A stretch of 64,000 nucleotides of DNA from Candidatus Dormibacteria bacterium (GTDB lineage: Bacteria > Chloroflexota > Dormibacteria > Aeolococcales > Aeolococcaceae): the NCBI GenBank assembly GCA_051002895.1, contig JBPCLW010000042.1:120927-184926 (forward strand), given 5' to 3'. The position numbers and the translations under genes are program-made. Below, piece by piece: positions 1 through 64,000 of the stretch. Numbering within the stretch: the stretch's first letter is position 1; each line of letters starts with the position of its first letter. Under the pieces are notes generated by a model, which did not search any database, was not told where the DNA came from, and was given only the letters and a program-made list of their open reading frames with translations.

Positions 1-664
1 AGATCGCCAGTGTCACCGGAGGCGCGTCGGCGGCCAGCCGATCGATGCCGGGGACCACACCACTGGTGGAGACGGTGATGCGGCGAGGGCTGATCCCCGC
101 ATCCTTGGCCAGGTGGCTGACCGAGGCGATCGTCGCGTCAAGATTGGCGAGCGGCTCACCCATGCCCATGTAGACGATGTGCGTGACCGGACCGAGGCCA
201 CGGCGATGGAAAGCCTGAGCGCCCAGCCGTACCTGGTCGACGATTTCTGCCGCCGTGCAGTTGCGCAGCAGGCCCAAGCGACCGGTGGCGCAGAACGGAC
301 AGCCCACCGCGCAACCCACCTGGCTGCTGACGCAGATGGTGGCGCGACGGCGGCGCCGCTGCCGTTCGGGGCTCTCCATTGCCACGGTTTCCACCGTCTG
401 GCCGTCGTTGAGACGGCACAGGAGCTTTACCGTCATCCCCTCGTCGGCCTCACTCTCGGTGGCGATGGCGGCGGTGATGAAGTCGACCTCATCGGCAAGT
501 GCAGCGCGCAGTGAGGCCGGCAGTTGACGGATCTCGTCGATGTTGCGAAGCCAGGGCTGCCAGACGGCGTCGCGGAGTTGGCGCGCCCGCCACTTTGGCG
601 CCCCAGCGGTCGCAAGAATGGCGCTGAGGTGAGACGAGGGGACGGTGCTGAGGGCGACGACCAT
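1..664 (-). CDS. rlmN: 23S rRNA (adenine2503-C2)-methyltransferase RlmN, radical SAM (5' end inside window, 3' end runs off the window start)
   Basis: My own translation of the minus frame that has no listed ORF gives MVVALSTVPSSHLSAILATAGAPKWRARQLRDAVWQ...ICVSSQVGCAVGCPFCATG...VYMGMGEPLAN...TVSTSG. This carries the CxxxCxxC radical-SAM motif and RlmN-typical blocks. The ATG is at 662-664 and the ORF is open to position 1. Confidence 0.85.
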   Translation of the reverse strand, partial: MVVALSTVPSSHLSAILATAGAPKWRARQLRDAVWQPWLRNIDEIRQLPASLRAALADEVDFITAAIATESEADEGMTVKLLCRLNDGQTVETVAMESPERQRRRRRATICVSSQVGCAVGCPFCATGRLGLLRNCTAAEIVDQVRLGAQAFHRRGLGPVTHIVYMGMGEPLANLDATIASVSHLAKDAGISPRRITVSTSGVVPGIDRLAADAPPVTLAI

Positions 665-721
665 CTGTCCATGGTACCGAGGCGGCGGGAGGACGGCGGG
701 TGCCGCTAGGCTCTCGAAGCG

Positions 722-928
722 ATGCGCGGCTTCCTTTCTGGACTGCTCGGTGTCCCTGCCACGATCCTGATTGCGGCGGGACTCGGCATCATGGCCGTCA
801 CCGTTATCAGCCGCGTCATGCCCAAACGCACCGTCATCCGCTGGGCCCACCTCGTCCTCGGCGTTGCCATGCTCGGCATCGGGGTCGCCCTGCTCGGCGT
901 CGACGTCAATCTGCTGGGGACGGGCTGA
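722..928 (+). CDS. small hydrophobic membrane protein (68 aa), hypothetical
   Basis: Listed ORF with two predicted TM helices; divergent from rlmN; no recognisable motif. Confidence 0.35.
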   Translation: MRGFLSGLLGVPATILIAAGLGIMAVTVISRVMPKRTVIRWAHLVLGVAMLGIGVALLGVDVNLLGTG

Positions 929-937
929 GCGGTCCCG

Positions 938-1537
938 TCATCGGGGTCGCGGAGCGATCAGTTCGAGAAATTCGGATCGGCACTTCTCGTCGTTCTGGAA
1001 GGCGCCAGTGAGCGCCGAGGTCACCGCCTGACTGTTCTGCTTTTGGATGCCCCGCATCATCATGCAGAGGTGGCTCGCCTCAATGACCACGGCGACGCCA
1101 TGCGGCTTCAGAACTCTGTGCAGGGCGTTGGCGATCTCAGTTGTCAGCCGCTCTTGCACCTGAAGGCGGCGGGCGAAGACGTCGACGATGCGCGGAATCT
1201 TGCTGAGGCCGACGAGGCGACCACGAGGCAGGTAGGCCACGTGTGCCTTGCCGAAGAATGGGAGCAGGTGGTGCTCGCACAGCGAGTACACCTCGATATC
1301 CTTGACCACGACCATCTCCGAGTAGTCCTCGTGGTAGATGGCATCATTGATGACATCATTGACATCAAGCGAGCTACCGGCGGTGAGGAAGCGGAGGGAG
1401 TCGGCCACTCGGGTAGGGGTGCGTCGCAAACCCTCGCGTGCCGGCGGATCACCAAGCTCAGTGAGCATGAGGGCGACGAGATCGACGAGCGGGTCCTCGT
1501 GTTCTTCGGCGGTGTGGACCTGGGCCATGCTTGCCAC
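938..1537 (-). CDS. folE: GTP cyclohydrolase I
   Basis: CEHHLLPF and HLCMMMRG signature blocks; 199 aa. Confidence 0.9.
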
Positions 1538-1797
1538 TATGCCACCCGGTGGGCCGATGCGAACCTGGAGATCCGCTCCGGAGGGCGCGTCCTAGACTCG
1601 TGAAGGCCCTTGGAACCTCTCCACCAGACCATACGCAACGGCTGGCTCGTGCACGAGGTCAGCCGAACAGAGCCGCGCGCCTGACGGGACTCGACATGCC
1701 GGCCGTCGGCAAATTCGTCCCGCAGCGGGCGTCGGGCGGGCGGCACCCATGGTTAGTCGATGCTCGCGACACGTCGGCACGGTGAGGGCTCGGAGGT

Positions 1798-2178
1798 TCA
1801 GCCCAGCCGCTGAGCGAAATACCAACGATGGCCCTCGGGATCGACGGCTTCGTAGGTCCGTTCGCCATATGACTGATTCGCGGGCTCACGAGGAATCCCA
1901 GCTCCAGCGTCGCGCGCTCGGGCGTGATGGGTGTCGACATCGGCAACGTACACGTGCGTCAGATGAGTGCTGCTACCAACCTCCTGAGGCGTCCGGAAAT
2001 CGCCGGCCGGCGAGCCCAGCATGATCACGCCGCCGTCGAACTCCATTTCGGCGTGGTGAACGCGGCCGGCCTCGTCGGCGAGTCGCATCGTCTCCTGGAA
2101 GCCGAAGGCGGCGGCCAGCCACCCGAGCGCAGCCTCGGCGTCGCGGTAGAGGAGGTATGGGCTGATGGTTGTGCTCAT
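1798..2178 (-). CDS. VOC / glyoxalase-family (PhnB-like) protein
   Basis: Core MSTTISPYLLYRDAEAALGWL...GHRWYF. The listed 191-aa ORF runs across the tRNA-Gly gene, so the start is placed at the internal ATG at 2176-2178, which has AGGA 6 nt upstream. Confidence 0.7.
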   Translation of the reverse strand: MSTTISPYLLYRDAEAALGWLAAAFGFQETMRLADEAGRVHHAEMEFDGGVIMLGSPAGDFRTPQEVGSSTHLTHVYVADVDTHHARARDAGAGIPREPANQSYGERTYEAVDPEGHRWYFAQRLG

Positions 2179-2230
2179 CTGCATCCTATTCTGGCGGCTC
2201 TGGCGGCAGCCTGGTGTGGTCGCAGGGAGA

Positions 2231-2306
2231 TGGAGCGGGAGAAGGGACTCGAACCCTCGACATCCAGCTTGGAAGGCTAGCGCTCTACCAGCTGAGCTAC
2301 TCCCGC
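2231..2306 (-). tRNA. tRNA-Gly (anticodon TCC), CCA encoded
   Basis: Reverse complement gcgggagtagctcagctggtagagcgctagccttccaagctggatgtcgagggttcgagtcccttctcccgctcca folds as a cloverleaf: anticodon loop CTTCCAA and T-loop GGTTCGAGTCC. Confidence 0.85.
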
Positions 2307-2389
2307 TCGCGGTGCCAGGATACCGGGACTTCCCCGGGCCGGGTGGTCCGACGAGGACGATGAGGCCATCCACTCAAGGAGAATTTCCC

Positions 2390-3154
2390 ATGAGCCCCAT
2401 TCTCACCGACACTGTTGCCCTCGTCACCGGCGCATCAAGCGGGATCGGGGATGCCACGGCACGCACGTTGGCCGAGCACGGCGCCCTCGTCGTCCTCGTT
2501 GCTCGCCGCCGCGAACGGCTCGAAGCGCTGGCTAGGGAGATCACGGCGGGCGGTGGTCGCGCCCACGTCTGTGAGGCGGACCTCAGCAACCCGCAACAGG
2601 CTCGTGCCGCTGTCGAAGAGACGGTCAACACCCATGGGCGCCTCGACTTGCTCATCAATAATGCTGGAGTGATGCTCCTCGGCCCCGCCTTGGAAGCACC
2701 ACTCGAGGAGTGGGAGCGGATGGTTCAGATCAACATCCTCGGCGTGCTCCATTGCGCTCACGCTGCTCTCCCCCACCTCGTCCGTGCCGCAGAGACGGCA
2801 CCGCGACGGGTTGCCGACCTCGTCAACGTCAGTTCGGTTGCCGGCCGGGTCGCCCGCAGCGGCAGCGGCGTCTACAACGCCACCAAGTTCGGCGTGGGCG
2901 CCTTCTCGGAGTCGATTCGGCAGGAGTTCTCGGCGCGACACGTTCGTGTCTCGCTCGTCGAGCCCGGAGCGGTGAGCACAGAACTCGCTGGGCACAACCG
3001 GCCAGAGATCCGCGAGGCAATGGAGAAGCGGTTTGGTTCCATCGAACGGCTGGAGTCCAGGGACATCGCGGATGCCATCGGATACATCGTGACCCGGCCA
3101 CGTCATGTCGCCGTCAATGAACTGTTGGTGCGTCCCACCGAGCAGGAGAACTAA
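2390..3154 (+). CDS. SDR-family NAD(P)-dependent oxidoreductase
   Basis: TGASSGIG Rossmann motif, NNAG and YNATK catalytic motifs; AAGGAGAA RBS 8 nt before the ATG at 2390. Confidence 0.9.
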   Translation: MSPILTDTVALVTGASSGIGDATARTLAEHGALVVLVARRRERLEALAREITAGGGRAHVCEADLSNPQQARAAVEETVNTHGRLDLLINNAGVMLLGPALEAPLEEWERMVQINILGVLHCAHAALPHLVRAAETAPRRVADLVNVSSVAGRVARSGSGVYNATKFGVGAFSESIRQEFSARHVRVSLVEPGAVSTELAGHNRPEIREAMEKRFGSIERLESRDIADAIGYIVTRPRHVAVNELLVRPTEQEN

Positions 3155-3165
3155 GCCGCCCGGGG

Positions 3166-3960
3166 CTAACCGAGCGCGCTGAGTGCCTCAGCTATGCCCA
3201 TGGAGATGCAGGTGAACGACGGAACATCTCGCACCGTGTGGGTCGAGGCCTCACTCCCGCGCATCTCCTGCACCAGATCCAGAAAATCGCTCACCGAATC
3301 GCTCTCGAAGGCGACAACGAATTCTTGATCGTCCAACCCGAAGCTATAGGTGGTGTTGATCTTCACGTTCGGATGGCGGTGACCCATGGTGATGTGCTCA
3401 CTCATCTGGCGCTGCCGCTCGTCCTGGCTCAGGCGATACCAGGCGCGCGTCTTCACAAACGGATATACGAAGAGAAACCGGCGACCTGTTGGCGATACCA
3501 CCAGCCGACTGCTGCGTCCCTCCTGCGGACGCCCATCGCTGTGCCGATGCGCTTCCGCATAGGTCGAGCGCTTGGTCATTGCGAAGTAGTGGTACGGCGA
3601 CTCCAGGTAGCCGGCCATCGAGGCGGCATTGAGGCGAGCGGACATTTCGTGGAGGTCATCGAGGTCTTCGCTGACCATCCAGAACATGAGGTCGGCATCA
3701 CCGCGTGTTCCCACCAGGCTGTAGCTGCGAAGAAGCACGCCATCGCGCGCGGCAATGTCGTCGACGATCGCCGCCACCTCCTCACGGTCGGCGGCACGCT
3801 CAGCGGCGGAGCGACGACGCCACTCGGGGAGGACCCGATGGAAGGCGAAGCGGACGAATTGACGGGCAGTCGGCCGCTCAATGCCGGCATCGCGGGCCTG
3901 CAGCGGCGAGGTTTCGGTCACCGAAGCATTCTCGATGATGCCGGTCACCGGCCGCCTCAC
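3166..3960 (-). CDS. chdC: coproheme decarboxylase / chlorite-dismutase-family HemQ
   Basis: VYPFVKTRAWYRL...MGHRHPNVKINTTYSFGLDDQEFVVAFESD is typical of actinobacterial HemQ. Confidence 0.85.
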   Translation of the reverse strand: MRRPVTGIIENASVTETSPLQARDAGIERPTARQFVRFAFHRVLPEWRRRSAAERAADREEVAAIVDDIAARDGVLLRSYSLVGTRGDADLMFWMVSEDLDDLHEMSARLNAASMAGYLESPYHYFAMTKRSTYAEAHRHSDGRPQEGRSSRLVVSPTGRRFLFVYPFVKTRAWYRLSQDERQRQMSEHITMGHRHPNVKINTTYSFGLDDQEFVVAFESDSVSDFLDLVQEMRGSEASTHTVRDVPSFTCISMGIAEALSALG

Positions 3961-4403
3961 CCGGGGCTCGGGCTGGACTGCCGCATTGCCGGTGCCGCGA
4001 CTCCACGGCGGAGTTCGAAGTCGTCGTCGAGTGCCGCCCCCCCCACCTCGGCATCAAAGAGGATGCGCCCGGTGCCATGGACATCGCGGAGATCGACGGG
4101 CCGTGGCTTGGCGATGCGATAGCCCCGCGGAAGGTGGCGGGAAAGATCGTCGAGTACGGCTGAGGCGGTAAAGGGGACCCGCCCCGTCTTGGGCGCCGCC
4201 GAGACGAGGTTCGTGGCACCCTGGCAGAGCTTGCGATGGAGATCCTCGCTGCCTGCGGCGGTGAGGATGGAACAGCGATGGCCCTCCTCACCGATGACGA
4301 TGATCGCGGCGGGACGAACGCCACCGAGGAGCTTGGGAGTACCAACGGCGAACAGCTGGCCGGACTCAGCGCCAAGACTGCTGGCACGAAGAAGACCGCT
4401 CAT
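3957..4403 (-). CDS. hypothetical protein (~149 aa) translationally coupled to chdC
   Basis: ATGA overlap with the chdC start. The listed 188-aa ORF overlaps the upstream thioesterase, so the start is placed at internal MSGLLR. No motif recognised. Confidence 0.4.
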   Translation of the reverse strand: MSGLLRASSLGAESGQLFAVGTPKLLGGVRPAAIIVIGEEGHRCSILTAAGSEDLHRKLCQGATNLVSAAPKTGRVPFTASAVLDDLSRHLPRGYRIAKPRPVDLRDVHGTGRILFDAEVGGAALDDDFELRRGVAAPAMRQSSPSPG

Positions 4404-4461
4404 GGAGAGAGTATCCTCCGACTGAGGGAGACGCGGCTCTGGTCGCTCGCCGTCCGAGTTT

Positions 4462-5010
4462 TCAATCACCGTTAGCATGCGCCTCGCGCGATTCTGGACG
4501 GTGGTGTCGGCCCGCCGCGGCAAGGGCAGCCTTGCGGATCAGCCGGTGTTCGCGTCGCACTCGCGCCTGGGCCTGCCGGCGCCGCTCCTCGTCTGTCTCG
4601 GCGATGACCGAGGGGACCGGCGCGGGCGCTCCCTGGGCGTCGAGACCCACAAACACCAAGTGGGCGCTGGCCACGTAACGGGTCTCGCCGGTCGGCACGG
4701 TTTCGACGTCGACGCGGACGCCCACCTCCATCGAGGTCCGGTGGGCATCGTTGACCATCGCCTGCACGGTCACGAGGTCGCCGATGAACACGGGGGCGAG
4801 GAAGCTCATGTCGTCCATTGACACGGTGACAACGCGGCGGCGAGCATGCTTCATCGCTGCTGTGCCGGCGGCGGTATCGACCATGCGCATGATCGTTCCC
4901 CCATGGACGTAGCCGGCATTATTGGCGTGCTGAATCTCCATCACCTCGCTGATCACGATGCGAGAGGTCGCGGCTGGACGCGGCGAGAGATCGGGTTTGT
5001 CGGGAAAGCG
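4462..5010 (-). CDS. acyl-CoA thioesterase (hotdog fold, YciA-like)
   Basis: HANNAGYVHGGTIMRMVDTAAG block. The start is uncertain: the listed ORF start at 5100 overlaps the upstream M20 gene. Confidence 0.7.
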   Translation of the reverse strand, partial: RFPDKPDLSPRPAATSRIVISEVMEIQHANNAGYVHGGTIMRMVDTAAGTAAMKHARRRVVTVSMDDMSFLAPVFIGDLVTVQAMVNDAHRTSMEVGVRVDVETVPTGETRYVASAHLVFVGLDAQGAPAPVPSVIAETDEERRRQAQARVRREHRLIRKAALAAAGRHHRPESREAHANGD

Positions 5011-5042
5011 CCGCGCCAGGTCGGGCCGAGGAATCGGAGAAC

Positions 5043-6230
5043 TCACCGCAACACGTCGAGAGCGGCGCGAGTGAGCACCTCGGCGCCGATGGGGAGGCAC
5101 CGCTCATCGATGTCGAACTCGGGATGATGGTGGGGCGCCCGCTCGGGACGCGAGGGATCGCCCGCTCCCACCAGGAAATAGCAGCCCGGCACCTGCTCGA
5201 GAAAGTAGGCGACGTCATCGCCGACGGTGATGAGCTGGCCGATATCGACCGCCTCCTCCCCCACCGCCCCCACGGCCGCGCGGCGTACCACCTCGGCAAC
5301 GCCGGCATCACTCACCACGGGCGGGCATCCCGGGCCTCGGGTGAACTCGATCTCCGCGCGATGGGCGTGAGCGATAGCGCGAGCAATCTCCTCGACGCGG
5401 CTGATGAGGCGGTCGCGCTCCTCGGGGAGCGCCGCCCGCACCGTGCCTCGCAACAGCGTCTCCTCAGCGATGACGTTGAACGCCGTGCCGCCCTCGATTC
5501 GGCCGATGGTCACCACCGCCGGCTGGACCGGCGCGGTTTCCCGCGAAACCAGCGTCTGCAGTGCCAGAACAATCTGCGCCGCACACACCACAGGGTCGAT
5601 GCTCGTATGGGGCAGGCCGCCATGGCCGCCGCGACCCCGTACCCGGATGGTCACGTCGTCGGCACTTCCGAAGATCGGGCCAGGGTTGACGACAACTCGG
5701 CCGACGTCGAGCGGAGACCAGAGATGGATGCCAAGGACGCTGTCGACGCCATCGAGGACGCCGTCGCGAATCATCGGCATGGCGCCGCTGGCGGTCTCCT
5801 CGGCAGGTTGAAAGCAGAGCCGCAGCCGTCCCCTCCACTGCTCGCGAAGCTCGGCAAGCACCGATGCAGCGGCGAGGGCCATGGAGACGTGGCCATCGTG
5901 TCCGCAGGCGTGCATCGCTCCGTCGACCTCAGATCGCACCGGCCCTCCGGCCCCGCGCTCAACGATGGGAAGGGCGTCCATGTCAGCGCGGAGCATGAGC
6001 GTCGGGCCCTCGCTGTTCTCCAGGTCGGCGACGACGCCGGTGCCACCGATCTCGGTGCCAACCTTGAATCCCAGGGCGGCGGCGCGCTCAGCGGCGAATG
6101 CAGCGGTGGCCCGCTCTTCGCCGGAGAGCTCGGGGCGGCGATGGAGCTGGCGGCGGATGTCCACGAGTTCCTCGCGACGCCGGTCAACGGCGGAGCGCGG
6201 GATGTCGTCAGGTAGGGTCGCGTCAGTCAT
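5043..6230 (-). CDS. M20-family amidohydrolase (N-acyl-L-amino acid amidohydrolase / hippuricase type)
   Basis: HACGHDGH metal-binding block and M20 dimerisation region; start taken at MTDATL. Confidence 0.85.
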   Translation of the reverse strand: MTDATLPDDIPRSAVDRRREELVDIRRQLHRRPELSGEERATAAFAAERAAALGFKVGTEIGGTGVVADLENSEGPTLMLRADMDALPIVERGAGGPVRSEVDGAMHACGHDGHVSMALAAASVLAELREQWRGRLRLCFQPAEETASGAMPMIRDGVLDGVDSVLGIHLWSPLDVGRVVVNPGPIFGSADDVTIRVRGRGGHGGLPHTSIDPVVCAAQIVLALQTLVSRETAPVQPAVVTIGRIEGGTAFNVIAEETLLRGTVRAALPEERDRLISRVEEIARAIAHAHRAEIEFTRGPGCPPVVSDAGVAEVVRRAAVGAVGEEAVDIGQLITVGDDVAYFLEQVPGCYFLVGAGDPSRPERAPHHHPEFDIDERCLPIGAEVLTRAALDVLR

Positions 6231-6663
6231 CGCCGGGGAGCAGCTCAGCGAGTTCATTGGCCTGGGTCAAGCGGATGGCGGCCTCACCAAGAAAGCGATT
6301 GGCGATGACGCTGCTTGCGCCAGCCTCCATGCCGCGGCGCCGGAGATCGCTGGCGCCGTGGTGACAGAAGCCGACGATGGTGCGCTGGGGATTGGCGGCG
6401 CGGAGGCGCGAGATGGCTCCAAGCCGATCGTCGGCATCCCTGTTGAGATCGACAAACACGACCTGGCTGTCCGGAAGCAGGTCGGCGTCCTTCGCGTTGG
6501 CAATCGCGATGCCGCCTGGCGCCAGTGCGGCCTGCAGATGACTGCCGAAGATCAGGTCGCCGCTCAGCAGGGCGACGACAGCGGACGCGGCAGGATCGGA
6601 CATCTCCGGCAATGGTAGGCCCGGACCGGCAGAGGCCGTCATTAGGGCAAGCCCGGCCGCCAC
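6223..6663 (-). CDS. hypothetical protein with a receiver-like (CheY-like) C-terminal region
   Basis: VVFVDLNRDADDRLGAISRLRAANPQRTIVGFCHHGASDLRRRGMEAGASSVIANRF resembles the beta3-alpha3-beta4-alpha4-beta5 segment of response-regulator receivers, but the N-terminal acidic pair is missing. Start uncertain. Confidence 0.35.
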   Translation of the reverse strand: MAAGLALMTASAGPGLPLPEMSDPAASAVVALLSGDLIFGSHLQAALAPGGIAIANAKDADLLPDSQVVFVDLNRDADDRLGAISRLRAANPQRTIVGFCHHGASDLRRRGMEAGASSVIANRFLGEAAIRLTQANELAELLPGDD

Positions 6664-6722
6664 ACCACCCGTGGCCTCCGCCAGACTTCCCGCAAGACCA
6701 CACTGGACGAGGAGAGCGACGC

Positions 6723-7574
6723 ATGGCAGCGATCAGTACGGTTGGCGTCGTCGGCGCCGGGCTCATGGGCTCGGGCATCGCCGAGGTCTGTGCTCGCAAT
6801 GGCCTCACCACACGGGTCGTCGAGGCGGGGGCCGAGGCACTGGAGAGTGGTCGCACGCGCACGGAGCGGTCGCTCGCCCGCGCTGTCGAACGGGGCAAGC
6901 TCGGCGACGGGGAGAGCCAGACAATCCGACAACGCATGAGCTTCAGTGTCGACCTTGAGGATCTCGGCGATTGTGATATCGTCATCGAAGCCATCATCGA
7001 GCGGCTCGACGACAAGATGGAATTGTTCGGCAAACTCGGCAATATTGTTACGGATACTGCCATCCTTGCCACGAACACCTCAGCGCTGCCGATCGTAGAG
7101 ATCGCCCGGGCAACGCGTCGGCCGGAACGTGTCATCGGCACCCACTTCTTCAATCCCGCACCGGTGATGCAACTGCTCGAGCTGGTGCGCACCATCTCCA
7201 CAAGCGACGAGACCTTCGAGACGGCCAAGGCATTTGGTGAACGTCTCGGCAAGCGCGTCATCGTGGCCCAGGACCGCGGCGGCTTCATCGTTAACCTCCT
7301 ACTCATCCCCTTTCTCACCAGCGCGGTCCGTCTCTATGAGTCGGGATTCGCGAGCCGGGAGGACATCGACGAAGGAATGCACCTCGGCTGTGGTCACCCC
7401 ATGGGGCCACTGCAACTTCTCGATTACATCGGCCTAGATACCGCCCTCTTCGTCTGCAATGCGCTGTACGAGGAATACGCCGTCCGTGACTACGCCGCAC
7501 CGCCCCTGCTCAAGCGGATGGTCGCCGCGGGCTATCTCGGGAAGAAGAGCGGGCGCGGCTTTTACGAGTATTAG
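6723..7574 (+). CDS. hbd: 3-hydroxybutyryl-CoA / 3-hydroxyacyl-CoA dehydrogenase
   Basis: VGVVGAGLMGSGIA Rossmann motif, NTSAL and HFFNPAP blocks; the listed ORF is trimmed to MAAISTV. Confidence 0.9.
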   Translation: MAAISTVGVVGAGLMGSGIAEVCARNGLTTRVVEAGAEALESGRTRTERSLARAVERGKLGDGESQTIRQRMSFSVDLEDLGDCDIVIEAIIERLDDKMELFGKLGNIVTDTAILATNTSALPIVEIARATRRPERVIGTHFFNPAPVMQLLELVRTISTSDETFETAKAFGERLGKRVIVAQDRGGFIVNLLLIPFLTSAVRLYESGFASREDIDEGMHLGCGHPMGPLQLLDYIGLDTALFVCNALYEEYAVRDYAAPPLLKRMVAAGYLGKKSGRGFYEY

Positions 7575-7581
7575 TCGCGGA

Positions 7582-8013
7582 TCAATTGGGCCGGTGGGTC
7601 ACGCTGGAATCGACCGGCTGTTGCTGCTCGGCGACCACCAAAGGCAGGCTCTGCAGAAGCCGATCCCCGCCCCAGAATCCGGCGCTGTATTGACCGGGCT
7701 CACCGAATGTCGGGTTCATGTACGTCACGGTGCTAACCGTAACCTGCTGCTGGCCGTCCGGCAGAGCACCCGCGGCTTGGAACTGCAGGTTCGCCACCGG
7801 AAGGACGAGTTTGCCCAGCGCGTCAACGAATCGGAGTTCGACAGTGTGAGTGGCGTTGACGTCGGCCGCGAGGAATCGGAAACCCGCGACCACGGCAAAG
7901 CTTGCCCGTCCCGGCAACTGGGGAAGGGCGATGGCGCTGAAACCACCACCCAGCACATAGAGCTTGCCGTCGGGGGGAACCGTCGCGCTGTCGGCAAAGA
8001 ACGCAAAGCACAT
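7582..8013 (-). CDS. hypothetical protein
   Basis: Listed ORF with coding-like GC3 bias; no recognisable motif. Start trimmed to MCFAFF to avoid overlapping the divergent ferredoxin start. Confidence 0.4.
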   Translation of the reverse strand: MCFAFFADSATVPPDGKLYVLGGGFSAIALPQLPGRASFAVVAGFRFLAADVNATHTVELRFVDALGKLVLPVANLQFQAAGALPDGQQQVTVSTVTYMNPTFGEPGQYSAGFWGGDRLLQSLPLVVAEQQQPVDSSVTHRPN

Positions 8014-8051
8014 GTCCACTCCGGGAGCATGCCACGCTGGGGGACCATAGG

Positions 8052-8381
8052 GTGGTGACCCCACACAACGTCCACGTCTTCGTCTGCACCACCGCCGGCC
8101 GCCACCACTGCGGCGGGCAAGGCTCGGAGGCGATCCTTCAGCGCCTCCGCGACGCTGTCGAGGAGCGTGGGCTCGGCTGGGTGCGCACCACGAGGATGGG
8201 CTGCAATCAGCAGCATCATCAGGGCCCCATCCTCATCGTCTATCCCGAGGGCGTTTGGTACGGCCGCCTGCGCCCTCAGGATGTGGACGAGATCGTCGAG
8301 GAGCACCTCATCAACGGCCGTCCGGTCGAGCGTCTGCGCATCATCCCCGATGGCCCCTGGGCTACGACGGCTACGACCTGA
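8052..8381 (+). CDS. thioredoxin-like [2Fe-2S] ferredoxin
   Basis: VFVCTTAGRHHCGGQGS...GCNQQHHQGPILIVYPEGVWYG carries the Cys pattern of the thioredoxin-like 2Fe-2S ferredoxin family. Confidence 0.75.
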   Translation: MVTPHNVHVFVCTTAGRHHCGGQGSEAILQRLRDAVEERGLGWVRTTRMGCNQQHHQGPILIVYPEGVWYGRLRPQDVDEIVEEHLINGRPVERLRIIPDGPWATTATT

Positions 8382-8472
8382 GGGATCGCCCGGTCGCAGC
8401 AACCGAGGTCCCGCCTGGTACGGTGAGGGCAACGTCAACATCAAACCTCAACATCATCGGAAGGAGATCGAG

Positions 8473-8772
8473 ATGGGCTACATCCGCGGATTCGTGCATG
8501 GCACGGTCGTCGGCACCGTCGTTGGACTCTGTGTCGCACCCCAGACCGGCGACAAGACCCGTGCCCAGCTCGCCGGCTTCGGACGCGCCGCCCGCGAGGG
8601 TTATGGAGTTGCTGAGAAGACGGTCCGCCAGGTCGCTCCGATGGCGGGTGCTGCGGCCAGCCTCGCCCGCGAGCAACTTGGTCGCGCCCGTCGCTCGGCG
8701 GAGACCGACGATGACGGTGCGGTCATCGAGGGCAACGTACGCATTCACAGCGAAGGCAACGGTCGCCACTAG
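8473..8772 (+). CDS. YtxH / DUF948-like small stress membrane protein
   Basis: GGAAGGAG RBS followed by ATG; one N-terminal TM helix, then a charged helical tail. Confidence 0.6.
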   Translation: MGYIRGFVHGTVVGTVVGLCVAPQTGDKTRAQLAGFGRAAREGYGVAEKTVRQVAPMAGAAASLAREQLGRARRSAETDDDGAVIEGNVRIHSEGNGRH

Positions 8773-8790
8773 TCCTGTCGGGCGGCCCTC

Positions 8791-9219
8791 TTAGCCGCGG
8801 ATGATCGAGGCCGGGAGTTCGTCCTCGACGGTCCCGAGAGCGGCGAGCAGACCCAGGACGCCGACGACGGTGTCAAGGATGTTCATCGCCGTGGGGAAGT
8901 GCAGGCCGGCGATGGCGCGGCCTCCCGCATCGGTGTCGCCAACGACGAAGCCGGCGATGCCGAGGATCAGGAGGAATGCGCCCACTGCCCCCATCGCCCA
9001 TCTGCCGGCGTGCCGGGGGGCCAGGAAGCCGATCCAAATCAGCGCCGCCACGAGAACGACGTCGAGTGCGTCTCGCACGTAGGTCAGGTGAAGCTGGATG
9101 CTCCCGAGGTTGCCATTGGCCTGGCCGTTGACGACGTGCGATGCATCACCGAGAAAGACCCCGCCAACGGCGAGGGCAACGAAGAGAAGCGTGCAGAGCT
9201 GGGCGTAGAAGCGGGCCAT
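8791..9219 (-). CDS. DUF4383-like integral membrane protein
   Basis: Four predicted TM helices, 142 aa. Confidence 0.55.
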   Translation of the reverse strand: MARFYAQLCTLLFVALAVGGVFLGDASHVVNGQANGNLGSIQLHLTYVRDALDVVLVAALIWIGFLAPRHAGRWAMGAVGAFLLILGIAGFVVGDTDAGGRAIAGLHFPTAMNILDTVVGVLGLLAALGTVEDELPASIIRG

Positions 9220-9330
9220 AGTTGGAGAATGTGTGCTCGGACGACGACGGTGCCGGCCGCATCCGCGTGGGTGAGACGGCGAGGCTGGCGATGATAGCCG
9301 GAGGTCGCGCGTCGATGCGCAGTCAGCTCG

Positions 9331-10056
9331 TCACCGGGATACTTCCGCAGCGACCACGGTAGCGTCGTCCAGGGAACCGGCGTCGATCGCGGCCTGGACC
9401 AACCAGTCGGTGCGCTGGACGATGGGCGCCTCTGCCATGACGGTGGCCGCGATGGTCTCATCGCTCAGAGCTTCCCAGACGCCGTCGGTGCAGAGGACTA
9501 GCAGATCCCCAGGAAGGAGGTCCACCTCAGTGATGTCAGGAGCCATCGCCTCGCCGAGGACGGCGCGGGTCACGATGTTGCGCTTGGGGTCATGGCGAGC
9601 AGCGCTCTCGGGAAGCAGGCCCGCCCGAATCTGCTCGCCCACCCAGCTGTGATCAGCGGTGACCGGAATCGCCAACCCGCCGCGCACGCAGTAGGCGCGG
9701 CTGTCGCCGAGGTTGGCGACCAGAGCCCCGCTACGGCTCACCCAGGCGACGACCAGGGTGGTTCCCGGGTGATCGCCAATGCGGTCGCGGAGCTGTGCCA
9801 CCGCGGCGTCGGCTGCTGCCACCGCGCCTCCGAGCCGTGGCCGCGGATCGCCGGGGCCGGCGAGGATGAGCGCCGACGCACTCACCGCGGCGTCGGCCGC
9901 TTCGGCACCCCCGGCGTGGCCGCCCATCCCGTCTGCAATGACGATCACGACGTCGCCGTTGGCGGCGGCAAACGCGGCGAAGCGGTCCTGATTCTCAGTG
10001 CGGATCGGACCCTTCTCGCTGTGCCCTGCGGCAAGGATCCCGCCGCTCTCCACCAT
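9331..10056 (-). CDS. PP2C-family Ser/Thr protein phosphatase
   Basis: RTENQDRF...ADGMGGHAGG...LCTDGVW PP2C motifs; start trimmed to MVESGG. Confidence 0.8.
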   Translation of the reverse strand: MVESGGILAAGHSEKGPIRTENQDRFAAFAAANGDVVIVIADGMGGHAGGAEAADAAVSASALILAGPGDPRPRLGGAVAAADAAVAQLRDRIGDHPGTTLVVAWVSRSGALVANLGDSRAYCVRGGLAIPVTADHSWVGEQIRAGLLPESAARHDPKRNIVTRAVLGEAMAPDITEVDLLPGDLLVLCTDGVWEALSDETIAATVMAEAPIVQRTDWLVQAAIDAGSLDDATVVAAEVSR

Positions 10057-10202
10057 GGTGCGAGTGCTCCCCGACTGTGGGGACCTCATGGCGTCAGAAT
10101 CGCCGGTCATTCTTGTCTCCATGGGGAATGTCGCGCGAGTGATCTTGTGTCAGCGTTGCTATAATATGCAGCGTCGCCCCAGACCTTACTTGGAGGACTC
10201 CT

Positions 10203-10379
10203 ATGAGTGGTGAATTCGACGAAGCCAGCGGAAAAGTGAAACAGGCGGCCGGTGATCTCACAGATGACCATGAGTTGAAGCACGAAGGCGACCGTCAGGA
10301 GGGTGCTGGGAAGGTCAAGCAGTTCGGAGACAAGGTCAAGGACAAGATCGACGACGCCGCGAACAAGGTCAAGGACTGA
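10203..10379 (+). CDS. csbD: CsbD-family general stress protein (58 aa; below the ORF-track cutoff)
   Basis: My own translation gives MSGEFDEASGKVKQAAGDLTDDHELKHEGDRQEGAGKVKQFGDKVKDKIDDAANKVKD. GGAGG RBS, and TATAAT about 40 nt upstream. Confidence 0.7.
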   Translation: MSGEFDEASGKVKQAAGDLTDDHELKHEGDRQEGAGKVKQFGDKVKDKIDDAANKVKD

Positions 10380-10466
10380 TCGCAGTCCGGGGCAGGAAAC
10401 GGGGCGGAGCCACGCAGATGCGCCGCCCCGGTTCCGCGTCTGGCCACTCTCAGCGACGGTGGCCCG

Positions 10467-11111
10467 TCAGACAGTGCCGAAGTAGCGGTCTCCAAAGTCG
10501 CCAAGACCGGGAACGATGTACTTGCGCTCGTTGAGACAGCGGTCAACGGTCGCCGTGTGGATGCGCACAGTGGGATGTGCGGCGAGCACCGCCTCGATCC
10601 CCTCGGGCGCAGTCACCACGCAGGCCAGGCGGATGCTGGTGGCACGCTGCTCGAGGAGCAACTCGATGGTGGCAAGTGCCGAACCACCGGTGGCAAGCAT
10701 GGGGTCGAGGATGATGACCTCGGTGCCGGCCAATTGTGGCGGCAGTTTCTGGTAGTAGCTGCGGGCGACGGCCGTCGTCTCGTCACGCTCCAGCCCAACG
10801 AACCCCACTCGGCTCCCGGGAACGAAGTCGCTCATGGCTTCGAGCAGCGCGAGGCCGGCACGCAGGACGGGGACGAGGATGACGGGCCGGTCGAGCACCC
10901 TCCCGGTCGTTTCCTCGATGGGGGTGCGCACTGGGACCTCACGCGTTGGCAGGTCCTCGAGAACGTCGAGGGCGAGCACCTGCGCGATCAACCGGGCATG
11001 ACGCCGGAAGCTGTCGGTTTCGGTCTCGACGGAGCGCAGCGCCACTAGGGAGTGCTCGACAAGGGGGTGGACAACGACCCGCACCGGAGCCCGTCCCGCC
11101 GCAGTGGTCAT
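10467..11111 (-). CDS. upp: uracil phosphoribosyltransferase
   Basis: ILDPMLATGGSA PRPP-binding block and C-terminal YIVPGLGDFGDRYFG; trimmed to MTTAAG. Confidence 0.9.
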   Translation of the reverse strand: MTTAAGRAPVRVVVHPLVEHSLVALRSVETETDSFRRHARLIAQVLALDVLEDLPTREVPVRTPIEETTGRVLDRPVILVPVLRAGLALLEAMSDFVPGSRVGFVGLERDETTAVARSYYQKLPPQLAGTEVIILDPMLATGGSALATIELLLEQRATSIRLACVVTAPEGIEAVLAAHPTVRIHTATVDRCLNERKYIVPGLGDFGDRYFGTV

Positions 11112-11551
11112 CGGGCGCGCTTTCCTCGCGATGCGTCCGAGCGTCCGGCGCTTCCGTTCCGCCGGTCGCCACCCGAGGGCGCACGTCTGGATCCGCGCGG
11201 GGATGCTGCGCGACGAGTTCCGTTCCCGGGCCCGCGACCGCCAGCCCCCGTTGCAGGGCCCTTGACGCCACCCGCCATACCGCGCTTGGCGCCCGCGCCA
11301 GGGCGCCGCTTGTCTGCGGACCCGCGCCCGGCACCGGGACGGCGATCCGCCGGGCGGGGTGGAGAACCCTCCCACGTCGACCTCTCCTCGCCGCTCTCAA
11401 CGATCGCCTGTTCGATGCGACGGAGCATCTGTCCGAGGTGCGCAACCCGCCGCGACGTTGCATCGAGCTGCTCGACCATCGTCTCATGCGCCTGTCGGGC
11501 ACGAGCGACCATGCGTTGCATCGACCACGGGTCGCGCTCTTCTCTTGCCAC
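11108..11551 (-). CDS. small protein with helical N-terminus and Arg/Gly-rich disordered tail, translationally coupled to upp
   Basis: AAGGAGG RBS 7 nt before the GTG at 11551; its stop forms an ATGA overlap with the upp start. The low-complexity tail could also be a GC artefact. Confidence 0.35.
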   Translation of the reverse strand: MAREERDPWSMQRMVARARQAHETMVEQLDATSRRVAHLGQMLRRIEQAIVESGEERSTWEGSPPRPADRRPGAGRGSADKRRPGAGAKRGMAGGVKGPATGAGGRGPGNGTRRAASPRGSRRAPSGGDRRNGSAGRSDASRGKRAR

Positions 11552-11652
11552 GGCGACACCTCCTTGGGGGCGCGGCAACGGCGCCCCAGGGAGTTGTACA
11601 GGAATCGCGACGACCACCGCGTCAGATCACGGCGAGGCGCTAGGCTCCCTCC

Positions 11653-12513
11653 GTGTCGCTGGCCATCGCCCTCTTCTACGGAGTCCTCCAGGGGGCCACC
11701 GAGCTCTTTCCGGTGTCCTCGCTCGGGCACGCAGTGGTCGTCCCGCCCCTTCTCCGCCTTGGAGTGTCACAGACCGATCCCAGCTTCCTGCCCTTCCTGG
11801 TGCTGCTTCACCTCGGCACTGCTGCCGCCCTCGTCATCCTCTACTGGACGGAGTGGGTGCGCATCACCCGCGGCTTCGTGCGCGGGGCGTTGAGCGGCGA
11901 CATCAGCGGTCCGGATGAACGGCTGGCGATGCTCCTCGTGGTCGCCACCGTTCCCACGGGGATCATCGGTTTCCTCCTCGCCAAGCCCCTTCAGGCACTC
12001 TTCGCAGCGCCCCGCACGGTGGCAATCTTCCTCATCGTCAACGGCGGCCTCCTGCTCGGAGCCGAACTGCTCCGGCGCCGCGCCGAGCGGAGGGCGGGGA
12101 TCACGCGGCGAGACGCGAGTGTCGAGGCAGGTCGTTTTGGTTCGATCGACACCATGACCGTGCGCTCGGCAATGGTCATCGGCGCTTCGCAGATCCTCGC
12201 CCTTCTCCCCGGCATCTCCCGCTCTGGGGCCACCATGGCCGCCGGTCTGGTGGCCGGACTTCGCCACGAGGAGGCGCTGCGGTTCTCGTTCCTGCTGGCC
12301 ACGCCGATCATCCTCGCGGCCGGCGTTCTCGAGGTCCCCAACCTCGCCGGGGCTCCCGACCTCGGGACCTACATCGTCGGGGCCCTCGTCGCTGGCCTGG
12401 CCGCCTACGCGAGCGCCCGGTTCCTTGTCCGATACTTCCGCGTGGGTCGTCTCGACCCCTATGCCGCCTACTGCGCCCTCCTAGGCGTCACCGCACTCAT
12501 CGTCATCCACTGA
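11653..12513 (+). CDS. uppP: undecaprenyl-diphosphatase
   Basis: GISRSGATM motif and 8 predicted TM helices (BacA family). Confidence 0.9.
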   Translation: MSLAIALFYGVLQGATELFPVSSLGHAVVVPPLLRLGVSQTDPSFLPFLVLLHLGTAAALVILYWTEWVRITRGFVRGALSGDISGPDERLAMLLVVATVPTGIIGFLLAKPLQALFAAPRTVAIFLIVNGGLLLGAELLRRRAERRAGITRRDASVEAGRFGSIDTMTVRSAMVIGASQILALLPGISRSGATMAAGLVAGLRHEEALRFSFLLATPIILAAGVLEVPNLAGAPDLGTYIVGALVAGLAAYASARFLVRYFRVGRLDPYAAYCALLGVTALIVIH

Positions 12514-12530
12514 TCCACGAGGACACACAC

Positions 12531-12743
12531 ATGCAGACGAACACCCGCACCGGTAGCGGCCGCCAACTTGCCATTGCCCTCGTCGTTATCGCGATTCTCT
12601 TCTTCGCGGCGGCGATCTTCTACGCGACGCAGGAAACCTCCTTGCTCGCATCGGGCACCGGAATCCACTACAAGCACGCAGTGCTCGCAGCCGGTCTCGG
12701 CGTGCTCTCGCTGATCGGCGCCAACGTCGCCCGCCGCCGCTAA
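12531..12743 (+). CDS. small membrane protein (70 aa), hypothetical
   Basis: GAGGA RBS; two hydrophobic helices. Confidence 0.4.
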   Translation: MQTNTRTGSGRQLAIALVVIAILFFAAAIFYATQETSLLASGTGIHYKHAVLAAGLGVLSLIGANVARRR

Positions 12744-12769
12744 GCCGGCCGCGGCCCAGGCAGAGTTGA

Positions 12770-12842
12770 TCGGGGCGCCCAGGCTCGAACTGGGGACCTC
12801 CAGCTCCCAAAGCTGGCACGCTACCAACTGCGCCACGCCCCG
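12770..12842 (-). tRNA. tRNA-Pro (anticodon TGG)
   Basis: Reverse complement cggggcgtggcgcagttggtagcgtgccagctttgggagctggaggtccccagttcgagcctgggcgccccga folds as a cloverleaf: anticodon loop TTTGGGA, T-loop GTTCGAGCC; no encoded CCA. Confidence 0.8.
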
Positions 12843-12916
12843 AATGCCGCAAGCATAGCGGCGACGCGACCGGGCAACGCCCGCGGTGGACCCCAGCGTT
12901 CAGACTTCCCGCAGCC

Positions 12917-14110
12917 ATGGACATCCTCGACGTCATCCTCGTTGCGCTGGTGGCCCTCCTCGCCTACTCGGGGTACCGCCGGGGCCTCACCTGGGGCGGC
13001 CTCTCCGCGATCGGGCTCATCGTCGGCTCGGTGACGGGTGCCCTGCTGGCGCCACCGGTGACGCAGTGGCTCGCCAGCGGTCGCGGAAACAGCGCGCGGC
13101 CGCTTGTGGCAGCAGGCGTGTTCCTGGGCAGCGTCCTCATCATCCAAGGCATCGGCACCGCGGTGGGATTCCGACTTCGTACTCGCACCGTGCGCGGCCG
13201 CTTTCGTCGCTGGGACTCGATTGCGGGCAGCGTGGCCGGGGGATTCGGGGTGATCTTCACCGCCTGGTTTCTCGCCTTCGTCTTCGTTGACGGGCAGACG
13301 CCGTGGGTCAGTCAGCAGGTCCGCGACTCCGCCATTGAACGGGCTCTGGCGACAGTCGGGCCCACCCAGCCTCCGCTCGCCGCCAACGTCAGGAGATTCC
13401 TCAGCGATCAGGTGACCCCTTTCGCCAGCTTCAATCGTAGCGATCTGGCACCCCAACCCATCCCCGCGGAACAGCGCACCCCGGGTGTGCAGCGCGCGTA
13501 CGGCGCGGTGTCGAGGGTCATCGCATCCTCCTCGAATTCCCAGTGCTCCGGGTCCGAGGCGGGCTCAGCCTGGCCACTGACGGCCGACCATCTCGTTACC
13601 AATGCCCACGTTGTGGCCGGTTCTGACCATATCGAGGTCGACATTCCTGACGGTCGTACCCTGACCGCGCACCTCGTGCTCTTCGACTCCGACGTCGACA
13701 TCGCCATCCTCGAGGTGCCCGGTGCCGCCCTCTCACCCCTGCCGCTGGCACCGGATCCTGCCACCGTCGCGCAGCCGGCCGCGGGGATCGGCTATCCCCA
13801 GGGAGGCGCCGAAACGCTGTACCCGGCCGCAGTGCGCGGCGTCGAAGACGCCAGGGGCTACAACATCTACTACGAGAACAGCAGGCTCACCCGCAACATC
13901 GTGGTGATCTCGGCCCGGGTCATTCCGGGGGATTCCGGGGGCCCGCTCCTCGACCTGAGCGGCAGGGTCATCGGTCTGACCTTCGGCTCCTCACCCAACC
14001 AGGACGATGCGGTCGGCTACGCCCTGTCCGTGGCCGAGATCACGCCCGCGTTGCAGCAGGGCCGCAGCAGCAACACCGAGGTCTCCTCGGGTCGCTGCCC
14101 GCAGGGGTGA
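12917..14110 (+). CDS. membrane-anchored trypsin-like serine protease (CvpA-like 4-TM domain + chymotrypsin fold), MarP/Rv3671c-like
   Basis: N-terminal 4 TM helices; C-terminal TADHLVTNAHVV...DIAIL...GDSGGPLL His/Asp/Ser catalytic triad blocks. Confidence 0.8.
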   Translation: MDILDVILVALVALLAYSGYRRGLTWGGLSAIGLIVGSVTGALLAPPVTQWLASGRGNSARPLVAAGVFLGSVLIIQGIGTAVGFRLRTRTVRGRFRRWDSIAGSVAGGFGVIFTAWFLAFVFVDGQTPWVSQQVRDSAIERALATVGPTQPPLAANVRRFLSDQVTPFASFNRSDLAPQPIPAEQRTPGVQRAYGAVSRVIASSSNSQCSGSEAGSAWPLTADHLVTNAHVVAGSDHIEVDIPDGRTLTAHLVLFDSDVDIAILEVPGAALSPLPLAPDPATVAQPAAGIGYPQGGAETLYPAAVRGVEDARGYNIYYENSRLTRNIVVISARVIPGDSGGPLLDLSGRVIGLTFGSSPNQDDAVGYALSVAEITPALQQGRSSNTEVSSGRCPQG

Positions 14111-14240
14111 TCACTCCAACTGTCGGGGCTGCGGCGATGTTGAGTCGCAGCCGTCGTCCCAACCTGTGGGGCTCGCATAGCGCATTGAGCGACATGGGCA
14201 GACAGCCCCGGACTCACACCGCCGATCGCCGATCCCAAAA

Positions 14241-14327
14241 TGGTGCCGGGAAAGGGAATCGAACCCTTACGCCCTTACGAGCACAGCGCTCTGAACACTG
14301 CGTGTCTACCAGTTCCACCACCCCGGC
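14241..14327 (-). tRNA. tRNA-Leu (anticodon CAG), CCA encoded
   Basis: Reverse complement gccggggtggtggaactggtagacacgcagtgttcagagcgctgtgctcgtaagggcgtaagggttcgattccctttcccggcacca has a long variable arm and anticodon loop TTCAGAG. Confidence 0.8.
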
Positions 14328-14360
14328 ACGGACAATCGATCCTATCAGGCGCCTCTCGAC

Positions 14361-15917
14361 TCAGTGATGCCAGGCCGCCACGGTGGCAAAGCGATTGGCG
14401 CTGCTCGGCACTGTCACACCAGCGAGATCGGCGCGGGTGATGAAGCTGACCTCCGGCGTATACAGAAAGACGGCGGGCAAATCATCGGCGAGTTGGGCTT
14501 CAACGTGGGCGATCGCCTGGCGGCGCTGATCGATGTCGCTCAGCGTGGTCAAACCATCGAGCTCCCGGTCCAAGAAGTAGTCGGGCGCGCCGCCCGATAC
14601 GTTGAACCCCCGCGGTGGCACGGCGTCGGAACGCCAGAACGATGAAACATCTGGATCGGCACTGTTGTCCCAGTCGGCAAGCGCCATGTCGAAGGCGCGC
14701 GACCCGAGAACGTCGGGCAGGAAACGTTCGGCTTTCACGGGAGTGACCTGCACCACGATGCCAAGGGGAGCCAGCTGCCTCGCCACCTCGGCCCCAACGT
14801 CGGGCAGCGGCGAGACGTTAGGGACGCTGAGGCGCAGAGTCAATGGCTGGCCGTCCTTGGCTCGGGGAGCCCCCGCCCACCCACCGGCGGCGAGACCTGC
14901 GGCGGCAGCGTCAAGCGAGCCGGGAGCCGGCGCAGCCGGGCCGATCCAAGCGATGGATGGGGGGACCGGACCTGACTGCGGACGCCCGACGCCACCCGCC
15001 ACCCGAACCAGGGTGGCCCGGTCGAGGGCGACAGCGATGGCTCGGCGCACCACGGGGTCGACGAGAGTGGGCGCATGCTCGTTGAAGACGAGATCGACGA
15101 AGCGGAACGTTGGCACTGCGGTGACGGTCCGGCCGCCGCCAGACACCCGAGCACGCTCCGCTGGCGACGTCGCCATAACAGCGTCGATACTTCCCTCATT
15201 GAGGAGCCGCGCAGCCTCGTCAATGCCGCTCACCAATCGCATCTCCAACCGGTGCAGTAGGAGGCTCCCCCCGGCGTGCTCATTGCCATCCAATTTCACA
15301 GTGGTGGCGTCGGCGGAGAGCACCCGATACCGCCCACTCGTCGCCATTGGCTCGGTGGCGTGCCCGGGCATTCCCTTGAGCTCGGTGGCACTTCGCCCGG
15401 CCAGAGGGAGGATGGGCAGGTCGGTGAGCATGACCGCGAACGCGGCGTGGGGTGCCGGCAGGGTGAAGACGAGAACCCGATTCTCCCCCCCCCCGGCTGC
15501 CACCTTCACCTTCGACCACGACACCCGCAGGGCGGAGTCCTCCTCAGCGGGGGACTGTACGAAGGCGAGGGTGGCGAGCACGTCGGTACTGGTGAGAGGT
15601 CGGCCGTCCGACCAGACCAGGTTCCCCGCCAGTGTCAGCGTGTAGGTGAGGCCGTCAGTGCTGACGACCACGTTGCTGGCCAGATCGGGGACAGGATAGG
15701 CGCGGCCGTCGAGTCGCAGGAGGCGGCGGTAGAGCAGCGTTCCCAGGTCGTGGACAGCGGTGTCGCCGGCCTGCACCAGCGGATTCAGCGAGAGGGGTCG
15801 GTGGGCAGCCACCAATCCCTCGCGGTACTCGGGCTTGACAGCGGCCGGACGCGCGTGGGTGATGAGGAGGGTGCTGAGAGCCACCGCGCCGATGGCACCG
15901 AGGCCGACCGCGGCCAC
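14361..15917 (-). CDS. ABC transporter substrate-binding protein, family 5 (peptide/nickel type), orphan
   Basis: SBP_bac_5-like sequence throughout. The listed 608-aa ORF overlaps secG in another frame, so the start is placed at GTG 15917 before a hydrophobic signal/anchor. Start uncertain. Confidence 0.7.
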   Translation of the reverse strand: MAAVGLGAIGAVALSTLLITHARPAAVKPEYREGLVAAHRPLSLNPLVQAGDTAVHDLGTLLYRRLLRLDGRAYPVPDLASNVVVSTDGLTYTLTLAGNLVWSDGRPLTSTDVLATLAFVQSPAEEDSALRVSWSKVKVAAGGGENRVLVFTLPAPHAAFAVMLTDLPILPLAGRSATELKGMPGHATEPMATSGRYRVLSADATTVKLDGNEHAGGSLLLHRLEMRLVSGIDEAARLLNEGSIDAVMATSPAERARVSGGGRTVTAVPTFRFVDLVFNEHAPTLVDPVVRRAIAVALDRATLVRVAGGVGRPQSGPVPPSIAWIGPAAPAPGSLDAAAAGLAAGGWAGAPRAKDGQPLTLRLSVPNVSPLPDVGAEVARQLAPLGIVVQVTPVKAERFLPDVLGSRAFDMALADWDNSADPDVSSFWRSDAVPPRGFNVSGGAPDYFLDRELDGLTTLSDIDQRRQAIAHVEAQLADDLPAVFLYTPEVSFITRADLAGVTVPSSANRFATVAAWHH

Positions 15918-15946
15918 GACCTCGATACGCCGCCGAGGCCTGCGGC

Positions 15947-16183
15947 TCAGCTGACCTGGATGTACGTCTCCACGATCGAGATCAGCACGAAGAGAAGGAT
16001 GAAGACTGCGGTGGCGCGCAGGAGGCCGCGCTCGATACCACGCCGCCGCCGGTAACCGCCCGATTCCACGCCACCACCACCGATGGTCCCCCCCAGGCCG
16101 GTCGCCTTGGGCGTCTGCAGCAACACGCCAAGGATCACCAGAACGGCGAGAACGTCCTGTGCGATGGGGAGGAGTGTCTTCAC
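15947..16183 (-). CDS. secG: preprotein translocase subunit SecG-like small membrane protein
   Basis: TM helix, then LLQTPKATGLGGTIGGGG motif, then a second TM helix; 78 aa. Confidence 0.55.
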   Translation of the reverse strand: MKTLLPIAQDVLAVLVILGVLLQTPKATGLGGTIGGGGVESGGYRRRRGIERGLLRATAVFILLFVLISIVETYIQVS

Positions 16184-16283
16184 GCAAGCGGGCCTCCAGG
16201 CAGAGATACGATCTCGGAGTATAGCCAGTGGAGCATGGCGGCCCGGTTCGCAGACCTACACATTATTGTGGTATCGTGGGCTC

Positions 16284-17310
16284 ATGCGTATGACCGGGAT
16301 CGCCCTCATCACTCTCCTCCTCGCCTCCTGCGCTGGCCCCGCCAGCGTTGGCAGCGAGAGCGCATTGCCCTCACCACCGTACATCGCCTCCACAACGGCC
16401 GTGGGACCAGATTGGGTCACGCTCATGCATGGGGGTGAGCCGACCGCGGATCGCATCCGGGTTCTGCTCGACCAAGCCCACACCCACATCGAGCTGGAGA
16501 TGTACGAGCTAGGTCGCGCCGATCTCGTCACCGCACTGCTCGCCGCCCACGCCCGGGGAGTGGCCGTCACGGTGATCATCGATCCCACCGTCGACGTCAG
16601 CGTTGCCGCCGAGCAGCGGCTTCGCGGCGGCGGTGTCGATGTCCTCGATTACCCGGTGCGGGCGCGAATGATCGACCATGTCAAGCTCCTCCTCGTTGAC
16701 ACGAGTGTTGCCGTCATGGGCGGCATCAACTGGGGCTCGGGGTCCTTCGCAAACCATGACTTCGACGTGGAACTCCGTGGTCCGGTGGTCGCCAACCTCG
16801 AGCGCGTGTACGCGCGCGATCTCGTCACCATTGGACGCCCAGCTGTGGTTCCGACCGCGATCATGGATCCGGCCGTGGTTGTTGCCACCACCGAACCCGC
16901 AGCAGAGATCAGGCCGCTCGCCCTTCATGTCATCGAGTCCGCCCAACGGATGCTCATCCTCGACCTCTACGTCCTCACAGACACCGGCATCGTCCACGCC
17001 ATCGAGCGCACCGCCGCGCGGGGCGTGACGGTTCGCGTGCTCCTCGACCCCGACCAGCGTCCCAGCGACGCGGCGGAATCAGCACTGCGCGCGGCCGGGG
17101 TTCCCGTCCGCCGCTACCGCAGCCACGGGGAGAAGCTCCACGCCAAGGTCGCCGTCGCCGACGAGCACCCGGGTGCTCCTGGGCAGCGCCAACTGGTCAA
17201 CCGCAGGTTTCCGCTCCAACCACGAGCTCGACATCGAGATGCCCAGTGCGCCCGAGGTGGGTTGCCTCATCGACGCGCAGGTGGAGGCCGACTGGGCCGC
17301 CAGCGCATAG
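16284..17310 (+). pseudogene. phospholipase D-family (HKD) lipoprotein, apparent +1 frameshift in the second HKD motif
   Basis: LLLASC lipobox. First HKD motif is HVKLLLVD. Second is HAKVAVADEH, then the frame breaks at the CCCGGG run (17168-17173), and VLLGSANWSTAGFRSNHELDIEMPS continues in the +1 frame to TAG 17308-17310. Confidence 0.6.
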
Positions 17311-17401
17311 GCCGCCCCTCGAACTTGGACGCGCGGCATGCCTCAGAAATACCCGACCATTGAGGTCGGAAAATGTCGCCCATGTGTCAGACTCGAGGCC
17401 C

Positions 17402-17899
17402 ATGGATATGCAGAACTTGTTCCGCTTTCCCAACCCGGTCAACGAGGTCTCGGCGCGCCTCGTCGCCGGCGCTGTGGCCGTGGCCGCCTGGACCACACTG
17501 CTCACCGGCTCGCCGCTCCTCCTCGTCCCCCTCGCCTACGGGTTCGTCGCCCGCGTGGCCACCGGCCCGACGCTGAGCCCACTCGGTCAGCTCGTCACTC
17601 GGGTGATCACCCCGGTGCTGCCGCTGGCTCCCCGCCCGGTGCCGGGACCACCGAAGCGCTTCGCCCAGGGGATCGGGGCCATCCTCACGGTGACCGCCGC
17701 CCTCCTCTACTTCGTCGTCGGTCAGCACGCTGCCGCCCTCGTACTGGTGGCCATGGTGGGCGCTGCCGCAACCCTGGAGTCGGTATTCGCCTTCTGCATC
17801 GGCTGTCGCATCTTCGATGTTCTCATGCGCGTTCACCTCATCCCTGCGTCCGTCTGCGAGGAGTGCGCGAACTTCGGCATGGCCCGGTCACGGGGCTGA
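17402..17899 (+). CDS. DUF4395-like membrane protein
   Basis: Four hydrophobic helices and a C-terminal CxxC...CxxC pair; start at MDMQNLF. Confidence 0.55.
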   Translation: MDMQNLFRFPNPVNEVSARLVAGAVAVAAWTTLLTGSPLLLVPLAYGFVARVATGPTLSPLGQLVTRVITPVLPLAPRPVPGPPKRFAQGIGAILTVTAALLYFVVGQHAAALVLVAMVGAAATLESVFAFCIGCRIFDVLMRVHLIPASVCEECANFGMARSRG

Positions 17900-17910
17900 C
17901 TGGCTAGTGT

Positions 17911-18564
17911 CTAGTGCGGGACCACCGCAACGAGCATGAAGACGTAGAAGCAGACACTGGCGGCGACCACCGCAAGGTGGAAGACCTCGTGGTACCCGAA
18001 CACGCGGGGAATGATCTGCGGTCGTTTGAGAGCGTAGGCGAGCGCACCGAGGGAGTAGAGAACACCACCGGCGAGGAGCAGCAGCGTGGCCGTTCCACCG
18101 GCGGCGATGAGTTGGGGGCCGACGAATACCGCAATCCAGCCCGATGCCACGTAGATGAGGGCCAGGAGCCGACGGTGTGAGGGGATGAGGCCGGCGGTGA
18201 GGACGATGCCGGCAGCCGATACTGACCAGATTGCCACCAGAATGCCGACCCGGAACCCACCCCGGAGGAGCACGGTGGCCACCGGCGTGTAGGTTCCCGC
18301 GGTGAGCAAGAAGATGTTGGCGTGGTCGATGCGGCGCAGCACCCGACGCCTGGGTGGGGACCAGTTGGGGATGTGATACACGGCGCTGACCCCGAATAGC
18401 AGCACCAGGGCGACGCCGTAGATACTCAGGGTCACGAGCTTCGTGATGTCGCCGCGGCTCAGCACCACCAGGACGACCAGCCCAACCGCGGCCCAGACAG
18501 CGGCCACTGCGTGGAGCCACCCACGCAGCAGGGGCTTCACCGACACCGCGGCACTCGTGCTCAC
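17911..18564 (-). CDS. trhA: hemolysin III / PAQR-family channel protein
   Basis: Seven TM helices; HIPNW...HANIFLLTAGTYTP...HEVFH His motifs. Confidence 0.8.
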   Translation of the reverse strand: MSTSAAVSVKPLLRGWLHAVAAVWAAVGLVVLVVLSRGDITKLVTLSIYGVALVLLFGVSAVYHIPNWSPPRRRVLRRIDHANIFLLTAGTYTPVATVLLRGGFRVGILVAIWSVSAAGIVLTAGLIPSHRRLLALIYVASGWIAVFVGPQLIAAGGTATLLLLAGGVLYSLGALAYALKRPQIIPRVFGYHEVFHLAVVAASVCFYVFMLVAVVPH

Positions 18565-20099
18565 CGGCGACGGAGCGACCGCCCGGTCATCACCTCCGGC
18601 TGGGCGATGCCGAGCACATCGAGAACGGTTGGCGCCACGTCACTGAGGCCCCCGCCGTCGCGCAGCGGCGACGCCCCTGCTCCGCAAAGCACCACCGGCA
18701 CCGGTGCCGTGGTGTGGGCGGTCAGCGGCGAATTGTCAGCGGGATTGATCTTGTGCTCGGCGTTCCCATGGTCTGAGGTGATGAGGACAGCCCCATCGCT
18801 GGCGAGCGCTGCTTCCACCACCCGGCCGATGCAGCTATCGACGACCTCCACCGCTTCGACTGTCGCCGCCAAGACGCCGGTGTGGCCGACCATGTCGGGG
18901 TTTGCATAGTTGATGATCACCAGCGCATCGGAGTACTCGCCAAGACGGGCCACAACCTGATCGGTCACGGCAAGGGCGCCCATCGCGGGGGCAAGGTCGT
19001 AGGTGGCCACCTTCGGAGAGGGCACCAGGAGCCGCTGCTCCCCGGTGAAGGGCTCCTCGCGGCCTCCATTCACGAAATACGTCACATGGGCGTACTTCTC
19101 GGTCTCCGCAACATGGAACTGACTCTTGCCCGCTGCGCTCACCACCTCCGCCAGGCCGGAAACGACGTTCTCGCGAGGAAAGGCGACATGCGCAGGCAGA
19201 CCAGCTGCGTATTCGGTGAAGGTGACGAAATGGAGGTCGCGCGGCACCCGGCTGCGCACGAACCCGGCGAACTTCCTATCGGTCAACGCGTGACTGAGCT
19301 GCCGGGCGCGATCGGGCCGGAAGTTGAAGAAGATCACGGAATCTCCGTCAGCAATGGTGTTGACGAGGCTATCAGCGCCGACCAGCGCCGCGGGGAGGAT
19401 GAACTCATCACTGCGGCCCTGCGCGTACTCTGCCTCGACGTAGCCGGCAGCACCGGTGGCGCGGGGATTTGCCCCCCCAATGATGGTCTGGTAGGCGAAC
19501 TCCACCCGATCCCAGCGCTCGTCACGGTCCATGGCAAAGTACCGTCCGCTCACCGAGGCGACACGACCGGCACCGGCCAGGGTGAGCCCGAGTTCGAATT
19601 GCCGGATACATTCGGCAGCGCTGCTCGGCGGCTCGTCACGGCCGTCGGTCATCGCATGAACATAGACGCGGTCGAGGCCGCGGCGATGGGCGAGATCGCA
19701 GATCGCCAGAGCATGATCCTGGTGAGAATGCACGCCTCCCGGTGAGACCAGGCCCAGAAGATGAAGCGCGGTACCGCGACGCAGGGCAGCGTCGACTGCG
19801 GCAATCAGGACGGGATTCTCCAGGAAGCTGCCGTCCTCGACCGCACGGGTGATCCGTGACAGCGGCTGGAAGATGACCCGACCGGCTCCGATCGTGAGAT
19901 GACCGACTTCGGAGTTGCCCTGCTGGCCGGGCGGTAGGCCGACGGCTTCACCGCTGGCCGCCACCAGGGTGTGGGGCCAGCGCTCCGTGAGCATGTCCAT
20001 CACCGGGGTCCGTGCGGTGGCGATGGCATTGCCGAACGTCGATGCGTTGTACCCATAACCGTCGATGATCAGAAGCACGAGCGGCCCGACAAGGCTCAC
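18561..20099 (-). CDS. gpmI: 2,3-bisphosphoglycerate-independent phosphoglycerate mutase
   Basis: LLIIDGYGY...SEVGHLTIGAGR N-terminal block; 512 aa; ATGA overlap with tpiA. Confidence 0.9.
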   Translation of the reverse strand: MSLVGPLVLLIIDGYGYNASTFGNAIATARTPVMDMLTERWPHTLVAASGEAVGLPPGQQGNSEVGHLTIGAGRVIFQPLSRITRAVEDGSFLENPVLIAAVDAALRRGTALHLLGLVSPGGVHSHQDHALAICDLAHRRGLDRVYVHAMTDGRDEPPSSAAECIRQFELGLTLAGAGRVASVSGRYFAMDRDERWDRVEFAYQTIIGGANPRATGAAGYVEAEYAQGRSDEFILPAALVGADSLVNTIADGDSVIFFNFRPDRARQLSHALTDRKFAGFVRSRVPRDLHFVTFTEYAAGLPAHVAFPRENVVSGLAEVVSAAGKSQFHVAETEKYAHVTYFVNGGREEPFTGEQRLLVPSPKVATYDLAPAMGALAVTDQVVARLGEYSDALVIINYANPDMVGHTGVLAATVEAVEVVDSCIGRVVEAALASDGAVLITSDHGNAEHKINPADNSPLTAHTTAPVPVVLCGAGASPLRDGGGLSDVAPTVLDVLGIAQPEVMTGRSLRRR

Positions 20100-20875
20100 C
20101 CCGACCCCGCCCGCAGGCGCTGCCCGGCAGCGCGCACGATTCCAGAGAATTCGTCGGGTTTGAGGCTGGCCCCTCCGACGAGAGCGCCATCGATATGCTC
20201 CTGCGCGAAGAGTTCGGCGGCGTTCGCCACGGTGACGCTCCCCCCATAGAGGATCGGCACGGCGCGGGCATCATCGATGCTCGCGGTCAGCTGGTCTGCG
20301 ATCCGACCGCACACCTCCTCCGCCTGCGCCGACGTCGCCGACTGACCGGTGCCGATGGCCCATACCGGCTCGTAGGCGACGATCAGGGCACCCCCACCGA
20401 GATCATCACACCGCTCTAGGGCGCTCAGGAGTTGACGCTCGATGACGACCGTGGTGGATCCGGCGTCGCGCTCCTCGAGGGTCTCCCCCACTGCGAGAAT
20501 CACCCGCAGACCGACGGCTCGAGCCGCCGTCATCTTGGCGGCGACGAGCTCGTCGCTCTCCCCGAGAATGTGCCGCCGCTCGGAGTGACCGAGGAGCACG
20601 ACGCTGCAGAGGTCGCGGAGGACCCGCGGAGACACCTCCCCGGTGTACGCGCCCGACATCTCCCGATAGCAGTTCTGGGCGCCCAGGATCACCGTCCCCA
20701 GAGAGAGTTGCTCGGCGAAGGGGACGAGATGAGTGAACGGCGGCAACACGACCACCTCCGCCGCCGAACCATCGACCTGCTGAAGCACGTCGGTGAGGAG
20801 TTCGATGCCCTCGGTCACGGTGGTATTCATCTTCCAGTTGCCCGCCACCATCGGGCGCGGCCGGTTGATGGTCAT
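20096..20875 (-). CDS. tpiA: triosephosphate isomerase
   Basis: MVAGNWKMN...VLLGHSERR...AYEPVWAIGTG signature blocks. Confidence 0.95.
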   Translation of the reverse strand: MTINRPRPMVAGNWKMNTTVTEGIELLTDVLQQVDGSAAEVVVLPPFTHLVPFAEQLSLGTVILGAQNCYREMSGAYTGEVSPRVLRDLCSVVLLGHSERRHILGESDELVAAKMTAARAVGLRVILAVGETLEERDAGSTTVVIERQLLSALERCDDLGGGALIVAYEPVWAIGTGQSATSAQAEEVCGRIADQLTASIDDARAVPILYGGSVTVANAAELFAQEHIDGALVGGASLKPDEFSGIVRAAGQRLRAGSG

Positions 20876-22065
20876 GACACCGCGACGCGGTCACAGAGGG
20901 CAACGACTCCGGGAAGTTCACGCCCTTCGAGGAATTCCAGCGTCGCTCCTCCCCCAGTGGAGATATAGCCGATCCTGCCCTCAACTCCGCTGGCCTCGAG
21001 AGCCGCACCGAGGTCACCGCCGCCGACCACCGAAAACGCCCGGCTCTCGGCCACCGCTACGGCGACACCGCGAGTGCCGCGGGCAAATTCGGCAACCTCA
21101 TAGATGCCAAGCGGGCCGTTCCACACCACCGTGGAGGCGCCGGCAGCGTCGGCGGCCATCAACGCGACCGTCTCCGGCCCCACGTCAACGACCATCTGGT
21201 CGGCGGGCACCTCTTTCCACGAGACGACGCGGGTCGGCATCGAGCCGTCGGGTACGGAGGCGATGACCACATCGACGGGAAGGCGGAGGTCTCCGCGGCG
21301 GGAACCGGTGCCGCGATACAACGCGCCCGCACGCTCGACCCAGTCCTCCTCGACAAGGGAGCGACCCGTTTCCTCGCCGAGAGCACGATAGAACGTACAG
21401 GCCATGGCGCCCCCCACCCAGAGCGTATCGACGGTGTCCAAAAGGTGGTCGATGATTCCAATCTTGCTGGAGATCTTCGATCCGCCAACGATTGCCACAA
21501 GGGGGCGCTCCGGGTCGTGGAGCACAGAGGTGAGAATCTCCAGTTCGTGGGCCATGAGATACCCGGCGACCGCAGGCAGGTGGTGGCTCACTCCCTCGGT
21601 GGAGGCGTGGGCGCGATGGGCGGCTCCGAAGGCGTCATTGCAGAACACGTCGCCGAGGCGAGCCAGCCGCGACGCCAGTTGGGGATCATTGCGCTCCTCG
21701 CCGGGCTCGAAGCGCACATTCTCGAGCATGAGAATCCCGCCAGCCTCAAGAGCTCCAATCGCGCTCTCAACCTCCTCACCGACGACGCCACGCACGTGCC
21801 CCACCTCGGCGCCCAGCAACGCGGCAAGCGGGCCGAGAAGCTGTTCCGTGCTCAGTTGGGGATCGACGACACCCTGGGGACGGCCAATGTGGGTGATGAC
21901 GACGATGCGGGCGCCGCGATCGCGCAGATTCCGGAGCGTCGGTAGCGCCTCGCGGATCTTGCGATCGTCGATGATGCTCCCGTCGCGCAGGGGGACGTTG
22001 AAGTCGACACGGAGGAGAACCCGCCGCCCGGCGACCTCGATGTCGTCGATCGTCTGCTTCTCCAT
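20872..22065 (-). CDS. pgk: phosphoglycerate kinase
   Basis: RVDFNVP...NDAFGAAHRAHAS...VVWNGPLGIYE blocks. The listed ORF has an 86-aa spurious N-terminal extension; trimmed to MEKQTIDD. Confidence 0.95.
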   Translation of the reverse strand: MEKQTIDDIEVAGRRVLLRVDFNVPLRDGSIIDDRKIREALPTLRNLRDRGARIVVITHIGRPQGVVDPQLSTEQLLGPLAALLGAEVGHVRGVVGEEVESAIGALEAGGILMLENVRFEPGEERNDPQLASRLARLGDVFCNDAFGAAHRAHASTEGVSHHLPAVAGYLMAHELEILTSVLHDPERPLVAIVGGSKISSKIGIIDHLLDTVDTLWVGGAMACTFYRALGEETGRSLVEEDWVERAGALYRGTGSRRGDLRLPVDVVIASVPDGSMPTRVVSWKEVPADQMVVDVGPETVALMAADAAGASTVVWNGPLGIYEVAEFARGTRGVAVAVAESRAFSVVGGGDLGAALEASGVEGRIGYISTGGGATLEFLEGRELPGVVALCDRVAVS

Positions 22066-22075
22066 CGGGACGAGG

Positions 22076-23954
<1,879 letters not shown>

Positions 23955-23958
<4 letters not shown>

Positions 23959-24821
23959 CGGGGATCGGGCTTCTCGACGTCGCGGTGGCGAATCCTCACC
24001 GCCACCGCCTCGTCCTCGAGCCTGCGGCCCATCTCTTCGGCGATCGCCACGGAGCGGTGCCGGCCGCCGGTGCACCCGAAGGCAACGTGGAGATGGCCCC
24101 GGTTGTGGGCGGCATACTCCCCCAGCAGCCAGCGCAACAGGGATACCAGCCGGCCCACGAACTCGCCGCTGGCTGAATCGTCGAGCACGTAGCGCTGGAC
24201 CCGCTCCTCGAGCCCGGTCCGGGGGCGCAGTTCCGGATCCCAGAAGGGGTTGCGCAGAAAGCGCACGTCGACCACCCAGTCGGCCTCGCGCTGGATACCG
24301 AACTTGTATCCGAAGGATGAGAGGTTCAGGTGCATCGACGCCGGCGTGCTACCCGCGCCAAGCACGGTATCGACGACACGACGGCCAAGGTCAGCCGGGG
24401 TGCTCTCGCTGCTATCGATGACGGTGTCAGCCGCCGCTCGCAGAGCGGTGAGGAGTCCACGCTCGGTGCGCACGGCGGCAAGCCCACCCCCCGCCACCGC
24501 CCCAGGATGCGGAGCCGTGGATTCCGCACTTCGACGAAGCAGAACAGAATCGGCAGCGTCAAGGAACAGAACACGAACGCCCTCAGGCGGGACCAGATCC
24601 CGGATCGCGCCGCTCTGCCGAGCATCGACGATGGCGACAGCCGCATCCTCACGCGCTGAGGCCGCCCAGGAGACCAGCAGCGCCACCGGGAGGTTGTCGT
24701 GCACTGCTGCGCCCGCTCGGCTCAGGGCCGCCGCGGCAGTGGCCTTGCCCGCACCGCTCATGCCGGTGAGGATCCAGGCCGCGGCTGAACTCGTCACCGG
24801 GCGATTGTAGGGGCGCTGCAC
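23955..24821 (-). CDS. rapZ: RNase adapter protein RapZ (YvcJ)
   Basis: GMSGAGKA P-loop and CTGGRHRS C-terminal motif. Confidence 0.85.
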
Positions 24822-24938
24822 CCCTGCGAGAATCGACGGTCATGCAGATTCACCGCGGCACCGACGTCGAGGAGTACGGGAACTCGATCTACCGTCAGGT
24901 GGGATATGCGCGTTGCGAAGAACACGTGGAGATCCGCT

Positions 24939-26960
24939 TCACAACAGTTCCTTGACGCGCAGTGCAACCCCCCGCGGCACTGCCTCGGCGAGCTCCTCGA
25001 GCGATGCGTCACGAACACGCTCGACCGAACCGAAGCGGCGGAGCAGGGCGCGCTTCCGCGCCGGGCCCAACCCGGGGATGATGTCGAGCTTGCTGGCGAC
25101 GGCGGTACGGCCGCGCTTGGCCCGGTGGTGGGTGATGGCGAAGCGGTGCGCTTCGTCGCGCACCCGTTGGACGAGGAAGAGAGTCGGCGATTCCCGGGGA
25201 AGGATGATCGGCGCAGCCGTGTCGGGACGGAAGAGTTCCTCGTTGCGCTTGGCCAGACCGAAGACGGCGACGTCGCCGAGACCGGCCGCCACGAGAACTC
25301 GCCGAGCGGCTCCCAACTGACCCTTCCCACCATCAATGAGGATGAGATCCGGCAGTGTCGCAAAACTCTCCTCCCCGGAGCGGCGCCCTGGACCCAGAGC
25401 GACCTCCCGAACCTGCCGTGCAGTGCCGTTGGCGCCGGCCGGATCATCAACGGGAACGTCATCACCGGTCGCCGCACTGCGGAGATAGCGGGTGAGCCGG
25501 CGTCGCAAGGTCTCCTCCATCGACGCGAAATCGTTGGAACCCTCCACCGTCTTGATGCCGAAGTGTCGGTAGTGGCCCGGCTTGGGGCGCCCCTGCTCGA
25601 AGACGACCATGGAGCCGACGGAGTTCGTCCCCATGGTGTTGCTGATGTCGTAGCACTCGATACGCCGGGGTGGGTCAGTGAGACCGAGCTGTTGAGCAAG
25701 ATCATCGAGAAGGGCCTCGGTGCGATCACTGTCGAAGTCCTCGACGATCCGCTTCTGGCGCAGGGCGGTGAGAGCCGTCGTTCGGGCCTGCTCGGCGAGG
25801 CGTCGGAGCTCGCCACGCTGGGGACGACGGACGTCGACCGGGCGCCCCCGCTCCTCCGCGAGCAGGACGCTCAGATCAGTGGCATCGTCAAGTGGCTCGG
25901 ACACGAGAATAGTCCGGGGAATGAGCGGCGCTCCGCTGTAGTACTGGGCAACAAATGCGCTCAGACATTCGCCAGGTGATTGATCGAGGACACCCTCGAT
26001 CTCGTGCGTCTCCATCCCGATGACCTTGCCTCGTCGCACGGTGAGCACGGCGGCGAGCCCGCGCCCGGCCTCGATAGCGATGCCCACACAGTCGTGGTCA
26101 CCACGCCGGCCGCTGAGGACGCTCTGCCGCTCACTGATGCGGTCGATGGCCCGCAGCCGGTCGCGGACTCGCGCCGCCTGCTCAAAGTTCATTTCCTTCG
26201 AGAGGTGGCCCATCTGCTCACGAAGTGCGGAGATGAGCACGCTGCTGCGCCCGTCCATGAACATGTCGACCTGCTCGAGTAACTCGGCGTAGGCATTGGG
26301 CTCGATGCGCTGCTCACAGGGGCCCGAGCAGCGCTTGATGTGGTAGTCGAGGCACACTTGGCCGCGGCGGAAGATCTCGTCGCTGCAGGTCCGGAAGGGG
26401 AAGATGGCGCGCAGCGACTTCACCGTGCCGCGCAGTGACTGTGCGCTCGTGTACGGCCCAAAATAGCGAGCGCCATCGCGCTGTACCCGGCGTGTGTAGT
26501 AGGGGCGGGGAAACTGAGTTGCCCGCTGGCCGGCCTCGCCGCGAACCGGCCGCATCTTCTCTCGAGCGGTCCCCGGGGCGTGATGGTCGGCCGCGCCGGG
26601 GCGCGGGATCTTGAGATACAGATAGTTCTTGTCATCTTTGAGGCGAACGTTGTATCGCGGGTGGTGCTGCTTGATCAGCGAGTTCTCGAGGATGAGCGCT
26701 TCGCGGCTGTTGGCACATCCGATGACTTCGAAGTCGAAAACCTGGTGGACCAGCCGACGGGTGCGGTCGGGGTGCGATCCCACGCCCGTGAAGTAGGAGC
26801 GCAGGCGGTTCTGCACCAGCGCCGACTTGCCCACATAGGCGACCCGGCCCGCCAGGTCGCGCATCACATAGACGCCCGCGCCCGAGGGGGCCGCGCGCAG
26901 TCGCGCGCGCAGCAGGTCAGGGTTGTCGATGAGCCGTGTTGCTCTCCCCGTGATCGCCAT
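24939..26960 (-). CDS. uvrC: excinuclease ABC subunit C
   Basis: GIY-YIG N-terminus (GVYVMRD...YVGKS) and C-terminal HhH; 673 aa. Confidence 0.95.
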   Translation of the reverse strand: MAITGRATRLIDNPDLLRARLRAAPSGAGVYVMRDLAGRVAYVGKSALVQNRLRSYFTGVGSHPDRTRRLVHQVFDFEVIGCANSREALILENSLIKQHHPRYNVRLKDDKNYLYLKIPRPGAADHHAPGTAREKMRPVRGEAGQRATQFPRPYYTRRVQRDGARYFGPYTSAQSLRGTVKSLRAIFPFRTCSDEIFRRGQVCLDYHIKRCSGPCEQRIEPNAYAELLEQVDMFMDGRSSVLISALREQMGHLSKEMNFEQAARVRDRLRAIDRISERQSVLSGRRGDHDCVGIAIEAGRGLAAVLTVRRGKVIGMETHEIEGVLDQSPGECLSAFVAQYYSGAPLIPRTILVSEPLDDATDLSVLLAEERGRPVDVRRPQRGELRRLAEQARTTALTALRQKRIVEDFDSDRTEALLDDLAQQLGLTDPPRRIECYDISNTMGTNSVGSMVVFEQGRPKPGHYRHFGIKTVEGSNDFASMEETLRRRLTRYLRSAATGDDVPVDDPAGANGTARQVREVALGPGRRSGEESFATLPDLILIDGGKGQLGAARRVLVAAGLGDVAVFGLAKRNEELFRPDTAAPIILPRESPTLFLVQRVRDEAHRFAITHHRAKRGRTAVASKLDIIPGLGPARKRALLRRFGSVERVRDASLEELAEAVPRGVALRVKELL

Positions 26961-27016
26961 CCCTGAACTCTACGTTGCGTGGTCGTCACACCGGCTCAGC
27001 TCGGGGAGCGACCCGG

Positions 27017-29050
<2,034 letters not shown>

Positions 29051-29113
29051 TTATCGTCACGGTCAGGCCCACAGCGGGCTCAGCGTGCGTCCCGGACCAC
29101 AAGGAGGCGATCC

Positions 29114-29899
29114 ATGCGCGGCAAACGAGTTCTGCTCACCGGAGCCACCGGTGGCATCGGCCAGGCCATCGCCCGGGCTCTCGCGGCCCGGGGTGCCCGG
29201 CTCACCCTCACCGCCCGCCGTGCCGAGATCCTCCGCGACCTCGCTGGCGAACTCGGTGCCACCACCATCGCCGCCGATCTCACCGACCCTGCCAGCATCG
29301 CCACCCTGATCCACGAGGCCGGTCGGGTCGACATTCTGGTCGCCAACGCCGCGCTGCCGAGCTCCGGTCTGATCACCGACTTCACTGCTGAGGAAATCGA
29401 TCGCGCCCTCGCGGTGAATCTGCGGGCGCCCATTCTCCTCAGCCGCGAGCTCTCCGCTGCCATGTCGGCGCGGCGCTCGGGCCACATCGTGCTCATCTCG
29501 TCGCTGGCCGGGAAGGTGGCGGCGGGCGGAGCATCGCTCTACTCGGCGACGAAGTTTGGCCTCCGGGGATTTGGCATCGCTCTGCGCGAGGACCTGCGCC
29601 CCCACGGTGTCGGGGTGTCGGTCATCTACCCGGGGTTCATCAGGGACGCAGGGATGTTCGCCGACTCGGGTGTCGAGCTTCCCCGAGGGGTGGGCACCCG
29701 CACCCCGACCCAGGTCGCCACCGCCGTCGTCCGGGCCATCGAGCGCAATCGTGGCGAGGTCGATGTGGCCCCTCTGGGCCTCCGCGTCGGCAGTCTCATC
29801 GGGGGCATCGCCCCCGGAACGGTCGCGGCAGTCAACCGCCGCCTCGGCGGGGCCCGCGTCGCCGAGAATCTCGCCGAGGGCCAGCGCGATAAGCGCTGA
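29114..29899 (+). CDS. SDR-family oxidoreductase
   Basis: TGATGGIG and YSATK motifs; AAGGAGG RBS. Confidence 0.85.
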   Translation: MRGKRVLLTGATGGIGQAIARALAARGARLTLTARRAEILRDLAGELGATTIAADLTDPASIATLIHEAGRVDILVANAALPSSGLITDFTAEEIDRALAVNLRAPILLSRELSAAMSARRSGHIVLISSLAGKVAAGGASLYSATKFGLRGFGIALREDLRPHGVGVSVIYPGFIRDAGMFADSGVELPRGVGTRTPTQVATAVVRAIERNRGEVDVAPLGLRVGSLIGGIAPGTVAAVNRRLGGARVAENLAEGQRDKR

Positions 29900-29905
29900 G
29901 CCGTC

Positions 29906-32794
29906 ATGGCGCTGCGCGAGCATCATCCCTGCGGACTCGACTATCTCCACCTCGTCACTAGAGCAGAGCTGCCGCCGCAATCCGGTGACGACTGCAGCCG
30001 GGCCTCCCCCTACCGGCATCCTGAGCCAATGCCTCAGGTCTCACACCCAGGAGCGCTTCTCGAGCGCGGTTCGGCTTTCCAGGCAGTCGAGCGACTGCTC
30101 GGTGAAGCCGCCCGCGGCCATGGCGGAATGCTCTCCATCGTTGGCGATGCGGGCATCGGCAAGACGACGCTGCTCGAGGCAGCCCGACGCCAGGCGAAGG
30201 ACATGGGTCTCCAGCTGGGCAGCGGGCACGGAGACCCGGCCGAGACGGCACTGCCCTTCGGCGTCATGCATCAGGCGCTGACCGCTGTCCGTGGGGATTC
30301 GCCGCTGGCGACACTTGCCGACACGTCACCCGCCAACGCGGGAGTGACAGACGCACGAGCTGCGCTGTTTTATGCCGTCATCCGTTGGCTTGAGAGCGTT
30401 GCCCAGGCGCCCATCCTCCTCGCCGTTGATGACTTGCACTGGGCGGATGCCGACTCGCTCGCGCTCCTCGGAGTTGTCGCGCGACGGCTGGAAAGACTGC
30501 CCATTGGAATCATCGTCACCATGCGTCCTTGGCCTCCCGCAGCGCTGGACGCCATGCAGTCGATGCGTGCCGACGGGCACGTGTCGGAGGAACGCCTTCA
30601 CGCACTCAGCTATGAGGCGGCTGGGGAACTGCTCGACCGGCGCGCCCGCCGGGAGGTGGATTCGGAGATGCATGCCCGAGCGTGGCAACTCACTGCCGGC
30701 AACCCGCTGTTGCTGGAGCAGGCGGCCCTGCTCGTCGAACGGGAAGGGAAACTTCCCCAACCCGGCCAGGGGGAGTACGAACTGCTGACTCCGCGCTTTG
30801 CCGGCCTCTCCGAACAGGGGCGACGGTTCGCCCAAGCCGCCGCGGTCTTCGGGTTGCGTTTTCGCGGTGGCATTGCCGGGCGTCTGGCCGGAGTGGATGA
30901 CAGCGACATCGACGAAGCGGTCGCCGCCCTGGCCACCAACGGACTGATCCGCGCGGAGTCGGAAGACCACCTGGAATTCGTGCACCCACTCTTTCAACAA
31001 GCGCTCTACGACAGCATCCCCATGGCTTCACGTCAACGAATGCACGCACGTGCCTTCGGGATCCTCGAGGAACTCGGTGCCCGGGCCGAGGCTGCGGAGC
31101 AGGCGGTGCTCGGCGATCTGTTCGGGAACGCCGCTGCCATCGGCACACTCGAGGGTGCGGGCACCGATGCGCTGCGCTCCGGCGCGGTCTCCACGGCATG
31201 TCGGTTGCTCCGCGGATCGGTCCGCCTCGCAGGTGAACGTGCCTCCCCAGCCCAGCTCATGACTCTTGCCGAGTCGGAAGTGCTTGCGGGACATCCCACA
31301 ACCACCATGGACCTCTGTCACCGAATCCTCTCCGGCGGAGCAGTCACGTCCAGCGTCCGGATGAACGCGCTGCGCATGCTGGGCCGTGCTCATTTCTCTC
31401 TCGGCGAGATCGCGGAGAGCGACCGTCGCTATGAAGAGGCCGTCGCGGGCTCCGCGGATGAATTGGTGACAGTCGCAGCCGAGGTATCACTTGAGCAGGC
31501 GACCGTCAGTTTGTTCGCGGGTGGCCCGTTGCGATCCTTGCCGCTGGCGTTGAGAGCACGGGCTACTGCAGCCACCAGTGCGGCAACGCCGGTCATAGCC
31601 GCAGCCGATCTCACCTGGGGCCTGCACGCTCTCCTCTCGGGCGATCCTGCGGGCTTGGACGCGGCCCGCCAGGGTGCCGATGTCGTCATGTCTCAGGGCC
31701 TGACCGACCGCGCCGCGTCGCTGGCGTTCTTCGGCAGCGCGGCCATCTGCGCGGAAGACTTCGACGCCGCAACCGAAGCCCTGGCCACGGCGTACCGGTG
31801 GGTCGAGCTTTCCTCGGATCCGGTGATGATGGGCCTGATCGCCACAACCCACGCCTCCTCGCTGCTGCGTCAGGGCCTTCTCACCGACGCAATGAACCGC
31901 GCTGCCGGAGTGCGGGTACTCGCTGACATGGCCCCCGGGAGCGTGCCATTTGCCGCCGCGCTCGAGTCCGAGATCCTGCTCCACCTGGGGCGCACCGAGG
32001 AGTCCGCAGCGCGCGCCGCCGTGGGGCAGCGGTTGGCGGATGAGCGACAGGAATGGTTGCCCACACTCTGGCTGCATCTCACCGCAATGCGGCAGGCTCT
32101 GAGGGGCGCTCGCGTCACCGAGGCGACAGCGCACGCCGACGCGACCCAGACACTGGCAGATGAGCTGGGCATCATTGAACCGTGCCTCGTCCCCTGGGCG
32201 GGAGCCGCTATGACGGCATACGCAGCCGCCGGGCGTGTCGAGGCGCTGACCGCCGTCATCGACCGCATGGACTCCGTGAGGCAGCTACGGTGCGGGTGGC
32301 CCCTGGCCATGGCGCATCGCGGTCGCGCGCTGATCGCCGACATCGCGTCTGATGACAACGCGGCGGCCCACCATTGGGAGGCAGCGCTCGCGGTGCCAGC
32401 ACCACTTCCCCTCGAGCGCATCGAGTTGCTCACTGAGTACGGCGGCTACTGGCGCCGCCGCGGGCAACTTGTGCGCGCCCGCCCCCTTCTCGCCGAGGCA
32501 GTGGCGACCGCCGATGGCGCTGGAGCCCAGTGGCTCGGGGCCGCCGCTGCGGAGGAGTTGCGGCTCGCGGGCGGACGCCGCCGTCGCCGCAGCGGTGGCA
32601 GCGAACTCACCGCCGCAGAATCGCGGGTCGCCCGGCTGGCCGGAGAAGGGCTCAGCAATGCCGAGATCGCCGGGCAGTTGTTCGTCTCCGGCAAGACCGT
32701 CGACACCCACCTCCAGCACGTCTACAGCAAGCTGGGCATCAACTCCCGACGCGAACTGATGCGCCGAACCGTCGACACCACGGGATCCGACTGA
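29906..32794 (+). CDS. LAL/LuxR-family transcriptional regulator (N-terminal AAA ATPase, TPR-like middle, C-terminal LuxR HTH)
   Basis: GDAGIGKTTL Walker A; C-terminal LTAAESRVARLAGEGLSNAEIAGQLFVSGKTVDTHLQHVYSKLG. The true start may be the ATG at 30029. Confidence 0.8.
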   Translation: MALREHHPCGLDYLHLVTRAELPPQSGDDCSRASPYRHPEPMPQVSHPGALLERGSAFQAVERLLGEAARGHGGMLSIVGDAGIGKTTLLEAARRQAKDMGLQLGSGHGDPAETALPFGVMHQALTAVRGDSPLATLADTSPANAGVTDARAALFYAVIRWLESVAQAPILLAVDDLHWADADSLALLGVVARRLERLPIGIIVTMRPWPPAALDAMQSMRADGHVSEERLHALSYEAAGELLDRRARREVDSEMHARAWQLTAGNPLLLEQAALLVEREGKLPQPGQGEYELLTPRFAGLSEQGRRFAQAAAVFGLRFRGGIAGRLAGVDDSDIDEAVAALATNGLIRAESEDHLEFVHPLFQQALYDSIPMASRQRMHARAFGILEELGARAEAAEQAVLGDLFGNAAAIGTLEGAGTDALRSGAVSTACRLLRGSVRLAGERASPAQLMTLAESEVLAGHPTTTMDLCHRILSGGAVTSSVRMNALRMLGRAHFSLGEIAESDRRYEEAVAGSADELVTVAAEVSLEQATVSLFAGGPLRSLPLALRARATAATSAATPVIAAADLTWGLHALLSGDPAGLDAARQGADVVMSQGLTDRAASLAFFGSAAICAEDFDAATEALATAYRWVELSSDPVMMGLIATTHASSLLRQGLLTDAMNRAAGVRVLADMAPGSVPFAAALESEILLHLGRTEESAARAAVGQRLADERQEWLPTLWLHLTAMRQALRGARVTEATAHADATQTLADELGIIEPCLVPWAGAAMTAYAAAGRVEALTAVIDRMDSVRQLRCGWPLAMAHRGRALIADIASDDNAAAHHWEAALAVPAPLPLERIELLTEYGGYWRRRGQLVRARPLLAEAVATADGAGAQWLGAAAAEELRLAGGRRRRRSGGSELTAAESRVARLAGEGLSNAEIAGQLFVSGKTVDTHLQHVYSKLGINSRRELMRRTVDTTGSD

Positions 32795-32863
32795 GCAGAT
32801 CCGGACTCAGATCTCAGGTGTTGACCTGACGACAGCGGGATAAGCATCGCCGACGATTGCGCC

Positions 32864-33889
32864 ATGGTGCTCAGAGGTCTCAACGCGACGCCGACGGCCG
32901 CGGGGCCGACCCCTCCTGCTACCCGGTTGAACCGACGGCTGGTGGGTGGCGCAGCTGCTGTGGTGATCCTCGCTGTGCTCGCCGGCCTCACCTACTCGTT
33001 AGCACTCAGCCTCACCGCCATGACCCCGGGTGCACTACAGGCAACCATCATGGCCATCGTGTCGTTTGCACTCGTCGCGACGATCTTTGCCGCTCTGGAA
33101 CACGTCTCTCCGGAACAGAGCGTCCGTCGCGAGTGGCGCCAGCGGGAGCGCAGGGCCGACGTGTGCTGGTGGTTCGTGGGCTATGGCTCACGCTTCGCTG
33201 CTGATATCACCACCTTCGTATGCATCGCGCTCATTATCCGCGTGCTCCCCGACCATCCGACTGCCATGGTCAACACGCAGCCCCTATGGCTGCAGATGAT
33301 CGAGGCGCTGCTGATCGGCGACTTCCTCCAGTACTGGGTGCATCGCTGCCTTCATAGTCGACGGCTCTGGTCGGTCCATGCCATCCATCATTCGCCCGAG
33401 GACTTGAACTGGCTCTCAGCGACGCGGATCCATCCGCTGGAAGTCATCCTCAAGGGGCCGATCGAAATGGCGCCGCTGTACTTCCTGGGGTTCTCGTCGG
33501 CGGCCACGCTGCCCTTGGTGGTGATCGTCCTAGGTCTCTACGAGCTCTTCCTGCACGCCAATGTCGGTTGGCGTTTCGGTGCGCTTCGATTCGTCATCGC
33601 CTCCCCAGCCTTCCATCGGTGGCATCACACTGCGGAGGTGGAGGGATTTGACAAGGACTTCGCTGGCCTGTTCCCGTTCTACGACCTTGCATTCGGGACA
33701 TACTTCCTGCCCGATCGGGCCTCCTCGGCCTACGGACTGGGCAGAGGGCAGCGCATGTCGTCGAGTTTCTGGCGCCAACTCATCAACCCGGGTCATTCGG
33801 CCGTGGATACCATCCCGACAGCGCGGAGGCGCTTGTCCAGTGTCGACAACATCGCAACGCTGACGCGGCCGACGTCAGCCGAGAGTTGA
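32864..33889 (+). CDS. fatty acid hydroxylase / sterol desaturase-family membrane di-iron enzyme
   Basis: Histidine boxes HRCLH, HAIHH and HRWHH, plus TM helices. Confidence 0.7.
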
Positions 33890-35908
33890 GAGGCCCCGCA
33901 TCAACTCGGCGAAATCCGCGAACGAGAGACTCTGCTCGGCGTCACTGAGAGCATGATCGGGGTCGGGATGGACCTCGATGAGCACGCCATGGGCGCCGAC
34001 AGCCCGCGCAGCCCGCGCCATGGGCGCGACGTAGGGACGGTATCCGGTGCCATGACTGGGATCCACGATGACCGGAAGATGAGTGCGCTCCCTGAGCACG
34101 CAGACCGCCGAGAGGTCCAGCGTGTTACGGGTGGCGCTCTCGAAGGTGCGAATACCCCGCTCACAGAGGATGACCTGCTGGTTACCGTGAGAAAGGATGT
34201 ATTCGGCGGCGCCGAGCCATTCCTCGATGGTGCTGGAGAGACCACGCTTCAGCAGTACCGGGCGGTCAACCTTGCCGAGTTCCCGGAGAAGGTCGAAGTT
34301 CTGCATGTTGCGAGCGCCGACCTGGAGAACGTCCACCTTCTCGGTCATGCGCGCCACCTGCTCCACCGCCATTACCTCGCTGATGATCGGCAGCCCATGA
34401 GCGCGCCCCGCAGCGTGCAGCATGTCCAGACCCTCCCACGCGCGGCCCTGGAATGCATACGGCGACGTCCGCGGCTTGAAGACCCCACCGCGGAGAATGT
34501 GGGCGCCGAGATCACGGACGGCGCGAGCGGTTGCATCCACCTGTTCAGCAGACTCGACCGCGCAGGGGCCGGCCATGACCACGAAGCCATCCCCCCCCAC
34601 CAGAGTGTTTCCGACACGGATGACCGTATCCTGGGGTCGCGTCGCGCGACTCGCCAATCGATAGTTCTTCGACGGCTTGACTGCGGGTGCCGACCGGGGG
34701 GAGGCGTTGGCGGCGACCGTGGCGGCGGCACGCGGATGCCCGCCGGCGGGTACCCGCCCCGTCTGGGGCTCGGCACTAGTGGCGGTCGCCGGGTAACTGC
34801 CGAGCACTTTGAGATGCAGGGCCGCACTGCGCACTTCATCAAGCGCGTCAAGCGTCGCCTGGTCGGCGATGTTACCCATGATGTCGATGAAGAACATGTA
34901 TTCCCACGGCCGTCCTGGTCGCGGTCGCGACTCCAGCTTGGTCATGGAGAGGCCGTTGCCGGAGAGAATCTCCAGGCAGCGGAGCAGTGCGCCCTGCTCA
35001 TGCCGGGTGCCGATGATGAGACTCGTTTTGCAGGGAACGCGAGGATCGATGGCTTCCGGACTCTGCGCGAGCACCACGAACCGGGTGTGGTTCTCCTCCT
35101 GGTTGGCCACCGATCGGCGCAGGATCACCAGCCCCGCTGCATCCGCTGCCTGGGCCGAGCCGATCGCCGCCTGGGCAGCGTCGCTCTGCTCGGCGACGAA
35201 TCGCATGGCGCCAGAGGTGTCGAAGTGAGGCACCGCAATGGCATGCGGTAGCGACTGGATGAATTCCGAGCACTGGTCGAGCGCCATGGGATGCGAGAGA
35301 ATGCGCTCCAGGGCTGAGAGCGGCACCTCGGCCACCCCCGCCAGGCAGTGATCAGCTTTCCAGGTCTCCTCGCCAACGATGGAGAGTTCTCGCTCGCGGA
35401 GCAGGTTGTAAACCTCGGTGATGCTTCCCGCGGTGGTGTTTTCGATGGGAGCGACGACGAGGTCGAGGTCGCCGCTCAGAAGAGCATCAACGGCAGCGGC
35501 AAAGCTCCGAAAGCCGGTGAGCGAACCGTCCAGCTGACGTCCCGACATGTACTTCTGGGCGGCGAGGTGACTGTAGGCAAACTCGACGCCCTGGAAGCCA
35601 ACCCGCACCTCTGCGCCGCGTGCGCCACGGAGGTCGGCGGCCTGGCGGATGACGGATTGGCTGAGCAGTTCCTCGAAGATGCGGCGCACCAACGGAACGG
35701 GAACACCGCGCGCACGCGCCGTCCGCTCCACGCCCTCCAACACCTCTCGCTCGCGCTGGTGATCGCGAATGGCCGCCACTGAGCCCTGCTTCTGAGCGGC
35801 AACAGAGGCGATGACGTTGAATCGCTCGGCGATGAGATCGACGAGTTGGGCGTCGACAGAGTCTAGGCGCTCCCGGAGTGCGGAGAGGTCGGCGACGGAG
35901 TCTTCCAC
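33875..35908 (-). CDS. tri-functional fusion: chorismate mutase (AroQ) / prephenate dehydratase + ACT / type I-beta DAHP synthase
   Basis: N-terminus [20 protein letters not shown] is chorismate mutase. [17 protein letters not shown]...ENTTAGSI plus a regulatory ACT region is prephenate dehydratase. A Pro/Ala-rich linker follows. C-terminus [10 protein letters not shown]...[18 protein letters not shown]...[10 protein letters not shown]...VDPSH is DAHP synthase I-beta. Confidence 0.8.
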
Positions 35909-35954
35909 GCCCGAAGTCTACGGTTCGACTGGTGGACTCTCGCTCGGCATCACG

Positions 35955-36713
35955 TCAGGGGATGTCGCGCCGCAGCGTCAGGACCCACCCGAGAATCGCG
36001 AAGAGCATGCCGTAGCCGAGCAGGAGGAGGCCTCCCTGCCACGGCTCCAGGACCTTGGTGCCGGCGCGGGCCGCGGTGATCGCCGAAGCCGCTGCCCCGG
36101 GGAAGTACTCATAGACCTCCTTGACGCCGGGGATGATGCGCAGCAGCGGCTCGACGATGAGCAGGTAGGCGAGGGAGACCATCACTGCGGCGATCTGGTT
36201 GCGCAGGAGCACACCAATGCCCACGCCAACGACGGCGAAGATCGCCACCGCAGCGATGGCTCCCAGAAGGATCCGTGTCAACTCCGCCTGGGACCAGAGG
36301 ATGGTGACGCCCTTGGCATTCAGCCAGAGCACGGCGATGCCCACCGCAACACCCACGCAGACGATGCCGTAGAGCGCGCCCAATCCCAACGCGACGAGCA
36401 ACTTGCTCACGATGACGCGTCCCCGGCGGGGCTCGATGAGAAACGTCGGACGCGAGGTGAAATGGCGAAACTCGGAGGTCACCAGGATGACGCCAACGAC
36501 GAGAGAGAAGATGTAACCGCCGACGGCGGACGCCAGGATCTGCTGCTGGGTGGAGGCGGCGCTCAGCGCTGGCTGCGGGTTCCCCGGGGCTCCGTTGGAC
36601 GCGATCTGGGCAACCACCCCGAGGCTGGAGAATGCCACCGCGCCGAGAAGCATCCCCCACCAAAGCTTGGTACTCAGCAGCTTGCGAATCTCCGCACGGA
36701 TGAGCCGGATCAT
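35955..36713 (-). CDS. ABC-2 family transporter permease
   Basis: Six TM helices; 252 aa; 4-nt overlap with the upstream ATPase. Confidence 0.75.
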   Translation of the reverse strand: MIRLIRAEIRKLLSTKLWWGMLLGAVAFSSLGVVAQIASNGAPGNPQPALSAASTQQQILASAVGGYIFSLVVGVILVTSEFRHFTSRPTFLIEPRRGRVIVSKLLVALGLGALYGIVCVGVAVGIAVLWLNAKGVTILWSQAELTRILLGAIAAVAIFAVVGVGIGVLLRNQIAAVMVSLAYLLIVEPLLRIIPGVKEVYEYFPGAAASAITAARAGTKVLEPWQGGLLLLGYGMLFAILGWVLTLRRDIP

Positions 36714-37702
36714 GCCGACGCTCCCGAATCGATGGCTGCCGGTGGTGGCGGAGGCGCACCGTCACCTTCGGATGTGAGCTGAAGGAAGATCTCCTCCAGG
36801 CTCGAGCTCGCCTCTCGCAGTTCGTGAAGTTCGACCTGGGCCTGCCACGCAGCATGGCCAACGACAGCCGGGGTCACCCCCACGATCCGCAAGCCTCCAT
36901 CCGGGTCGGGACTCACCACCGCCCCGAGCGACGCCAGAGCAGCAGCGAGGACATCTGGAGAAGGCGTCCGCACCAGGACACCGATGCTGCCCTCGCCACG
37001 AAGTTCGCCGAGTGTGCCCTCGTGCACCAAGCGCCCATGGGCCACGATGACGACGCGGTCCACCGTCTGCTCCACCTCGGAAAGCACGTGACTGGAGACG
37101 AGGACTGTGCGGCCCTCGGCCTGGGCGAGATGACGCAGGGTGGTGCGCAGCCAGACGATGCCCTCGGGGTCCAGGCCGTTCGCCGGTTCGTCGAGAATGA
37201 GAACGCGAGGGTCGCCAATGAGCGCTGTGGCGAGGCCGAGCCGTTGGCGCATACCCAGAGAGAATCCGCGCACCGGATATTTCGCCGCTGGCGCGAGGCC
37301 GACGATATCGAGGACCTCGTGGGCCCGCTGATCGGGGACCCCGGCGGCGGCGCAGTACACCCGAAGGTGATTGAGCGCCGTACGACCGGGATGGAAGCTC
37401 GTGGCCTCGAGGACGGCGCCGACAAGGCGGCCCGGGGCAGGAATACGTGCATAGGTACGACCGCCGATGGTCGCCGTCCCCGCGTCAGCAGAGGCAAGGC
37501 CGAGGACCACGCGCAGGGTGGTGGTCTTCCCAGCTCCATTGGGGCCGAGAAATCCAGTCACAGAGCCGGGCTCGACGCTGAAGCTGAGGTCGTCGACGGC
37601 ACGGACGCCGCCGAAGTTCTTGGTCAGCCCGGCGACCTCGATGCGCCCCTGGTTCGTCTCCACGGGGTGGCATGGTGCCGGATCTGCCCCTGCACGGGCC
37701 AC
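36710..37702 (-). CDS. ABC transporter ATP-binding protein
   Basis: GPNGAGKTT Walker A, LSLGMRQRL signature, ILDEP Walker B. Confidence 0.85.
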   Translation of the reverse strand: MARAGADPAPCHPVETNQGRIEVAGLTKNFGGVRAVDDLSFSVEPGSVTGFLGPNGAGKTTTLRVVLGLASADAGTATIGGRTYARIPAPGRLVGAVLEATSFHPGRTALNHLRVYCAAAGVPDQRAHEVLDIVGLAPAAKYPVRGFSLGMRQRLGLATALIGDPRVLILDEPANGLDPEGIVWLRTTLRHLAQAEGRTVLVSSHVLSEVEQTVDRVVIVAHGRLVHEGTLGELRGEGSIGVLVRTPSPDVLAAALASLGAVVSPDPDGGLRIVGVTPAVVGHAAWQAQVELHELREASSSLEEIFLQLTSEGDGAPPPPPAAIDSGASA

Positions 37703-37711
37703 TCGCGTGGG

Positions 37712-40648
37712 TCAGCTGGCAGGATAGAGCACCGCGTCAGCCACCGCGAAGATCTTCATCCCGGCGTCGTCGAACTTGATGACGACCTCCTCGCCGGAGC
37801 GGGTCATCGTCGACTTGAGAACGGTGCCCGAGCCAAACTTCGGATGCTCGACACGGTCACCTTGCCCGTACCGCTGTGGCGCGCTCTCCACGGGATTGGC
37901 GCGAACAGCATGAGCGTGTACGGCATCGCGGACAGCCCCGGGGGTCCGTGGCGCCACCGGGCTCGGGCCACCGGGTCGTCGGCGCACGTCGAGAAGCTCG
38001 GCAGGGATCTCGGCAAGGAAACGCGAGGCCTCAGCCAGGTGGGCGGCGCCGTAGAGGTGGCGACGGTAGGCGTGCAGTAGGTAGAGGCGGCGCTGGGCAC
38101 GGGTGACCCCGACGTAGGTGAGGCGGCGCTCCTCGGCAATCCCCTCGTCGCCCTCCTCGAGCGCCCGGACATGGGGGAGCAGCCCTTCCTCAAGGCCCGC
38201 CATGAATACGATAGGAAATTCCAAGCCCTTCACCTGGTGCAGGGTGATGAGGGTGACCCCCTGGGCGTTGTCGTCCATGGTGTCGACGTCGCTGACCAGG
38301 GCGACGTTCTCGAGAAACTGCTGCAGCCCCTCGGGCGCGGCGATGTCGGCGTACTCGCCGGCCAGGCCGACGAGTTCCAGCACGTTATTCCAACGTTCCT
38401 CGCCCTCGGGGGTCCCGTCGCGCACCATCGACTGATAGCCGGTCTCGGCAAGCACCCGATCGACGAGCTGAGGCACGGGCAGCCGCGCCGCCAGGCCGCG
38501 AAGGCTCTCGACCAGTTCAAAGAAGTGGGTGAGCGACTGCACCGCCGCCGGGGTCATGCTGGCCTCACCGCTCAGGTGCTGGGTAGCTTCGAACGGCGAG
38601 ATCCTCTTGCGCCGGGCGACCTTCTCCAGCTCCCTCACCGTCTTGTCCCCGATCTTACGGCGGGGCACGTTGACAATCCGGCCGAAGGACACTGCGTCCC
38701 TGGGGTTGGCGAGCAGCCGCAGGTAGGCGAGAACGTCCTTGACCTCGCGGCGCTCGTAGAAACGCATGCCTCCCACCAACCGGTAGGGGATTCCGCGGCG
38801 CAGCAGCACCTCCTCGAAAGCGCGCGACTGGGCGTTGGTGCGATACAGAACCGCGCAATCGGCCAGCGAGGACGAGCCGCCCCCGATGAGGCTCTCGATC
38901 TCGCTGCAGATCGCCATCGCCTCCTCCTGCTCGTCGTACACCGTGATGAGGCGAACAGGCTCACCGCCGCTAGTCTCGGTCCACAGCCTCTTGGCGGCGC
39001 GCCCGGTGTTGCGACTGATGACAGCGTGGGCGGTGTCGAGAATCTGCTGGGTGGAGCGATAGTTCTGCTCCAGGGTGACCACCTGAGCGTCAGGATAGTC
39101 GCGGCGGAACTCGAGGATGTTGCGGATGTCCGCGCCGCGCCAGCGATAGATCGAGTTATGGGTAACGATGTCGTTGGCGATATAGTTGTGCGTGTTCTGC
39201 ACATCGATGTCATAGACATCGCCGTCATATGGCAGCCTTTCGACGCTCTCAACCTCGTCCCAGCCGCCATCAGCGTCAACCATGACCATGCCCGGATGGA
39301 CTGAGGCTGCGGGAACCAGCGGAAGCGAGTTCGAGCCGCAGTATCCAGCGAGGTTGTGACCGAGGCGGGCCACTTGGACGATGTGACCGCCCAGAGCAAC
39401 TCTCAAGCGCTCCGCGGTCGCGAGGACCGCCCCGAGGTCCTTCGCGGCTGTCTCGTGACGCCAGCTCTGGCCACCCTTCCGTGACGGCCGCACCGAGAGC
39501 CCCAGCCGGCGGATTGTCATCGCCCCCGTCTCGTCGTTGCCGACAACGGAGAGTCGGTGCATCGGCGTAGCGCCACGCTTGTCGCTACAGAGAGTGACCA
39601 CGATGTTGCGGCGACTGCTGTTGCGCGACTGTGGTCGGTGGTTGCGCTCAAGGCCAGGCCGGTACCCGCTGAAGTGCGTGTGCTCGGGCGTACTGACCAC
39701 CTCGCGACCGGCTGCGGTGCGGATCCTGACAACTTCCCCACGTGCCCGACGCCGGACGGAGCGCATGACCTGTGCCGGCCGGAAGGTTCCGCTACCTGCG
39801 GCAGACAGAACCGTGTCACCGGCCCGAATCGTCTCAATCGATCTCGTACTGCCGTCGGAGAGCGTCACGGCTGTCCCGGCCACCATGCACTGGTCATCGT
39901 CCCCCACCACCGTGAGGTTGCGATGCGACGCCGCCAGCAGCGACACCATCAGGTACTGGGAATGGTTGGTGTCCTGGTACTCGTCGACGAAGACGTGCCG
40001 CCAGCGCCGCTGATAGTGCTCGAGGACAGGGGGCACATCGCGGAGCAGTTGCACCGGGCGCATGAGCAGATCATCGAAGTCGAGCGCAGCGGCGGCGCTC
40101 ATCTCCGCCTCGTAGGCGCGGTACGCCTTGGCGACCTCGGCCTCGTAGGATCCCAGAGCCTTGGCCTGGTACTCGGCGGCGGTCAGCATCTCGTTCTTCG
40201 CGGCACTGACTTGGTGGACGACCTTGGCTGCGGGGAAGCGCTTCTCATCGAGACCAATCGATTGGATGGCTCGGCGCATCGCCGACACCCGATCAGCCTC
40301 GTCGTAGATCGAGAACGTCGAGGGGATGCCGATGGCATCACCGTCGCGGCGGAGGATGCGGGCACCGATGGCGTGGAAGGTACCCAGCCACATCCCCGCC
40401 ACCGATTCACCCAAGAGTTCCTCGACCCGGCTGCGCATCTCCCGCGCCGCCTTGTTGGTGAACGTCACGGCAACGATCTCGTTGGAGCGGACGCCGCGCG
40501 CGCCGATGACGTGAGCGATTCGGTGGGTGAGCACCCGCGTCTTGCCACTTCCAGCGCCGGCGAAGATGAGCAGCGGCCCATCAGGAGCCTCAACCGCCTC
40601 GCGCTGGGCAGGATTCAGGGTGGCGAGCAGTGGATCGATGACGGTCAC
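37712..40648 (-). CDS. pcrA: ATP-dependent DNA helicase PcrA/UvrD, interrupted by an in-frame intein
   Basis: GAGSGKT (motif I), DEYQDTN (motif II), VVGDDDQ then intein then SIYRWRGA (motif III), plus downstream UvrD motifs. The extein is ~733 aa once the 245-aa intein is removed. Start set at GTG 40648, just after the stop of the upstream C-N hydrolase; the listed ORF start at 41032 is an over-extension. Confidence 0.9.
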   Translation of the reverse strand: MTVIDPLLATLNPAQREAVEAPDGPLLIFAGAGSGKTRVLTHRIAHVIGARGVRSNEIVAVTFTNKAAREMRSRVEELLGESVAGMWLGTFHAIGARILRRDGDAIGIPSTFSIYDEADRVSAMRRAIQSIGLDEKRFPAAKVVHQVSAAKNEMLTAAEYQAKALGSYEAEVAKAYRAYEAEMSAAAALDFDDLLMRPVQLLRDVPPVLEHYQRRWRHVFVDEYQDTNHSQYLMVSLLAASHRNLTVVGDDDQCMVAGTAVTLSDGSTRSIETIRAGDTVLSAAGSGTFRPAQVMRSVRRRARGEVVRIRTAAGREVVSTPEHTHFSGYRPGLERNHRPQSRNSSRRNIVVTLCSDKRGATPMHRLSVVGNDETGAMTIRRLGLSVRPSRKGGQSWRHETAAKDLGAVLATAERLRVALGGHIVQVARLGHNLAGYCGSNSLPLVPAASVHPGMVMVDADGGWDEVESVERLPYDGDVYDIDVQNTHNYIANDIVTHNSIYRWRGADIRNILEFRRDYPDAQVVTLEQNYRSTQQILDTAHAVISRNTGRAAKRLWTETSGGEPVRLITVYDEQEEAMAICSEIESLIGGGSSSLADCAVLYRTNAQSRAFEEVLLRRGIPYRLVGGMRFYERREVKDVLAYLRLLANPRDAVSFGRIVNVPRRKIGDKTVRELEKVARRKRISPFEATQHLSGEASMTPAAVQSLTHFFELVESLRGLAARLPVPQLVDRVLAETGYQSMVRDGTPEGEERWNNVLELVGLAGEYADIAAPEGLQQFLENVALVSDVDTMDDNAQGVTLITLHQVKGLEFPIVFMAGLEEGLLPHVRALEEGDEGIAEERRLTYVGVTRAQRRLYLLHAYRRHLYGAAHLAEASRFLAEIPAELLDVRRRPGGPSPVAPRTPGAVRDAVHAHAVRANPVESAPQRYGQGDRVEHPKFGSGTVLKSTMTRSGEEVVIKFDDAGMKIFAVADAVLYPAS
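39155..39889 (-). mobile_element. intein (245 aa) inserted in PcrA helicase motif III
   Basis: Begins with Cys (CMVAGTAVTLSDG). TPEHTHF matches intein block B. The terminal ...VYDIDVQNTHNYIANDIVTHN has His-Asn at the C-terminus. The +1 extein residue is Ser. No LAGLIDADG or HNH endonuclease motif is evident. Confidence 0.8.
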
Positions 40649-40655
40649 GCTCGGG

Positions 40656-41531
40656 TCACGAGGCCGGTGCCACTCCTCGGTGTGGCGCGTCGACCAGCTC
40701 AGCGCGGTAGGCGCCCTCACGACGGTCATCGAGAAGGTGGTTGCGCGGGGTGCGCTGGCGTGCCGCCTCCACGGAGTCGAGGTCGACATCGGCGACGAGC
40801 AGCTCCGGCTCGGACGCGCTCGCGGGACCGGCAACCGGCCAGCCGTCGGCCCCGACGATGAGCGAGTTACCAAGGAAGCTCGTGCCCCGCTCAGTGCCCA
40901 CCCGATCAGCGCAGGCGACCACAGTGCCGTTCGCCGCCGCGGCCGCGATGGCCATGTAGTTGCCCTGGATGTACCCCTGAGCGTCGTAGACAGTGCGCTT
41001 GAACGATGCCACCCAGTTCGTCGGGACCGCAATGATCTCCGCGCCCGCGAGAGCGAGGGCGCGCGCCACCTCGGGAAACCAGATATCGAAGCAGATCATC
41101 ATCCCCACGCGACCGAATGGGAGATCGACGATCGGGAGGCCGTCGCCCGCTCGGAACCATGACCGTTCGTCGTGGAAGAGTTGGACCTTGCGGTACGTGG
41201 CAACATGGCCCGACGGCCCCACCAGGATTGCGGAGTTGAAGCGGCCGTCGCCACCGCGCTCATTGAGCCCGCTGATGACGTGGAGGTCGTAGGCCCGGGC
41301 AACGGCGAGGAGAGCATCGGTGAAGGGCCCGTCGATGGACTCGCTGAGCTGCTCCGCCTCCGCCTCCGACTGAAAGACATAGCCGCTCGAAGCGAGCTCA
41401 GGCAGTACCACGAGTTGGGCTCCGGCCACTCCAGCACGGTCGGCCCAATGCACCGCCGCAGCACGGTTGGCCTCCAGATCCCCGACGGCGAGTTGGTACT
41501 GGGCGGCGGCGATACGGACGGGTCGAGCCAT
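40656..41531 (-). CDS. carbon-nitrogen hydrolase (nitrilase superfamily) protein
   Basis: VVLPELASSGY places the catalytic Glu; MMICFDIWFPE places the catalytic Cys; the Lys region is present; 291 aa. Confidence 0.85.
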   Translation of the reverse strand: MARPVRIAAAQYQLAVGDLEANRAAAVHWADRAGVAGAQLVVLPELASSGYVFQSEAEAEQLSESIDGPFTDALLAVARAYDLHVISGLNERGGDGRFNSAILVGPSGHVATYRKVQLFHDERSWFRAGDGLPIVDLPFGRVGMMICFDIWFPEVARALALAGAEIIAVPTNWVASFKRTVYDAQGYIQGNYMAIAAAAANGTVVACADRVGTERGTSFLGNSLIVGADGWPVAGPASASEPELLVADVDLDSVEAARQRTPRNHLLDDRREGAYRAELVDAPHRGVAPAS

Positions 41532-41722
41532 GGATCGAGACTAACAGGACGGAAATGGTGGCCGGTTACAACCAGGCCGCGCCCATGCTCGGCTCAGTGG
41601 TGATATGCAGCGGCCCCGCTGGGGAGAGCAGGAATAGGAACGCCTCGCGCACCCCCGGGATGATCTTCGCCGTGACACCCTGAGACCACAGCGCACGGGA
41701 CCTTCCTCTTGCCAACCCGACG

Positions 41723-44407
41723 CTACCCGAGTCTGACAGCCTCACCATCTTCTACGGCAGCGCGCTCGCCATTCTGCGGCAGTGACCGAATGCGGCGGAG
41801 CACCGCGAACGGGGTCTGTTCATCCGTCTGACCCAGAGGGTTGTCGGCGAAGAGCGCCCCCAACGCGGGACGATCGATGCTGCGGCTGGTCCCGAGGATG
41901 TCTGCCGCGAGGTCATTGGTGTCGACGACGGCGACGTCGACGTCCACTCCGCTGCGTTTCAGCAGCATGCCAGCGACCTCCCCCGCAACGCGATCGGCGT
42001 CCTCGGGCGCCTTCGAGGCATGGGTGTTGTACGGCGGGATGGTGTGCGCTGTCGGTCCATCGATAGCCGCTACATTCGGGCCGGCGACGCGGTAGAACAC
42101 GCCCCGCACCCCCAAGGGGCGGGTGACCGCAGCAGCGGCGGCGGCGGCGATGATGCGGGGAACGCCCGCTTCCTCGATGGCAAGTTGCATGGTCTGGGGA
42201 CGGCCAAGGCCGATACCGATGGGTACTCGACTCACAAACCTCGAGAGCAGGCGAGCCAGAGGCGTCACCGCAATCTCGTCCATGGGCAGAGAGCGGCCCT
42301 GGGTGATCGACACCACCTTCTCGCTGAGGGCAACGACGTCCCCATCCTCGAGCTGGACGCCGCGTTCAGCCAGACCTCGGAGCGCATCGATCAAGGTGCG
42401 GCCCAGGTCGTCGCCGGGCCTCACCAGCGACGACCGCACAGGAATTCGTGCCCACGTCTGCGCGCCACGTTGGATGAGCAGATGGCGTCCGGGATTGGGC
42501 GACACAGCTGCAAGCAGAGGTTGCGCGGTGGTACCAGGGGCGGCGGCACGGTCACCGCGACCAACAAAGCCGAGATGCCAGCTTGAGTCATCCAGAGAGC
42601 GTGCCTGGGAGTCAATGTACAAACGCATCCAGATTTCGACATTGACGGCGCGCCAGAAGAACATCGACTCCTCGCTGCCGCCGGCGCAGGCAACGCGAAA
42701 TGCGTCGGCAACGCGCTCGGCATTCCAGAAAGGACGGGAGGCGAAACTGGGCGAGCGCATCAGCGATTGGATGGCGGGGCGCTGCTGCCGGAACCAGCGA
42801 AACTCCGGCGTGGTGAAGCCGATCTTCTTGCGCCGCGTCCGCACCCTTTCCGGGAGAAGCCCGCGGAACCCGTCACGGAGGATGGCACGGCTCCAGCCGC
42901 CACCAACCAGAGCCGATGCGGGCAGGCGAAGGATCCATTCCACGAGTTCCTGATCCAGGAAGGGCAGCCGCGACTCCACGGAGTGCGCCATCGAGTTGCG
43001 ATCCTCATAGCGCAGCAACGAGGGCAGGCTGAAGGTCTGGAGATCCTGGAGCAGCCGCTTTTTCAGGTCGTCCTGTATGCGTGGATCACAGGGGGTGCGC
43101 AGTTCACGCGTCCAGGTCTTGCGGAGCAGCGAAGGGACGCGCACTCCGCGCCGCCGCTCCCAGAGCCGGCGTCGTACCAGGGGACCGACGGTATCGAGAG
43201 CCTTGGCGGACTCCCGAGCAAAGTCAACGTAGCGCTTGTCGCGGAGGAGCTGGCGCAGGTAGACGTACTGGTACGGGACGTAGCCGGCGAGGAGCTCGTC
43301 ACCCGCCTGACCGTCGAGCAGCACGGTGACCTTCTCACTCGCCGCCCGCATCACCGACCACATCGCGTACGGCGCTGTACTGACCATCGGCTCCTCGGCG
43401 AACCAGATCCAAGCCTCGAGTTCCTCGATCCACTGTTCCGAGGTCGGCTTCACCCACGTTGGATCGGCCGCGGTCACCGCCAGCACCGCGTCCATGTACG
43501 GCTTCTCATCGATGGGATCACCGGGGAAAATCGCGGAGAACGTCTTCAGTCGGCCTCCCAGTGACGTCGAATCGGGAACCCTCGCCGCGAGCAGCTGGTC
43601 CATGACGCAAACGATCGATGAGGAGTCGAGCCCACCGGAGAGACACGTTCCCACGGGTACGTCAGCGACGAGCCGTCGCTCCACTGCCTTGGTGAAGAGG
43701 CGGCGGAACTCCGCCGGATCGGGATCGGCGTCCTCGTTGAGGACGGGATCCCAGTATCGATGCACGCTGACGCCGCCACCATCAACGACGGCGTAGGCCG
43801 CCGCCGGCACCTGCTGGATGCCGGCGAAAAATGTCAGGTCGTTGTGGTCGTAGAGTCCCCAGGCCAGGTACTCGTAGAGTTGCTGCTCGTCGACGCGGCG
43901 CGGGAACGTCGCATCCTGAAGGATTGACTTGATCTCCGACGCGAAGACCACACGGTCGTCGTGCTGCGCATAGAAGAGCGGCTTGATGCCGAAGTGGTCA
44001 CGGCAGAGGATGAGGCGCGGTTCACTTCCGCGCTCGTCGAGCAGCGCCAGGGCCCACATTCCGTTGAAGCGCGAAAAGGCGGTTGGTCCCCAGGCGGCGA
44101 AGGCGTGGAGCGCAACTTCGGTGTCAGAACTGGTCTGAAAGGTGCGGCCCTGCGCCTCGAGATCAGCGCGCAACTCGCGATAGTTGTAGATCTCGCCGTT
44201 GTAGATGATGGTGAGCCGGCCGCCATCGGTCGAGATCGGCTGGTCACCCGTGGCCAGGTCGATGATCGAGAGCCGGCGAAAGCCCAGACTGGCCGCGGAA
44301 GTCTCGTGGAAGCCATCACCGTTGGGCCCGCGATGCAGCTGCGCAGCAGTCATGTCGCGAAGGAGCGCGCTATCGCGACGGCCGTAGAACCCGCAGATCC
44401 CGCACAT
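41723..44407 (-). CDS. glutamine-hydrolysing asparagine-synthetase-type amidotransferase fused to a C-terminal CofE-like (F420-0:gamma-glutamyl ligase family) domain
   Basis: N-terminal MCGICG Ntn-glutaminase nucleophile; SGGLDSS PP-loop in the synthetase domain. C-terminal ~270 aa contains VRPGDDLGRTLIDAL...LEDGDVVALSEKVVSITQGR and VDVAVVDTND, matching CofE/FbiB N-domain blocks. Confidence 0.8.
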   Translation of the reverse strand: MCGICGFYGRRDSALLRDMTAAQLHRGPNGDGFHETSAASLGFRRLSIIDLATGDQPISTDGGRLTIIYNGEIYNYRELRADLEAQGRTFQTSSDTEVALHAFAAWGPTAFSRFNGMWALALLDERGSEPRLILCRDHFGIKPLFYAQHDDRVVFASEIKSILQDATFPRRVDEQQLYEYLAWGLYDHNDLTFFAGIQQVPAAAYAVVDGGGVSVHRYWDPVLNEDADPDPAEFRRLFTKAVERRLVADVPVGTCLSGGLDSSSIVCVMDQLLAARVPDSTSLGGRLKTFSAIFPGDPIDEKPYMDAVLAVTAADPTWVKPTSEQWIEELEAWIWFAEEPMVSTAPYAMWSVMRAASEKVTVLLDGQAGDELLAGYVPYQYVYLRQLLRDKRYVDFARESAKALDTVGPLVRRRLWERRRGVRVPSLLRKTWTRELRTPCDPRIQDDLKKRLLQDLQTFSLPSLLRYEDRNSMAHSVESRLPFLDQELVEWILRLPASALVGGGWSRAILRDGFRGLLPERVRTRRKKIGFTTPEFRWFRQQRPAIQSLMRSPSFASRPFWNAERVADAFRVACAGGSEESMFFWRAVNVEIWMRLYIDSQARSLDDSSWHLGFVGRGDRAAAPGTTAQPLLAAVSPNPGRHLLIQRGAQTWARIPVRSSLVRPGDDLGRTLIDALRGLAERGVQLEDGDVVALSEKVVSITQGRSLPMDEIAVTPLARLLSRFVSRVPIGIGLGRPQTMQLAIEEAGVPRIIAAAAAAAVTRPLGVRGVFYRVAGPNVAAIDGPTAHTIPPYNTHASKAPEDADRVAGEVAGMLLKRSGVDVDVAVVDTNDLAADILGTSRSIDRPALGALFADNPLGQTDEQTPFAVLRRIRSLPQNGERAAVEDGEAVRLG

Positions 44408-44445
44408 ATCAGCTTTCCCTCACCATCATGGGGAGGTTAACCGAC

Positions 44446-44475
44446 GAGGCCGCCGCGGAGTTCCGCGGCGGCCTC
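44446..44475 (-). terminator. GC-rich hairpin downstream of groEL (candidate intrinsic terminator; no U-tract)
   Basis: gaggccgccgcggag-tt-ccgcggcggcctc is a perfect 14-bp stem. Confidence 0.4.
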
Positions 44476-44497
44476 AGAAGCCAAGGAAACGGGACTC

Positions 44498-46165
44498 TTA
44501 GAAGTCCATGTCGTCCATGCCACCCATGCCGCCCATACCGCCGCCACCGTGCGAGTGGCCCCCCCCGGCAGCCGCATCGTCGCCGGCGTCGGGCTCGGGT
44601 GCGTCGGCGACGAGCGCAGAGGTGGTGAGCACCATGGTGGCGATGGAGATGGCGCTGGTCACCGCCGTGGTCACCACCTTGGTGGGGTCGATGATCCCCG
44701 CCTTGACGAGGTCGGTGTACTCCTCGGTGGCGGCATTGAACCCGTGATCACCGGTGAGGTCGTCGACGCGGCGGGCGACGACGCCGCCCTCGAGACCTGC
44801 ATTGTCCGCGATGACCCGAACGGGATCCTCGAGCGCCCGACGAACGATCCTCACACCAACCGCCTGGTCTCCATCGAGCTTCAGCGCATCGAGAGCGGAG
44901 CGGGCCCGAAGCAGGGCAACGCCACCGCCGGCGACGACCCCATCCGCGAGCGCAGCGCGGGTTGCATGCAGGGCATCCTCGACACGGGCCTTGCGCTCCT
45001 TCATGGCCACCTCGGTGGCTGCGCCGACTGACACCACGGCGATGCCGCCGCTGAGACGAGCGAGACGCTCCTGGAGCTTCTCCTTGTCCCAGTCGGACTC
45101 GGTCTCCTCGATCTGGCCACGAATCTCGGCGCAACGCGCCTCGATCTGCGTCTTGGTGCCGGTGCCACCGACGATGGTGGTCTCCTCCTTGGTGACGGTG
45201 ATGCGCTTGGCCTTGCCGAGATGCTCGGGACGTACCGCCTCCAGGCTGAGCCCGACCTCCTCGGTGATGACTGTCCCACCGGTGAGCGTCGCCAGGTCCT
45301 GGAGCATGGCCTTCCGGCGATCCCCGAAGCCCGGAGCCTTTACCGCCACTGCGGTGAAGCTGCCGCGCATACGGTTGACAACCAGGGTTGCCAGCGCCTC
45401 GGCGGTGACATCCTCAGCAACGATGAGAAGCGGAGTCCGCTCCTTGACGACGAGCTCCAGAGAGGGCAGCAGATCCTTGACCGCGCTGATCTTGGCGTCA
45501 GTCATGAGGATGGCGGCGTTCTCGAGCTCGGCAACCATCTCCTTCTGGTCTGTGACCAGGTAGGCGGAGATGTAGCCGCGGTCGAACTGCATGCCCTCAA
45601 CAACCTCGACATCGGTCTCGATGCCATCGCTCGACTCGATGGTGACAACACCATCGCGGCCGACCTTGGCGAAGGCCTGGGCAAGGAGGCGACCGATCTC
45701 AGGGTCACCGGAACTCACCGTGGCAACGCGCTCGATGTCGTCGTCACCCTTGATGGGATGCGACTGCTTGCGCACCGCGGCGACAACCGCCTGCAGCGCC
45801 GCGAGCATGCCCTGACGGATCTCGATCGATGAGGCTCCGGCGGTGAGTTGCCGCAGGCCCTCGCGAATCATGGCCCGAGCCAGGACCGTCGCCGTCGTGG
45901 TGCCATCACCAGCGACGTCGTTGGTCTTGATCGCAACCTCCTTGAGCAACTGCGCGCCCATATTCTCGAAGTGATCGGCGAACTCAAGCTCCCGGGCGAT
46001 CGTCACCCCGTCGTTGATGATCAGGGGCGCCCCGAACTTCTTGTCGAGAACGACAGTGCGCCCGCGGGGGCCGAGCGTGACGGCAACGGCGTCGGCAACC
46101 TGGTCGACACCGTGCTGAAGCAGATGGCGAGCATCGTGATCGAAGCGAAGTTGTTTGGCGGGCAT
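44498..46165 (-). CDS. groEL: chaperonin GroEL
   Basis: [12 protein letters not shown] motif and C-terminal GGM repeats ([14 protein letters not shown]); 555 aa. Confidence 0.95.
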
Positions 46166-46253
46166 GTCGCCGACCTCCGAAAAACTCGTGCGTACGAGGT
46201 GAAGAAGCGGGCAGCGCGGGCCGGCGTTCGACCCGCGCCGTCGCGGATGGGGA

Positions 46254-46556
46254 CTAGTTGGCGGCGACGACGGCGAGAATGTCCTTCTCGCCGAGGATCA
46301 AGTAATCGACATCGTCGATCTTGACCTCGCTGCCGGCGTACTTCGCGTACATCACGCGGTCGCCGATGCTGACATCGAGCTTGATGCGCTCACCGGTACG
46401 CTCATTGAAACGACCGGTCCCGACTGCCTCGATCGTGCCCTCCTGAGGCTTCTCTTTGGCGGTGTCGGGGAGAACGATGCCACTCTTGGTGACCTCTTCA
46501 CGGTCGGCGGGCTTGATGACGACGCGATCGGCGAGGGGACGGAGCTTCAAGGCCAC
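46254..46556 (-). CDS. groES: co-chaperonin GroES
   Basis: [12 protein letters not shown]...[17 protein letters not shown]; 100 aa. Confidence 0.95.
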
Positions 46557-46575
46557 GTGGGTGGGACCTCCAGAA

Positions 46576-46624
46576 TTAGCACTCGGTTGAGACGACTGCT
46601 AACACTCTACCCAACCGAGTGCCA
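46576..46624 (-). promoter_or_regulatory. two overlapping CIRCE-like HrcA operators upstream of groES
   Basis: TTAGCACTC-N9-GACTGCTAA (46576-46602) has one mismatch to the consensus TTAGCACTC-N9-GAGTGCTAA. A second, degenerate copy CTAACACTC-N9-GAGTGCCAG lies at 46598-46624. Confidence 0.7.
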
Positions 46625-46638
46625 GAGGCGCAACCGGG

Positions 46639-47322
46639 TCACCCGAGCGAGGTCTCCACCCAGACACAGGCAGCGACCGCCCACGGCACCGCCAGTTGAC
46701 GGTCGCCTCGCCGCACGCTGAGGGGATCACCCGTGGCCACCACCTCGACGACGGCTCCAGGAACCAGCCCGAGGGTGTGCAGGGAGTCGAGCAACTGCGG
46801 GGCGTCGTGCTCCGCGACCTCGGAGACCCGCACCACCGTGGCCCCTGCCCCCTCGGAGAGGGCGGCGAGGCTGACCAGGGCGGCGGGATTCTGGCCGCGA
46901 CCGGGGATGTGATTGCCGTGGGGACACGTCGCCGGCTTCCCAAGGTGGGCATCGAGTCGCTCGAGGACGAGATCAGAGAGCCCCTGGGCGAGGGCCTCGG
47001 CTTCCTCGTCTGCGGTGGCCCAGTCGAGACCGAGAACATCGACGAGCCAGCGCTCGAGAATCCGATGCCGGCGCACGATGCGCGAGGCAGCGGCGTGCCC
47101 GGCATCGGTGAGACGCACGCTGCGATCGCTCTCCACCTCGAGCCAGCCGTCACGGACGAGCCGCTGCAGGGTGACGCTGACGGTGGGGGCGCTCACCCCC
47201 ATCCATTCCGCGATCCGGCCGGGTCGAGCCACTCCCCCCTCATGGACGATGTAGTAGATCGTCTCGAGGTAGCGTTGCGCTGTGTCGCTCAGGGGCGCCT
47301 GAGTGGTGGAATCGAGCGCCAT
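46639..47322 (-). CDS. ideR: DtxR/IdeR-family metal-dependent transcriptional repressor with C-terminal SH3-like (FeoA) domain
   Basis: YLETIYYIVHEGG...RIAEWMGVSAPTVSVTLQRL HTH, metal-site residues, C-terminal SH3-like domain; trimmed to MALDST. Confidence 0.85.
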   Translation of the reverse strand: MALDSTTQAPLSDTAQRYLETIYYIVHEGGVARPGRIAEWMGVSAPTVSVTLQRLVRDGWLEVESDRSVRLTDAGHAAASRIVRRHRILERWLVDVLGLDWATADEEAEALAQGLSDLVLERLDAHLGKPATCPHGNHIPGRGQNPAALVSLAALSEGAGATVVRVSEVAEHDAPQLLDSLHTLGLVPGAVVEVVATGDPLSVRRGDRQLAVPWAVAACVWVETSLG

Positions 47323-47347
47323 GTCCCGATGGTACGCGTCGTCGGGC

Positions 47348-47551
47348 TCAGTCCTGGACGGCGTCGCGGAAGCGCAGGAGGATCTCCCCGGCCTCGCCGA
47401 TGGCCATCTCGTCGTGGGCGTCGAGCGGTTGCAAGGACCGGAGTTGTTCCATCGCTGCCTCAACGTCAGCGAGAGCGGGTAGTTCGAGACGGCGCTCGAC
47501 CGGAAGGAGCCCGTTGGCGATGCGGCGGGCCTCACGAGCGGTGTCGCTCAC
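47348..47551 (-). CDS. small hypothetical protein (67 aa)
   Basis: Listed ORF sitting between ideR and the upstream hypothetical gene; no motif. Confidence 0.25.
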   Translation of the reverse strand: MSDTAREARRIANGLLPVERRLELPALADVEAAMEQLRSLQPLDAHDEMAIGEAGEILLRFRDAVQD

Positions 47552-47626
47552 CGGATCCCAGAGTTGGCGTCGCCCATGGCCGAAACCGTAGCAGGGCGGA
47601 CCAGGGCCACGAGGGGTGGGTGCGGT

Positions 47627-48640
47627 TTAACCGCCGCTCGGGGGCTCCTCGTCCCCGCTCATGGCCATGAGTTGCTCGAGCGCTGAGCTCACCTGGTTGA
47701 GGTTCTGCTCCATGTCCTCCTGAGCAGCGACGGCGGCAGCCGTCAGTTGGGCGGCAAAGACGTTGATGTCGGGCAGGCCCTCGGGACCAGCTTTGATACG
47801 ACGAATGGTGTCGGCAAAGTCGCGCACCGAGCTGCGCGCCCACATTGCCCCCACCTCGTTGTCCGATCGCCCCTGGAGGCCGTTGACATCCACCCAGTCC
47901 TGGCGCAGGCCCGCTAGGGTGTTCTCCAGGGACCGGCGGAGATCCAGGATCGCGCCAGGCTTGGCCAGAACATGCGGGTCACCGAAGAGCTGGGCCGCGG
48001 ACCAGCGCATGGCCAGGCGCCACGTCGCCATCTGTCCCGCGCCGTCCGCAGCGAGCCCGCAGAGCTCACTGCGGACCGTGGTGCCGAGGGCGGTCGCAAC
48101 CTCTGAACAGAGATCGAGAACGGTCTGCGCATGGGCCGAGAAATGCATGCGGATAGGGCGCGCCTCGAGCAGGCGCGCATCCACCGCGACGAGGCCCACC
48201 TCACTGCGGTAGTCGTCACGGACGATCTCAACGAGGCACTCGGCGACTCCTTCGCTGATGATCGATGCCTGCGGATACCGCAGATAGGACGTCCACTCCA
48301 GTTCGGCAAGGCTTGCATCTTCGGGCCCGGCGCCATGGAGGCAGGCGTGCAGGCGCGCGTCGATGAAGCCGGTCACAACCTTGTGGTTCCAGCGCTCGTT
48401 GCGGTCATCGCCGAGCCGGCCGCTGGTGTACTCGCCCTCACAGAAGGCTTCTTCCTTCGCTGCCACCACGGGATGAACGGCAGCCAGCGCCTGGCGAGGA
48501 AGAAACGCGGCGTCTACCCCGGGCATGATGTCGGGGAGTTCTGGCCAGACGGCGCAGCGGGCATGGCAACGAGCCCCGAGGATGCTGGTCAGCACGCTCG
48601 GGGTGATGTCGTAGACGCGCTCGAGGTTGAGCCTGGCCAT
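47627..48640 (-). CDS. hypothetical protein (337 aa), Cys-containing N-terminus, adjacent to ideR
   Basis: Strong GC3 coding bias; includes CHARC and several conserved-looking Cys/His; not assigned to a family. Confidence 0.5.
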   Translation of the reverse strand: MARLNLERVYDITPSVLTSILGARCHARCAVWPELPDIMPGVDAAFLPRQALAAVHPVVAAKEEAFCEGEYTSGRLGDDRNERWNHKVVTGFIDARLHACLHGAGPEDASLAELEWTSYLRYPQASIISEGVAECLVEIVRDDYRSEVGLVAVDARLLEARPIRMHFSAHAQTVLDLCSEVATALGTTVRSELCGLAADGAGQMATWRLAMRWSAAQLFGDPHVLAKPGAILDLRRSLENTLAGLRQDWVDVNGLQGRSDNEVGAMWARSSVRDFADTIRRIKAGPEGLPDINVFAAQLTAAAVAAQEDMEQNLNQVSSALEQLMAMSGDEEPPSGG

Positions 48641-48691
48641 GGGGATCCCCCCGTTATTCTCCGTGCTGACTGGAGCCCGTGCGTCATTCGA

Positions 48692-49714
48692 TCACGCGTA
48701 CTCGTCGAGACTCGGGTCCACATCGAACGCGGCGTCCGCGCCGTGGCACCGGAATCGGTGCCACCCCGCTGCGGCGATCATGGCCGCATTGTCGGTGCAG
48801 AGGGACATAGGGGGAATGCTCAGTCTGAGTCCGGAGAATCGCCGCTCGACGGCAGAACGGAGTGCGAGGTTCGCGGCAACGCCGCCGACCACCGCAAGGC
48901 TGACGGCGCCAGTGCGTTCCACCGCAGCCTCGGCGCCGTCGACGAGCTGGGCCACGGCGGCGGCCTGAAAACTCGCGGCCAAGTCGGCACGAACCCGACG
49001 GTCGGCGGGAGCGCCCCCGGCGTCGACGGCATCCGCCCCGAGATCGCGAATCGCGTAGCGCAGCGCCGTCTTCAGCCCACTGAAGGAGAAGGCATCCTCG
49101 AGACGCGTCCGTGGCAGGGGGAATCGCGCCTCATCACCCTCGGCGGCAACTCGCTCCACTGCGGGCCCACCCGGGAACCCCAGGCCGAGCATGCGCGCCG
49201 CCTTGTCGAAGGCCTCGCCGGCGGCGTCGTCGCGCGTGCTCGCCAGACGAACGGCGTCACCATGGGTTCGCAACTCCACGGTGTCGGTGTGACCGCCGCT
49301 GACCACCAGCGCGACGTAGGGAGGTTCCAGCTTGGGGTCGGCGAGCCAGGCTGAGTACACGTGGCCTGCCATGTGGGAAACGCCGCAAATCGGCAGACCT
49401 CGGACCGCCGCCACCGCCTGGGCATAGGCGGTGCCGACGACAAGGCAACCGATGAGTCCAGGGCCCCGCGTCACTGCCACCGCATCGATCCCCTCCCATC
49501 CACCGACGTGTTGAAGTGCCTCGTCCACGACGGGGGCGATGCATTCCAGATGGGCCCGCGCGGCGAGCTCGGGGACAACGCCTCCGAACCGCTCGTGGAG
49601 ACTGATTTGCGAAGCGACCACCGAGCTGACGACCTCGCGACCGTCACGGAGGACGGCGGCCGCGGTCTCGTCGCAGGAGGTCTCGATGGCGAGCAGCGTC
49701 CCCGGCGAGCGCAT
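48692..49714 (-). CDS. tsaD: tRNA N6-adenosine threonylcarbamoyltransferase
   Basis: LAIETSCDETAAAV...GVSHMAGH blocks; the listed ORF has an 80-aa N-terminal over-extension. Confidence 0.9.
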   Translation of the reverse strand: MRSPGTLLAIETSCDETAAAVLRDGREVVSSVVASQISLHERFGGVVPELAARAHLECIAPVVDEALQHVGGWEGIDAVAVTRGPGLIGCLVVGTAYAQAVAAVRGLPICGVSHMAGHVYSAWLADPKLEPPYVALVVSGGHTDTVELRTHGDAVRLASTRDDAAGEAFDKAARMLGLGFPGGPAVERVAAEGDEARFPLPRTRLEDAFSFSGLKTALRYAIRDLGADAVDAGGAPADRRVRADLAASFQAAAVAQLVDGAEAAVERTGAVSLAVVGGVAANLALRSAVERRFSGLRLSIPPMSLCTDNAAMIAAAGWHRFRCHGADAAFDVDPSLDEYA

Positions 49715-49725
49715 GAGGTTCGTGC

Positions 49726-51291
49726 CTAGCAGAAGGTGGGCGATCCGAAAGCGGCGGGGACCAGCAGGACGTACGACTCCGGTTCGACGACGCGGTTCTG
49801 CCAGTAAACGCCACCGGTGAATGTCCGTGCCACCCGGTACCCGGGAAGGCAGACCAGCTTCTGGGTCGACGACTTGACGCCCACCACGATGTACTCGGGA
49901 CGCGTCGCTATTAACGTCGTCGGATCGTCGACGAGACCGGAGCTCGTCGACCACCGCCAGTACGACGGCCGATGACCCTGATTGAAGTTCATGAAGATAT
50001 TGTCGGGAAAGTACGGGAGGATGGCGACCAGGCTGTAGTTGAGCGCCGCTCCCCGGCGGTGGTCAAGCCCGTTGTCCTTGATGTACTGGGCGACGTCCCG
50101 ACTGGCCGAGTAGTTGTTGCCCGCGTCGTAGCGGATGCTGTTGATCGTCCAGTTGCCCTGGATGAGCAAAGTGATAACCATTGCCGCCGTGATCGCCAGC
50201 GCCGGCCGGTGGGACGGGGATGGAGTGGCAGCCGGCGCGACGCGATCGCGCTCGAAGGCGATCCAGAGGGCGAAGACCCAAACCAAAAAGAGGATGCCCT
50301 CATGCCACACGTTGAGGTACTTCAACGAGAAGAGCAGCAGCAGCGCCGTGGTGGGGAGGATGAAGACGAGGAGTGATCGCGTTCGCTGCAACCACCAGGC
50401 GGTGACGGCCAGGACCGCCACCGACACCACATTCACCGCTATCGCATGGGTGAGGTTGAGAGGGGCGGTCCGCGCTAGATGGAAGAGGTCGAAGTTCCAG
50501 CCTGCAGCGGCGGCGAGGTCGCCCGCCGGACGCATGGTGAACGCCGCTCCCGCCGCGACCACGCCGAACCCCACCAGAGCGATGATGTGGCGGCGCCGAA
50601 GCGCCGGTTGCAGCTCCCCCCAACGTGTGCGGAGGTCGAGCAGGTGGACGAGCTGCAGCGAACCCGCGATCAGAAGACCATGCAGGCTGACGGTGCTGAG
50701 CAGAGCCAGGAGCGCGCTCCAGCGCCAGGGGTGTTCCAGCTTGCGAGAGTGGACATGAGCCGCCAGGAACAGAATCGGAGCGAGCAGGCAATAGCTCCGC
50801 GCCACCACCCCGTACTGATAGAGGATGAAGAAGGAAAAAGGGAACAGCACCCGCACCAGCGCGGGGAACGGGGCGCGACGGACAAAGATAAACACCCCAA
50901 CCACCGAGATGAGCGCGGCAATCACGTTGATGGAGATGTACGGCAGGTTCAGCTTCGCGGCGGGCATGAGCAGCAGGTGCCAGAGCGGCGGCGAGCCCTC
51001 GTAACGCATCCTTGTGGTCAGCAGATCCAGCGGTGACGCGTCGCGGGCAATCAGCCACGCTTGCGCCTCGTCGAACCAGGGCTCGTGCAGGGGCAGCATC
51101 GCCGTCAGCACTCCGGCGTACATGGCGACAACGCCGTACTCCCACCAGCGCGTCCAGCGCCGCCGCGGTGGCGGCGCCACCAGCGGTTCAGCGAGACTCG
51201 CACCAGAGGCTGCGTGGCCCGGAACAACGGTGACCTCCGGCGACGCAGCGTTCTCCTCCAGTGTCCTGGGGGAAAGCAACGCACTCAGCAT
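49726..51291 (-). CDS. polytopic membrane protein, putative GT-C-fold glycosyltransferase
   Basis: About 10 TM helices; FDE motif in the first extracytoplasmic loop (HEPWFDEAQAWLIARD); soluble C-terminal domain; 521 aa. Confidence 0.6.
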   Translation of the reverse strand: MLSALLSPRTLEENAASPEVTVVPGHAASGASLAEPLVAPPPRRRWTRWWEYGVVAMYAGVLTAMLPLHEPWFDEAQAWLIARDASPLDLLTTRMRYEGSPPLWHLLLMPAAKLNLPYISINVIAALISVVGVFIFVRRAPFPALVRVLFPFSFFILYQYGVVARSYCLLAPILFLAAHVHSRKLEHPWRWSALLALLSTVSLHGLLIAGSLQLVHLLDLRTRWGELQPALRRRHIIALVGFGVVAAGAAFTMRPAGDLAAAAGWNFDLFHLARTAPLNLTHAIAVNVVSVAVLAVTAWWLQRTRSLLVFILPTTALLLLFSLKYLNVWHEGILFLVWVFALWIAFERDRVAPAATPSPSHRPALAITAAMVITLLIQGNWTINSIRYDAGNNYSASRDVAQYIKDNGLDHRRGAALNYSLVAILPYFPDNIFMNFNQGHRPSYWRWSTSSGLVDDPTTLIATRPEYIVVGVKSSTQKLVCLPGYRVARTFTGGVYWQNRVVEPESYVLLVPAAFGSPTFC

Positions 51292-51330
51292 CGAGCTACA
51301 TTGGGCATGGCGGATGGAACCTCTCCACCT

Positions 51331-52911
51331 TCAGCGGGCGGCGCTGACGGGGGATGCGACGGGGCGCGCCTCGGCCGACACCTCGTGATAGTCCTCCTCG
51401 ACGTTGACATCCCAGACGTCGTGGTGCGTGCCCTCAAGAATGTTCTGCACCGTCAGCTGGGCGGTGAACATCGAGTGGTCCTGGTTGTTGTAGCGGAACA
51501 TCCCATTGCGCCCCACCGGATGCAGATTCGGCGTATTCGCCGCGATCCAGTGGCGCATGGTTTCGATATTGCGCTTGTAGGATGCGTCGTAATACGGGTA
51601 CGCCTTGGGCATGCGGACAACAAACCCACGCTCGACCTGCGCGGACTTCACCAGCCCCAGTTCGCGAAGTTCCCGCTTCGCCTGGACGATGAGATCCTCG
51701 TCCGAACGATTCCACGTGGCATCGCCGACGGTCACGAAGTACTCCAGCCCCAGGCAAGTCTTTCCCTCTTTCACGAGATACGGTGACCAGGAGCCGAAGT
51801 TTTGGATGCGACCCACCTCCACCTCGGGCGAGTGCACGTAGATCCAGTTGTCAGGAAACCCGGCGCTCTCGGGGACGACGAGGGCGACGGTGAGGAAGTC
51901 CCGATACTTCAGCGCGTGCGCCGCCGCCAGCACCTCGGACGGAGGCGGAGGGTCGAGCGAGCTGACCAGCGACGAGAACGGCATCGAGGAGATGAATTCA
52001 TCGCCTGTGTGAAGATGCTCGCTACCGATGTCAGTGCGCGTGCCGTGGGGAGCACCGGCACCGGGACCGTAACCGCCCGTCACCACCGTGGTGACGCTGG
52101 TGACGCCCTTGCCCTGCTCCCAGTGGAGAGTTCGGACCTTCTCTTCGAGAATGATCCTGCCCGTACCCTCGGTGATCTTGCGAGCGGCCGCCTCCCACAT
52201 CATTCCTGGGCCGTACTTGGGGTACTGGAACTCCTCGATGAGGGAGGTGATCTGTTTCCCCGTCCGCTTCGGCCTGATCGCGTTGGTGATGGCTGAGAGG
52301 AGGGAGAGATCCTTGATGCGCTGCGCCGCCCAATCGGCCTCCAACTCGCTGCCGGGGACGCCCCACAACTTCTGGGTGTAGTTCCTGAAGAAGTGGTTGT
52401 AGAGCCGCCATCCGAACCGGGCGGCCACCCAGCCCTCAAACTTGGTCTGATCCTTGGGAGGATGGACCCGCGCCCACATGTACGACAGCACGCAGCGGAT
52501 GGCTTCGATGACGCCGAGATTCTTGAGCGCGTTCGAGGCCTTGAGAGGGTAGTCGTACAGCTTGCCGTTGTAGAAGATGCGGCTCATCCGCGGTCGCATC
52601 AGAAAGTCCTCGTCGGGCAGGATCTCATGCCAGAGCGCCTCCACCTCGGGCACCTTGGTGAAGAACCGGTGACCACCGATGTCGAAGCGCCACCCCTCCC
52701 GCTCAGCCGTGCGGCTGATGCCTCCCACAATGGCATCACCCTCCAGCACGGTGCAGGGAACGCCTGCCTGGGAGAGTTTGTAGGCGGCCGTCAGGCCGGC
52801 GGGTCCGGCTCCGATCACCACGACCTTCGGCGGCGACCCCGGGGTTCTGGGTGTGGCCGGACGGGAAGCCTTCGCCGCCTCGTCTCTTGCCCGCGCACTG
52901 CCCCCCACGAC
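51331..52911 (-). CDS. UDP-galactopyranose mutase-family FAD flavoenzyme (long form, ~520 aa)
   Basis: VVVIGAGPAGL Rossmann motif; IVGGISRTAEREGWRFDIGGHRFFT aligns with UGM HIGGNAY...GAHLFHT; YTQKLWG and AYPYYD blocks. Start uncertain; the Ser/Pro-rich N-terminus of the listed ORF is probably spurious. Confidence 0.7.
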   Translation of the reverse strand, partial: VVGGSARARDEAAKASRPATPRTPGSPPKVVVIGAGPAGLTAAYKLSQAGVPCTVLEGDAIVGGISRTAEREGWRFDIGGHRFFTKVPEVEALWHEILPDEDFLMRPRMSRIFYNGKLYDYPLKASNALKNLGVIEAIRCVLSYMWARVHPPKDQTKFEGWVAARFGWRLYNHFFRNYTQKLWGVPGSELEADWAAQRIKDLSLLSAITNAIRPKRTGKQITSLIEEFQYPKYGPGMMWEAAARKITEGTGRIILEEKVRTLHWEQGKGVTSVTTVVTGGYGPGAGAPHGTRTDIGSEHLHTGDEFISSMPFSSLVSSLDPPPPSEVLAAAHALKYRDFLTVALVVPESAGFPDNWIYVHSPEVEVGRIQNFGSWSPYLVKEGKTCLGLEYFVTVGDATWNRSDEDLIVQAKRELRELGLVKSAQVERGFVVRMPKAYPYYDASYKRNIETMRHWIAANTPNLHPVGRNGMFRYNNQDHSMFTAQLTVQNILEGTHHDVWDVNVEEDYHEVSAEARPVASPVSAAR

Positions 52912-53029
52912 TCCGAAGTATAGAGTCCCAGGCTTCGACGGCGTGGACGACCGACAGGACGGGGATGTGAGAGAGGCGATCAACGCCCCTGCCGGCAGGG
53001 CTGTGCGGCTCGGCCAGGTGACCGCCGTG

Positions 53030-54559
53030 ATGGCGCTCAGCTTCCTGCTTCGCTTGGGTCTCGGCCTCCTACAGCCGCCGGAGGCGGATGAGGCAACGCT
53101 CGGAGTTGCCGCGCTGAGGCTGCTCCATGGCCACCTCATAACGATGGAGAGCAACGCTCACTACCTGGGGGCGGCCGGGGTGTACATCGTCGCCCCCTTT
53201 GTCGCCGTCTTGGGTCCCACCACGCTGGCCCTGCGGCTGCCGATGAGCCTCCTGGGCGCTGTCACGGTGCTCCTGATGTACGCACTGGGGCGGTCACTGT
53301 GGGGGCGACATGTTGACGGGCTGGCCGCCGCAGGGCTAGCCGCAGTCTTCCCCCTCTTCGCGGTGCTGTTCACCGTTCGCTCGCAGTGGGCCTACGGCGA
53401 AGTGGTACCGCTCGAGGCCGCCCTGCTGCTGCTGACTGTGCGAATAGGTTGGCGGGGCCGTCGAAAGGCGCGCGACTGGTGCCTGCTGGGGCTAATCGGA
53501 GGCGTCGCGCTGTGGACCACGCCGCTGCTCGCAGTGGTGATCATTCCCTGCGCAGCGGCGCTGGTGCTCCGTGGACCGGTCATGGGGTGGCGTTCGCTCG
53601 GCCGAGGGGCGGCTCTTGCACTGGTCGGAGCGGTCGTCGGCCTGCCCCCCTGGCTGGCGTACAACGCCAGTCACCAGTGGGGCAGCCTCACCGGGATACC
53701 CCGCCAGCGAACCGGGATCCGTCACGCCGTCCACGAGGTCCTGGTCTCAGCGTTGCCCATCTTTGCGGGCAGCCAGCGCAGTTGCGCCCCCGTCCGGACA
53801 ATCCCGCCGGAGCTCGCTGCCGGCCTGGTGCTGCTCCTTCTCATGGGGGCAGCGCTGACCCGCCGCGAAGCGCTATGGGGTGCCTTGCACGGCCGGTGGG
53901 GGGCACTGGAGCCGGTGGACCTCATTCTCATCATTGCCCCCATCTCCATCGCGAGCGTCACCATCGGGAGCTTCAACGCTGTGTCCTGCGAGCCCCGCTA
54001 TCTGCTGCCGCTGACCGCCCCTCTTGTCGTCAGCGGGGTCGTCGCGCTGCGCCATTGGCGGGGTGTGACCATCGTCATGCTGGCGGCGTGGCTGATGGTC
54101 GAGACGGTGACAACGGTCCGAACGCCTCGCCTCGATAACGTCACGGTCGCGGGACCCGTCGTCCCCGCCGATGTGGCCTCTCTGGTTCCGGCATTGGAGG
54201 AACAGCGTCTCCAGGCCATTTACGCTGACTACTGGCTGTCACGGCCGCTGTTGTTCGCCAGCAGCGAGCGGTTACCAATGGCCGAGTACAACGGCTACGT
54301 GGGCTTTCCCGGGCTGCAACGTGCTGCCGACGAGGCCAAGCATCCCAGCTGGTTGTTCGTGCAGGGATCTCCAGACATCGCGCGGCTGGAACAGGCCTGT
54401 CGGAACCGTGGCATCACGTTTCGGCGCGTGCAACTCGGCTCCTTGGTGCTCGACGCCGACCTCTCCGCGCCACTGCGTCCTGCCGATCTCGGAGTATCCG
54501 TGGACCCGAGCAAACTGCCTCTCGTGCCCCGGACCGAGGATGACGGGGGGCAGCCATGA
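53030..54559 (+). CDS. polytopic membrane protein, putative GT-C-fold (PMT/ArnT-like) glycosyltransferase
   Basis: EADEATLGVAALRL Asp-Glu loop motif after TM1; more than 10 TM helices; C-terminal soluble domain. Confidence 0.6.
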   Translation: MALSFLLRLGLGLLQPPEADEATLGVAALRLLHGHLITMESNAHYLGAAGVYIVAPFVAVLGPTTLALRLPMSLLGAVTVLLMYALGRSLWGRHVDGLAAAGLAAVFPLFAVLFTVRSQWAYGEVVPLEAALLLLTVRIGWRGRRKARDWCLLGLIGGVALWTTPLLAVVIIPCAAALVLRGPVMGWRSLGRGAALALVGAVVGLPPWLAYNASHQWGSLTGIPRQRTGIRHAVHEVLVSALPIFAGSQRSCAPVRTIPPELAAGLVLLLLMGAALTRREALWGALHGRWGALEPVDLILIIAPISIASVTIGSFNAVSCEPRYLLPLTAPLVVSGVVALRHWRGVTIVMLAAWLMVETVTTVRTPRLDNVTVAGPVVPADVASLVPALEEQRLQAIYADYWLSRPLLFASSERLPMAEYNGYVGFPGLQRAADEAKHPSWLFVQGSPDIARLEQACRNRGITFRRVQLGSLVLDADLSAPLRPADLGVSVDPSKLPLVPRTEDDGGQP

Positions 54560-54599
54560 CCCGTTGCTCCCGATCAGCGCGGGCGCGCGCCGCACCGGC

Positions 54600-55157
54600 T
54601 CAACCCTGGGGATACTCGGGTGGTGGAGGTGCCCCAATACCGATGATGTCAATACTCGTGAGAATGTCGCAAAATCGTTCCTTGAAACGCGGCGCATGCA
54701 GCGAGTCGCTCCACATGATCACGGCATCCTCGCCGTTGTCCGTGTAATAGCCTCGACGCTGGCCGATGGCTCGGAAACCAAAACGTTCATACAGTCGAAT
54801 CGCCAACGCATTGGTCGCCCGCACCTCGAGGGTGATCCAGCGCGCCCCGAGTTCGTAGCTGCGCTGCAATAGGGCCGCAAACAGCACGGTGCCGTAGCCC
54901 TGGCGCTGGGAGTGAGGGCGCACCCCAATCGTGGTGATGTGGGCCTCGTGAACGACCTTCCAGAGCCCCGCGTAGCCGATGAGCTCCTCGCCATCTCGCA
55001 GAACGATGTAGTGAGCCTGGCGGTTCTGAGAGAGCTCGGCGGCGTAGGCGTTCTTCGGCCAAGGGGAGATGAAGATCTCACGTTCGATGTGCTGCACCAC
55101 GGGGATGTCCGAGTGGCGCATGTGCTCGATGGCGAGACGCGGCGCGACCTGCATCAC
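54600..55157 (-). CDS. rimI: ribosomal-protein-alanine N-acetyltransferase (GNAT)
   Basis: GNAT motifs RQGYGTVL and LEVRATNALAIRLYERFGF; located beside tsaB. Confidence 0.85.
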   Translation of the reverse strand: MMQVAPRLAIEHMRHSDIPVVQHIEREIFISPWPKNAYAAELSQNRQAHYIVLRDGEELIGYAGLWKVVHEAHITTIGVRPHSQRQGYGTVLFAALLQRSYELGARWITLEVRATNALAIRLYERFGFRAIGQRRGYYTDNGEDAVIMWSDSLHAPRFKERFCDILTSIDIIGIGAPPPPEYPQG

Positions 55158-55193
55158 CCCGATGATACGGGACCCTCAGCGCAGTTCCCATGA

Positions 55194-55748
55194 TCAGTCG
55201 ACGTAGTTGGCAACGATGCCGGCCAGATCCAGGGCCGGGGAGGTGAGCGCGCCGGGAACGATCGCCGCCAGCCCCGCGGCGTGAGCATGCCCCGCAACAT
55301 CCTCGAGCCGAGCACACGGGATGGGTGGCGCCTGATCACCGGCCAGCCGGCGGAGCGGCGAAATCGGCGCCCACTCGTGGCCAGACCTTGCATATTCCCT
55401 CAGGTACCGTCCCCCGCGGCCCGCGTCGAGCGACGCCATACCCGGTGTCTCGAGGGCCGCCGCCGCGACAACGACGTCAAGGCTGCACACGCCGTGCAGG
55501 GGGACGCCGGTGGCTTGAGCAACCCCAACCGCCGCGGCCAGCCCAGCACGCAGCCCGGTGAAACTGCCAGGACCAACGACGCAGACGACAGCGTCGACAT
55601 CACTGGCCGCCGCCTCGCGCATGGCGATGGCGAGGAGCTCGACGGCGGCGCCATTCCGACATCCGCCGGAAAGCATCCCGCCCCGCCTATCGGCAACGAC
55701 CACGACGACCCGTCCCCGCGAGGCGGTGTCGATCGCGAGGACGCTCAT
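55194..55748 (-). CDS. tsaB: tRNA threonylcarbamoyladenosine biosynthesis protein TsaB
   Basis: LAIDTAS...VVCVVGPGSFTGLR YeaZ-family blocks. Confidence 0.85.
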   Translation of the reverse strand: MSVLAIDTASRGRVVVVVADRRGGMLSGGCRNGAAVELLAIAMREAAASDVDAVVCVVGPGSFTGLRAGLAAAVGVAQATGVPLHGVCSLDVVVAAAALETPGMASLDAGRGGRYLREYARSGHEWAPISPLRRLAGDQAPPIPCARLEDVAGHAHAAGLAAIVPGALTSPALDLAGIVANYVD

Positions 55749-56197
55749 GGCGCGATCACGGTCCGGGTCAGCCGCGCAGCGAGGCGAGGATCGACATCAG
55801 CGATCCGCTGGCGCTCTCCGACAATGTCGAGTTCGATCCGCAGGGGACGCCACTCCGAGAGTTCCGCAAGGCTCCCCCACTCCACCGCGAGCGGGGCCTC
55901 GACCAGTAGTGAGTCGATGTCGAGGAACGCGACTGCAGCGCCGGGTCCGAGCCGATAGAGATCGGCGTGATGAAGCAGCGGCGGACGTCCATAGACGTGG
56001 TGGAGCATGAAGGTGGGACTGCGGACCGCAAGCGGGTCGAGACCAAGACCGCGGGCCAGCCCGCGGACCAGGACGGTCTTGCCAGCGCCGAGCGGCCCGT
56101 CGACCGACAGGAGATCGCCGGGTCCTAGCAACGCGCCAATCTCGGCACCGAACGCCTCGGTGGCGGCGACATCGACAAGGCGACGTGTGGCGGTCAT
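55745..56197 (-). CDS. tsaE: tRNA threonylcarbamoyladenosine biosynthesis ATPase TsaE
   Basis: GPLGAGKT P-loop; trimmed to MTATRRL; ATGA overlaps at both ends. Confidence 0.85.
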   Translation of the reverse strand: MTATRRLVDVAATEAFGAEIGALLGPGDLLSVDGPLGAGKTVLVRGLARGLGLDPLAVRSPTFMLHHVYGRPPLLHHADLYRLGPGAAVAFLDIDSLLVEAPLAVEWGSLAELSEWRPLRIELDIVGERQRIADVDPRLAARLTRTVIAP

Positions 56198-57243
56198 GGT
56201 GCGTAGTGACGAGCGAGCGACGGCGGAGGCTCGACCAGGGCACCGCCCTCGCGCTCCAGGAGGCGAACGCCCACCCCCGCAGTGAGTTGCCCAACGATGG
56301 TCAGGGGGGCGAGTTCCTGCGACCAGTAGCGAGTCAGAGCGACGATGGCAGAGGGAGCGACGCCGGCGAGGAGCTCGAAGTCCTCGCCACCGCCGACGGC
56401 CGCCTGCAGCCACTCGTCGGGAAGCGCGGCACGCAACTCCGCGTCCACTGGGAGGGCCTCGACCCAGAGCTCGGCGGCGCAACCGGAGGCGGCCGCCGTC
56501 CGGGTGGCATCGATGAGAAGACCATCGCTGAGGTCGCCGGCACAGGCCACTCCGGCTTCCAGAAATGCTCGTCCCTCGCTGATCCGGGCCTGGGGCGCCA
56601 GCTGGGCCGCAACCCAGGCCGCCCGCGCTTCCTCCGACGCCACCAGCTGCTCACCCTCAAGGAGGCGCAGCCCGGCGGCGGCCCGGCCCACATGGCCGGT
56701 GACGACCAGCACGTCACCGGGACGGCCTCGGTCACGTCGTAGAGAACGACCCGGCTCGACCTCCCCCACCACGGTGACGTCAATGACGATCACAGAGGCG
56801 ACGTCGCTGACGTCGCCGCCGGCAACGGTCATCCCCAGAGCCGCGGCGGCTTCGCAGAGTCCATCCTCGAGGGCGATGACGTCGTCAACCTCGGTCATGG
56901 CCGGCAAGCCCAGGGTGACCAGGCAGAGCCGTGGCCAGGCCCCGGTGGCGGCGAGATCAGAGGCTGCGACATGCACCGCCCGGCGGCCCAGCTGGCGAGG
57001 ACTGATCCACCCGCGCCGAAAGTCCTCACCCTCCACCAAGCAGTCCTGAGTCACCGCCACACAGTGGCCGGGGGTCGGTGCCCAGACGCTCGCGTCGTCG
57101 CCACTCGGCACCTCGAGTGCAACCGGCCGGGACGCTCGCGAGCGACCAACGAGGAGACTGAGCAGGCTCGTCTCGCCGATCGATGTCAGCGTGGCTCCGC
57201 CAGCATCGAAGCGACGGGCAGCAGAGTCGGGCGGCCTGGTCAT
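56194..57243 (-). CDS. thiL: thiamine-monophosphate kinase
   Basis: AIR-synthase-related fold; DDASV...VTQDCLVEGEDF blocks; trimmed to MTRPPD. Confidence 0.8.
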   Translation of the reverse strand: MTRPPDSAARRFDAGGATLTSIGETSLLSLLVGRSRASRPVALEVPSGDDASVWAPTPGHCVAVTQDCLVEGEDFRRGWISPRQLGRRAVHVAASDLAATGAWPRLCLVTLGLPAMTEVDDVIALEDGLCEAAAALGMTVAGGDVSDVASVIVIDVTVVGEVEPGRSLRRDRGRPGDVLVVTGHVGRAAAGLRLLEGEQLVASEEARAAWVAAQLAPQARISEGRAFLEAGVACAGDLSDGLLIDATRTAAASGCAAELWVEALPVDAELRAALPDEWLQAAVGGGEDFELLAGVAPSAIVALTRYWSQELAPLTIVGQLTAGVGVRLLEREGGALVEPPPSLARHYAP

Positions 57244-57422
57244 GTGGTCACTGTAGGAAGGTGAGGGGCGGCTCGGTCGCCGAGCAAACCTGAGTGCAAC
57301 TGTGTCGCCTCGATTTGACCGCCGCGACGTCGGGCCCGTATGGTGGGCCGCTGTGTGACTCATCGGCCTGAGGCGCCGTCTCGCCGAGGCTATCCGATCA
57401 CCGATGTCCTGGAGGACAGATT

Positions 57423-58547
57423 TTGCGGGGGATCCGCCGCGCACTCCTGATCACCTTGGCCGCTGTTGCCGTCCTCGCTGGCATCCCCGCAGGCACAGTC
57501 CCGGCCCAAGCCGACGCCAAGACCGACCAGCTCCGTGCCCACCGCGCCCAGCTCGTGGCGCAGTTCGCTGCGGTTCGATCGGGTCGCACCAGCGCCCACG
57601 ACCAGCTCACCGTGGCTGAGGATGCCTACAACGCGGGGCAGGCGAAGGTCCTCGATGCCCAGCATCAAATCGATCAGTTCAACGTGGACCTGAAGAACCT
57701 TGACGCTGAGGTGAAGGCTGACGAGGCGACCGCGGCGGCGGCGCGCAAGTCGCTGGCCCAGATCACCCGTGTGACCTACGAGACCGCCCAGAACGATTCG
57801 GTCATGACCGCGGTCTTCAGCGCCAAGGACTTCTCGGCCGCGATGGACTCCCTGAACGGGGCCACCCGCGTCACCGCGCAGATTCAGTCGCTGGAGAACA
57901 CGCTGGCCCACAAGCAGGCCGATCTCCAGACGAAGCGACGCCAACTCCAGAGCGACTTCGCCCAGACCACCGCTCTCCAAGAACAGCTGGCCGGCGACGC
58001 CAACAAGCTGATGATCATTGTCAGTCAGCGCAACCAGCTCGCCGCCTCGCTGAACGGACCGGCTCGCGACCTCGCCGCGCAGATCGCCGACATCGACAAC
58101 CAGCTCGCCGGGGGAAGCCTCCCCGCCACGGGCAGCCTCCCTGCCACGGGCAGCGTGCCTGGCTCCAGTGGCTACACGCCCCCACCCGGCGGAGGCTCCT
58201 GCGGCAATCACTTCGGCTACGGCCAGTGCACCTGGTACGTCGCTGGGCGTCGTTGCATCCCCTGGATCGGCAACGCCAAGGATTGGTACTACGCGGCTGC
58301 GAAGTATGGCTACAGCGTCGGACACACCCCGGCCGCGGGAGCCGTGGGGGTGTACTGGCCAGGTCGCGGCGGCGCCGGCTCTGTGGGCCACGTCGTCTAC
58401 GTCGAGGCCGTGGGTCCCGCCGACGGCATCCCTGCGGGATCGTTCCGGCTCTCGGAGATGAATTGGAGCGGATGGAATCGTGTTGACTACCGCGTGGTGG
58501 CCAATGACCCCAACGTGTTCCAGGGCTTCGTCTACGGCCACCCCTGA
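57423..58547 (+). CDS. secreted peptidoglycan hydrolase: signal peptide, coiled-coil, repeat linker, C-terminal CHAP domain
   Basis: N-terminal signal peptide; heptad-rich region (RipA-like); CHAP Cys/His blocks (GYGQCTWYVAGRR...SVGHVVYVE). Confidence 0.8.
   Translation: MRGIRRALLITLAAVAVLAGIPAGTVPAQADAKTDQLRAHRAQLVAQFAAVRSGRTSAHDQLTVAEDAYNAGQAKVLDAQHQIDQFNVDLKNLDAEVKADEATAAAARKSLAQITRVTYETAQNDSVMTAVFSAKDFSAAMDSLNGATRVTAQIQSLENTLAHKQADLQTKRRQLQSDFAQTTALQEQLAGDANKLMIIVSQRNQLAASLNGPARDLAAQIADIDNQLAGGSLPATGSLPATGSVPGSSGYTPPPGGGSCGNHFGYGQCTWYVAGRRCIPWIGNAKDWYYAAAKYGYSVGHTPAAGAVGVYWPGRGGAGSVGHVVYVEAVGPADGIPAGSFRLSEMNWSGWNRVDYRVVANDPNVFQGFVYGHP
58113..58163 (+). repeat. 18-nt tandem repeat (about 2.8 copies) encoding the GSLPATG linker
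   Basis: ggaagcctccccgccacg / ggcagcctccctgccacg / ggcagcgtgcctggc. Confidence 0.7.
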
Positions 58548-58560
58548 GACGGCGCCTCGG

Positions 58561-59661
58561 TCAGACAACGACGCGGGGGACGCGGGCGCTAACAGCGCAG
58601 AGTATCTCGTAGGAGATGGTGCCGATCCTGGCAGCAACCTCGTCGGCACCAAGCTCGGCTGACTCTTGGCGGCCGAAAAGCACCGCCTCGTCGCCGATGC
58701 TCACACCCTCGACATCGCTGATGTCGAGGGTGATCTGGTCCATGCTCACCCGGCCGATGAACGGGACCCGTACGCCCCCGACGAGAGCGACGCCACGATT
58801 CGACTGGGCACGATGGATGCCATCCGCGTAGCCGCAGGCAAGCGTTGCCACCAGAGTGTCGTGCTCAGCCACCCAGGTGCGGCCATAGCCCACGGAATCG
58901 CCGGCCCGCACAGTCTTCGCCAGGGTCACCGAACAGTGCAGTGACATGGCCGGACGCAGGTCAACAATGCCGCCGCACGCGGGGGGCGCGTAGCCGTAGA
59001 TGGCAATGCCGGGACGGACGATGTCGTGATGCATGTGGGGCAAGCGCAGGGTCGCCGCCGAGTTGGCACAGTGGAGAAGGGCGCCGGAACCGACCTGCCG
59101 CAGCGCGGTGGCAGCCTCGAGGAACCGGGCATGCTGGACCTCGGTGAAATCGACATCGGCTCCATCGGCATCGGCGAAATGAGTGAAGAGTCCGCGGAGT
59201 TCCACCGCGTCCCCGCCTCGGCGCAGCGCCTCGACCAGGGCGGGCACGACCTCGCGACGAGCGCCCAGCCGACCCATGCCGCTGTCGAGCTTGATGTGGA
59301 GCAACGCCGGCCGGCCAGCGGCTCGTGCCGTCGCGACGATGTCATCGAGGCAGGCGGGATCGTAGACGGTGAGGTGGACCCCGCGCCGGACGAGCGCCTC
59401 GACCTGGCTGGGAGGCGTCCACCCCACGGTGAGCACCGTCGCCTGCAGACCGGCATCCACGAGTTGAATGGCCTCCTCCGCGGAGGAAACGCCGAGCCAG
59501 GTGGCCCCTCCGGCAAGTGCAGCCTCGCCCGCCGCGATCGCGCCATGCCCATAGCCATTCGCCTTCACCATGGCCATGACCGCGACGTTGGATCCAACAT
59601 GGCGCGTCAGAGCGGCCACGTTCCCGGTGATGGCGCCCCGGTCGATCTCCGCCCACTTCAT
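58561..59661 (-). CDS. alr: alanine racemase
   Basis: VKANGYGHG PLP-Lys motif; trimmed to MKWAEID. Confidence 0.9.
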   Translation of the reverse strand: MKWAEIDRGAITGNVAALTRHVGSNVAVMAMVKANGYGHGAIAAGEAALAGGATWLGVSSAEEAIQLVDAGLQATVLTVGWTPPSQVEALVRRGVHLTVYDPACLDDIVATARAAGRPALLHIKLDSGMGRLGARREVVPALVEALRRGGDAVELRGLFTHFADADGADVDFTEVQHARFLEAATALRQVGSGALLHCANSAATLRLPHMHHDIVRPGIAIYGYAPPACGGIVDLRPAMSLHCSVTLAKTVRAGDSVGYGRTWVAEHDTLVATLACGYADGIHRAQSNRGVALVGGVRVPFIGRVSMDQITLDISDVEGVSIGDEAVLFGRQESAELGADEVAARIGTISYEILCAVSARVPRVVV

Positions 59662-59726
59662 GGGCTCTCCGGGGCCGGGCAGGGCCCGGACCGCCAGGTC
59701 ACCTGTGGATTGCCTAGGCAACACCT

Positions 59727-60998
59727 TCACCCCACCGACCCCCGCCCCGGGCGCAGGCCTTCGAGGGTCCGCCGCAGCCGCTCCTGAGCGACGGGCAGCG
59801 CGTCGACGACGTCGCCCGCCAAGCCCCCCGCCCGGCCCCGCTGGGACTCGACGATGCACCCCGCCTCGGCATGGATGGTCACCGCGGCGACCGCGGCGTC
59901 GAAGACATCGAGACCACCAGCGAGCATGGCCCCACAGAGACCGGCGAGGACGTCACCGGTGCCGCCCGTTGCCAGGGCGACGGTGCGATGACCGTCAACA
60001 TGTGTGCGGCCGTCGGGGGCGGCAACGACCGTCCCCGCGCCCTTGAGGACGACCACGACGCCGCACTGCGTGGCGTACCGGGAAGCGACGCCATCGCGAT
60101 CACCCTGTACTGCGCCGATGTCAGTGCCAACCAGCCGAGCCATCTCCGCGGGATGAGGCGTGATCACCACCGGTCTATTGCAGCGATGCCAATCGAACCC
60201 CTGCGCGGCAGCGATGTTGAGGCCATCAGCGTCCACAACAAGGGGCGCGGTTGTGATGGCAGGGAGCAGGTCGGCGAGCGCCATCTCCGTCCCAGGGTCA
60301 CGCCCCAAGCCGGGCCCGACCACCACCGCGGAGGCGTCGCCAAGCTGCTTGTCGAGGAGGGCGGCAACCGCCCGCCGACCCAGCCCAGTGGTGCCGTTCT
60401 CGTCGACCGGAAGGGCTTGGGCCATCACCTCGAGGCACATGGGGGCGACCGTGGCGTAGATGGCGTCCGGAACGCACAGCCGCACCTTGCCAGCTCCGCC
60501 CCGGGCGGCACCGAGGGCAGCAAGCACAGCCGCTCCGGCGGTTCCCGGCGACCCGGCGATCAGAGTGACTGTTCCGAAGGTGCCCTTATGCCCGTCGGCG
60601 GGACGCTCGGGGAGTCGCAGGCCGGGCGGTGGGGGGAGCGCTGGGGCGCCCCAGAGCCCGTCGTCGGCGGTGGCCGCCACGGCAATGGCGAGCCCGGCAT
60701 CGTGGGTGAGAGTGAGGGCGATATCGGTGTCCATTCCTCCGATACGGATCATGGGAGCGCCGCCGCGACGATTGACGACCTCGATCGAGCGATAGGTCGG
60801 GATGGGCACCCCCCGACTGCCGCAAAGCTTCTTGACCGCTTCCTTGGCCGCCCAGCGGCTGGCAAATCGCTCGATCTTGGCACCACAGCGGCGTCGCTCA
60901 GTCGCGGTAAAGATCTTTTCGGCGAATCGAGGACGGCGTTGCAGGACGCCGGCGATGCGCTGAATCGAGGTGATGTCGACGCCGATCGCAACTGCCAT
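59727..60998 (-). CDS. fusion of holo-ACP synthase (AcpS) with ADP-dependent NAD(P)H-hydrate dehydratase (YjeF C-terminal domain)
   Basis: N-terminal ~120 aa (VAIGVDITSIQRI...WAAKEAVKKL...IRIGGMDTDIALTLTHDAGLAIAVA) is 4'-phosphopantetheinyl transferase. After a Pro-rich linker, HKGTFGTVTLIAGS...GGTGDVLAG is the YjeF_C carbohydrate-kinase-like domain. Confidence 0.8.
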   Translation of the reverse strand: MAVAIGVDITSIQRIAGVLQRRPRFAEKIFTATERRRCGAKIERFASRWAAKEAVKKLCGSRGVPIPTYRSIEVVNRRGGAPMIRIGGMDTDIALTLTHDAGLAIAVAATADDGLWGAPALPPPPGLRLPERPADGHKGTFGTVTLIAGSPGTAGAAVLAALGAARGGAGKVRLCVPDAIYATVAPMCLEVMAQALPVDENGTTGLGRRAVAALLDKQLGDASAVVVGPGLGRDPGTEMALADLLPAITTAPLVVDADGLNIAAAQGFDWHRCNRPVVITPHPAEMARLVGTDIGAVQGDRDGVASRYATQCGVVVVLKGAGTVVAAPDGRTHVDGHRTVALATGGTGDVLAGLCGAMLAGGLDVFDAAVAAVTIHAEAGCIVESQRGRAGGLAGDVVDALPVAQERLRRTLEGLRPGRGSVG

Positions 60999-61007
60999 CG
61001 CCCGAGG

Positions 61008-62849
61008 CTACTCGACGGTGACCGACTTGGCCAGATTGCGTGGCTGGTCCACATTGCAACCCCGATCCACGGCAACGTGATAGGCGAAGAGCTGCAGGGG
61101 AATGATGTTCACCAGCGGTGAAACAAGCTCGTCGCACGCGGGAACGGCGATGAGGTCGCGCGCCAGCGTGCCGTCCATCTGAGTGTCACCGCTGGTCACC
61201 ACCGCAATCACCGGCGCCTCACGAGAGCAGACCTCCTGAATGTTGCTGACCATCTTCGGCAGAGTCTGCGCTGCGGTGGCGATGGCCACTACGGGGAGCT
61301 CAGGATCGAGAAGCGCAATCGGTCCATGCTTGAGTTCGCCGGCAGCGTATCCCTCGGCGTGGACGTAGCTGATCTCCTTCATTTTCAACGCGCCCTCCAG
61401 CGCGGTGGCGACGTTGACGCCGCGGCCGACGTAGATGGCATTGTGCATGTGCGAGTAACGCTGGCCCATCTCGGCAAGCTGTGGCTGCAACTCGAGACAG
61501 CGCTCGATATGCTCCGGCACCGCAGCGAGTTCGGTGCCGATACGCTCATGCTCATCGTGGTCCAGGGTGCCACGCGCCTCCGCGAATCGCAGCGCGATCA
61601 GCAAACCGCAGGCAAGCTGATTGAGCAGGGTCTTGGTAGCGGCGACTCCGATCTCTGGCCCTGACTGCATGTACACCACCGCGTCGGCCTCCATCGCCAG
61701 AGCGCTCCCGACCACGTTGGTGACGGCAAGGATCGTGGCACCGCGGCGTTTCGCTTCGCGGATGGCGGCAATGGTGTCAGCAGTCTCGCCGGACTGGGAG
61801 AAGGCGATGATGAGGCTGGACTCGTCGACGATGGGATCCCGGTAGCGGAACTCGCTGGCGAGCTCGACATCGCAGCGCAGCCTGGCCAGCTGCTCGATGG
61901 CATGTTTCGTATAGGTTCCGGCGATCCAGGCGGAGCCGCAGGCCACGATACTCACCGTCCGCAGCTGAGCGAGGTCCTCGTCGTCGAGAGCGAGATCGGG
62001 AAGGTGCACGTGGCCGTTGCCACCGATGCGGCCGCGCAGACAGCTGCGTAGGGCCTCCGGCTGCTCGTGAATCTCTTTGAGCATGAAGTGCGGAAAGCCC
62101 CCCTTCTGGGCCTGCTCCGCCTCCCAGTCGACGGTGATGATCCGCGGCTCGACGACACTGCCATCCAGAGCCGTGACCACGGTCTCGGCGGGCGAGGCCT
62201 GGACGATCTCACCTTCACCGATGAGCAGGACCCGCTTCGTATACGGGATCAGTGCGGTGATGTCACTGCTGATGAACACCTCACCCTCCCCGAGCCCGAC
62301 CACCAGCGGGGCATTGAGCCGGGCGCCGATGATGGTCTCCGGCTCGTCGGCGGAGATGATCACCAGCGCATACGCGCCGTGAACGCGGCGCAGCGCCATG
62401 CGGGTGGCGGCAGCAAGGTCGCCGTCATACAGTTCCTCGATGAGGTGAACCACCACCTCAGTGTCGGTCTCGCTCTGCAAGGTGTGGCCGCGGCTGGTCA
62501 GTTCAGCCCGCAACTCACGATAATTCTCGATGATGCCGTTGTGGATCAGCTGGATGCGGCCGGTGCAATCCTGATGCGGATGAGCGTTGACGACGGTCGG
62601 GCGGCCGTGCGTGGCCCAGCGTGTGTGGCCGATACCGAGGTGTCCCCTCGGCATCCCGTCAGTCTCGAAGCGATGCGCCAGATCGTCGACCTTACGATCG
62701 CTCTTGACGATGGAGTGGCGCCCCCCATTGTCACCATCGAGAACTGCGACCCCTGCAGAGTCGTAGCCGCGGTACTCGAGGCGGCGCAGAGAATCGAGAA
62801 GAACGGGAGCCGCGGGCCTGGATCCAGCGTAGCCGATAATTCCGCACAT
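61008..62849 (-). CDS. glmS: glutamine--fructose-6-phosphate aminotransferase (isomerising)
   Basis: MCGIIGY Ntn-glutaminase N-terminus, two SIS domains, 613 aa. Confidence 0.95.
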   Translation of the reverse strand: MCGIIGYAGSRPAAPVLLDSLRRLEYRGYDSAGVAVLDGDNGGRHSIVKSDRKVDDLAHRFETDGMPRGHLGIGHTRWATHGRPTVVNAHPHQDCTGRIQLIHNGIIENYRELRAELTSRGHTLQSETDTEVVVHLIEELYDGDLAAATRMALRRVHGAYALVIISADEPETIIGARLNAPLVVGLGEGEVFISSDITALIPYTKRVLLIGEGEIVQASPAETVVTALDGSVVEPRIITVDWEAEQAQKGGFPHFMLKEIHEQPEALRSCLRGRIGGNGHVHLPDLALDDEDLAQLRTVSIVACGSAWIAGTYTKHAIEQLARLRCDVELASEFRYRDPIVDESSLIIAFSQSGETADTIAAIREAKRRGATILAVTNVVGSALAMEADAVVYMQSGPEIGVAATKTLLNQLACGLLIALRFAEARGTLDHDEHERIGTELAAVPEHIERCLELQPQLAEMGQRYSHMHNAIYVGRGVNVATALEGALKMKEISYVHAEGYAAGELKHGPIALLDPELPVVAIATAAQTLPKMVSNIQEVCSREAPVIAVVTSGDTQMDGTLARDLIAVPACDELVSPLVNIIPLQLFAYHVAVDRGCNVDQPRNLAKSVTVE

Positions 62850-62855
62850 GGCAGA

Positions 62856-62885
62856 AGTAACGATACTGGGCCCGGCAGGTTACTT
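62856..62885. promoter_or_regulatory. 7-bp inverted repeat (AAGTAAC-N16-GTTACTT) in the divergent glmS/bcp promoter region
   Basis: Perfect palindrome arms at 62856-62862 and 62879-62885; candidate operator. Confidence 0.3.
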
Positions 62886-62922
62886 GGCCGCCACGCCACC
62901 CTCGCCCCCCCCGGAGGAAAAC

Positions 62923-63390
62923 ATGCTCGGCATCGACGACCACGCCCCCGACTTCGAGGCTCGTCACCAGGACGGCCGCAGCGTTCGCCTCTCCGAACTT
63001 CGCGGCCACCATGTTCTCGTGTACTTCTACCCCAAGGATCAGACGCGTGGCTGCACCGCCGAGGCATGTGGCCTGCGCGATTCCCTCGACGACCTCACGG
63101 CCTGCGGGGCGGATGTCCTCGGGGTGAGCACTGACAGTTGGGAGGCGCATAGCCGCTTCCAGGCCCGCCACGACCTCACCTTCGCCCTGGCATCGGACCC
63201 CAAGCGCACCATCGCCGCCGCGTACGGCGTCGGTCGGATGCTGGGGATCCTACCGGTGCTCACCCGTACCTCCTTCCTCGTCGGGCCCGACGGCGACATC
63301 GTCGAGGTATGGCCGTCGGTGAATGCGGAACGCCACCCCTCCGAGGTATTGCAGGCGGTGCGCCGCCGCACCGCGGCTACGGCGGGGTAG
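62923..63390 (+). CDS. bcp: peroxiredoxin (Bcp / thiol peroxidase type)
   Basis: HVLVYFYPKDQTRGCTAEACGLRD peroxidatic Cys motif; GGAGGAAAAC RBS; trimmed to MLGIDD. Confidence 0.85.
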   Translation: MLGIDDHAPDFEARHQDGRSVRLSELRGHHVLVYFYPKDQTRGCTAEACGLRDSLDDLTACGADVLGVSTDSWEAHSRFQARHDLTFALASDPKRTIAAAYGVGRMLGILPVLTRTSFLVGPDGDIVEVWPSVNAERHPSEVLQAVRRRTAATAG

Positions 63391-64000
63391 GCGAAGGCGA
63401 AGGCGAGGACGAGGGCGGCGACGGCGTTGCGGTCTGGGTGGGCGTCGGTGCCGGAGTGGGCAACGCCGTCACCGTCACCCGCACAGTGATGCGCTCGAAA
63501 CTGACCGTCACCCCGTCCTGGGGCTTCTTGACAGTCACGGTGAAGGTGCGGTCCGCGGTTAGGCCGCCAACGTTGACGGGATCCGTGCTCACCATGTCGT
63601 CAGCATTCAGGATGTCCTGCGGTCCGGTCAGGGTGACCGTGGCGGGCTCCACACGTATCCCCCCCAGTTGGTATCCCGGGGCAACGACCCCGCGTATCGG
63701 TGGCACCACCGCGCTCACCCGCGCCGTCGTGTTGGCAACAATAGTGATGAGAACACCCACCGTCGGTGGCTCTGCGTGGACGTCCTGCACGCGACGGCCC
63801 TGGGCGTCAGCGAGAAAGACTATCTCCCCTCCTCGTTCGTAGTTTGCCTTCTGGTTGGAAAGATTCACCATGACCATCGCCTTGATACCGGTCAGCTCGC
63901 TGTGGGGCCCGGTCACCGTGACCTTGGCGGGGTCGGCGACCTCCGTGCCTATGGCGTAACCGGCGGGGGGGCCTGGTGCGGGGACAACCTGAACCGCCAG
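63377..64000 (-). CDS. YbbR-repeat (CdaR-like) protein with Pro/Thr/Ser-rich tail (3' end in window; 5' part runs off the window end)
   Basis: Two YbbR-like repeats (YAIGTEVADPAKVTVTGPHSELTGIKA... and YQLGGIRVEPATVTLTGPQDILNADDMVSTDPVNVGGL); the frame is open to position 64000. Confidence 0.5.
   Translation of the reverse strand: MAVQVVPAPGPPAGYAIGTEVADPAKVTVTGPHSELTGIKAMVMVNLSNQKANYERGGEIVFLADAQGRRVQDVHAEPPTVGVLITIVANTTARVSAVVPPIRGVVAPGYQLGGIRVEPATVTLTGPQDILNADDMVSTDPVNVGGLTADRTFTVTVKKPQDGVTVSFERITVRVTVTALPTPAPTPTQTATPSPPSSSPSPSPTPP

Follow-up and report, generated by a model that had tools for sequence, protein, structure and literature searches.

A reading frame joining chorismate mutase, prephenate dehydratase-ACT and type I-beta DAHP synthase modules in a Dormibacteraeota genome

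DAHP synthase (DAHPS) is a textbook example of allostery gained by recruiting extra domains, and three such additions to its type I-beta barrel are known from characterised enzymes: an ACT-like domain, a chorismate mutase (CM) at the N-terminus and a CM at the C-terminus. DAHPS catalyses the first committed step of the shikimate pathway, CM acts at the Phe/Tyr branch point, and prephenate dehydratase (PDT) catalyses the Phe-committed step. In the Bacillus subtilis AroA, Geobacillus and Listeria CM-DAH7PS enzymes (5J6F, 3NVT; ∼360 aa) the type I-beta barrel is directly preceded by an AroQ CM, and this CM is a prephenate sensor (PMC8408635). The DAH7PS-CM enzymes of Prevotella nigrescens and Porphyromonas gingivalis are also covalent fusions of pathway-entry and branch-point enzymes and show documented reciprocal allostery, and every characterised DAHPS fusion shows interdomain allostery (PMC8408635, PMC12202928). 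The non-covalent DAH7PS-CM complex of Mycobacterium tuberculosis likewise couples DAHPS and an AroQ CM physically, with Phe/Tyr binding on one partner controlling the other (PMC10520331).

The module order of the protein described here has a published precedent. Song, Bonner, Wolinsky and Jensen (2005, BMC Biol 3:13) noted in Shewanella oneidensis an aroA(I-beta) 'pseudogene' fused to aroQ-pheA (PMC1173090), an arrangement with CM, PDT, ACT and a type I-beta DAHPS-like part in one gene. An earlier note on this DNA had implied that only CM-PDT and CM-DAHPS fusions were known; both do exist, but the longer order had already been recorded in 2005, with a dead DAHPS. In our literature search, which left most subscription-journal papers outside and could therefore miss a description, an intact CM-PDT-DAHPS enzyme was neither described nor assayed. 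The intact layout is nonetheless widespread in bacteria and already present in public databases, although apparently unstudied biochemically.

The gene lies in a 64-kb stretch of DNA (the window) on a contig from a metagenome-assembled genome (MAG), and its features are as follows.

33875..35908, minus strand: whole fusion ORF (GTG start at 35908, TGA stop at 33875-33877)
35633..35887, minus strand: AroQ (type II) CM domain, aa 8-92 (from Pfam CM_2, residues and AF2 helices)
35060..35605, minus strand: PDT catalytic domain, aa 102-283 (from Pfam PDT, the TRF motif and Foldseek)
34784..35032, minus strand: ACT regulatory domain of PDT, predicted to bind Phe, aa 293-375 (from PDB alignments, motifs and AF2 topology)
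34685..34783, minus strand: variable Ala/Pro-rich tether, aa 376-408, with a C6 run at 34696-34701 (from conservation and pLDDT)
33878..34684, minus strand: type I-beta DAHPS, aa 409-677, a hairpin (409-440) followed by a TIM barrel, with a G8 run at 34591-34598 (from NCBIfam, alignment and Foldseek)

Modules of the fusion protein

The ORF list contains a single frame of 677 aa plus stop at 33875-35908, exactly as the earlier note had it, and all of the motifs quoted there ([43 protein letters not shown]) occur in the translation. The GTG at 35908 is the sole start codon upstream of the catalytic Arg12, and no obvious RBS was found upstream of it. The identical 677-aa protein has an NCBI entry, assigned to a Candidatus Dormibacteraeota MAG. 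Pfam, NCBIfam and structure alignments agree on the composition that had been proposed, a single polypeptide of CM, PheA-type PDT with ACT, tether and complete type I-beta DAHPS; the Pfam domains CM_2, PDT and DAHP_synth_1 score above cut-off and ACT weakly, all in one frame, and 29/29 catalytic and ligand-binding residues checked across the four modules are present.

The CM module matches Pfam CM_2 (PF01817) over aa 11-89 (E 6.8e-16, 58.7 bits against a cut-off of 27) and appears in the AF2 model as three long helices (8-41, 50-67 and 71-94). Its active-site set is complete (8/8), comprising R12, R29, K40, D49, R52, E53, S85 and Q89, which we take to be the equivalents of E. coli CM R11', R28, K39, D48, R51, E52, S84 and Q88 respectively. 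The PDT module matches Pfam PDT (PF00800) over aa 103-283 (E 3.8e-47, 160.9 bits against 25.2), and all seven residues checked are present (7/7): the TRF motif (T275-R276-F277), E156, N157, S205 and Q212, of which T275, E156, N157, S205 and Q212 presumably correspond to E. coli T278, E159, N160, S208 and Q215. Foldseek aligns the PDT and ACT domains together with the PDT structures 2qmx, 6vh5 and 3mwb over ∼280 residues at an rmsd of 2.8-3.6 Å.

The Pfam match to ACT (PF01842) is weak (aa 305-359, E 1.3e-3, 18.9 bits, below the gathering score of 27), but the assignment holds because three other observations agree with it. The PDT-ACT chains of solved PDB structures align to the protein through aa 373; the conserved motifs GALL (306-309) and ESRP (326-329) are present; and the AF2 topology at 293-373 is beta-alpha-beta-beta-alpha-beta (strands 293-300, 322-330, 333-344 and 365-373, helices 307-317 and 350-362). 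The ACT residue check gives 6/6, and the AF2 model superposes on the Phe-bound PDT-ACT structures 2qmx, 6vh5 and 3mwb. Residues 1-375 as a whole share with the E. coli P-protein (PheA) the CM-PDT-ACT order, the checked catalytic residues and the GALV/ESRP-type Phe-binding motifs, and the E. coli P-protein model NF007910 aligns over aa 7-375 with 278.4 bits, below its equivalog cut-off of 577. Unlike the E. coli protein, ours continues for ∼300 C-terminal residues that make up a full DAHPS.

That DAHPS module matches Pfam DAHP_synth_1 (PF00793) over aa 435-669 (E 5.2e-77, 258.8 bits against 25.5) and scores above the curated cut-offs of both NF006421 (425.9 bits against 335) and TIGR01361 (380.2 against 267.75). 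The closest solved DAHPS is that of Thermotoga maritima (1RZM, 3PG9; 305 bits), an active DAH7PS whose residues 62-327 align without a gap over 266 residues at 55-57% identity, with T. maritima 62-93 corresponding to the hairpin at 409-440; the aligned span takes in the linker and the hairpin that come after the T. maritima regulatory domain. The metal ligands C449, H619, E645 and D656 fall in this gapless alignment on T. maritima C102, H272, E298 and D309, and together with KPRTS (478-482), R533, K554 and R584 they complete the DAHPS residue check (12/12). Foldseek superposes the module on 1vs1, 1zco, 3nvt and 5j6f over ∼255 residues at an rmsd of 1.5 Å as a TIM barrel with an N-terminal beta-hairpin. 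By its residues and family scores the module is predicted to be catalytically complete. Two other identities were considered for the C-terminal domain and set aside: KdsA models fall well short of their cut-offs (110 against 242), which does not fit a KDO8P synthase, and the Pfam match to NeuB is weak and overlaps the same barrel.

The tether between ACT and DAHPS is long and variable. The majority residue at its positions has a mean frequency of 0.32, compared with 0.77 in the barrel; its length ranges over 25-55 aa among 150 intact members and 12-75 aa in the wider family, always in frame, and its core (390-406) has an AF2 pLDDT below 50 and is predicted to be disordered. The low-complexity linker had been placed in the earlier note at about aa 395-450, some 20-40 residues away from its actual position at 376-408; the stretch 409-440 lies outside it and forms the N-terminal hairpin conserved in type I-beta DAHPS. 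The internal start or RBS that the note proposed to look for at the linker does not appear: from the tether onwards no in-frame start codon has an SD-like motif, and GC3 runs through the tether without a break at about 0.77.

Compared with the described regulated enzymes, the protein differs in what precedes the barrel. In it, as in T. maritima DAH7PS, an ACT-fold domain comes before the barrel, and the junction with the DAHPS module falls exactly at the site of the small ACT-like regulatory domain in Thermotoga-type DAHPS. The FXD domain of that type (PF18152) has no match in the protein at E <= 0.01, NF006421 aligns only from its profile position 55, and Pfam and NCBIfam profile searches found no FXD remnant in the tether; the place of FXD is taken by the whole CM-PDT-ACT on a tether of 33 residues. 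In the Bacillus-type enzymes CM adjoins the barrel, whereas here ∼280 residues of PDT-ACT lie between. The Bacillus-type model NF009239 scores 393.6 bits against a cut-off of 279, with its best stretch (profile 93-351) in the DAHPS part only, and it is because of this score that NCBI names the protein bifunctional DAHPS/CM. The Prevotella and Porphyromonas enzymes have the opposite order, with a C-terminal CM, a short linker and no PDT or ACT, and the M. tuberculosis complex, which lacks PDT, pairs a type II DAHPS with CM as separate chains.

Distribution and decay of the modules

The search for orthologues that the earlier note suggested returned the same architecture as an uninterrupted frame in 74 of 80 species-representative genome loci, at 38-68% identity and stop-free over 666-715 codons. 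The carriers are labelled Dormibacterota, Myxococcales, Planctomycetota, Acidobacteriota, Gemmatimonadetes and others. The layout also occurs in the cultured isolates Stygiobacter electus and Iodidimonas gelatinilytica. All of the 120 best protein clusters have the same Pfam set (120/120, coverage 98-100%), and full-length matches extend to ∼54 clusters at 50% identity, the most distant at 31% identity. As far as sequence can check it, the interpretation in the earlier note holds, with all modules in one conserved frame.

DAHPS is the best-conserved module of the intact members, with a mean pairwise identity of 0.69 against 0.52. The pairwise identities of the two halves correlate with r = 0.94, a value inflated by clade structure. 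In 40 of 50 divergent cluster representatives the DAHPS barrel is degraded, with CM, PDT and ACT left intact, and the same holds for isolates of Agarivorans, Aliagarivorans, Alginatibacterium, Corallincola, Marinobacter, Celerinatantimonas and Ferrimonas; both sets retain only 1-6 of the 12 DAHPS residues. The gamma-proteobacterial isolates with the Shewanella-type layout belong to the same sequence family as our protein. The DAHPS part in Shewanella is a pseudogene by its published description and the gamma-proteobacterial relatives have 1-6/12 residues, whereas all twelve are kept here. Decay of another module is seen in a Myxococcales group, in which the catalytic Thr of PDT is replaced (MRY instead of TRF) and 11/12 DAHPS residues are kept; at L022, the one locus of this kind that was examined, a separate and intact PDT gene is found at a distance of 1.3 kb. 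The family also includes members whose CM residues are altered. An NJ/Fitch reconstruction gives ∼20 switches between intact and degenerate states, a rough figure from 377 positions at deep divergence that is not a number of events.

Fusions of other order were also found, FXD-DAHPS-PDT-ACT and FXD-DAHPS-PDH-ACT, both of which keep their own FXD sensor; Pfam PF18152 detects this domain in P0145 and P0237.

The genomic surroundings give little consistent context. Among the 30 large ORFs scanned in the window there are no aromatic-pathway genes (0/30), so that the fusion gene does not lie in an aromatic operon here, and no second CM or PDT gene. In other phyla the context varies, with aroB near L048, the stand-alone PDT near L022 and a PDH/PDT-like gene near L011. 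Rfam searches for regulatory RNA around the gene matched only two distant tRNAs, and scans for consensus promoter and terminator sites, which may not suit this phylum, found none around it.

Predicted coupling and alternative readings

The AF2 monomer model built with 150 sequences has a pLDDT of 87.7 and a pTM of 0.78; a first run with 16 close homologues was poor (pLDDT 63.6, pTM 0.44) and was left out of the fold search. Because a pTM of 0.78 would be unreachable if modules of ∼270 residues were placed independently, there is a hint in the model of a defined arrangement between them. A further hint is that Foldseek matches ACT, in collinear order, with the FXD domain that regulates T. maritima DAH7PS, but the orientation of ACT to barrel in the AF2 monomer differs from that in the T. 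maritima crystal forms (rmsd 11-16 Å). Taken together, the modules that have decayed and yet been kept and the arrangement predicted by AF2 hint at structural or allosteric coupling.

The best explanation overall is probably a genuine single-polypeptide fusion of DAHPS, CM and PDT with ACT as its Phe sensor. It is likely that all three activities are real and that ACT mediates inhibition of the P-protein part by Phe, as it does in free P-proteins; the weaker part of the proposal, to which we would give slightly under an even chance, is that the P-protein module also serves as an allosteric gate of DAHPS. Phe control of DAHPS is something we infer. The DAHPS barrels would build the usual tetramer core, with the CM/PDT-ACT modules pairing on its faces; with Phe on ACT pairs, or prephenate on CM, the assembly would close more tightly over the entrance to the barrel, as happens in the T. 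maritima and Geobacillus enzymes. With six pathway steps separating DAHPS from CM, we do not expect substrate to be channelled between the two; the advantage of the fusion would lie in regulation and stoichiometry. Several points weigh against this explanation. A tether of this length and low conservation would equally be expected in a fusion serving purely co-expression; the ACT-barrel orientation in the AF2 monomer departs from the T. maritima crystal forms; the gene has neither an aromatic operon around it nor an obvious RBS upstream; and if DAHPS answered to Phe only, Tyr and Trp synthesis would run short in a cell with no further DAHPS isoenzymes.

The fusion ORF is a genuine gene for one polypeptide in a single conserved frame. 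That it should instead be an artefact, with adjacent pheA and aroA/aroG genes merged by a frameshift or a lost stop, is a suspicion that the MAG origin of the contig and the homopolymer runs invite, the C6 run lying in the tether and the G8 run just inside the DAHPS part. The frame is backed by homology on either side of both runs, however, since PDT-ACT homology extends to aa 375 and DAHPS homology begins at 409, upstream of G8, and the same single frame recurs with differing tether lengths in the 74 independent genomes under many phylum labels and in cultured isolates. With no internal start or RBS and continuous GC3 besides, the artefact is effectively refuted, and we regard its probability as negligible. 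A P-protein in which only CM and PDT are active and the DAHPS-like C-terminal part is a non-catalytic pseudoenzyme or scaffold is a form that clearly exists, being common among the divergent representatives and gamma-proteobacterial isolates and having its precedent in S. oneidensis; for our protein it is very improbable, given the complete residue set, the scores above curated cut-offs, the identity to T. maritima DAH7PS and the standing of DAHPS as the most conserved module within its clade.

Conversely, the protein might be a DAHPS in which the P-protein module serves mainly as a sensor, CM and PDT adding little flux and other genes supplying both activities. The model for this would be the CM-DAHPS of Bacillus, Geobacillus and Listeria, which leaves the work to a separate AroH CM, and the Myxococcales subgroup with the replaced PDT Thr, including the locus with a separate intact PDT nearby, fits it. 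All checked CM and PDT catalytic residues are intact in our protein, however, and the 30 large ORFs of the window include no second copy of either gene, so that we think such a division of labour unlikely here. A three-enzyme fusion without cross-talk, ensuring equal expression only and leaving an unregulated DAHPS on a flexible leash, deserves more weight although we still doubt it. The long, variable tether with its predicted disordered core, the variable genomic context and the fusions of other order that retain FXD all favour it; against it stand the retention of catalytically dead modules in many lineages, the pTM of the AF2 model, the interdomain allostery shown by all characterised DAHPS fusions (PMC8408635, PMC12202928), and the consequence that, FXD being absent, the pathway entry step would have no feedback at all.

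Implications for the family

Database names for these proteins are inconsistent, with NCBI and JGI entries called bifunctional DAHPS/CM, CM/PDT, DAHPS, CM, PDT and even KDO8P synthase. Metabolic reconstructions for Dormibacterota, Planctomycetota, Myxococcota, Ignavibacteria and others can consequently miss one or two aromatic steps, and DAHPS activity can also be wrongly credited to proteins with a dead barrel.

With a complete P-protein attached to an intact barrel, DAHPS would have one more regulatory solution, in which pathway entry is tied directly to the Phe branch. We tentatively suggest, while giving it somewhat less than an even chance, that the family represents a fourth class of regulated type I-beta DAHPS, in which the entire CM-PDT-ACT enzyme would act as the allosteric module and the barrel would in turn scaffold the P-protein, with Phe at paired ACT domains, or prephenate at CM, gating the DAHPS tetramer. 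Such two-way structural dependence, if true, would explain why the barrel is kept in lineages without DAHPS catalysis and PDT-ACT in lineages without PDT catalysis. The intact, DAHPS-dead, PDT-Thr-lost, altered-CM and reversed-order members offer natural experiments on the passage from enzyme to regulator, and the family would then show enzymes turning, time and again, into pseudoenzymes that regulate or act as scaffolds.

A three-enzyme protein in one reading frame

The fusion gene and its predicted domains are arranged as follows:

33875-35908, minus strand: fusion ORF, a single frame of 677 codons with a GTG start
aa 11-89 of the fusion: CM_2, chorismate mutase (Pfam)
aa 103-283 of the fusion: PDT, prephenate dehydratase (Pfam)
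aa 305-359 of the fusion: ACT (Pfam, sub-threshold)
aa 435-669 of the fusion: DAHP_synth_1 (Pfam)

The earlier note had described a three-enzyme fusion protein, and this reading is supported: all four of its domains fall in the one frame, and every sequence motif that it quoted is found. No start codon other than this GTG lies ahead of Arg12, which chorismate mutase (CM) requires. Judged by its NCBIfam scores (426 bits for NF006421 against a curated cut-off of 335, and 380 bits for TIGR01361 against 268), the C-terminal part is a type I-beta DAHP synthase (DAHPS); KDO8P synthase was considered for this domain and rejected, as the KDO8P-synthase models score far under their own cut-offs. Only the position of the low-complexity linker needs correction, from aa ~395-450 to a variable Ala/Pro-rich tether at aa 376-408; residues 409-440 are already DAHPS and match Thermotoga maritima DAHPS residues 62-93 in a gap-free alignment.

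Known functional positions were scored in an alignment of the query with 50 divergent representatives, 75 genome loci and 17 database-named proteins, 12 of them from named isolates. The window protein retains all 8 positions in CM (R12, R29, K40, D49, R52, E53, S85, Q89), all 7 in PDT (E156, N157, S205, Q212, T275-R276-F277), all 6 in ACT (G306, A307, E326-S327-R328-P329) and all 12 in DAHPS (C449, K478-P479-R480-T481-S482, R533, K554, R584, H619, E645, D656); the CM and PDT positions have their equivalents in the E. coli CM and P-protein. In a gapless alignment, the residues that bind the DAHPS metal correspond, all four, to T. maritima C102, H272, E298 and D309. An AlphaFold2 model built with 150 intact family members is confident (mean pLDDT 87.7), with values below 50 only at aa 1-3, 390-406 and 481-486. 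Its barrel superimposes on solved type I-beta enzymes at 1.5 A and its PDT-ACT portion on Phe-bound prephenate dehydratases at 2.8-3.6 A, and aa 293-373 have the beta-alpha-beta-beta-alpha-beta order of the ACT topology.

An alternative explanation is that two adjacent genes have been joined by a read-through artefact, for which a frameshift or stop in the linker, or an internal ribosome-binding site and start, would be the expected signs. Two homopolymer runs within the ORF, C6 (34696-34701) and G8 (34591-34598), could be places where sequencing errs or slippage occurs, but homology confirms the frame on either side of each. In the window sequence no Shine-Dalgarno-like motif precedes an in-frame ATG, GTG or TTG near the tether, across which GC3 holds steady near 0.77. 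The protein has an exact match in NCBI from a Candidatus Dormibacteraeota MAG, and its architecture recurs in other proteins: Pfam domains for CM, PDT and DAHPS occur together in all of the best 120 protein clusters (query coverage 98-100%, identity 64-81%, length 670-731 aa). When a single genome was scanned for each GTDB species, 80 loci were recovered, with identities down to 38%, and in 74 of these one frame of 666-715 codons runs through the matched region without a stop; of the six exceptions four run off the end of a contig, one matches only in part and one has an interruption. The record titles include Dormibacterota, Streptosporangiaceae- or Actinomycetota-labelled MAGs, Myxococcales and other delta-proteobacteria, Planctomycetota, Acidobacteriota, Gemmatimonadetes, Krumholzibacteriia, Rhodothermales and KSB1. 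An exhaustive comparison with 1.84 billion representatives of clusters at 50% identity lists about 54 clusters with full-length matches, at identities down to 31%. Across the family the tether is 12-75 residues long (25-55 among the 150 intact members), with the frame unbroken throughout. We therefore reject the artefact, as a single frame recurs across labels, tethers of different lengths stay in frame, no start with a Shine-Dalgarno-like motif is seen near the tether, and homology flanks both runs; the fusion gene is real.

Chromosomal setting

The window covers a stretch of chromosome with housekeeping genes (gap, pgk, iPGM, whiA, uvrC, ligA, pcrA, groEL, tsaD, alr, glmS), and no other aromatic-pathway gene was seen among the 30 large ORFs scanned in its 64 kb. 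An ABC-2 permease and ATPase pair lies on the same strand 46 nt upstream of the fusion gene, and a fatty-acid hydroxylase-family gene converges on it with a 15-nt overlap. No Rfam element, consensus promoter or terminator was found nearby, using consensus scans that may not suit this phylum. Other features of the window are as follows:

2234-2306 and 12770-12842, both minus strand: tRNA genes
2165-3154, plus strand: listed SDR ORF, Pfam match from aa 84
37712-41032, minus strand: PcrA/UvrD-type helicase ORF with an intein (Pfam Intein_splicing, aa 405-626) between its UvrD-helicase and UvrD_C domains
41723-44407, minus strand: 894-aa glutamine-dependent asparagine synthase (GATase_7 and Asn_synthase) with a C-terminal F420-0:gamma-glutamyl ligase-like domain (aa 657-831), an unusual combination
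46639-47535, minus strand: DtxR/IdeR-type iron-dependent repressor with a C-terminal FeoA domain
59727-60998, minus strand: 423-aa ORF, holo-ACP synthase (ACPS, aa 4-107) then NAD(P)H-hydrate dehydratase (Carb_kinase, aa 144-400)

Because the first tRNA overlaps the listed 5' end of the SDR ORF, the real start of that ORF must lie further downstream; the listed start of the helicase ORF is probably too far upstream, since its helicase domain begins at aa 139.

Intact and decayed modules across the family

Only 10 of the 50 divergent representatives retain at least 11 of the 12 DAHPS residues; the other 40 have six or fewer, yet keep a recognisable barrel of ~270 residues with CM and the ESRP motif intact. 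Such barrels are still scored by Pfam (171 bits in P0142, a gamma-proteobacterial protein, and 98 bits at locus L079). Among isolates, the barrel is intact in Stygiobacter electus (12/12) and Iodidimonas gelatinilytica (11/12) and degenerate (1-6/12) in Agarivorans, Aliagarivorans, Alginatibacterium, Corallincola, Marinobacter, Celerinatantimonas and Ferrimonas balearica. Ten gamma-proteobacterial isolate proteins (P0142, P0276, P0277, P0279, P0282-P0284, P0286, P0287, P0289) combine a degraded barrel with intact CM, PDT and ACT, as do loci L071 and L075-L079, in which ~270 residues are likewise recognisable; over all sets, barrel-degraded members keep 0-6 of the 12 catalytic residues, and several are nevertheless named 3-deoxy-7-phosphoheptulonate synthase by NCBI. 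The degraded barrel looks like a retained pseudoenzyme domain, which fits the one earlier remark on this domain order, by Song et al. 2005, who called the DAHPS part in Shewanella a 'pseudogene' (PMC1173090); these gamma-proteobacterial members and the window protein with its intact barrel belong to one family.

Decay also affects the other modules. In nine loci labelled Myxococcales or delta-proteobacteria, MRY replaces the catalytic TRF of PDT:

L022, L032, L034, L035, L037, L038, L040, L064 and L043: N-x-TRF changed to ILMRY, catalytic Thr lost
L022, 6001-8037: fusion; 3786-4670: intact stand-alone PDT (NFTRF, ESRP), 1.3 kb upstream

Eight of the nine keep 11 of the 12 DAHPS residues (L043 keeps 7), and these findings suggest that PDT-ACT has been turned into a sensor for DAHPS. 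CM active-site residues are largely replaced at L065 (6001-8016; 2/8) and L067 (6001-8007; 4/8), with PDT and DAHPS intact, and representatives P0135 and P0139 have lost the ACT ESRP motif with DAHPS intact. DAHPS is the best-conserved part of intact members (mean pairwise identity 0.69 vs 0.52), in which the identities of the two halves correlate (r = 0.94, a value raised by clade structure), and the worst-conserved part of degenerate ones (0.30 vs 0.43). Because intact and degenerate forms interleave on a rough neighbour-joining tree of the P-protein (CM-PDT-ACT) module, repeated decay is suggested, although the number of decays on such a tree is unreliable. We also note that at L011 a 452-aa ORF (8048-9406, minus strand), which adjoins and converges on the fusion gene of a Dormibacterota locus, joins a prephenate dehydrogenase N-terminal domain to a PDT-like domain without ACT and with TSF for TRF.

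Other orders of fusion occur in metagenomes. Pfam confirms FXD-DAHPS-PDT-ACT, without CM, in P0145 (625 aa) and FXD-DAHPS-prephenate dehydrogenase-ACT in P0237 (714 aa), where FXD is the Thermotoga ferredoxin-like regulatory domain; P0149, P0150, P0162, P0184 and P0202 give the same match pattern as P0145 by HMMER alone. Type I-beta DAHPS has therefore joined terminal-branch enzymes on more than one occasion.

Possible regulation, and relation to known enzymes

P-proteins bind Phe at their ACT domain, and this inhibits their PDT activity and partly their CM activity. The ACT domain of the fusion would be expected to bind Phe with the same consequences, and we infer by analogy with the T. maritima, Geobacillus and Listeria enzymes that the P-protein module would additionally control DAHPS. 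In the first of these, ACT-like domains latch over the barrel, and in the other two prephenate binding causes CM dimers to close over the tetramer (PMC8408635). The fusion junction lies exactly at the attachment point of the small ACT-like regulatory domain in Thermotoga-type enzymes. Indirect support for such control comes from the retention of dead modules and from the modelling: AlphaFold2 pTM rises from 0.44 with a shallow alignment to 0.78 with a deep one, against an estimated ~0.45 for independently placed modules in a 677-residue chain, and a Foldseek alignment pairs the ACT domain with FXD of T. maritima, the sequence order being shared but the orientation not (rmsd 11-16 A). Two points speak against such control: the long tether is not conserved, and the AlphaFold2 model is a monomer. 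Channelling from DAHPS to CM is not expected, because six steps separate them.

In the DAH7PS literature covered, three regulated forms of type I-beta DAHPS are described, with an N-terminal ACT-like domain, an N-terminal CM or a C-terminal CM (PMC8408635, PMC12202928). Comparison of sequence and fold with solved structures revealed none that extends over both enzyme blocks, and no description or assay of an intact three-enzyme form was found in the literature covered, which leaves out most subscription-journal papers. NCBI names family proteins bifunctional DAHPS/CM (because NF009239 passes its cut-off), DAHPS, CM, PDT and even KDO8P synthase, and JGI uses CM/PDT. The class that suits the fusion best is that of regulated type I-beta DAHPS enzymes, which is equivalent to calling it an extended P-protein; it is not categorically new, because this order of domains was noted earlier and public databases already contain the sequences. 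The window protein belongs to a large, uncharacterised family of wide phylogenetic range. The finding would gain in interest if DAHPS turned out to be gated allosterically by the P-protein module, and if dead modules turned out to be kept as scaffolds or sensors.

Follow-up and report, generated by a model that had tools for sequence, protein, structure and literature searches.

The fusion gene and its genomic setting

The gene of interest lies at positions 41723..44407 on the minus strand of the window (the whole 64,000-nt stretch of DNA analysed here); it is complete, includes its stop codon, and by ORF and Pfam analysis encodes an 894-aa protein that joins an AsnB-type amidotransferase to a CofE-fold domain. 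The frame contains no stop, and coding-type codon-position GC runs along its whole length (GC3 0.67–0.87 in every 300-nt block). The protein is 100% identical to a Candidatus Dormibacteria MAG protein (P0001), and all of its parts exceed the Pfam gathering scores: GATase_7 (148 bits) and GATase_6 (124 bits) at the N-terminus, Asn_synthase (247 bits) in the middle part, and F420_ligase PF01996 (50.6 bits, cut-off 25) at aa 657–831, which matches profile positions 2–150 of 218. The motifs quoted in the initial annotation are all found in the protein, namely MCGICG (aa 1–6), SGGLDSS (aa 257–263), RPGDDLG (aa 663–669), SEKVVSITQGR (aa 695–705) and VAVVDTND (aa 825–832).

The sequence thus contains an AsnB-CofE-type fusion, but is it an assembly or frameshift artefact? 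It is not, because the same four-Pfam-domain layout is common to all of the best 120 matches and to about 100 further clusters (>200 clusters in total), and 38 of the 90 loci fetched carry the fusion as one uninterrupted frame; two genes separated by a stop or frameshift are thereby ruled out. These 38 loci span Dormibacterota, Acidimicrobiia, Thermoleophilia, Chloroflexota and Bacillota; the architecture, first thought not to be a common one, recurs across at least four phyla. Two Thermoleophilia loci (L006 and L007) have instead two overlapping genes, AsnB and then CofE-like. A literature search for an AsnB plus CofE-fold architecture found no paper, and the architecture is uncharacterised; the soil bacterium studied here encodes a real, widely conserved yet unstudied enzyme.

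In minus-strand order groEL (44498–46165) is upstream of the fusion gene, and a 291-aa nitrilase-superfamily C-N hydrolase (40656..41531, minus strand; CN_hydrolase 170 bits; E45/K115/C147 triad present) is downstream (3′) of it. The initial annotation had put this nitrilase immediately upstream and had joined the two genes into a module. However, the nitrilase gene ends 7 nt from the pcrA start (GTG at 40648), accompanies the fusion only in Dormibacterota loci, usually with alr between them, and is absent from the closest relatives (L009–L013 and L090); we judge it to be neither a partner of the fusion nor part of the system. An alanine racemase gene (alr, 58561..59859, minus strand; Ala_racemase_N and _C) is found ~14 kb 5′ of the fusion within one minus-strand block, in which tsaB-rimI-tsaD are also present.

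The AsnB-type half

By sequence, the N-terminal two thirds of the protein form a catalytically intact AsnB-type enzyme that hydrolyses glutamine, with a Cys2 glutaminase and an adenylating PP-loop synthetase. The class-II (Ntn) glutaminase domain (GATase_7/GATase_6; aa 1–200, 43808..44407; this and all features below are on the minus strand) begins with the nucleophile motif MCGICG (44390–44407), and the synthetase domain (Asn_synthase; aa 233–595, 42623..43711) carries the PP-loop SGGLDSS (43619–43639). The glutaminase residues and PP-loop are conserved among 60 fusions, where R44/R45, N70-G71-E72 and D95 do not vary and C2 hardly does, and the protein scores 420 bits with the asparagine synthase equivalog TIGR01536 (cut-off 267); the earlier reading of a Gln-dependent amidotransferase is upheld by these values. 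Alignments to 1CT9, 6GQ3 and 7YLZ place K528 opposite E. coli K449. A lasso cyclase identity was considered and rejected (300 bits against a cut-off of 525).

At one alignment position the AsnB half diverges from true asparagine synthetases. E348 of E. coli AsnB is required for beta-aspartyl-AMP formation, and this position is Gln in 46 of 46 linked AsnB genes, while the S346 position is Asp or Asn, giving a [DN]GQ motif. In the window protein the family-specific DGQAGDE (43295–43315) stands where E. coli AsnB has SGEGSDE.

The CofE-fold domain

The last ~235 residues have a true CofE (F420:gamma-glutamyl ligase) fold. Foldseek (E 1e-9) and hhalign against CofE (98.4%, E 4.6e-14) agree with the PF01996 match, and profile and structure comparison delimit the domain at aa 641–873 (41789..42487). 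Its motifs are SEKVVSITQGR (42293–42325), GIGLG..TMQLAIEE (42170–42217), GVFYRVAG (42080–42103), AAIDGPT (42050–42070), VAVVDTND (41912–41935) and DNPLGQTDEQTP (41810–41845). Motifs shared with CofE are kept (GDD, the Lys of S-E-K, Q/E-G-R, the Asp of I-D-G, P-x-D-x-D, the Asp of D-x-N-D and E-Q-T-P...R), and from these we infer that the domain is probably catalytically competent. Nocek et al. (2007) are said to have identified D109, D150, T151 and E208 as the metal and nucleotide ligands of CofE.

The domain differs substantially from CofE and from the FbiB N-terminal domain (F420-0:L-glutamate ligase, PF01996, PDB 2PHN/7ULD), to which it is 16–23% identical. The CofE equivalog TIGR01916 gives only 26 bits (cut-off 181) with the fusion C-domain and 16–32 bits with stand-alone members of the family, and the blocks GIGLG..TMQLAI, GVFYRVAG, PPYN and DNPLGQ are distinct from CofE. 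The Asp and GQ motifs are spaced 26–27 residues apart in the CofE-like family and 56 in cofE; by hhalign, the ~26 residues missing relative to CofE comprise the FGRPWR segment, which contains Af-CofE G153–C155, and the domain-swapped hairpin. A median of 3 residues follows the conserved Arg in stand-alone members, compared with 23–24 in cofE, and the fusion domain likewise has no 23-residue tail with an R234 equivalent. Since F420 is contacted in CofE by G153–C155, R234, F92 and the swapped hairpin (PMC10861534), the CofE-like branch has, by these alignments, lost the parts that hold the F420 deazaflavin (the G153–C155 segment, the hairpin and the R234 tail), and it forms a separate, undescribed branch of the CofE superfamily.

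A conserved helical linker (LDxxSYxxGFVxRGD ... PNxGRHL; aa 596–640, 42488..42622) connects the two halves. It is well packed in the full-length AF2 model (pLDDT 91–95 in the linker; 86.4 and pTM 0.88 overall), and F614, G618, D619, N638, G640 and H642 are invariant or nearly so in the 60 fusions. The C-terminal tail (aa 874–894, 41726..41788) is of low confidence (pLDDT <50 for aa 879–894) and is not conserved in alignments A1 or A2.

Distribution and neighbours

The CofE-like domain is also common as a ~235-aa stand-alone protein. Matches at E ≤ 1e-30 form 378 clusters (50% identity), and a relative is encoded in no fewer than 574 species genomes, among them those of CPR, Bacteroidales, Clostridia, Armatimonadota, WOR-3 and Thermotogota; the bulk of the family falls in taxa for which F420 synthesis is not known (CPR, Bacteroidales, Clostridia, Armatimonadota).

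Several neighbours recur. The alr gene is directly 3′ of the fusion in 15 related loci, 4 of them outside the groEL context (14 loci by tblastn adjacency), and in one (L098) the two genes share 8 nt where the fusion ends and alr begins. In two Chloroflexi the fusion is flanked by a Wzx/MurJ-like flippase on its 5′ side and PBP1a on its 3′ side, murJ follows the stand-alone gene in Saccharibacteria and Staskawiczbacteria, and the order yggT-AsnB-CofE-like-divIVA is found inside the dcw cluster; glmS precedes the gene in one Clostridiales MAG and yfhO follows it in two lineages. This enrichment of cell-wall neighbours is a rough count without a statistical test.

Proposed function

The recurrence of alr, murJ, class-A PBP, the division/cell-wall cluster, glmS and yfhO makes a cell-envelope precursor with free carboxylates the most likely acceptor, and the reading we tentatively place first is a bifunctional enzyme that converts such carboxylates on a peptidoglycan-type precursor into amides. 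One polypeptide would then hold two amide-forming active sites. The CofE-like half, using CofE-type chemistry, would spend a nucleoside triphosphate to turn a carboxylate of a non-F420 acceptor into an acyl phosphate and couple this to an amine or amino acid, and the AsnB half would adenylate a carboxylate and amidate it with glutamine-derived ammonia. The first candidate acceptor would be the gamma-glutamyl-containing peptidoglycan stem peptide (D-Glu alpha-carboxyl and/or mDAP epsilon-carboxyl), whose carboxylates the enzyme may cap or extend by analogy with the systems that follow.

AsnB homologues annotated as asparagine synthase (C. glutamicum LtsA, L. plantarum AsnB1, and B. subtilis and Listeria AsnB) in fact amidate the free mDAP carboxylate of the peptidoglycan stem peptide (PMC8554201). 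Compared by description, they resemble the fusion in being Gln-dependent, cell-wall-linked members of the AsnB family, but they are stand-alone proteins of ~630 aa that have no CofE-fold domain. In function, the nearest analogue of the proposed mechanism is MurT-GatD, in which an acyl-phosphate ligase module and a glutaminase cap a stem-peptide carboxylate (D-iso-glutamate amidation of lipid II; PMC12632261); its folds are unrelated (a Mur-ligase domain and a class-I GATase), and it has one activating site where the fusion has two (PP-loop and CofE-like). A precedent for a CofE-family enzyme with a non-F420 carboxylate acceptor, in organisms without F420, is the folylglutamate synthase FolC2 (Chlamydia CT611; PMC1971073, PMC4161248). 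FolC2 is nonetheless of another subfamily (TIGR04132 ≤16 bits, cut-off 350) and has no AsnB fusion, and there are no folate genes near the fusion family.

Against a wall precursor, none of the neighbours occurs in every locus, none is shared across phyla among the 44 stand-alone loci, and some contexts have no obvious wall link: gltX upstream in two Bacillota loci, ABC-2 exporters near the gene in Thermoleophilia, pdxT and a rhamnosidase elsewhere, and the rRNA spacer (below). In addition, an ancient housekeeping block conserved in Terrabacteria includes alr, glmS and groESL, so the alr signal may partly be inherited synteny, and the AsnB half passes the generic asparagine synthase model.

Alternative readings

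It is possible, though we think it unlikely, that a small molecule, (gamma-)glutamyl or otherwise dipeptide-like, is made by the ligase half and amidated by the AsnB half, as in the NAGGN pathway (AsnO, TIGR03104, plus Ngg), where an AsnB-type amidotransferase acts with an amide-bond ligase and a GNAT; the CofE fold would replace the ATP-grasp domain of the NAGGN ligase. TIGR03104 aligns end to end with the AsnB half (aa 1–570), but at 285 bits reaches only half of its cut-off of 570, and the fusion loci have no Ngg or M42 hydrolase partner. In 8 Dormibacterota loci the gene just 5′ of the fusion encodes a GNAT; a GNAT also follows the stand-alone gene in L045, and in L078 and P0243 the two are fused. 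These GNATs come, however, from different Pfam subfamilies in each lineage, and none is beside the fusion in the window itself. The CofE-like domain is also fused to a Sapep/PepV dipeptidase (P0253), although such rare fusions are each from one cluster (the GNAT fusion also in L078) and could be mis-called genes. The two gltX neighbours and the desiccation-prone soils that the host lineage inhabits would suit this route, while stand-alone genes in tiny CPR genomes favour a core function over an osmolyte one.

A genuine asparagine synthetase, with the CofE-fold part as a non-catalytic regulatory, oligomerisation or localisation module, seems less probable still. Its glutaminase and PP-loop residues are intact, its TIGR01536 score is well above the cut-off, public annotations all say asparagine synthase, and, as both CofE and AsnB form dimers, the appended domain might do no more than provide another interface. 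The substituted E348 and S346 positions argue against it, as does retention of the CofE-shared motifs at ~50% identity across phyla, and as an independent protein, which is unexpected for a passive module. TIGR01536 also catches non-asparagine amidotransferases such as mDAP-amidating AsnB (PMC8554201), and the closest solved sequence relative of the AsnB half, the hydroxyamidotransferase TsnB9 (PDB 7YLZ, 200 bits), is not an asparagine synthetase. TsnB9 demonstrates that carboxylates other than aspartate are substrates in this AsnB branch; it differs from the fusion as a secondary-metabolite enzyme that keeps Glu at the E348 position (SGEAADE) and has no extra domain.

A role in modifying a protein or the translation apparatus, such as glutamylation in the manner of RimK plus amidation at the C-terminus of a ribosomal protein, we consider improbable. 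The stand-alone gene lies between tRNA-Ile and tRNA-Ala in the 16S-23S spacer of four Chloroflexota genomes and adjoins 23S in L075, but that position is otherwise confined to the one lineage. It is beside frr in one Saccharibacteria locus; the upstream GNAT is weakly most like RimL (26–29 bits, far below the cut-off), and the tsa genes of the window are part of the inherited housekeeping block. To our knowledge neither a CofE fold nor an AsnB has a precedent for acting on proteins, except in lasso cyclases, from which the fusion is distinct (above).

The initial annotation's amidotransferase and CofE fold were borne out, but its functional reading, in which the CofE-like domain binds an F420-n or oligo-gamma-glutamyl tail, the AsnB half amidates it and the nitrilase edits it, is disfavoured and very improbable: PF01996 and the fold are compatible with it and F420 producers occur in some host phyla (Actinomycetota, Chloroflexota; PMC8498797), yet the F420-contacting elements are deleted, the equivalog score is far too low, the family abounds in CPR, Bacteroidales and Clostridia, the nitrilase is not conserved with the fusion, and neither the window nor the annotated neighbour genes of the fetched loci include a cof/fbi gene, whereas npdG, cofD and cofH adjoin genuine cofE genes.

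The fusion gene and its recurrence

The gene for the 894-aa fusion protein occupies positions 41723–44407 of the minus strand as one unbroken 894-codon frame, and its GC3 is 0.67–0.87 in each 300-nt block, which is gene-like for the surrounding 66% G+C sequence. The encoded protein is 100% identical to database entry P0001, from a Candidatus Dormibacteria MAG. Pfam assigns GATase_7 (PF13537, 148 bits) to aa 44–163, Asn_synthase (PF00733, 247 bits) to aa 233–595, and F420_ligase (PF01996, 50.6 bits against a cut-off of 25) to aa 657–831, the last covering only profile positions 2–150 of 218. The initial annotation had read this frame as a single ORF joining an AsnB-type amidotransferase to a CofE-like domain; the motifs it quoted were all found at the expected positions, the three Pfam families it named were all assigned, and the frame has no interruption and a domain order that recurs in the database.

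The same four Pfam domains are present in all of the 120 best database hits (58–100% identity), and another search, started from a Thermoleophilia member, gave about 100 further fusion clusters. Among 90 homologous loci that were fetched (numbered L001 onwards), 38 have the AsnB and CofE-like parts in a single frame; in 8 the parts are adjacent or truncated, and the other 44 contain only the CofE-like part. The MAGs that bear the fusion are labelled Dormibacterota, Acidimicrobiia, Thermoleophilia, Solirubrobacteraceae, Chloroflexota and Bacillota, and no cultured host is found among the ~240 clusters listed. Thermoleophilia loci L006 and L007 encode the two parts in separate genes with an 8-nt overlap; this two-gene arrangement looks genuine, and together with the fusion it is a classical Rosetta-stone pair. 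The split genes of L002, L003 and L008 were rejected as true splits; they have the same synteny and lie in apparently frameshifted long-read assemblies. A 45-residue interdomain linker is kept across fusions, and in an AlphaFold model of the fusion (overall pLDDT 86.4, pTM 0.88) it is well ordered (pLDDT 91–95).

Public names of the fusion proteins are all “asparagine synthase (glutamine-hydrolysing)”, and literature searches on the architecture found no relevant paper. Neither the fusion, nor the stand-alone proteins, nor the nitrilase encoded next to the fusion gene had a PADLOC hit, and a plasmid search found no homologue. A phage collection held only two matches to the CofE-fold domain, H16 (MT835656.1, 5930–6664, 41% identity) and H17 (MT838774.1, 2173–2925, 26% identity), both on unannotated “Bacteriophage sp.” contigs from human faecal viromes; these could be phage-borne copies or bacterial contamination. 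Rfam and promoter/terminator scans around the fusion gene gave nothing usable, the sole feature being a weak hairpin at the groEL stop.

The AsnB half

The N-terminal two thirds of the protein begin with MCGICG, which places the Cys nucleophile of a class-II glutaminase immediately after the Met. Across 60 fusions R44/R45, N70-G71-E72 and D95 are invariant, C2 is nearly so, and the PP-loop SGGLDSS (aa 257–263) is invariant or nearly so; K528 aligns with K449 of E. coli AsnB. With these residues in place, and with PF00733 and TIGR01536 (420 bits, cut-off 267) both above their cut-offs, the initial description of a genuine AsnB-type class-II amidotransferase is borne out. So is its exclusion of a lasso-cyclase type: the lasso-peptide cyclase model NF033535 fails (299.9 bits against 525) and the Cys2 glutaminase is intact, a feature that speaks against membership of the lasso cyclases. 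The models for macrolactam cyclases (NF033561, 87.3 bits against 300), AsnB proper (NF006949, 247 against 499) and the PEP-CTERM amidotransferase (346 against 817) failed as well.

Among solved structures this half is closest to the hydroxyamidotransferase TsnB9 (7YLZ, 200 bits); E. coli AsnB and human ASNS rank below it. The SGEGSDE motif of E. coli AsnB, with E348, is replaced in the fusion by DGQAGDE, a departure from asparagine synthetase B proper, and [DN]GQ occupies this position in 46 of 46 CofE-linked AsnB genes; E348 is needed for formation of β-aspartyl-AMP. Because the catalytic residues are conserved, DGQ replaces the E348 motif and TsnB9 is the nearest solved relative, we infer that the AsnB half works as a Gln-dependent amidotransferase and probably uses an acceptor other than aspartate.

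The C-terminal domain and CofE

The C-terminal domain (C-domain, aa 641–873) matches PF01996 and has the CofE fold, and to that extent the initial reading of it as CofE-like stands; equivalog-level similarity to CofE, its F420-binding elements and a cof gene context were looked for and not found. The CofE models TIGR01916, NF009809 and NF009810 give 26.3, 18.9 and 19.3 bits against cut-offs of 181, 274 and 304, respectively, and membership of the CofE family in the narrow sense is not secure. Stand-alone members, ~235-aa proteins that consist of this domain without the AsnB half, score 16–32 bits with CofE models, and no dedicated NCBIfam model exists for the family.

The family has strongly kept blocks of its own (SEKxVAITQGR, GIGLG..TMQLAI, GVFYRVAG, AAIDGPT, PPYN, IIDAND and DNPLGQ..EQTP). 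Common to it and CofE are GDD, the Lys before S..(E/Q)GR, the Asp of (G/A)ID, PxDxD, E..P...R, and an Asp after the central strand that aligns with D150 of Af-CofE; these shared motifs plausibly form a nucleotide/metal site, the metal ligands of CofE itself having reportedly been identified by Nocek in 2007. In contrast, the C-domain is without CofE's FGRPWR (the six residues directly after that Asp, which contain G153–C155 of Af-CofE), without ~18 residues of CofE's hairpin/helix segment, and without its C-terminal tail. Alignment of the C-domain with CofE by hhalign leaves gaps of 6, 11 and 7 residues at the F420-binding elements. The Asp-to-GQ spacing is 26–27 residues in 40 stand-alone members versus 56 in cofE, and a median of 3 residues follows the conserved Arg in stand-alone members versus 23–24 in cofE (the frameshifted Natrinema copy was left out of the reference cofE alignment). 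The F420 chromophore is contacted in CofE by G153–C155, R234 of the partner subunit, F92 and the long domain-swapped hairpin (PMC10861534), and because the missing segments and tail match these contacts, the F420 pocket is, as judged from the alignments, gone from the C-domain. That a CofE-family enzyme can act on a substrate other than F420 is already known from FolC2 of Chlamydia (PMC1971073, PMC4161248); identity with FolC2 itself was rejected, as TIGR04132 gives at most 16 bits against a cut-off of 350 and no folate genes were seen in context.

Distribution of the C-domain family

Relatives of the C-domain turned up in at least 574 genomes when each species was represented by a single genome. 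Stand-alone proteins (225–270 aa, 40–53% identity) occur in Armatimonadota, Clostridia, WOR-3, Thermotogota and Chloroflexota, in Bacteroidales (Prevotellaceae, Muribaculaceae and Paludibacteraceae) and in the Candidate Phyla Radiation (CPR; Saccharibacteria, Staskawiczbacteria and Kaiserbacteria); apart from Chloroflexota, these host groups are not known to be F420 producers. At E ≤ 1e-30 an exhaustive profile search returned 378 clusters (50% identity), and of the top 150 about one in three is an AsnB fusion or a fragment of one; sequence identity within the family is ~45–50% across phyla.

The window has no cof or fbi gene, and no cofC, cofD, cofG, cofH, fbiC or npdG is found among the annotated neighbour genes of the fetched loci. 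Canonical cofE was found neither in the window nor in the loci fetched before L092–L094; in those three it is flanked by npdG, cofD and cofH. The F420-gene neighbourhoods that the initial annotation had looked to were thus not found in this survey, and the family, present in CPR bacteria, Bacteroidales and Clostridia, is neither restricted to F420 producers nor, among the annotated neighbours, associated with cof or npdG genes. The C-domain is a CofE fold that lacks the F420 pocket, and its family is independent of F420 biology.

Other fusions of the CofE-fold domain are rare (P0253, P0243 and L078 2126–3286, P0266, P0244, P0271); the partners are a Sapep/PepV M20 dipeptidase, a GNAT acetyltransferase, adenylate kinase, a RelA/SpoT-type HD domain and PlsY. 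They could be gene-calling artefacts, each being known from one cluster save the GNAT fusion (P0243 and L078). In Limnocylindria-like Chloroflexota the stand-alone gene lies within the rRNA operon, in the 16S–23S spacer between tRNA-Ile(GAT) and tRNA-Ala(TGC) (L001 8001–8783, L060 784–1497, L070 1081–1803 and L062 104–844), which is an unusual place for a protein gene. The order in L001 is 16S (6110–7615), tRNA-Ile (7895–7971), the gene, tRNA-Ala (8842–8917), 23S (9312–12386) and 5S; the L075 homologue ends ~570 bp ahead of a 23S gene.

Gene neighbours and possible functions

Clustering of the neighbours in the 44 stand-alone loci gave no universal neighbour, but across independent lineages a cell-envelope theme comes back. 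In 14 loci alr follows the fusion gene on the same strand at 23–81 nt (274 nt in L014), and in L098 it overlaps the end of the fusion gene by 8 nt; the groEL context is missing in 4 of the alr-after-fusion loci. Two Chloroflexi have a Wzx/MurJ-type flippase before the fusion and a class-A PBP after it, murJ follows the stand-alone gene in one Saccharibacteria genome, and in two Staskawiczbacteria genomes the stand-alone gene is followed by GNAT and then murJ. The Thermoleophilia AsnB/CofE-like pair sits between yggT and divIVA in a division/cell-wall cluster, a Clostridiales MAG has glmS ahead of the gene, two lineages have yfhO after it, and PlsC-type acyltransferases lie upstream in Acidimicrobiales (one PlsY fusion is also known). 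Wall-related immediate neighbours number 5–7, versus ~1 expected by chance in a rough estimate, made with no statistical test, that assumes ~25 independent lineages and ~2% wall-related genes; contexts that run against a cell-wall theme are gltX (two Bacillota loci), ABC-2 exporters, pdxT, a rhamnosidase and the rRNA spacer.

A minus-strand 297-aa gene called by JGI between the fusion and nitrilase genes was rejected as a neighbour; in most loci the call lies antisense to alr. The public 298-aa call in L002 (9029–9925, minus strand, no Pfam hit) appears antisense because the plus strand of the same stretch encodes alanine racemase, as it does in L015, L017–L019, L021, L022, L025, L027, L030 and L034; a like minus-strand 297-aa call in L089 (9673–10566) is without an alr match.

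One conserved polypeptide carries two amide-forming modules that both look intact. The CofE-like half would convert a carboxylate to an acyl phosphate and ligate it to an amine or amino acid, and the AsnB half would adenylate a carboxylate and amidate it with Gln-derived ammonia; the two sites might act sequentially on one residue (ligation, then amidation) or on two different carboxylates. The acceptor may be a cell-envelope precursor, and we favour the peptidoglycan stem peptide, which is attractive because it has a γ-linked glutamate with a free α-carboxyl, chemically like the F420 and folate tails, because AsnB homologues are known to amidate the mDAP carboxyl of peptidoglycan (PMC8554201), and because alr, the supplier of D-Ala, is the commonest operon partner. 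Ligation by the CofE-like half and amidation by the AsnB half of carboxylates of a cell-envelope precursor is our tentative preference, held at somewhat less than even confidence. Quite doubtful is the more specific proposal that the CofE-fold domain represents a new nucleotide-dependent amide-ligase family for the cell wall, which, either as a stand-alone protein or joined to an AsnB amidotransferase, would add an amine or amino acid (perhaps D-Ala from the co-transcribed alr, or Gly, or Glu) to a free stem-peptide carboxylate for the AsnB half then to amidate.

Should the cell-envelope reading hold, a fold whose known roles are so far confined to making the F420 and folate tails would gain a third and far more widespread use, one that takes in gut Bacteroidales and the minimal genomes of the CPR; hundreds of “F420-0:gamma-glutamyl ligase” and “asparagine synthase” labels would be wrong; and acyl-adenylate and acyl-phosphate activation would be joined in one protein, a rare case. 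Carboxylate modifications of peptidoglycan or the envelope, which influence charge, lysozyme resistance and innate-immune recognition, would also gain a candidate enzyme. The specific amino-acid-amide proposal, if true, would supply the missing enzymes for the substituents of the D-Glu α-carboxyl, reportedly long known (Schleifer and Kandler wrote of them in 1972) and genetically unassigned. Even without the wall hypothesis the family is kept across phyla, uncharacterised and easy to test. AsnB amidotransferases and CofE-fold ligases are known kinds of enzyme, and it is their combination and the non-F420 CofE-like family that are undescribed and widely mis-annotated; the fusion is a well-founded, testable lead and not a demonstrated new system.

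A small-molecule pathway resembling that of NAGGN would account for the GNAT genes (which lie ahead of the fusion in 8 Dormibacterota loci, follow the stand-alone gene in L045 and are fused to the CofE-fold domain in L078 and P0243), the dipeptidase and gltX links, and the end-to-end similarity of the AsnB half to the NAGGN amidotransferase AsnO; the AsnO model TIGR03104 failed (284.8 bits against 570.1), no Ngg-type gene is present in any annotated neighbourhood, and we think such a pathway unlikely. A true asparagine synthetase with a passive CofE-fold appendage is distinctly improbable, given the E348Q change and a conservation of the appendage that looks catalytic. Modification of a protein or of the ribosome, which draws its main support from the rRNA-spacer location, seems very unlikely. 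Amidation of an F420 or oligoglutamyl tail with the nitrilase as partner, the initial proposal, is hardly credible with the F420-binding elements missing and CofE equivalog scores of 19–26 bits against 181–304.

The nitrilase and the surrounding gene block

The nitrilase gene (40656–41531, minus strand) encodes a 291-aa protein that belongs to the nitrilase superfamily by its Glu-Lys-Cys triad (E45/K115/C147) and CN_hydrolase score (PF00795, 170 bits), and every NCBIfam equivalog is below its cut-off. The initial annotation had placed it immediately upstream of the fusion gene as half of a two-gene module; because both genes are on the minus strand it is downstream, and groEL is upstream. A nitrilase gene is found near the fusion in Dormibacterota loci only, in most of them behind an intervening alr, and the closest relatives (L009–L013, L090) have no nitrilase and a GGDEF/EAL gene in the same place. 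In the window its stop is 7 nt from the pcrA GTG, and this coupling and the poor conservation ruled it out as a partner; the nitrilase is not a conserved partner of the fusion, and the two-gene module is abandoned.

The fusion gene sits at the end of a minus-strand housekeeping block that runs glmS, acpS-nnr, alr, tsaB, rimI, tsaD, a DtxR/IdeR regulator gene, groES, groEL and the fusion, and past it come the nitrilase gene, pcrA, an ABC transporter and, further on, ligA and uvrC. The PcrA/UvrD helicase gene downstream of the nitrilase (37712–40648, minus strand) contains an intein (39155–39889, 245 aa, Cys ... His-Asn) inserted between VGDDDQ and SIYRWRGA, which is present in L002 and absent from L003, L089 and L090. 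A single 677-aa ORF at 33875–35908 (minus strand) is a triple aromatic-pathway fusion of chorismate mutase, prephenate dehydratase and DAHP synthase, and the 423-aa ORF at 59727–60998 (minus strand), which adjoins alr and glmS, joins holo-ACP synthase (ACPS) to NAD(P)HX dehydratase (Carb_kinase). The longest ORFs for the DtxR/IdeR regulator (46639–47535, minus strand, 298 aa, domains from aa 82) and TsaD (48692–49954, minus strand, 420 aa, domain from aa 107) probably have their true starts further in, because their N-terminal extensions are long compared with the homologues in L003 and L089 (229–230 and 341 aa, respectively). The usual tsaB-rimI-tsaD run is broken between tsaD and rimI by three envelope-type genes, namely an EpsG-like membrane protein (49726–51291, minus strand, a weak match), a flavin amine-oxidase-like protein (51331–53154, minus strand) and a PMT_2 glycosyltransferase (52853–54559, plus strand), the last two overlapping by ~300 nt on opposite strands.

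Follow-up and report, generated by a model that had tools for sequence, protein, structure and literature searches.

GT-C enzymes require a lipid-phosphate donor. The known galactofuranose routes place the sugar in the cytoplasm from UDP-Galf, and to our knowledge pentofuranoses are the only furanoses known to reach GT-C enzymes on a lipid carrier. In mycobacteria, UDP-Galf is used by the cytoplasmic GT-A enzymes GlfT1/2, and the GT-Cs (AftA, AftB, Emb) use decaprenyl-P-arabinofuranose, which is made from PRPP; DprE1 has another flavoenzyme fold. Three-component transmembrane glycosylation systems consist of a GtrB/CsbB-type GT2, a GtrA-type flippase and a GT-C, and are described for O-antigen, LTA and WTA (PMC8035078, PMC11127046). 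In their pentofuranose variants, with ORF12 of Citrobacter youngae as the founder of GT136, the route starts from PRPP and uses a polyprenyl-phosphate phosphoribosyltransferase and SDR epimerases (PMC11127046). In this study, we analyzed a 64-kb stretch (the window) of a Candidatus Dormibacteria MAG, from an uncultured soil bacterium, in which a UGM-like flavoprotein lies between two membrane proteins, here named memA and memB. With a probability of roughly 45%, we read these genes as a glycosylation cassette (memB divergent from flavoprotein and memA) that was relocated into the rimI-tsaD junction in one Dormibacteria lineage and would serve extracytoplasmic furanose glycosylation.

Between rimI and tsaD, in a housekeeping operon for tRNA modification, we find three genes. 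memA (49726-51291, minus strand) encodes a membrane protein of 521 aa with a GT-C fold. The flavoprotein gene (51331-52908, minus strand; about 525 aa) is part of an ORF spanning 51331-53154, with GTG 52908 as likely start. The divergent memB on the plus strand ends at 54559 within the ORF 52853-54559 and starts either at GTG 52943 (NCBI call, 538 aa) or at GTG 52967 (530 aa). On one side, a 40-nt spacer (54560-54599) separates memB from the convergent rimI (54600-55157, minus strand; TIGR01575, 135 bits), with which the tsaE-tsaB-rimI unit ends; alr and tsaE are separated by thiL and a CHAP-domain gene. On the other side, tsaD (48692-49714, minus strand; TIGR03723, 372 bits) has an N-terminus that is 7 residues longer (MRSPGTL) than in the close relatives L002 and L078, with which the junction was compared. 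A preliminary description of this DNA had claimed that three genes split rimI and tsaD, and this is borne out by the ORFs, with the junction otherwise conserved. Its actinobacterial frame does not fit the host, and the direct order tsaD-groES has to be corrected, as hyp337 and a DtxR/MntR-like regulator intervene before groES and groEL.

Between the memA stop, which ends at 49726, and the tsaD ATG at 49714 only 11 nt remain on the minus strand (49715-49725); the closeness noted before is thereby confirmed, while the figure of 12 nt is not. The spacer contains no terminator-like site and no significant hairpin (z=-0.09). Because of the short gap and the missing terminator, tsaD is probably transcribed from the flavoprotein-memA transcript of the cassette, in agreement with the co-transcription proposed earlier. 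The insertion is an example of how expression of an essential gene, here tsaD, may become dependent on an accessory envelope cassette and its promoter. The divergent intergenic region (52909-52942), defined by the sequence and the start-codon candidates, contains the sole AT-rich patch (AAGTATAGAGT / ACTCTATACTT) and presumably holds the two promoters from which memB and flavoprotein-memA(-tsaD) are transcribed in opposite directions. A consensus sigma-70 scan of 48600-55300 returned no promoter-like site. In the same interval, four terminator-like sites were detected, all of them intragenic and not above shuffled expectation, and none of the folded junctions, the memB/rimI spacer included, beats shuffled sequence.

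With 793.6 bits (cut-off 389), the flavoprotein is a member of NCBIfam PRK07208.1-4 (NF005548, 'hypothetical protein'); it is predicted to be cytoplasmic, having neither a signal peptide nor a TM segment. Its Pfam matches are Amino_oxidase (top match, E=4e-19) and NAD_binding_8; PF03275 (GLF) gave no match at E<=0.01, and a homologue from locus L083 has a 'faint' precomputed PF03275 match only. A profile search against the PDB retrieved the UGM of Aspergillus fumigatus (AfUGM) at E=1e-31 in three aligned segments and amine oxidases at 1e-9. The AF2 model has a pLDDT of 80.5, and its top 34 Foldseek matches are all eukaryotic UGMs; the next-best fold matches are protoporphyrinogen oxidases (E 1e-23), which by TM-score come almost as close (0.66/0.76 vs 0.73/0.75 for UGM). 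The FAD Rossmann motif G17-A-G19-P-A-G22 and the histidine loop G62-G63-H64 are invariant, the latter aligning with AfUGM G61-G62-H63. In UGM, this loop lies next to the flavin N5, and R182/R327 form the diphosphate-binding Arg pair. All 14 mapped equivalents of AfUGM active-site residues are invariant (H63, R91, Y104, F158, Y162, W167, R182, W315, Y317, R327, Y419, R447, Y453, N457). R182, R327, Y419, Y453, R447 and N457 correspond to R181, R351, Y421, Y457, R451 and N459 of the family, where the partner of R327 is the Arg of a GRIQN motif in a segment of low alignment score. Four substrate-contact positions differ: Q107K, N163T, N207I (I208) and Y334W (W358), which in AfUGM we take to be contacts to uridine and galactose. 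By sequence and model, the flavoprotein is therefore UGM-like, with eukaryote-type UGMs as nearest solved relatives; the earlier assignment to the UGM family stands in this sense, on the basis of profile, fold and catalytic residues, while the PF03275 check proposed for it failed.

The comparison with eukaryote-type UGMs (A. fumigatus, T. cruzi; 3ukh, 3ute, 4dsg) thus shows a shared fold (TM 0.73-0.82) and shared active-site residues, including the GGH loop, both the Arg and the Tyr pair (R182/R327, Y419/Y453), R447, N457, W167, W315 and Y317. Unlike these enzymes, the flavoprotein, known from sequence and model, is bacterial (PRK07208), only about 21% identical overall, carries a Gly-rich insert (GGYGPGAGAP) and has GT-Cs as partners instead of Golgi-type or GT-A Galf transferases.

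In memA, an Arg-rich N-terminus precedes TM1 (helix 45-68), and an F73-D74-E75 motif follows immediately in the first outer loop; its acidic residues D74 and E75 do not vary across 62 homologues. The conserved N-terminal transmembrane module and the long first outer loop agree with a GT-C fold, and the conserved acidic residues lie in the first extracytoplasmic loop as expected of GT-Cs. The C-terminus (about residues 400-521) forms a beta-rich soluble domain. None of the 62 family members matches a GT-C Pfam model (PMT, PMT_2, GT87, Arabinose_trans and others), and Pfam and NCBIfam gave a single sub-threshold EpsG match (1/62). At 50% identity, the family falls into about 6,600 clusters, and it has no Pfam model. 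memB matches PF13231 (38.6 bits, cut-off 26.1) and is by Pfam a PMT_2/ArnT-like GT-C, named 'ArnT family glycosyltransferase' or GT39 by NCBI. Its EADEA motif directly follows TM1, with D41 and E42 invariant in 21 homologues; only 24 homologues were found, and all named ones are from Dormibacteria. The GT-C call previously made for both membrane proteins holds for memB; for memA it holds with respect to fold and acidic loop and fails with respect to membership in a GT-C family described in Pfam. memB as ArnT proper (lipid A L-Ara4N transferase) was rejected (NF009784, 15.4 bits vs a cut-off of 567), as was a paralogous origin of memA and memB, since hhalign of the two families shows no relationship (probability 0.1%). 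PDB searches with single sequences and family profiles of memA and memB returned nothing usable: the memA family profile had no match to PDB sequences, and chance matches to Met-tRNA ligase appeared at E about 0.1.

Pairing of memA homologues with the flavoprotein was counted in the 34 loci whose flanks extend over 1.5 kb or more. A flavoprotein was found within 6 kb in 15 of these loci and within 500 bp in 8, so that about 40% of the well-flanked loci are paired; as roughly 55-60% lack it, memA does not strictly need the flavoprotein. Conversely, a GT-C-like neighbour was present in all seven flavoprotein contexts examined. Among the neighbours at 25 paired loci were PMT_2 (11), GtrA (7) and GT2 (4), and locus L162 combines memA, GtrA and flavoprotein with a GtrB-like GT2, which carries a GEYLARTY motif and has two TM helices at its C-terminus. 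Loci with the pair come from Dormibacterota, Actinomycetota (Frankia, Geodermatophilus, Modestobacter), a Bacillota-like genome and metagenome contigs without classification. A literature search on UGM with GtrA and GT-C, on the Dormibacterota envelope and on bacterial eukaryote-type UGM yielded no paper on the pairing and no lipid-linked hexofuranose (galactofuranose) donor; a paper on the Actinoplanes gsf cluster proved unrelated to it.

Likeness to the three-component systems is found in the outward-facing acidic loop of the GT-Cs, in the frequent GtrA of homologous loci and in the GtrB-like GT2 of L162. Unlike those systems, the locus has a UGM-like flavoenzyme as core component, which is undescribed for them, it pairs two unrelated GT-Cs, and its memA belongs to a GT-C family with neither a Pfam model nor a characterised member. 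Also, the set of GtrA, GtrB and GT-C is incomplete here: no GtrB-like synthase, GtrA or other flippase, or polyprenyl-phosphate sugar synthase is encoded in the island or elsewhere in the 64-kb window. The resemblance to the mycobacterial glf/GT-C locus, suggested in the preliminary description, is superficial for the same reason and because UDP-Galf is used by GT-A enzymes there; in addition, the UbiA-type phosphoribosyltransferase and the DprE2 of the mycobacterial arabinogalactan pathway (glf-glfT2; UbiA/DprE1/DprE2 and the GtrA-like Rv3789) are missing here. With the pentofuranose systems, the locus shares the principle that a GT-C adds a furanose outside the cytoplasm, while an auxiliary enzyme inside it determines which sugar is added. 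Here, this auxiliary enzyme is the UGM-like flavoprotein, suggesting a hexofuranose route.

Sugar, lipid carrier step and acceptor of the cassette's system are presumptive; the acceptor may be a wall glycan or a protein. Judged by its conserved catalytic residues, the cytoplasmic flavoprotein would act as a UGM-type, non-redox pyranose-to-furanose mutase on a nucleotide sugar, with UDP-Galp to UDP-Galf as the default guess; because of the four differing substrate-contacting positions, its sugar or nucleotide may be another. As homologous loci suggest, a GtrB-like GT2 encoded elsewhere in the genome would attach the furanose to polyprenyl phosphate, and the lipid-linked furanose would be exported by a flippase of the GtrA type. 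Beyond this locus, it is possible, albeit doubtful, that flavoprotein and GT-Cs form a widespread undescribed hexofuranosylation pathway with a polyprenyl-P furanose donor at the outer face, either loaded by a GtrB-like synthase or made by the mutase on lipid-linked pyranose, from which dedicated GT-C families, the memA family among them, transfer the sugar. The conserved pairing of UGM-like enzyme, GT-C and GtrA would point to such a lipid-linked route. Bacterial glycobiology would then gain a new intermediate, a lipid-linked donor of galactofuranose or a similar sugar, which would be for hexoses what decaprenyl-P-arabinofuranose is for pentoses. It would also gain a first functional handle on PRK07208 and the memA GT-Cs, both of them large and uncharacterised families. 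Since the pairing occurs in cultured actinomycetes, the idea is testable there. Enzymes making and transferring furanoses are drug and vaccine targets, and mammals, as far as we know, do not have furanose sugars. For the uncultured phylum Dormibacterota, the cassette also offers a small hint about the chemistry of the envelope.

Other functions of the flavoprotein were considered. It might convert a polyprenyl-P-hexopyranose, supplied by a housekeeping synthase, into the polyprenyl-P-hexofuranose prior to flipping and GT-C transfer. This would agree with the rarity of GT2 synthase genes (4/25 paired loci) next to common GtrA and GT-Cs and with the exchanges Q107K and N163T at positions that presumably contact the uridine moiety in AfUGM, but F158, Y104 and W167 of the nucleotide pocket are kept and the modelled protein has no membrane-binding segment. 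We know of no mutase for polyprenyl monophosphate sugars; analogous enzymes are DprE1/DprE2, acting on decaprenyl-P-ribose, and the SDR ORF13, acting on undecaprenyl-P-ribofuranose. Although tailoring of lipid-linked monosaccharides before GT-C transfer as such has precedent (PMC11127046), we consider a mutase of this kind unlikely. Similarly improbable is a true oxidoreductase of the amine-oxidase/protoporphyrinogen-oxidase/phytoene-desaturase superfamily that oxidises or desaturates a sugar, the lipid carrier or the acceptor instead of contracting a ring, with the GT-Cs using an ordinary pyranose donor. The top Pfam domain, the NCBI family name 'NAD(P)/FAD-dependent oxidoreductase', the protoporphyrinogen oxidases as next-best fold matches and the absence of PF03275 argue for it; the UGM-specific residues (GGH loop, R182/R327, Y419/Y453, R447, N457), however, are invariant, and in the profile search UGMs rank ahead of every oxidase by >20 orders of magnitude. 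We also give little weight to a third scheme, in which cytoplasmic transferases encoded elsewhere build the furanose into an undecaprenyl-diphosphate oligosaccharide and memA and/or memB act as en-bloc transferases, polymerases or ligases, in the manner of oligosaccharyltransferases.

The reading as a relocated furanosylation cassette also has to be weighed against three functionally unlinked, ordinary accessory genes, or an ancestral arrangement that was lost elsewhere. In favor of these alternatives, the island genes have GC3 values (0.79-0.83) inside the range of the window (0.71-0.86), so that GC3 gives no island signature; no integrase, transposase or other mobility gene is present at the island, and a repeat search at its flanks for target-site duplications and inverted ends gave short chance matches only. 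Among 60 windows, the island has the second lowest tetranucleotide correlation (0.950); coding bias of membrane proteins confounds this value, and it was not counted as evidence of foreign origin, since hydrophobic membrane proteins are the products of two of the three genes. Against an unlinked or ancestral set, rimI abuts tsaD without the cassette in the two closest genomes, L002 (TsaD 73% identical) and L078 (69%), and the two genes are contiguous also in the more distant L003, L004 and L008. The island genes are absent from all 80 TsaD loci compared. As the adjacency is seen alike across Dormibacterota, Chloroflexota and Actinomycetota loci, it represents the ancestral state. Furthermore, in three other Dormibacteria contigs (L089, L170, L172) the cassette recurs with unchanged orientation beside argH-metallophosphoesterase, with identities of 58% for memB, 73% for the flavoprotein and 59% for memA. 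Together, cassette-free closest genomes and arg-linked copies identify the cassette at rimI-tsaD as a relocated unit, not an ancestral one; the insertion proposed earlier thus passed the synteny test on relatives. The flanks of the arg locus in the other Dormibacteria (argG, argH, metallophosphoesterase and a 67-aa gene) were not found within the window. With the flavoprotein-GT-C pairing recurring in several phyla as well, the unlinked or ancestral alternative is largely refuted already and very improbable.

In an NJ tree without support values, the flavoprotein of the window is placed nearer to Frankiaceae-type sequences than to the arg-linked Dormibacteria copies, which hints at an inter-phylum transfer of this gene.

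Three genes lie between rimI and tsaD in this Candidatus Dormibacteria genome, as the preliminary description had observed, and its coordinates and gene descriptions proved correct when ORFs and spacers were checked on the sequence. The minus strand carries alr (58561-~59700), thiL (56194-~57200), tsaE (55745-~56200), tsaB (55194-55748), and rimI (54600-55157), with a CHAP-domain gene on the plus strand (57423-58547) between alr and thiL. Then follows the cassette, consisting of the memB ORF (52853-54559, plus strand; start GTG 52943 in the NCBI call, 538 aa, or GTG 52967, 530 aa), the ORF of a UGM-like flavoprotein (51331-53154, minus strand; likely start GTG 52908, giving 525 aa; UGM, UDP-galactopyranose mutase), and memA (49726-51291, minus strand, 521 aa). 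The converging memB and rimI stops are 40 nt apart, and 11 nt separate the memA stop from the ATG of tsaD (48692-49714, minus strand), which lies downstream of the cassette in transcription order. The gene order previously given was broadly right, except that tsaD and groES (46254-46556) are parted by two minus-strand genes, an unannotatable 337-aa ORF (47627-48640) and a DtxR/MntR-type regulator (46639-~47325); groEL (44498-46165, minus strand) follows groES. The observation is confirmed, and its interpretation is supported in part. As a rearrangement, the insertion is ordinary; of greater interest is the conserved but unstudied association of UGM-like enzymes of the PRK07208 group with GT-C transferases and GtrA.

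The flavoprotein matched NCBIfam NF005548 (PRK07208.1-4, "hypothetical protein") with 793.6 bits and, in Pfam, Amino_oxidase and NAD_binding_8, while the Pfam search gave no match to PF03275 (GLF). Its nearest solved relatives are eukaryote-type UGMs, which were reached with E=2e-24 by the single sequence and with E=1e-31 by the family profile, to which bacterial UGMs and amine oxidases matched at 1e-16 and 1e-9, respectively. In Foldseek searches with the AlphaFold model (pLDDT 80.5), the top 34 matches were UGMs of A. fumigatus or T. cruzi (E down to 1.8e-29, TM 0.73-0.82 against UGMs), followed by protoporphyrinogen oxidases (E 1e-23). Residues were mapped by HMMER alignments using the native numbering of the A. 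fumigatus enzyme (AfUGM), anchored on the PDB-title mutants F66, Y104, Q107, N207, Y317, R182, and R327. Thereby, AfUGM H63 (GGH loop), R91, Y104, F158, Y162, W167, R182, W315, Y317, R327, Y419, R447, Y453, and N457 were found to map to invariant positions of the flavoprotein family. Four positions differ (Q107K, N163T, N207I, and Y334W), and the AfUGM residues at these positions are presumably uridine or galactose contacts. The flavoprotein is cytoplasmic and has the active site of a UGM. Its earlier designation as a UGM-family flavoenzyme holds by sequence, fold, and active-site residues, but not with respect to GLF membership, and its substrate may differ from that of known UGMs.

The earlier GT-C call for the two membrane proteins holds; they are unrelated to each other and have outward acidic loops. 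MemB scored above the cut-off of PF13231 (PMT_2) and has an invariant Asp-Glu (EADEA) right after its first transmembrane helix. Only 24 memB homologues were detected, and all named ones are from Dormibacteria. An assignment of memB as an ArnT equivalog was ruled out (15 bits vs a cut-off of 567). In memA, the invariant residues H69, W72, D74, E75, Q77, and W79 directly follow TM1; the Arg-rich tail ahead of TM1 implies that the Asp-Glu pair points outward, as it does in GT-C catalytic loops. ALG6, AglB, ArnT, and PimE appeared as later entries in the list of membrane-protein comparisons. Kinship between memA and memB was rejected, their profiles being unrelated (hhalign probability 0.1%). The memA family is large: when clustered at 50% identity, it counts 6,637 clusters for E<=1e-3 and 3,556 for E<=1e-30, and members with a named source come from Dormibacteria, Actinomycetota, Clostridia/Bacillota, Acidobacteriota, and Bacteroidota.

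GT-C-like neighbours were present in all seven examined contexts of flavoprotein homologues. A Dormibacteraeota locus (L082) has a DUF2142 gene divergent from flavoprotein and memA, a 4.3-Mb Bacillota-like genome (L083) has the order PMT-GtrA-flavoprotein-memA, a locus of Geodermatophilus sp. DSM 44513 (CP135963.1; L087) combines the flavoprotein with a PMT-like gene, and a Frankiaceae locus (L088) contains PMT_2, a 561-aa membrane protein, flavoprotein, and PMT_2; the remaining three are Dormibacteria contigs (L089, L170, L172) with memB divergent from flavoprotein-memA. Conversely, the flavoprotein was located within 6 kb in 23 of 80 metagenome loci anchored on memA homologues; for the 34 memA loci whose flanks reach 1.5 kb or more on each side, it lay within 6 kb in 15 and within 500 bp in 8. 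Counting Pfam domains among the 114 neighbours in 25 paired loci gave PMT_2 (11), GtrA (7), NHL propeller (7), GT2 (4), and SDR epimerase (3). Locus L162 contains memA-GtrA-flavoprotein and, a few genes further, a 319-aa GT2 protein built like the polyprenyl-phosphate sugar synthases of the GtrB/DPM1 type, having two TM helices at its C-terminus and a GEYLARTY motif. The metagenome locus L090 (700-14900) is exceptionally crowded with GT-C genes: besides GtrA and the flavoprotein, it has three memA paralogues in tandem, two GT-Cs resembling PMT_2/TMEM260, and an LtaS-type membrane protein with a sulfatase fold. GT-C enzymes, the UGM-like flavoprotein, and GtrA are recurrently linked. Among L084, L085, and memA-anchored loci lacking the flavoprotein, a NAD-dependent epimerase/dehydratase of the SDR type neighbours memA in 11 cases, and DUF2142 membrane proteins recur too. 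By analogy with pentofuranose systems, this suggests that memA-family enzymes may also be coupled to epimerase-tailored donors.

The pairing of PRK07208 proteins, GT-Cs, and GtrA suggests a lipid-linked hexofuranose glycosylation route, the functional steps of which we infer computationally. The flavoprotein would contract a nucleotide-sugar pyranose to the furanose, a GtrB-like synthase and a flippase of the GtrA type, with genes lying beyond the window, would deliver the furanose as polyprenyl-phosphate sugar, and memA and memB would pass it to envelope acceptors. Alternatively, the mutase could work directly on the lipid-linked sugar, or the flavoprotein could have a genuine redox role; the GT-Cs might also act as en-bloc transferases. 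The previously proposed analogy to the mycobacterial glf/GT-C locus is weak and only loosely apt: in mycobacteria, GT-A enzymes in the cytoplasm consume UDP-Galf, and decaprenyl-P-Araf serves as donor for the GT-Cs. The closest concepts are the multi-component transmembrane glycosylation system (PMC8035078) and its pentofuranose variant, where the identity of the sugar depends on an auxiliary enzyme in the cytoplasm (PMC11127046). Literature searches found no paper on a UGM-like component in such systems.

The insertion into the rimI-tsaD pair had been framed in an actinobacterial context. This premise failed, as a TsaD search of 185,579 species genomes matched best to Candidatus Dormibacterota MAGs (73% and 69% identity) and memA is identical to the NCBI protein ACR2GX_07085, encoded on a 270-kb contig of a "Candidatus Dormibacteria bacterium". 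The insertion itself was borne out. In the two closest genomes (L002, L078) and the more distant L003, L004, and L008, rimI runs directly into tsaD, its stop adjoining or overlapping the start of the latter, and no homologues of memA, flavoprotein, or memB were found across 80 TsaD-anchored loci. The same cassette with the same layout occurs elsewhere in the other Dormibacteria contigs L089, L170, and L172, where it adjoins argG-argH-metallophosphoesterase and a 67-aa gene (identities of L089 to the window: memB 58%, flavoprotein 73%, memA 59%). An identical arrangement at this site in relatives, which would have refuted the insertion, was not found, and the unit has moved as a block. No mobility genes or flanking repeats were found around it, and the GC3 of its genes is not deviant (0.79-0.83 vs 0.71-0.86 for the other genes of the window). 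Its tetranucleotide usage was the second most deviant of 60 windows, which was not counted as evidence because two hydrophobic membrane proteins can explain the deviation.

The flavoprotein is unusually conserved: it shares 78-83% identity with proteins of Frankiaceae type and from soil metagenomes, compared with 71-73% for the Dormibacteria copies at the arg locus. In nucleotide sequence, it has 79.6% identity with the copy of a Frankiaceae MAG (L088; 78-80% in amino acids) vs 72-74% with the Dormibacteria copies (L089, L170, L172), and in an NJ tree without support values it groups with the Frankiaceae-type clade. Unlike the flavoprotein, memA and memB are closest to Dormibacteria. These sequence similarities hint at an exchange of the flavoprotein between phyla, and the contrast may reflect mosaic origin or inter-phylum transfer.

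On the tsaD side, CTAGG..GAACCTC and the bases just upstream of tsaD (CTAGGCACGAACCTC) resemble the rimI-stop/tsaD junction of L002 (CTAGGAATCCTGAACCTC). Compared with L002 (1890-1910) and L078 (9995-10010), the tsaD 5′ end gained 21 nt (49694-49714) encoding MRSPGTL with a new ATG, so that the TsaD N-terminus reads MRSPGTL-LAIETSCDE vs NLLAIETSCDE in relatives, where tsaD starts without an ATG and in coupling to the rimI stop. The memA-tsaD junction has no terminator and no significant hairpin, and the only AT-rich patch is located in the divergent spacer of 34-58 nt, from which we infer that tsaD is most likely transcribed together with flavoprotein and memA. From flavoprotein stop to memA start (51285-51330, minus strand) there is a mini-ORF of 7 codons (AUG CCC AAU GUA GCU CGA UGC UGA) with an SD-like AGGUGGAGAGG upstream, the stop of which overlaps the memA AUG; it may serve translational coupling or be due to chance.

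Neither Pfam nor NCBIfam gave a match for the 337-aa ORF (47627-48640). None of the 80 TsaD loci has it, not even those of the two closest Dormibacterota genomes; this part of the operon seems to have received a second insertion specific to the lineage. Several other minus-strand genes of the window encode fused or interrupted proteins. An 894-aa AsnB-type asparagine synthase (41723-44407; GATase_7 and Asn_synthase) has a C-terminal F420-0:gamma-glutamyl ligase domain (CofE-like, PF01996), an unusual amidotransferase-ligase fusion. A 1106-aa UvrD/PcrA-type helicase (37712-41032) contains an intein (PF14890) at residues ~405-626, and a 677-aa protein (33875-35908) joins three enzymes in one chain, namely chorismate mutase, prephenate dehydratase, and DAHP synthase. 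At 59727-60998, holo-ACP synthase (ACPS) is joined to an NAD(P)H-hydrate dehydratase domain, followed by glmS (61008-62849).
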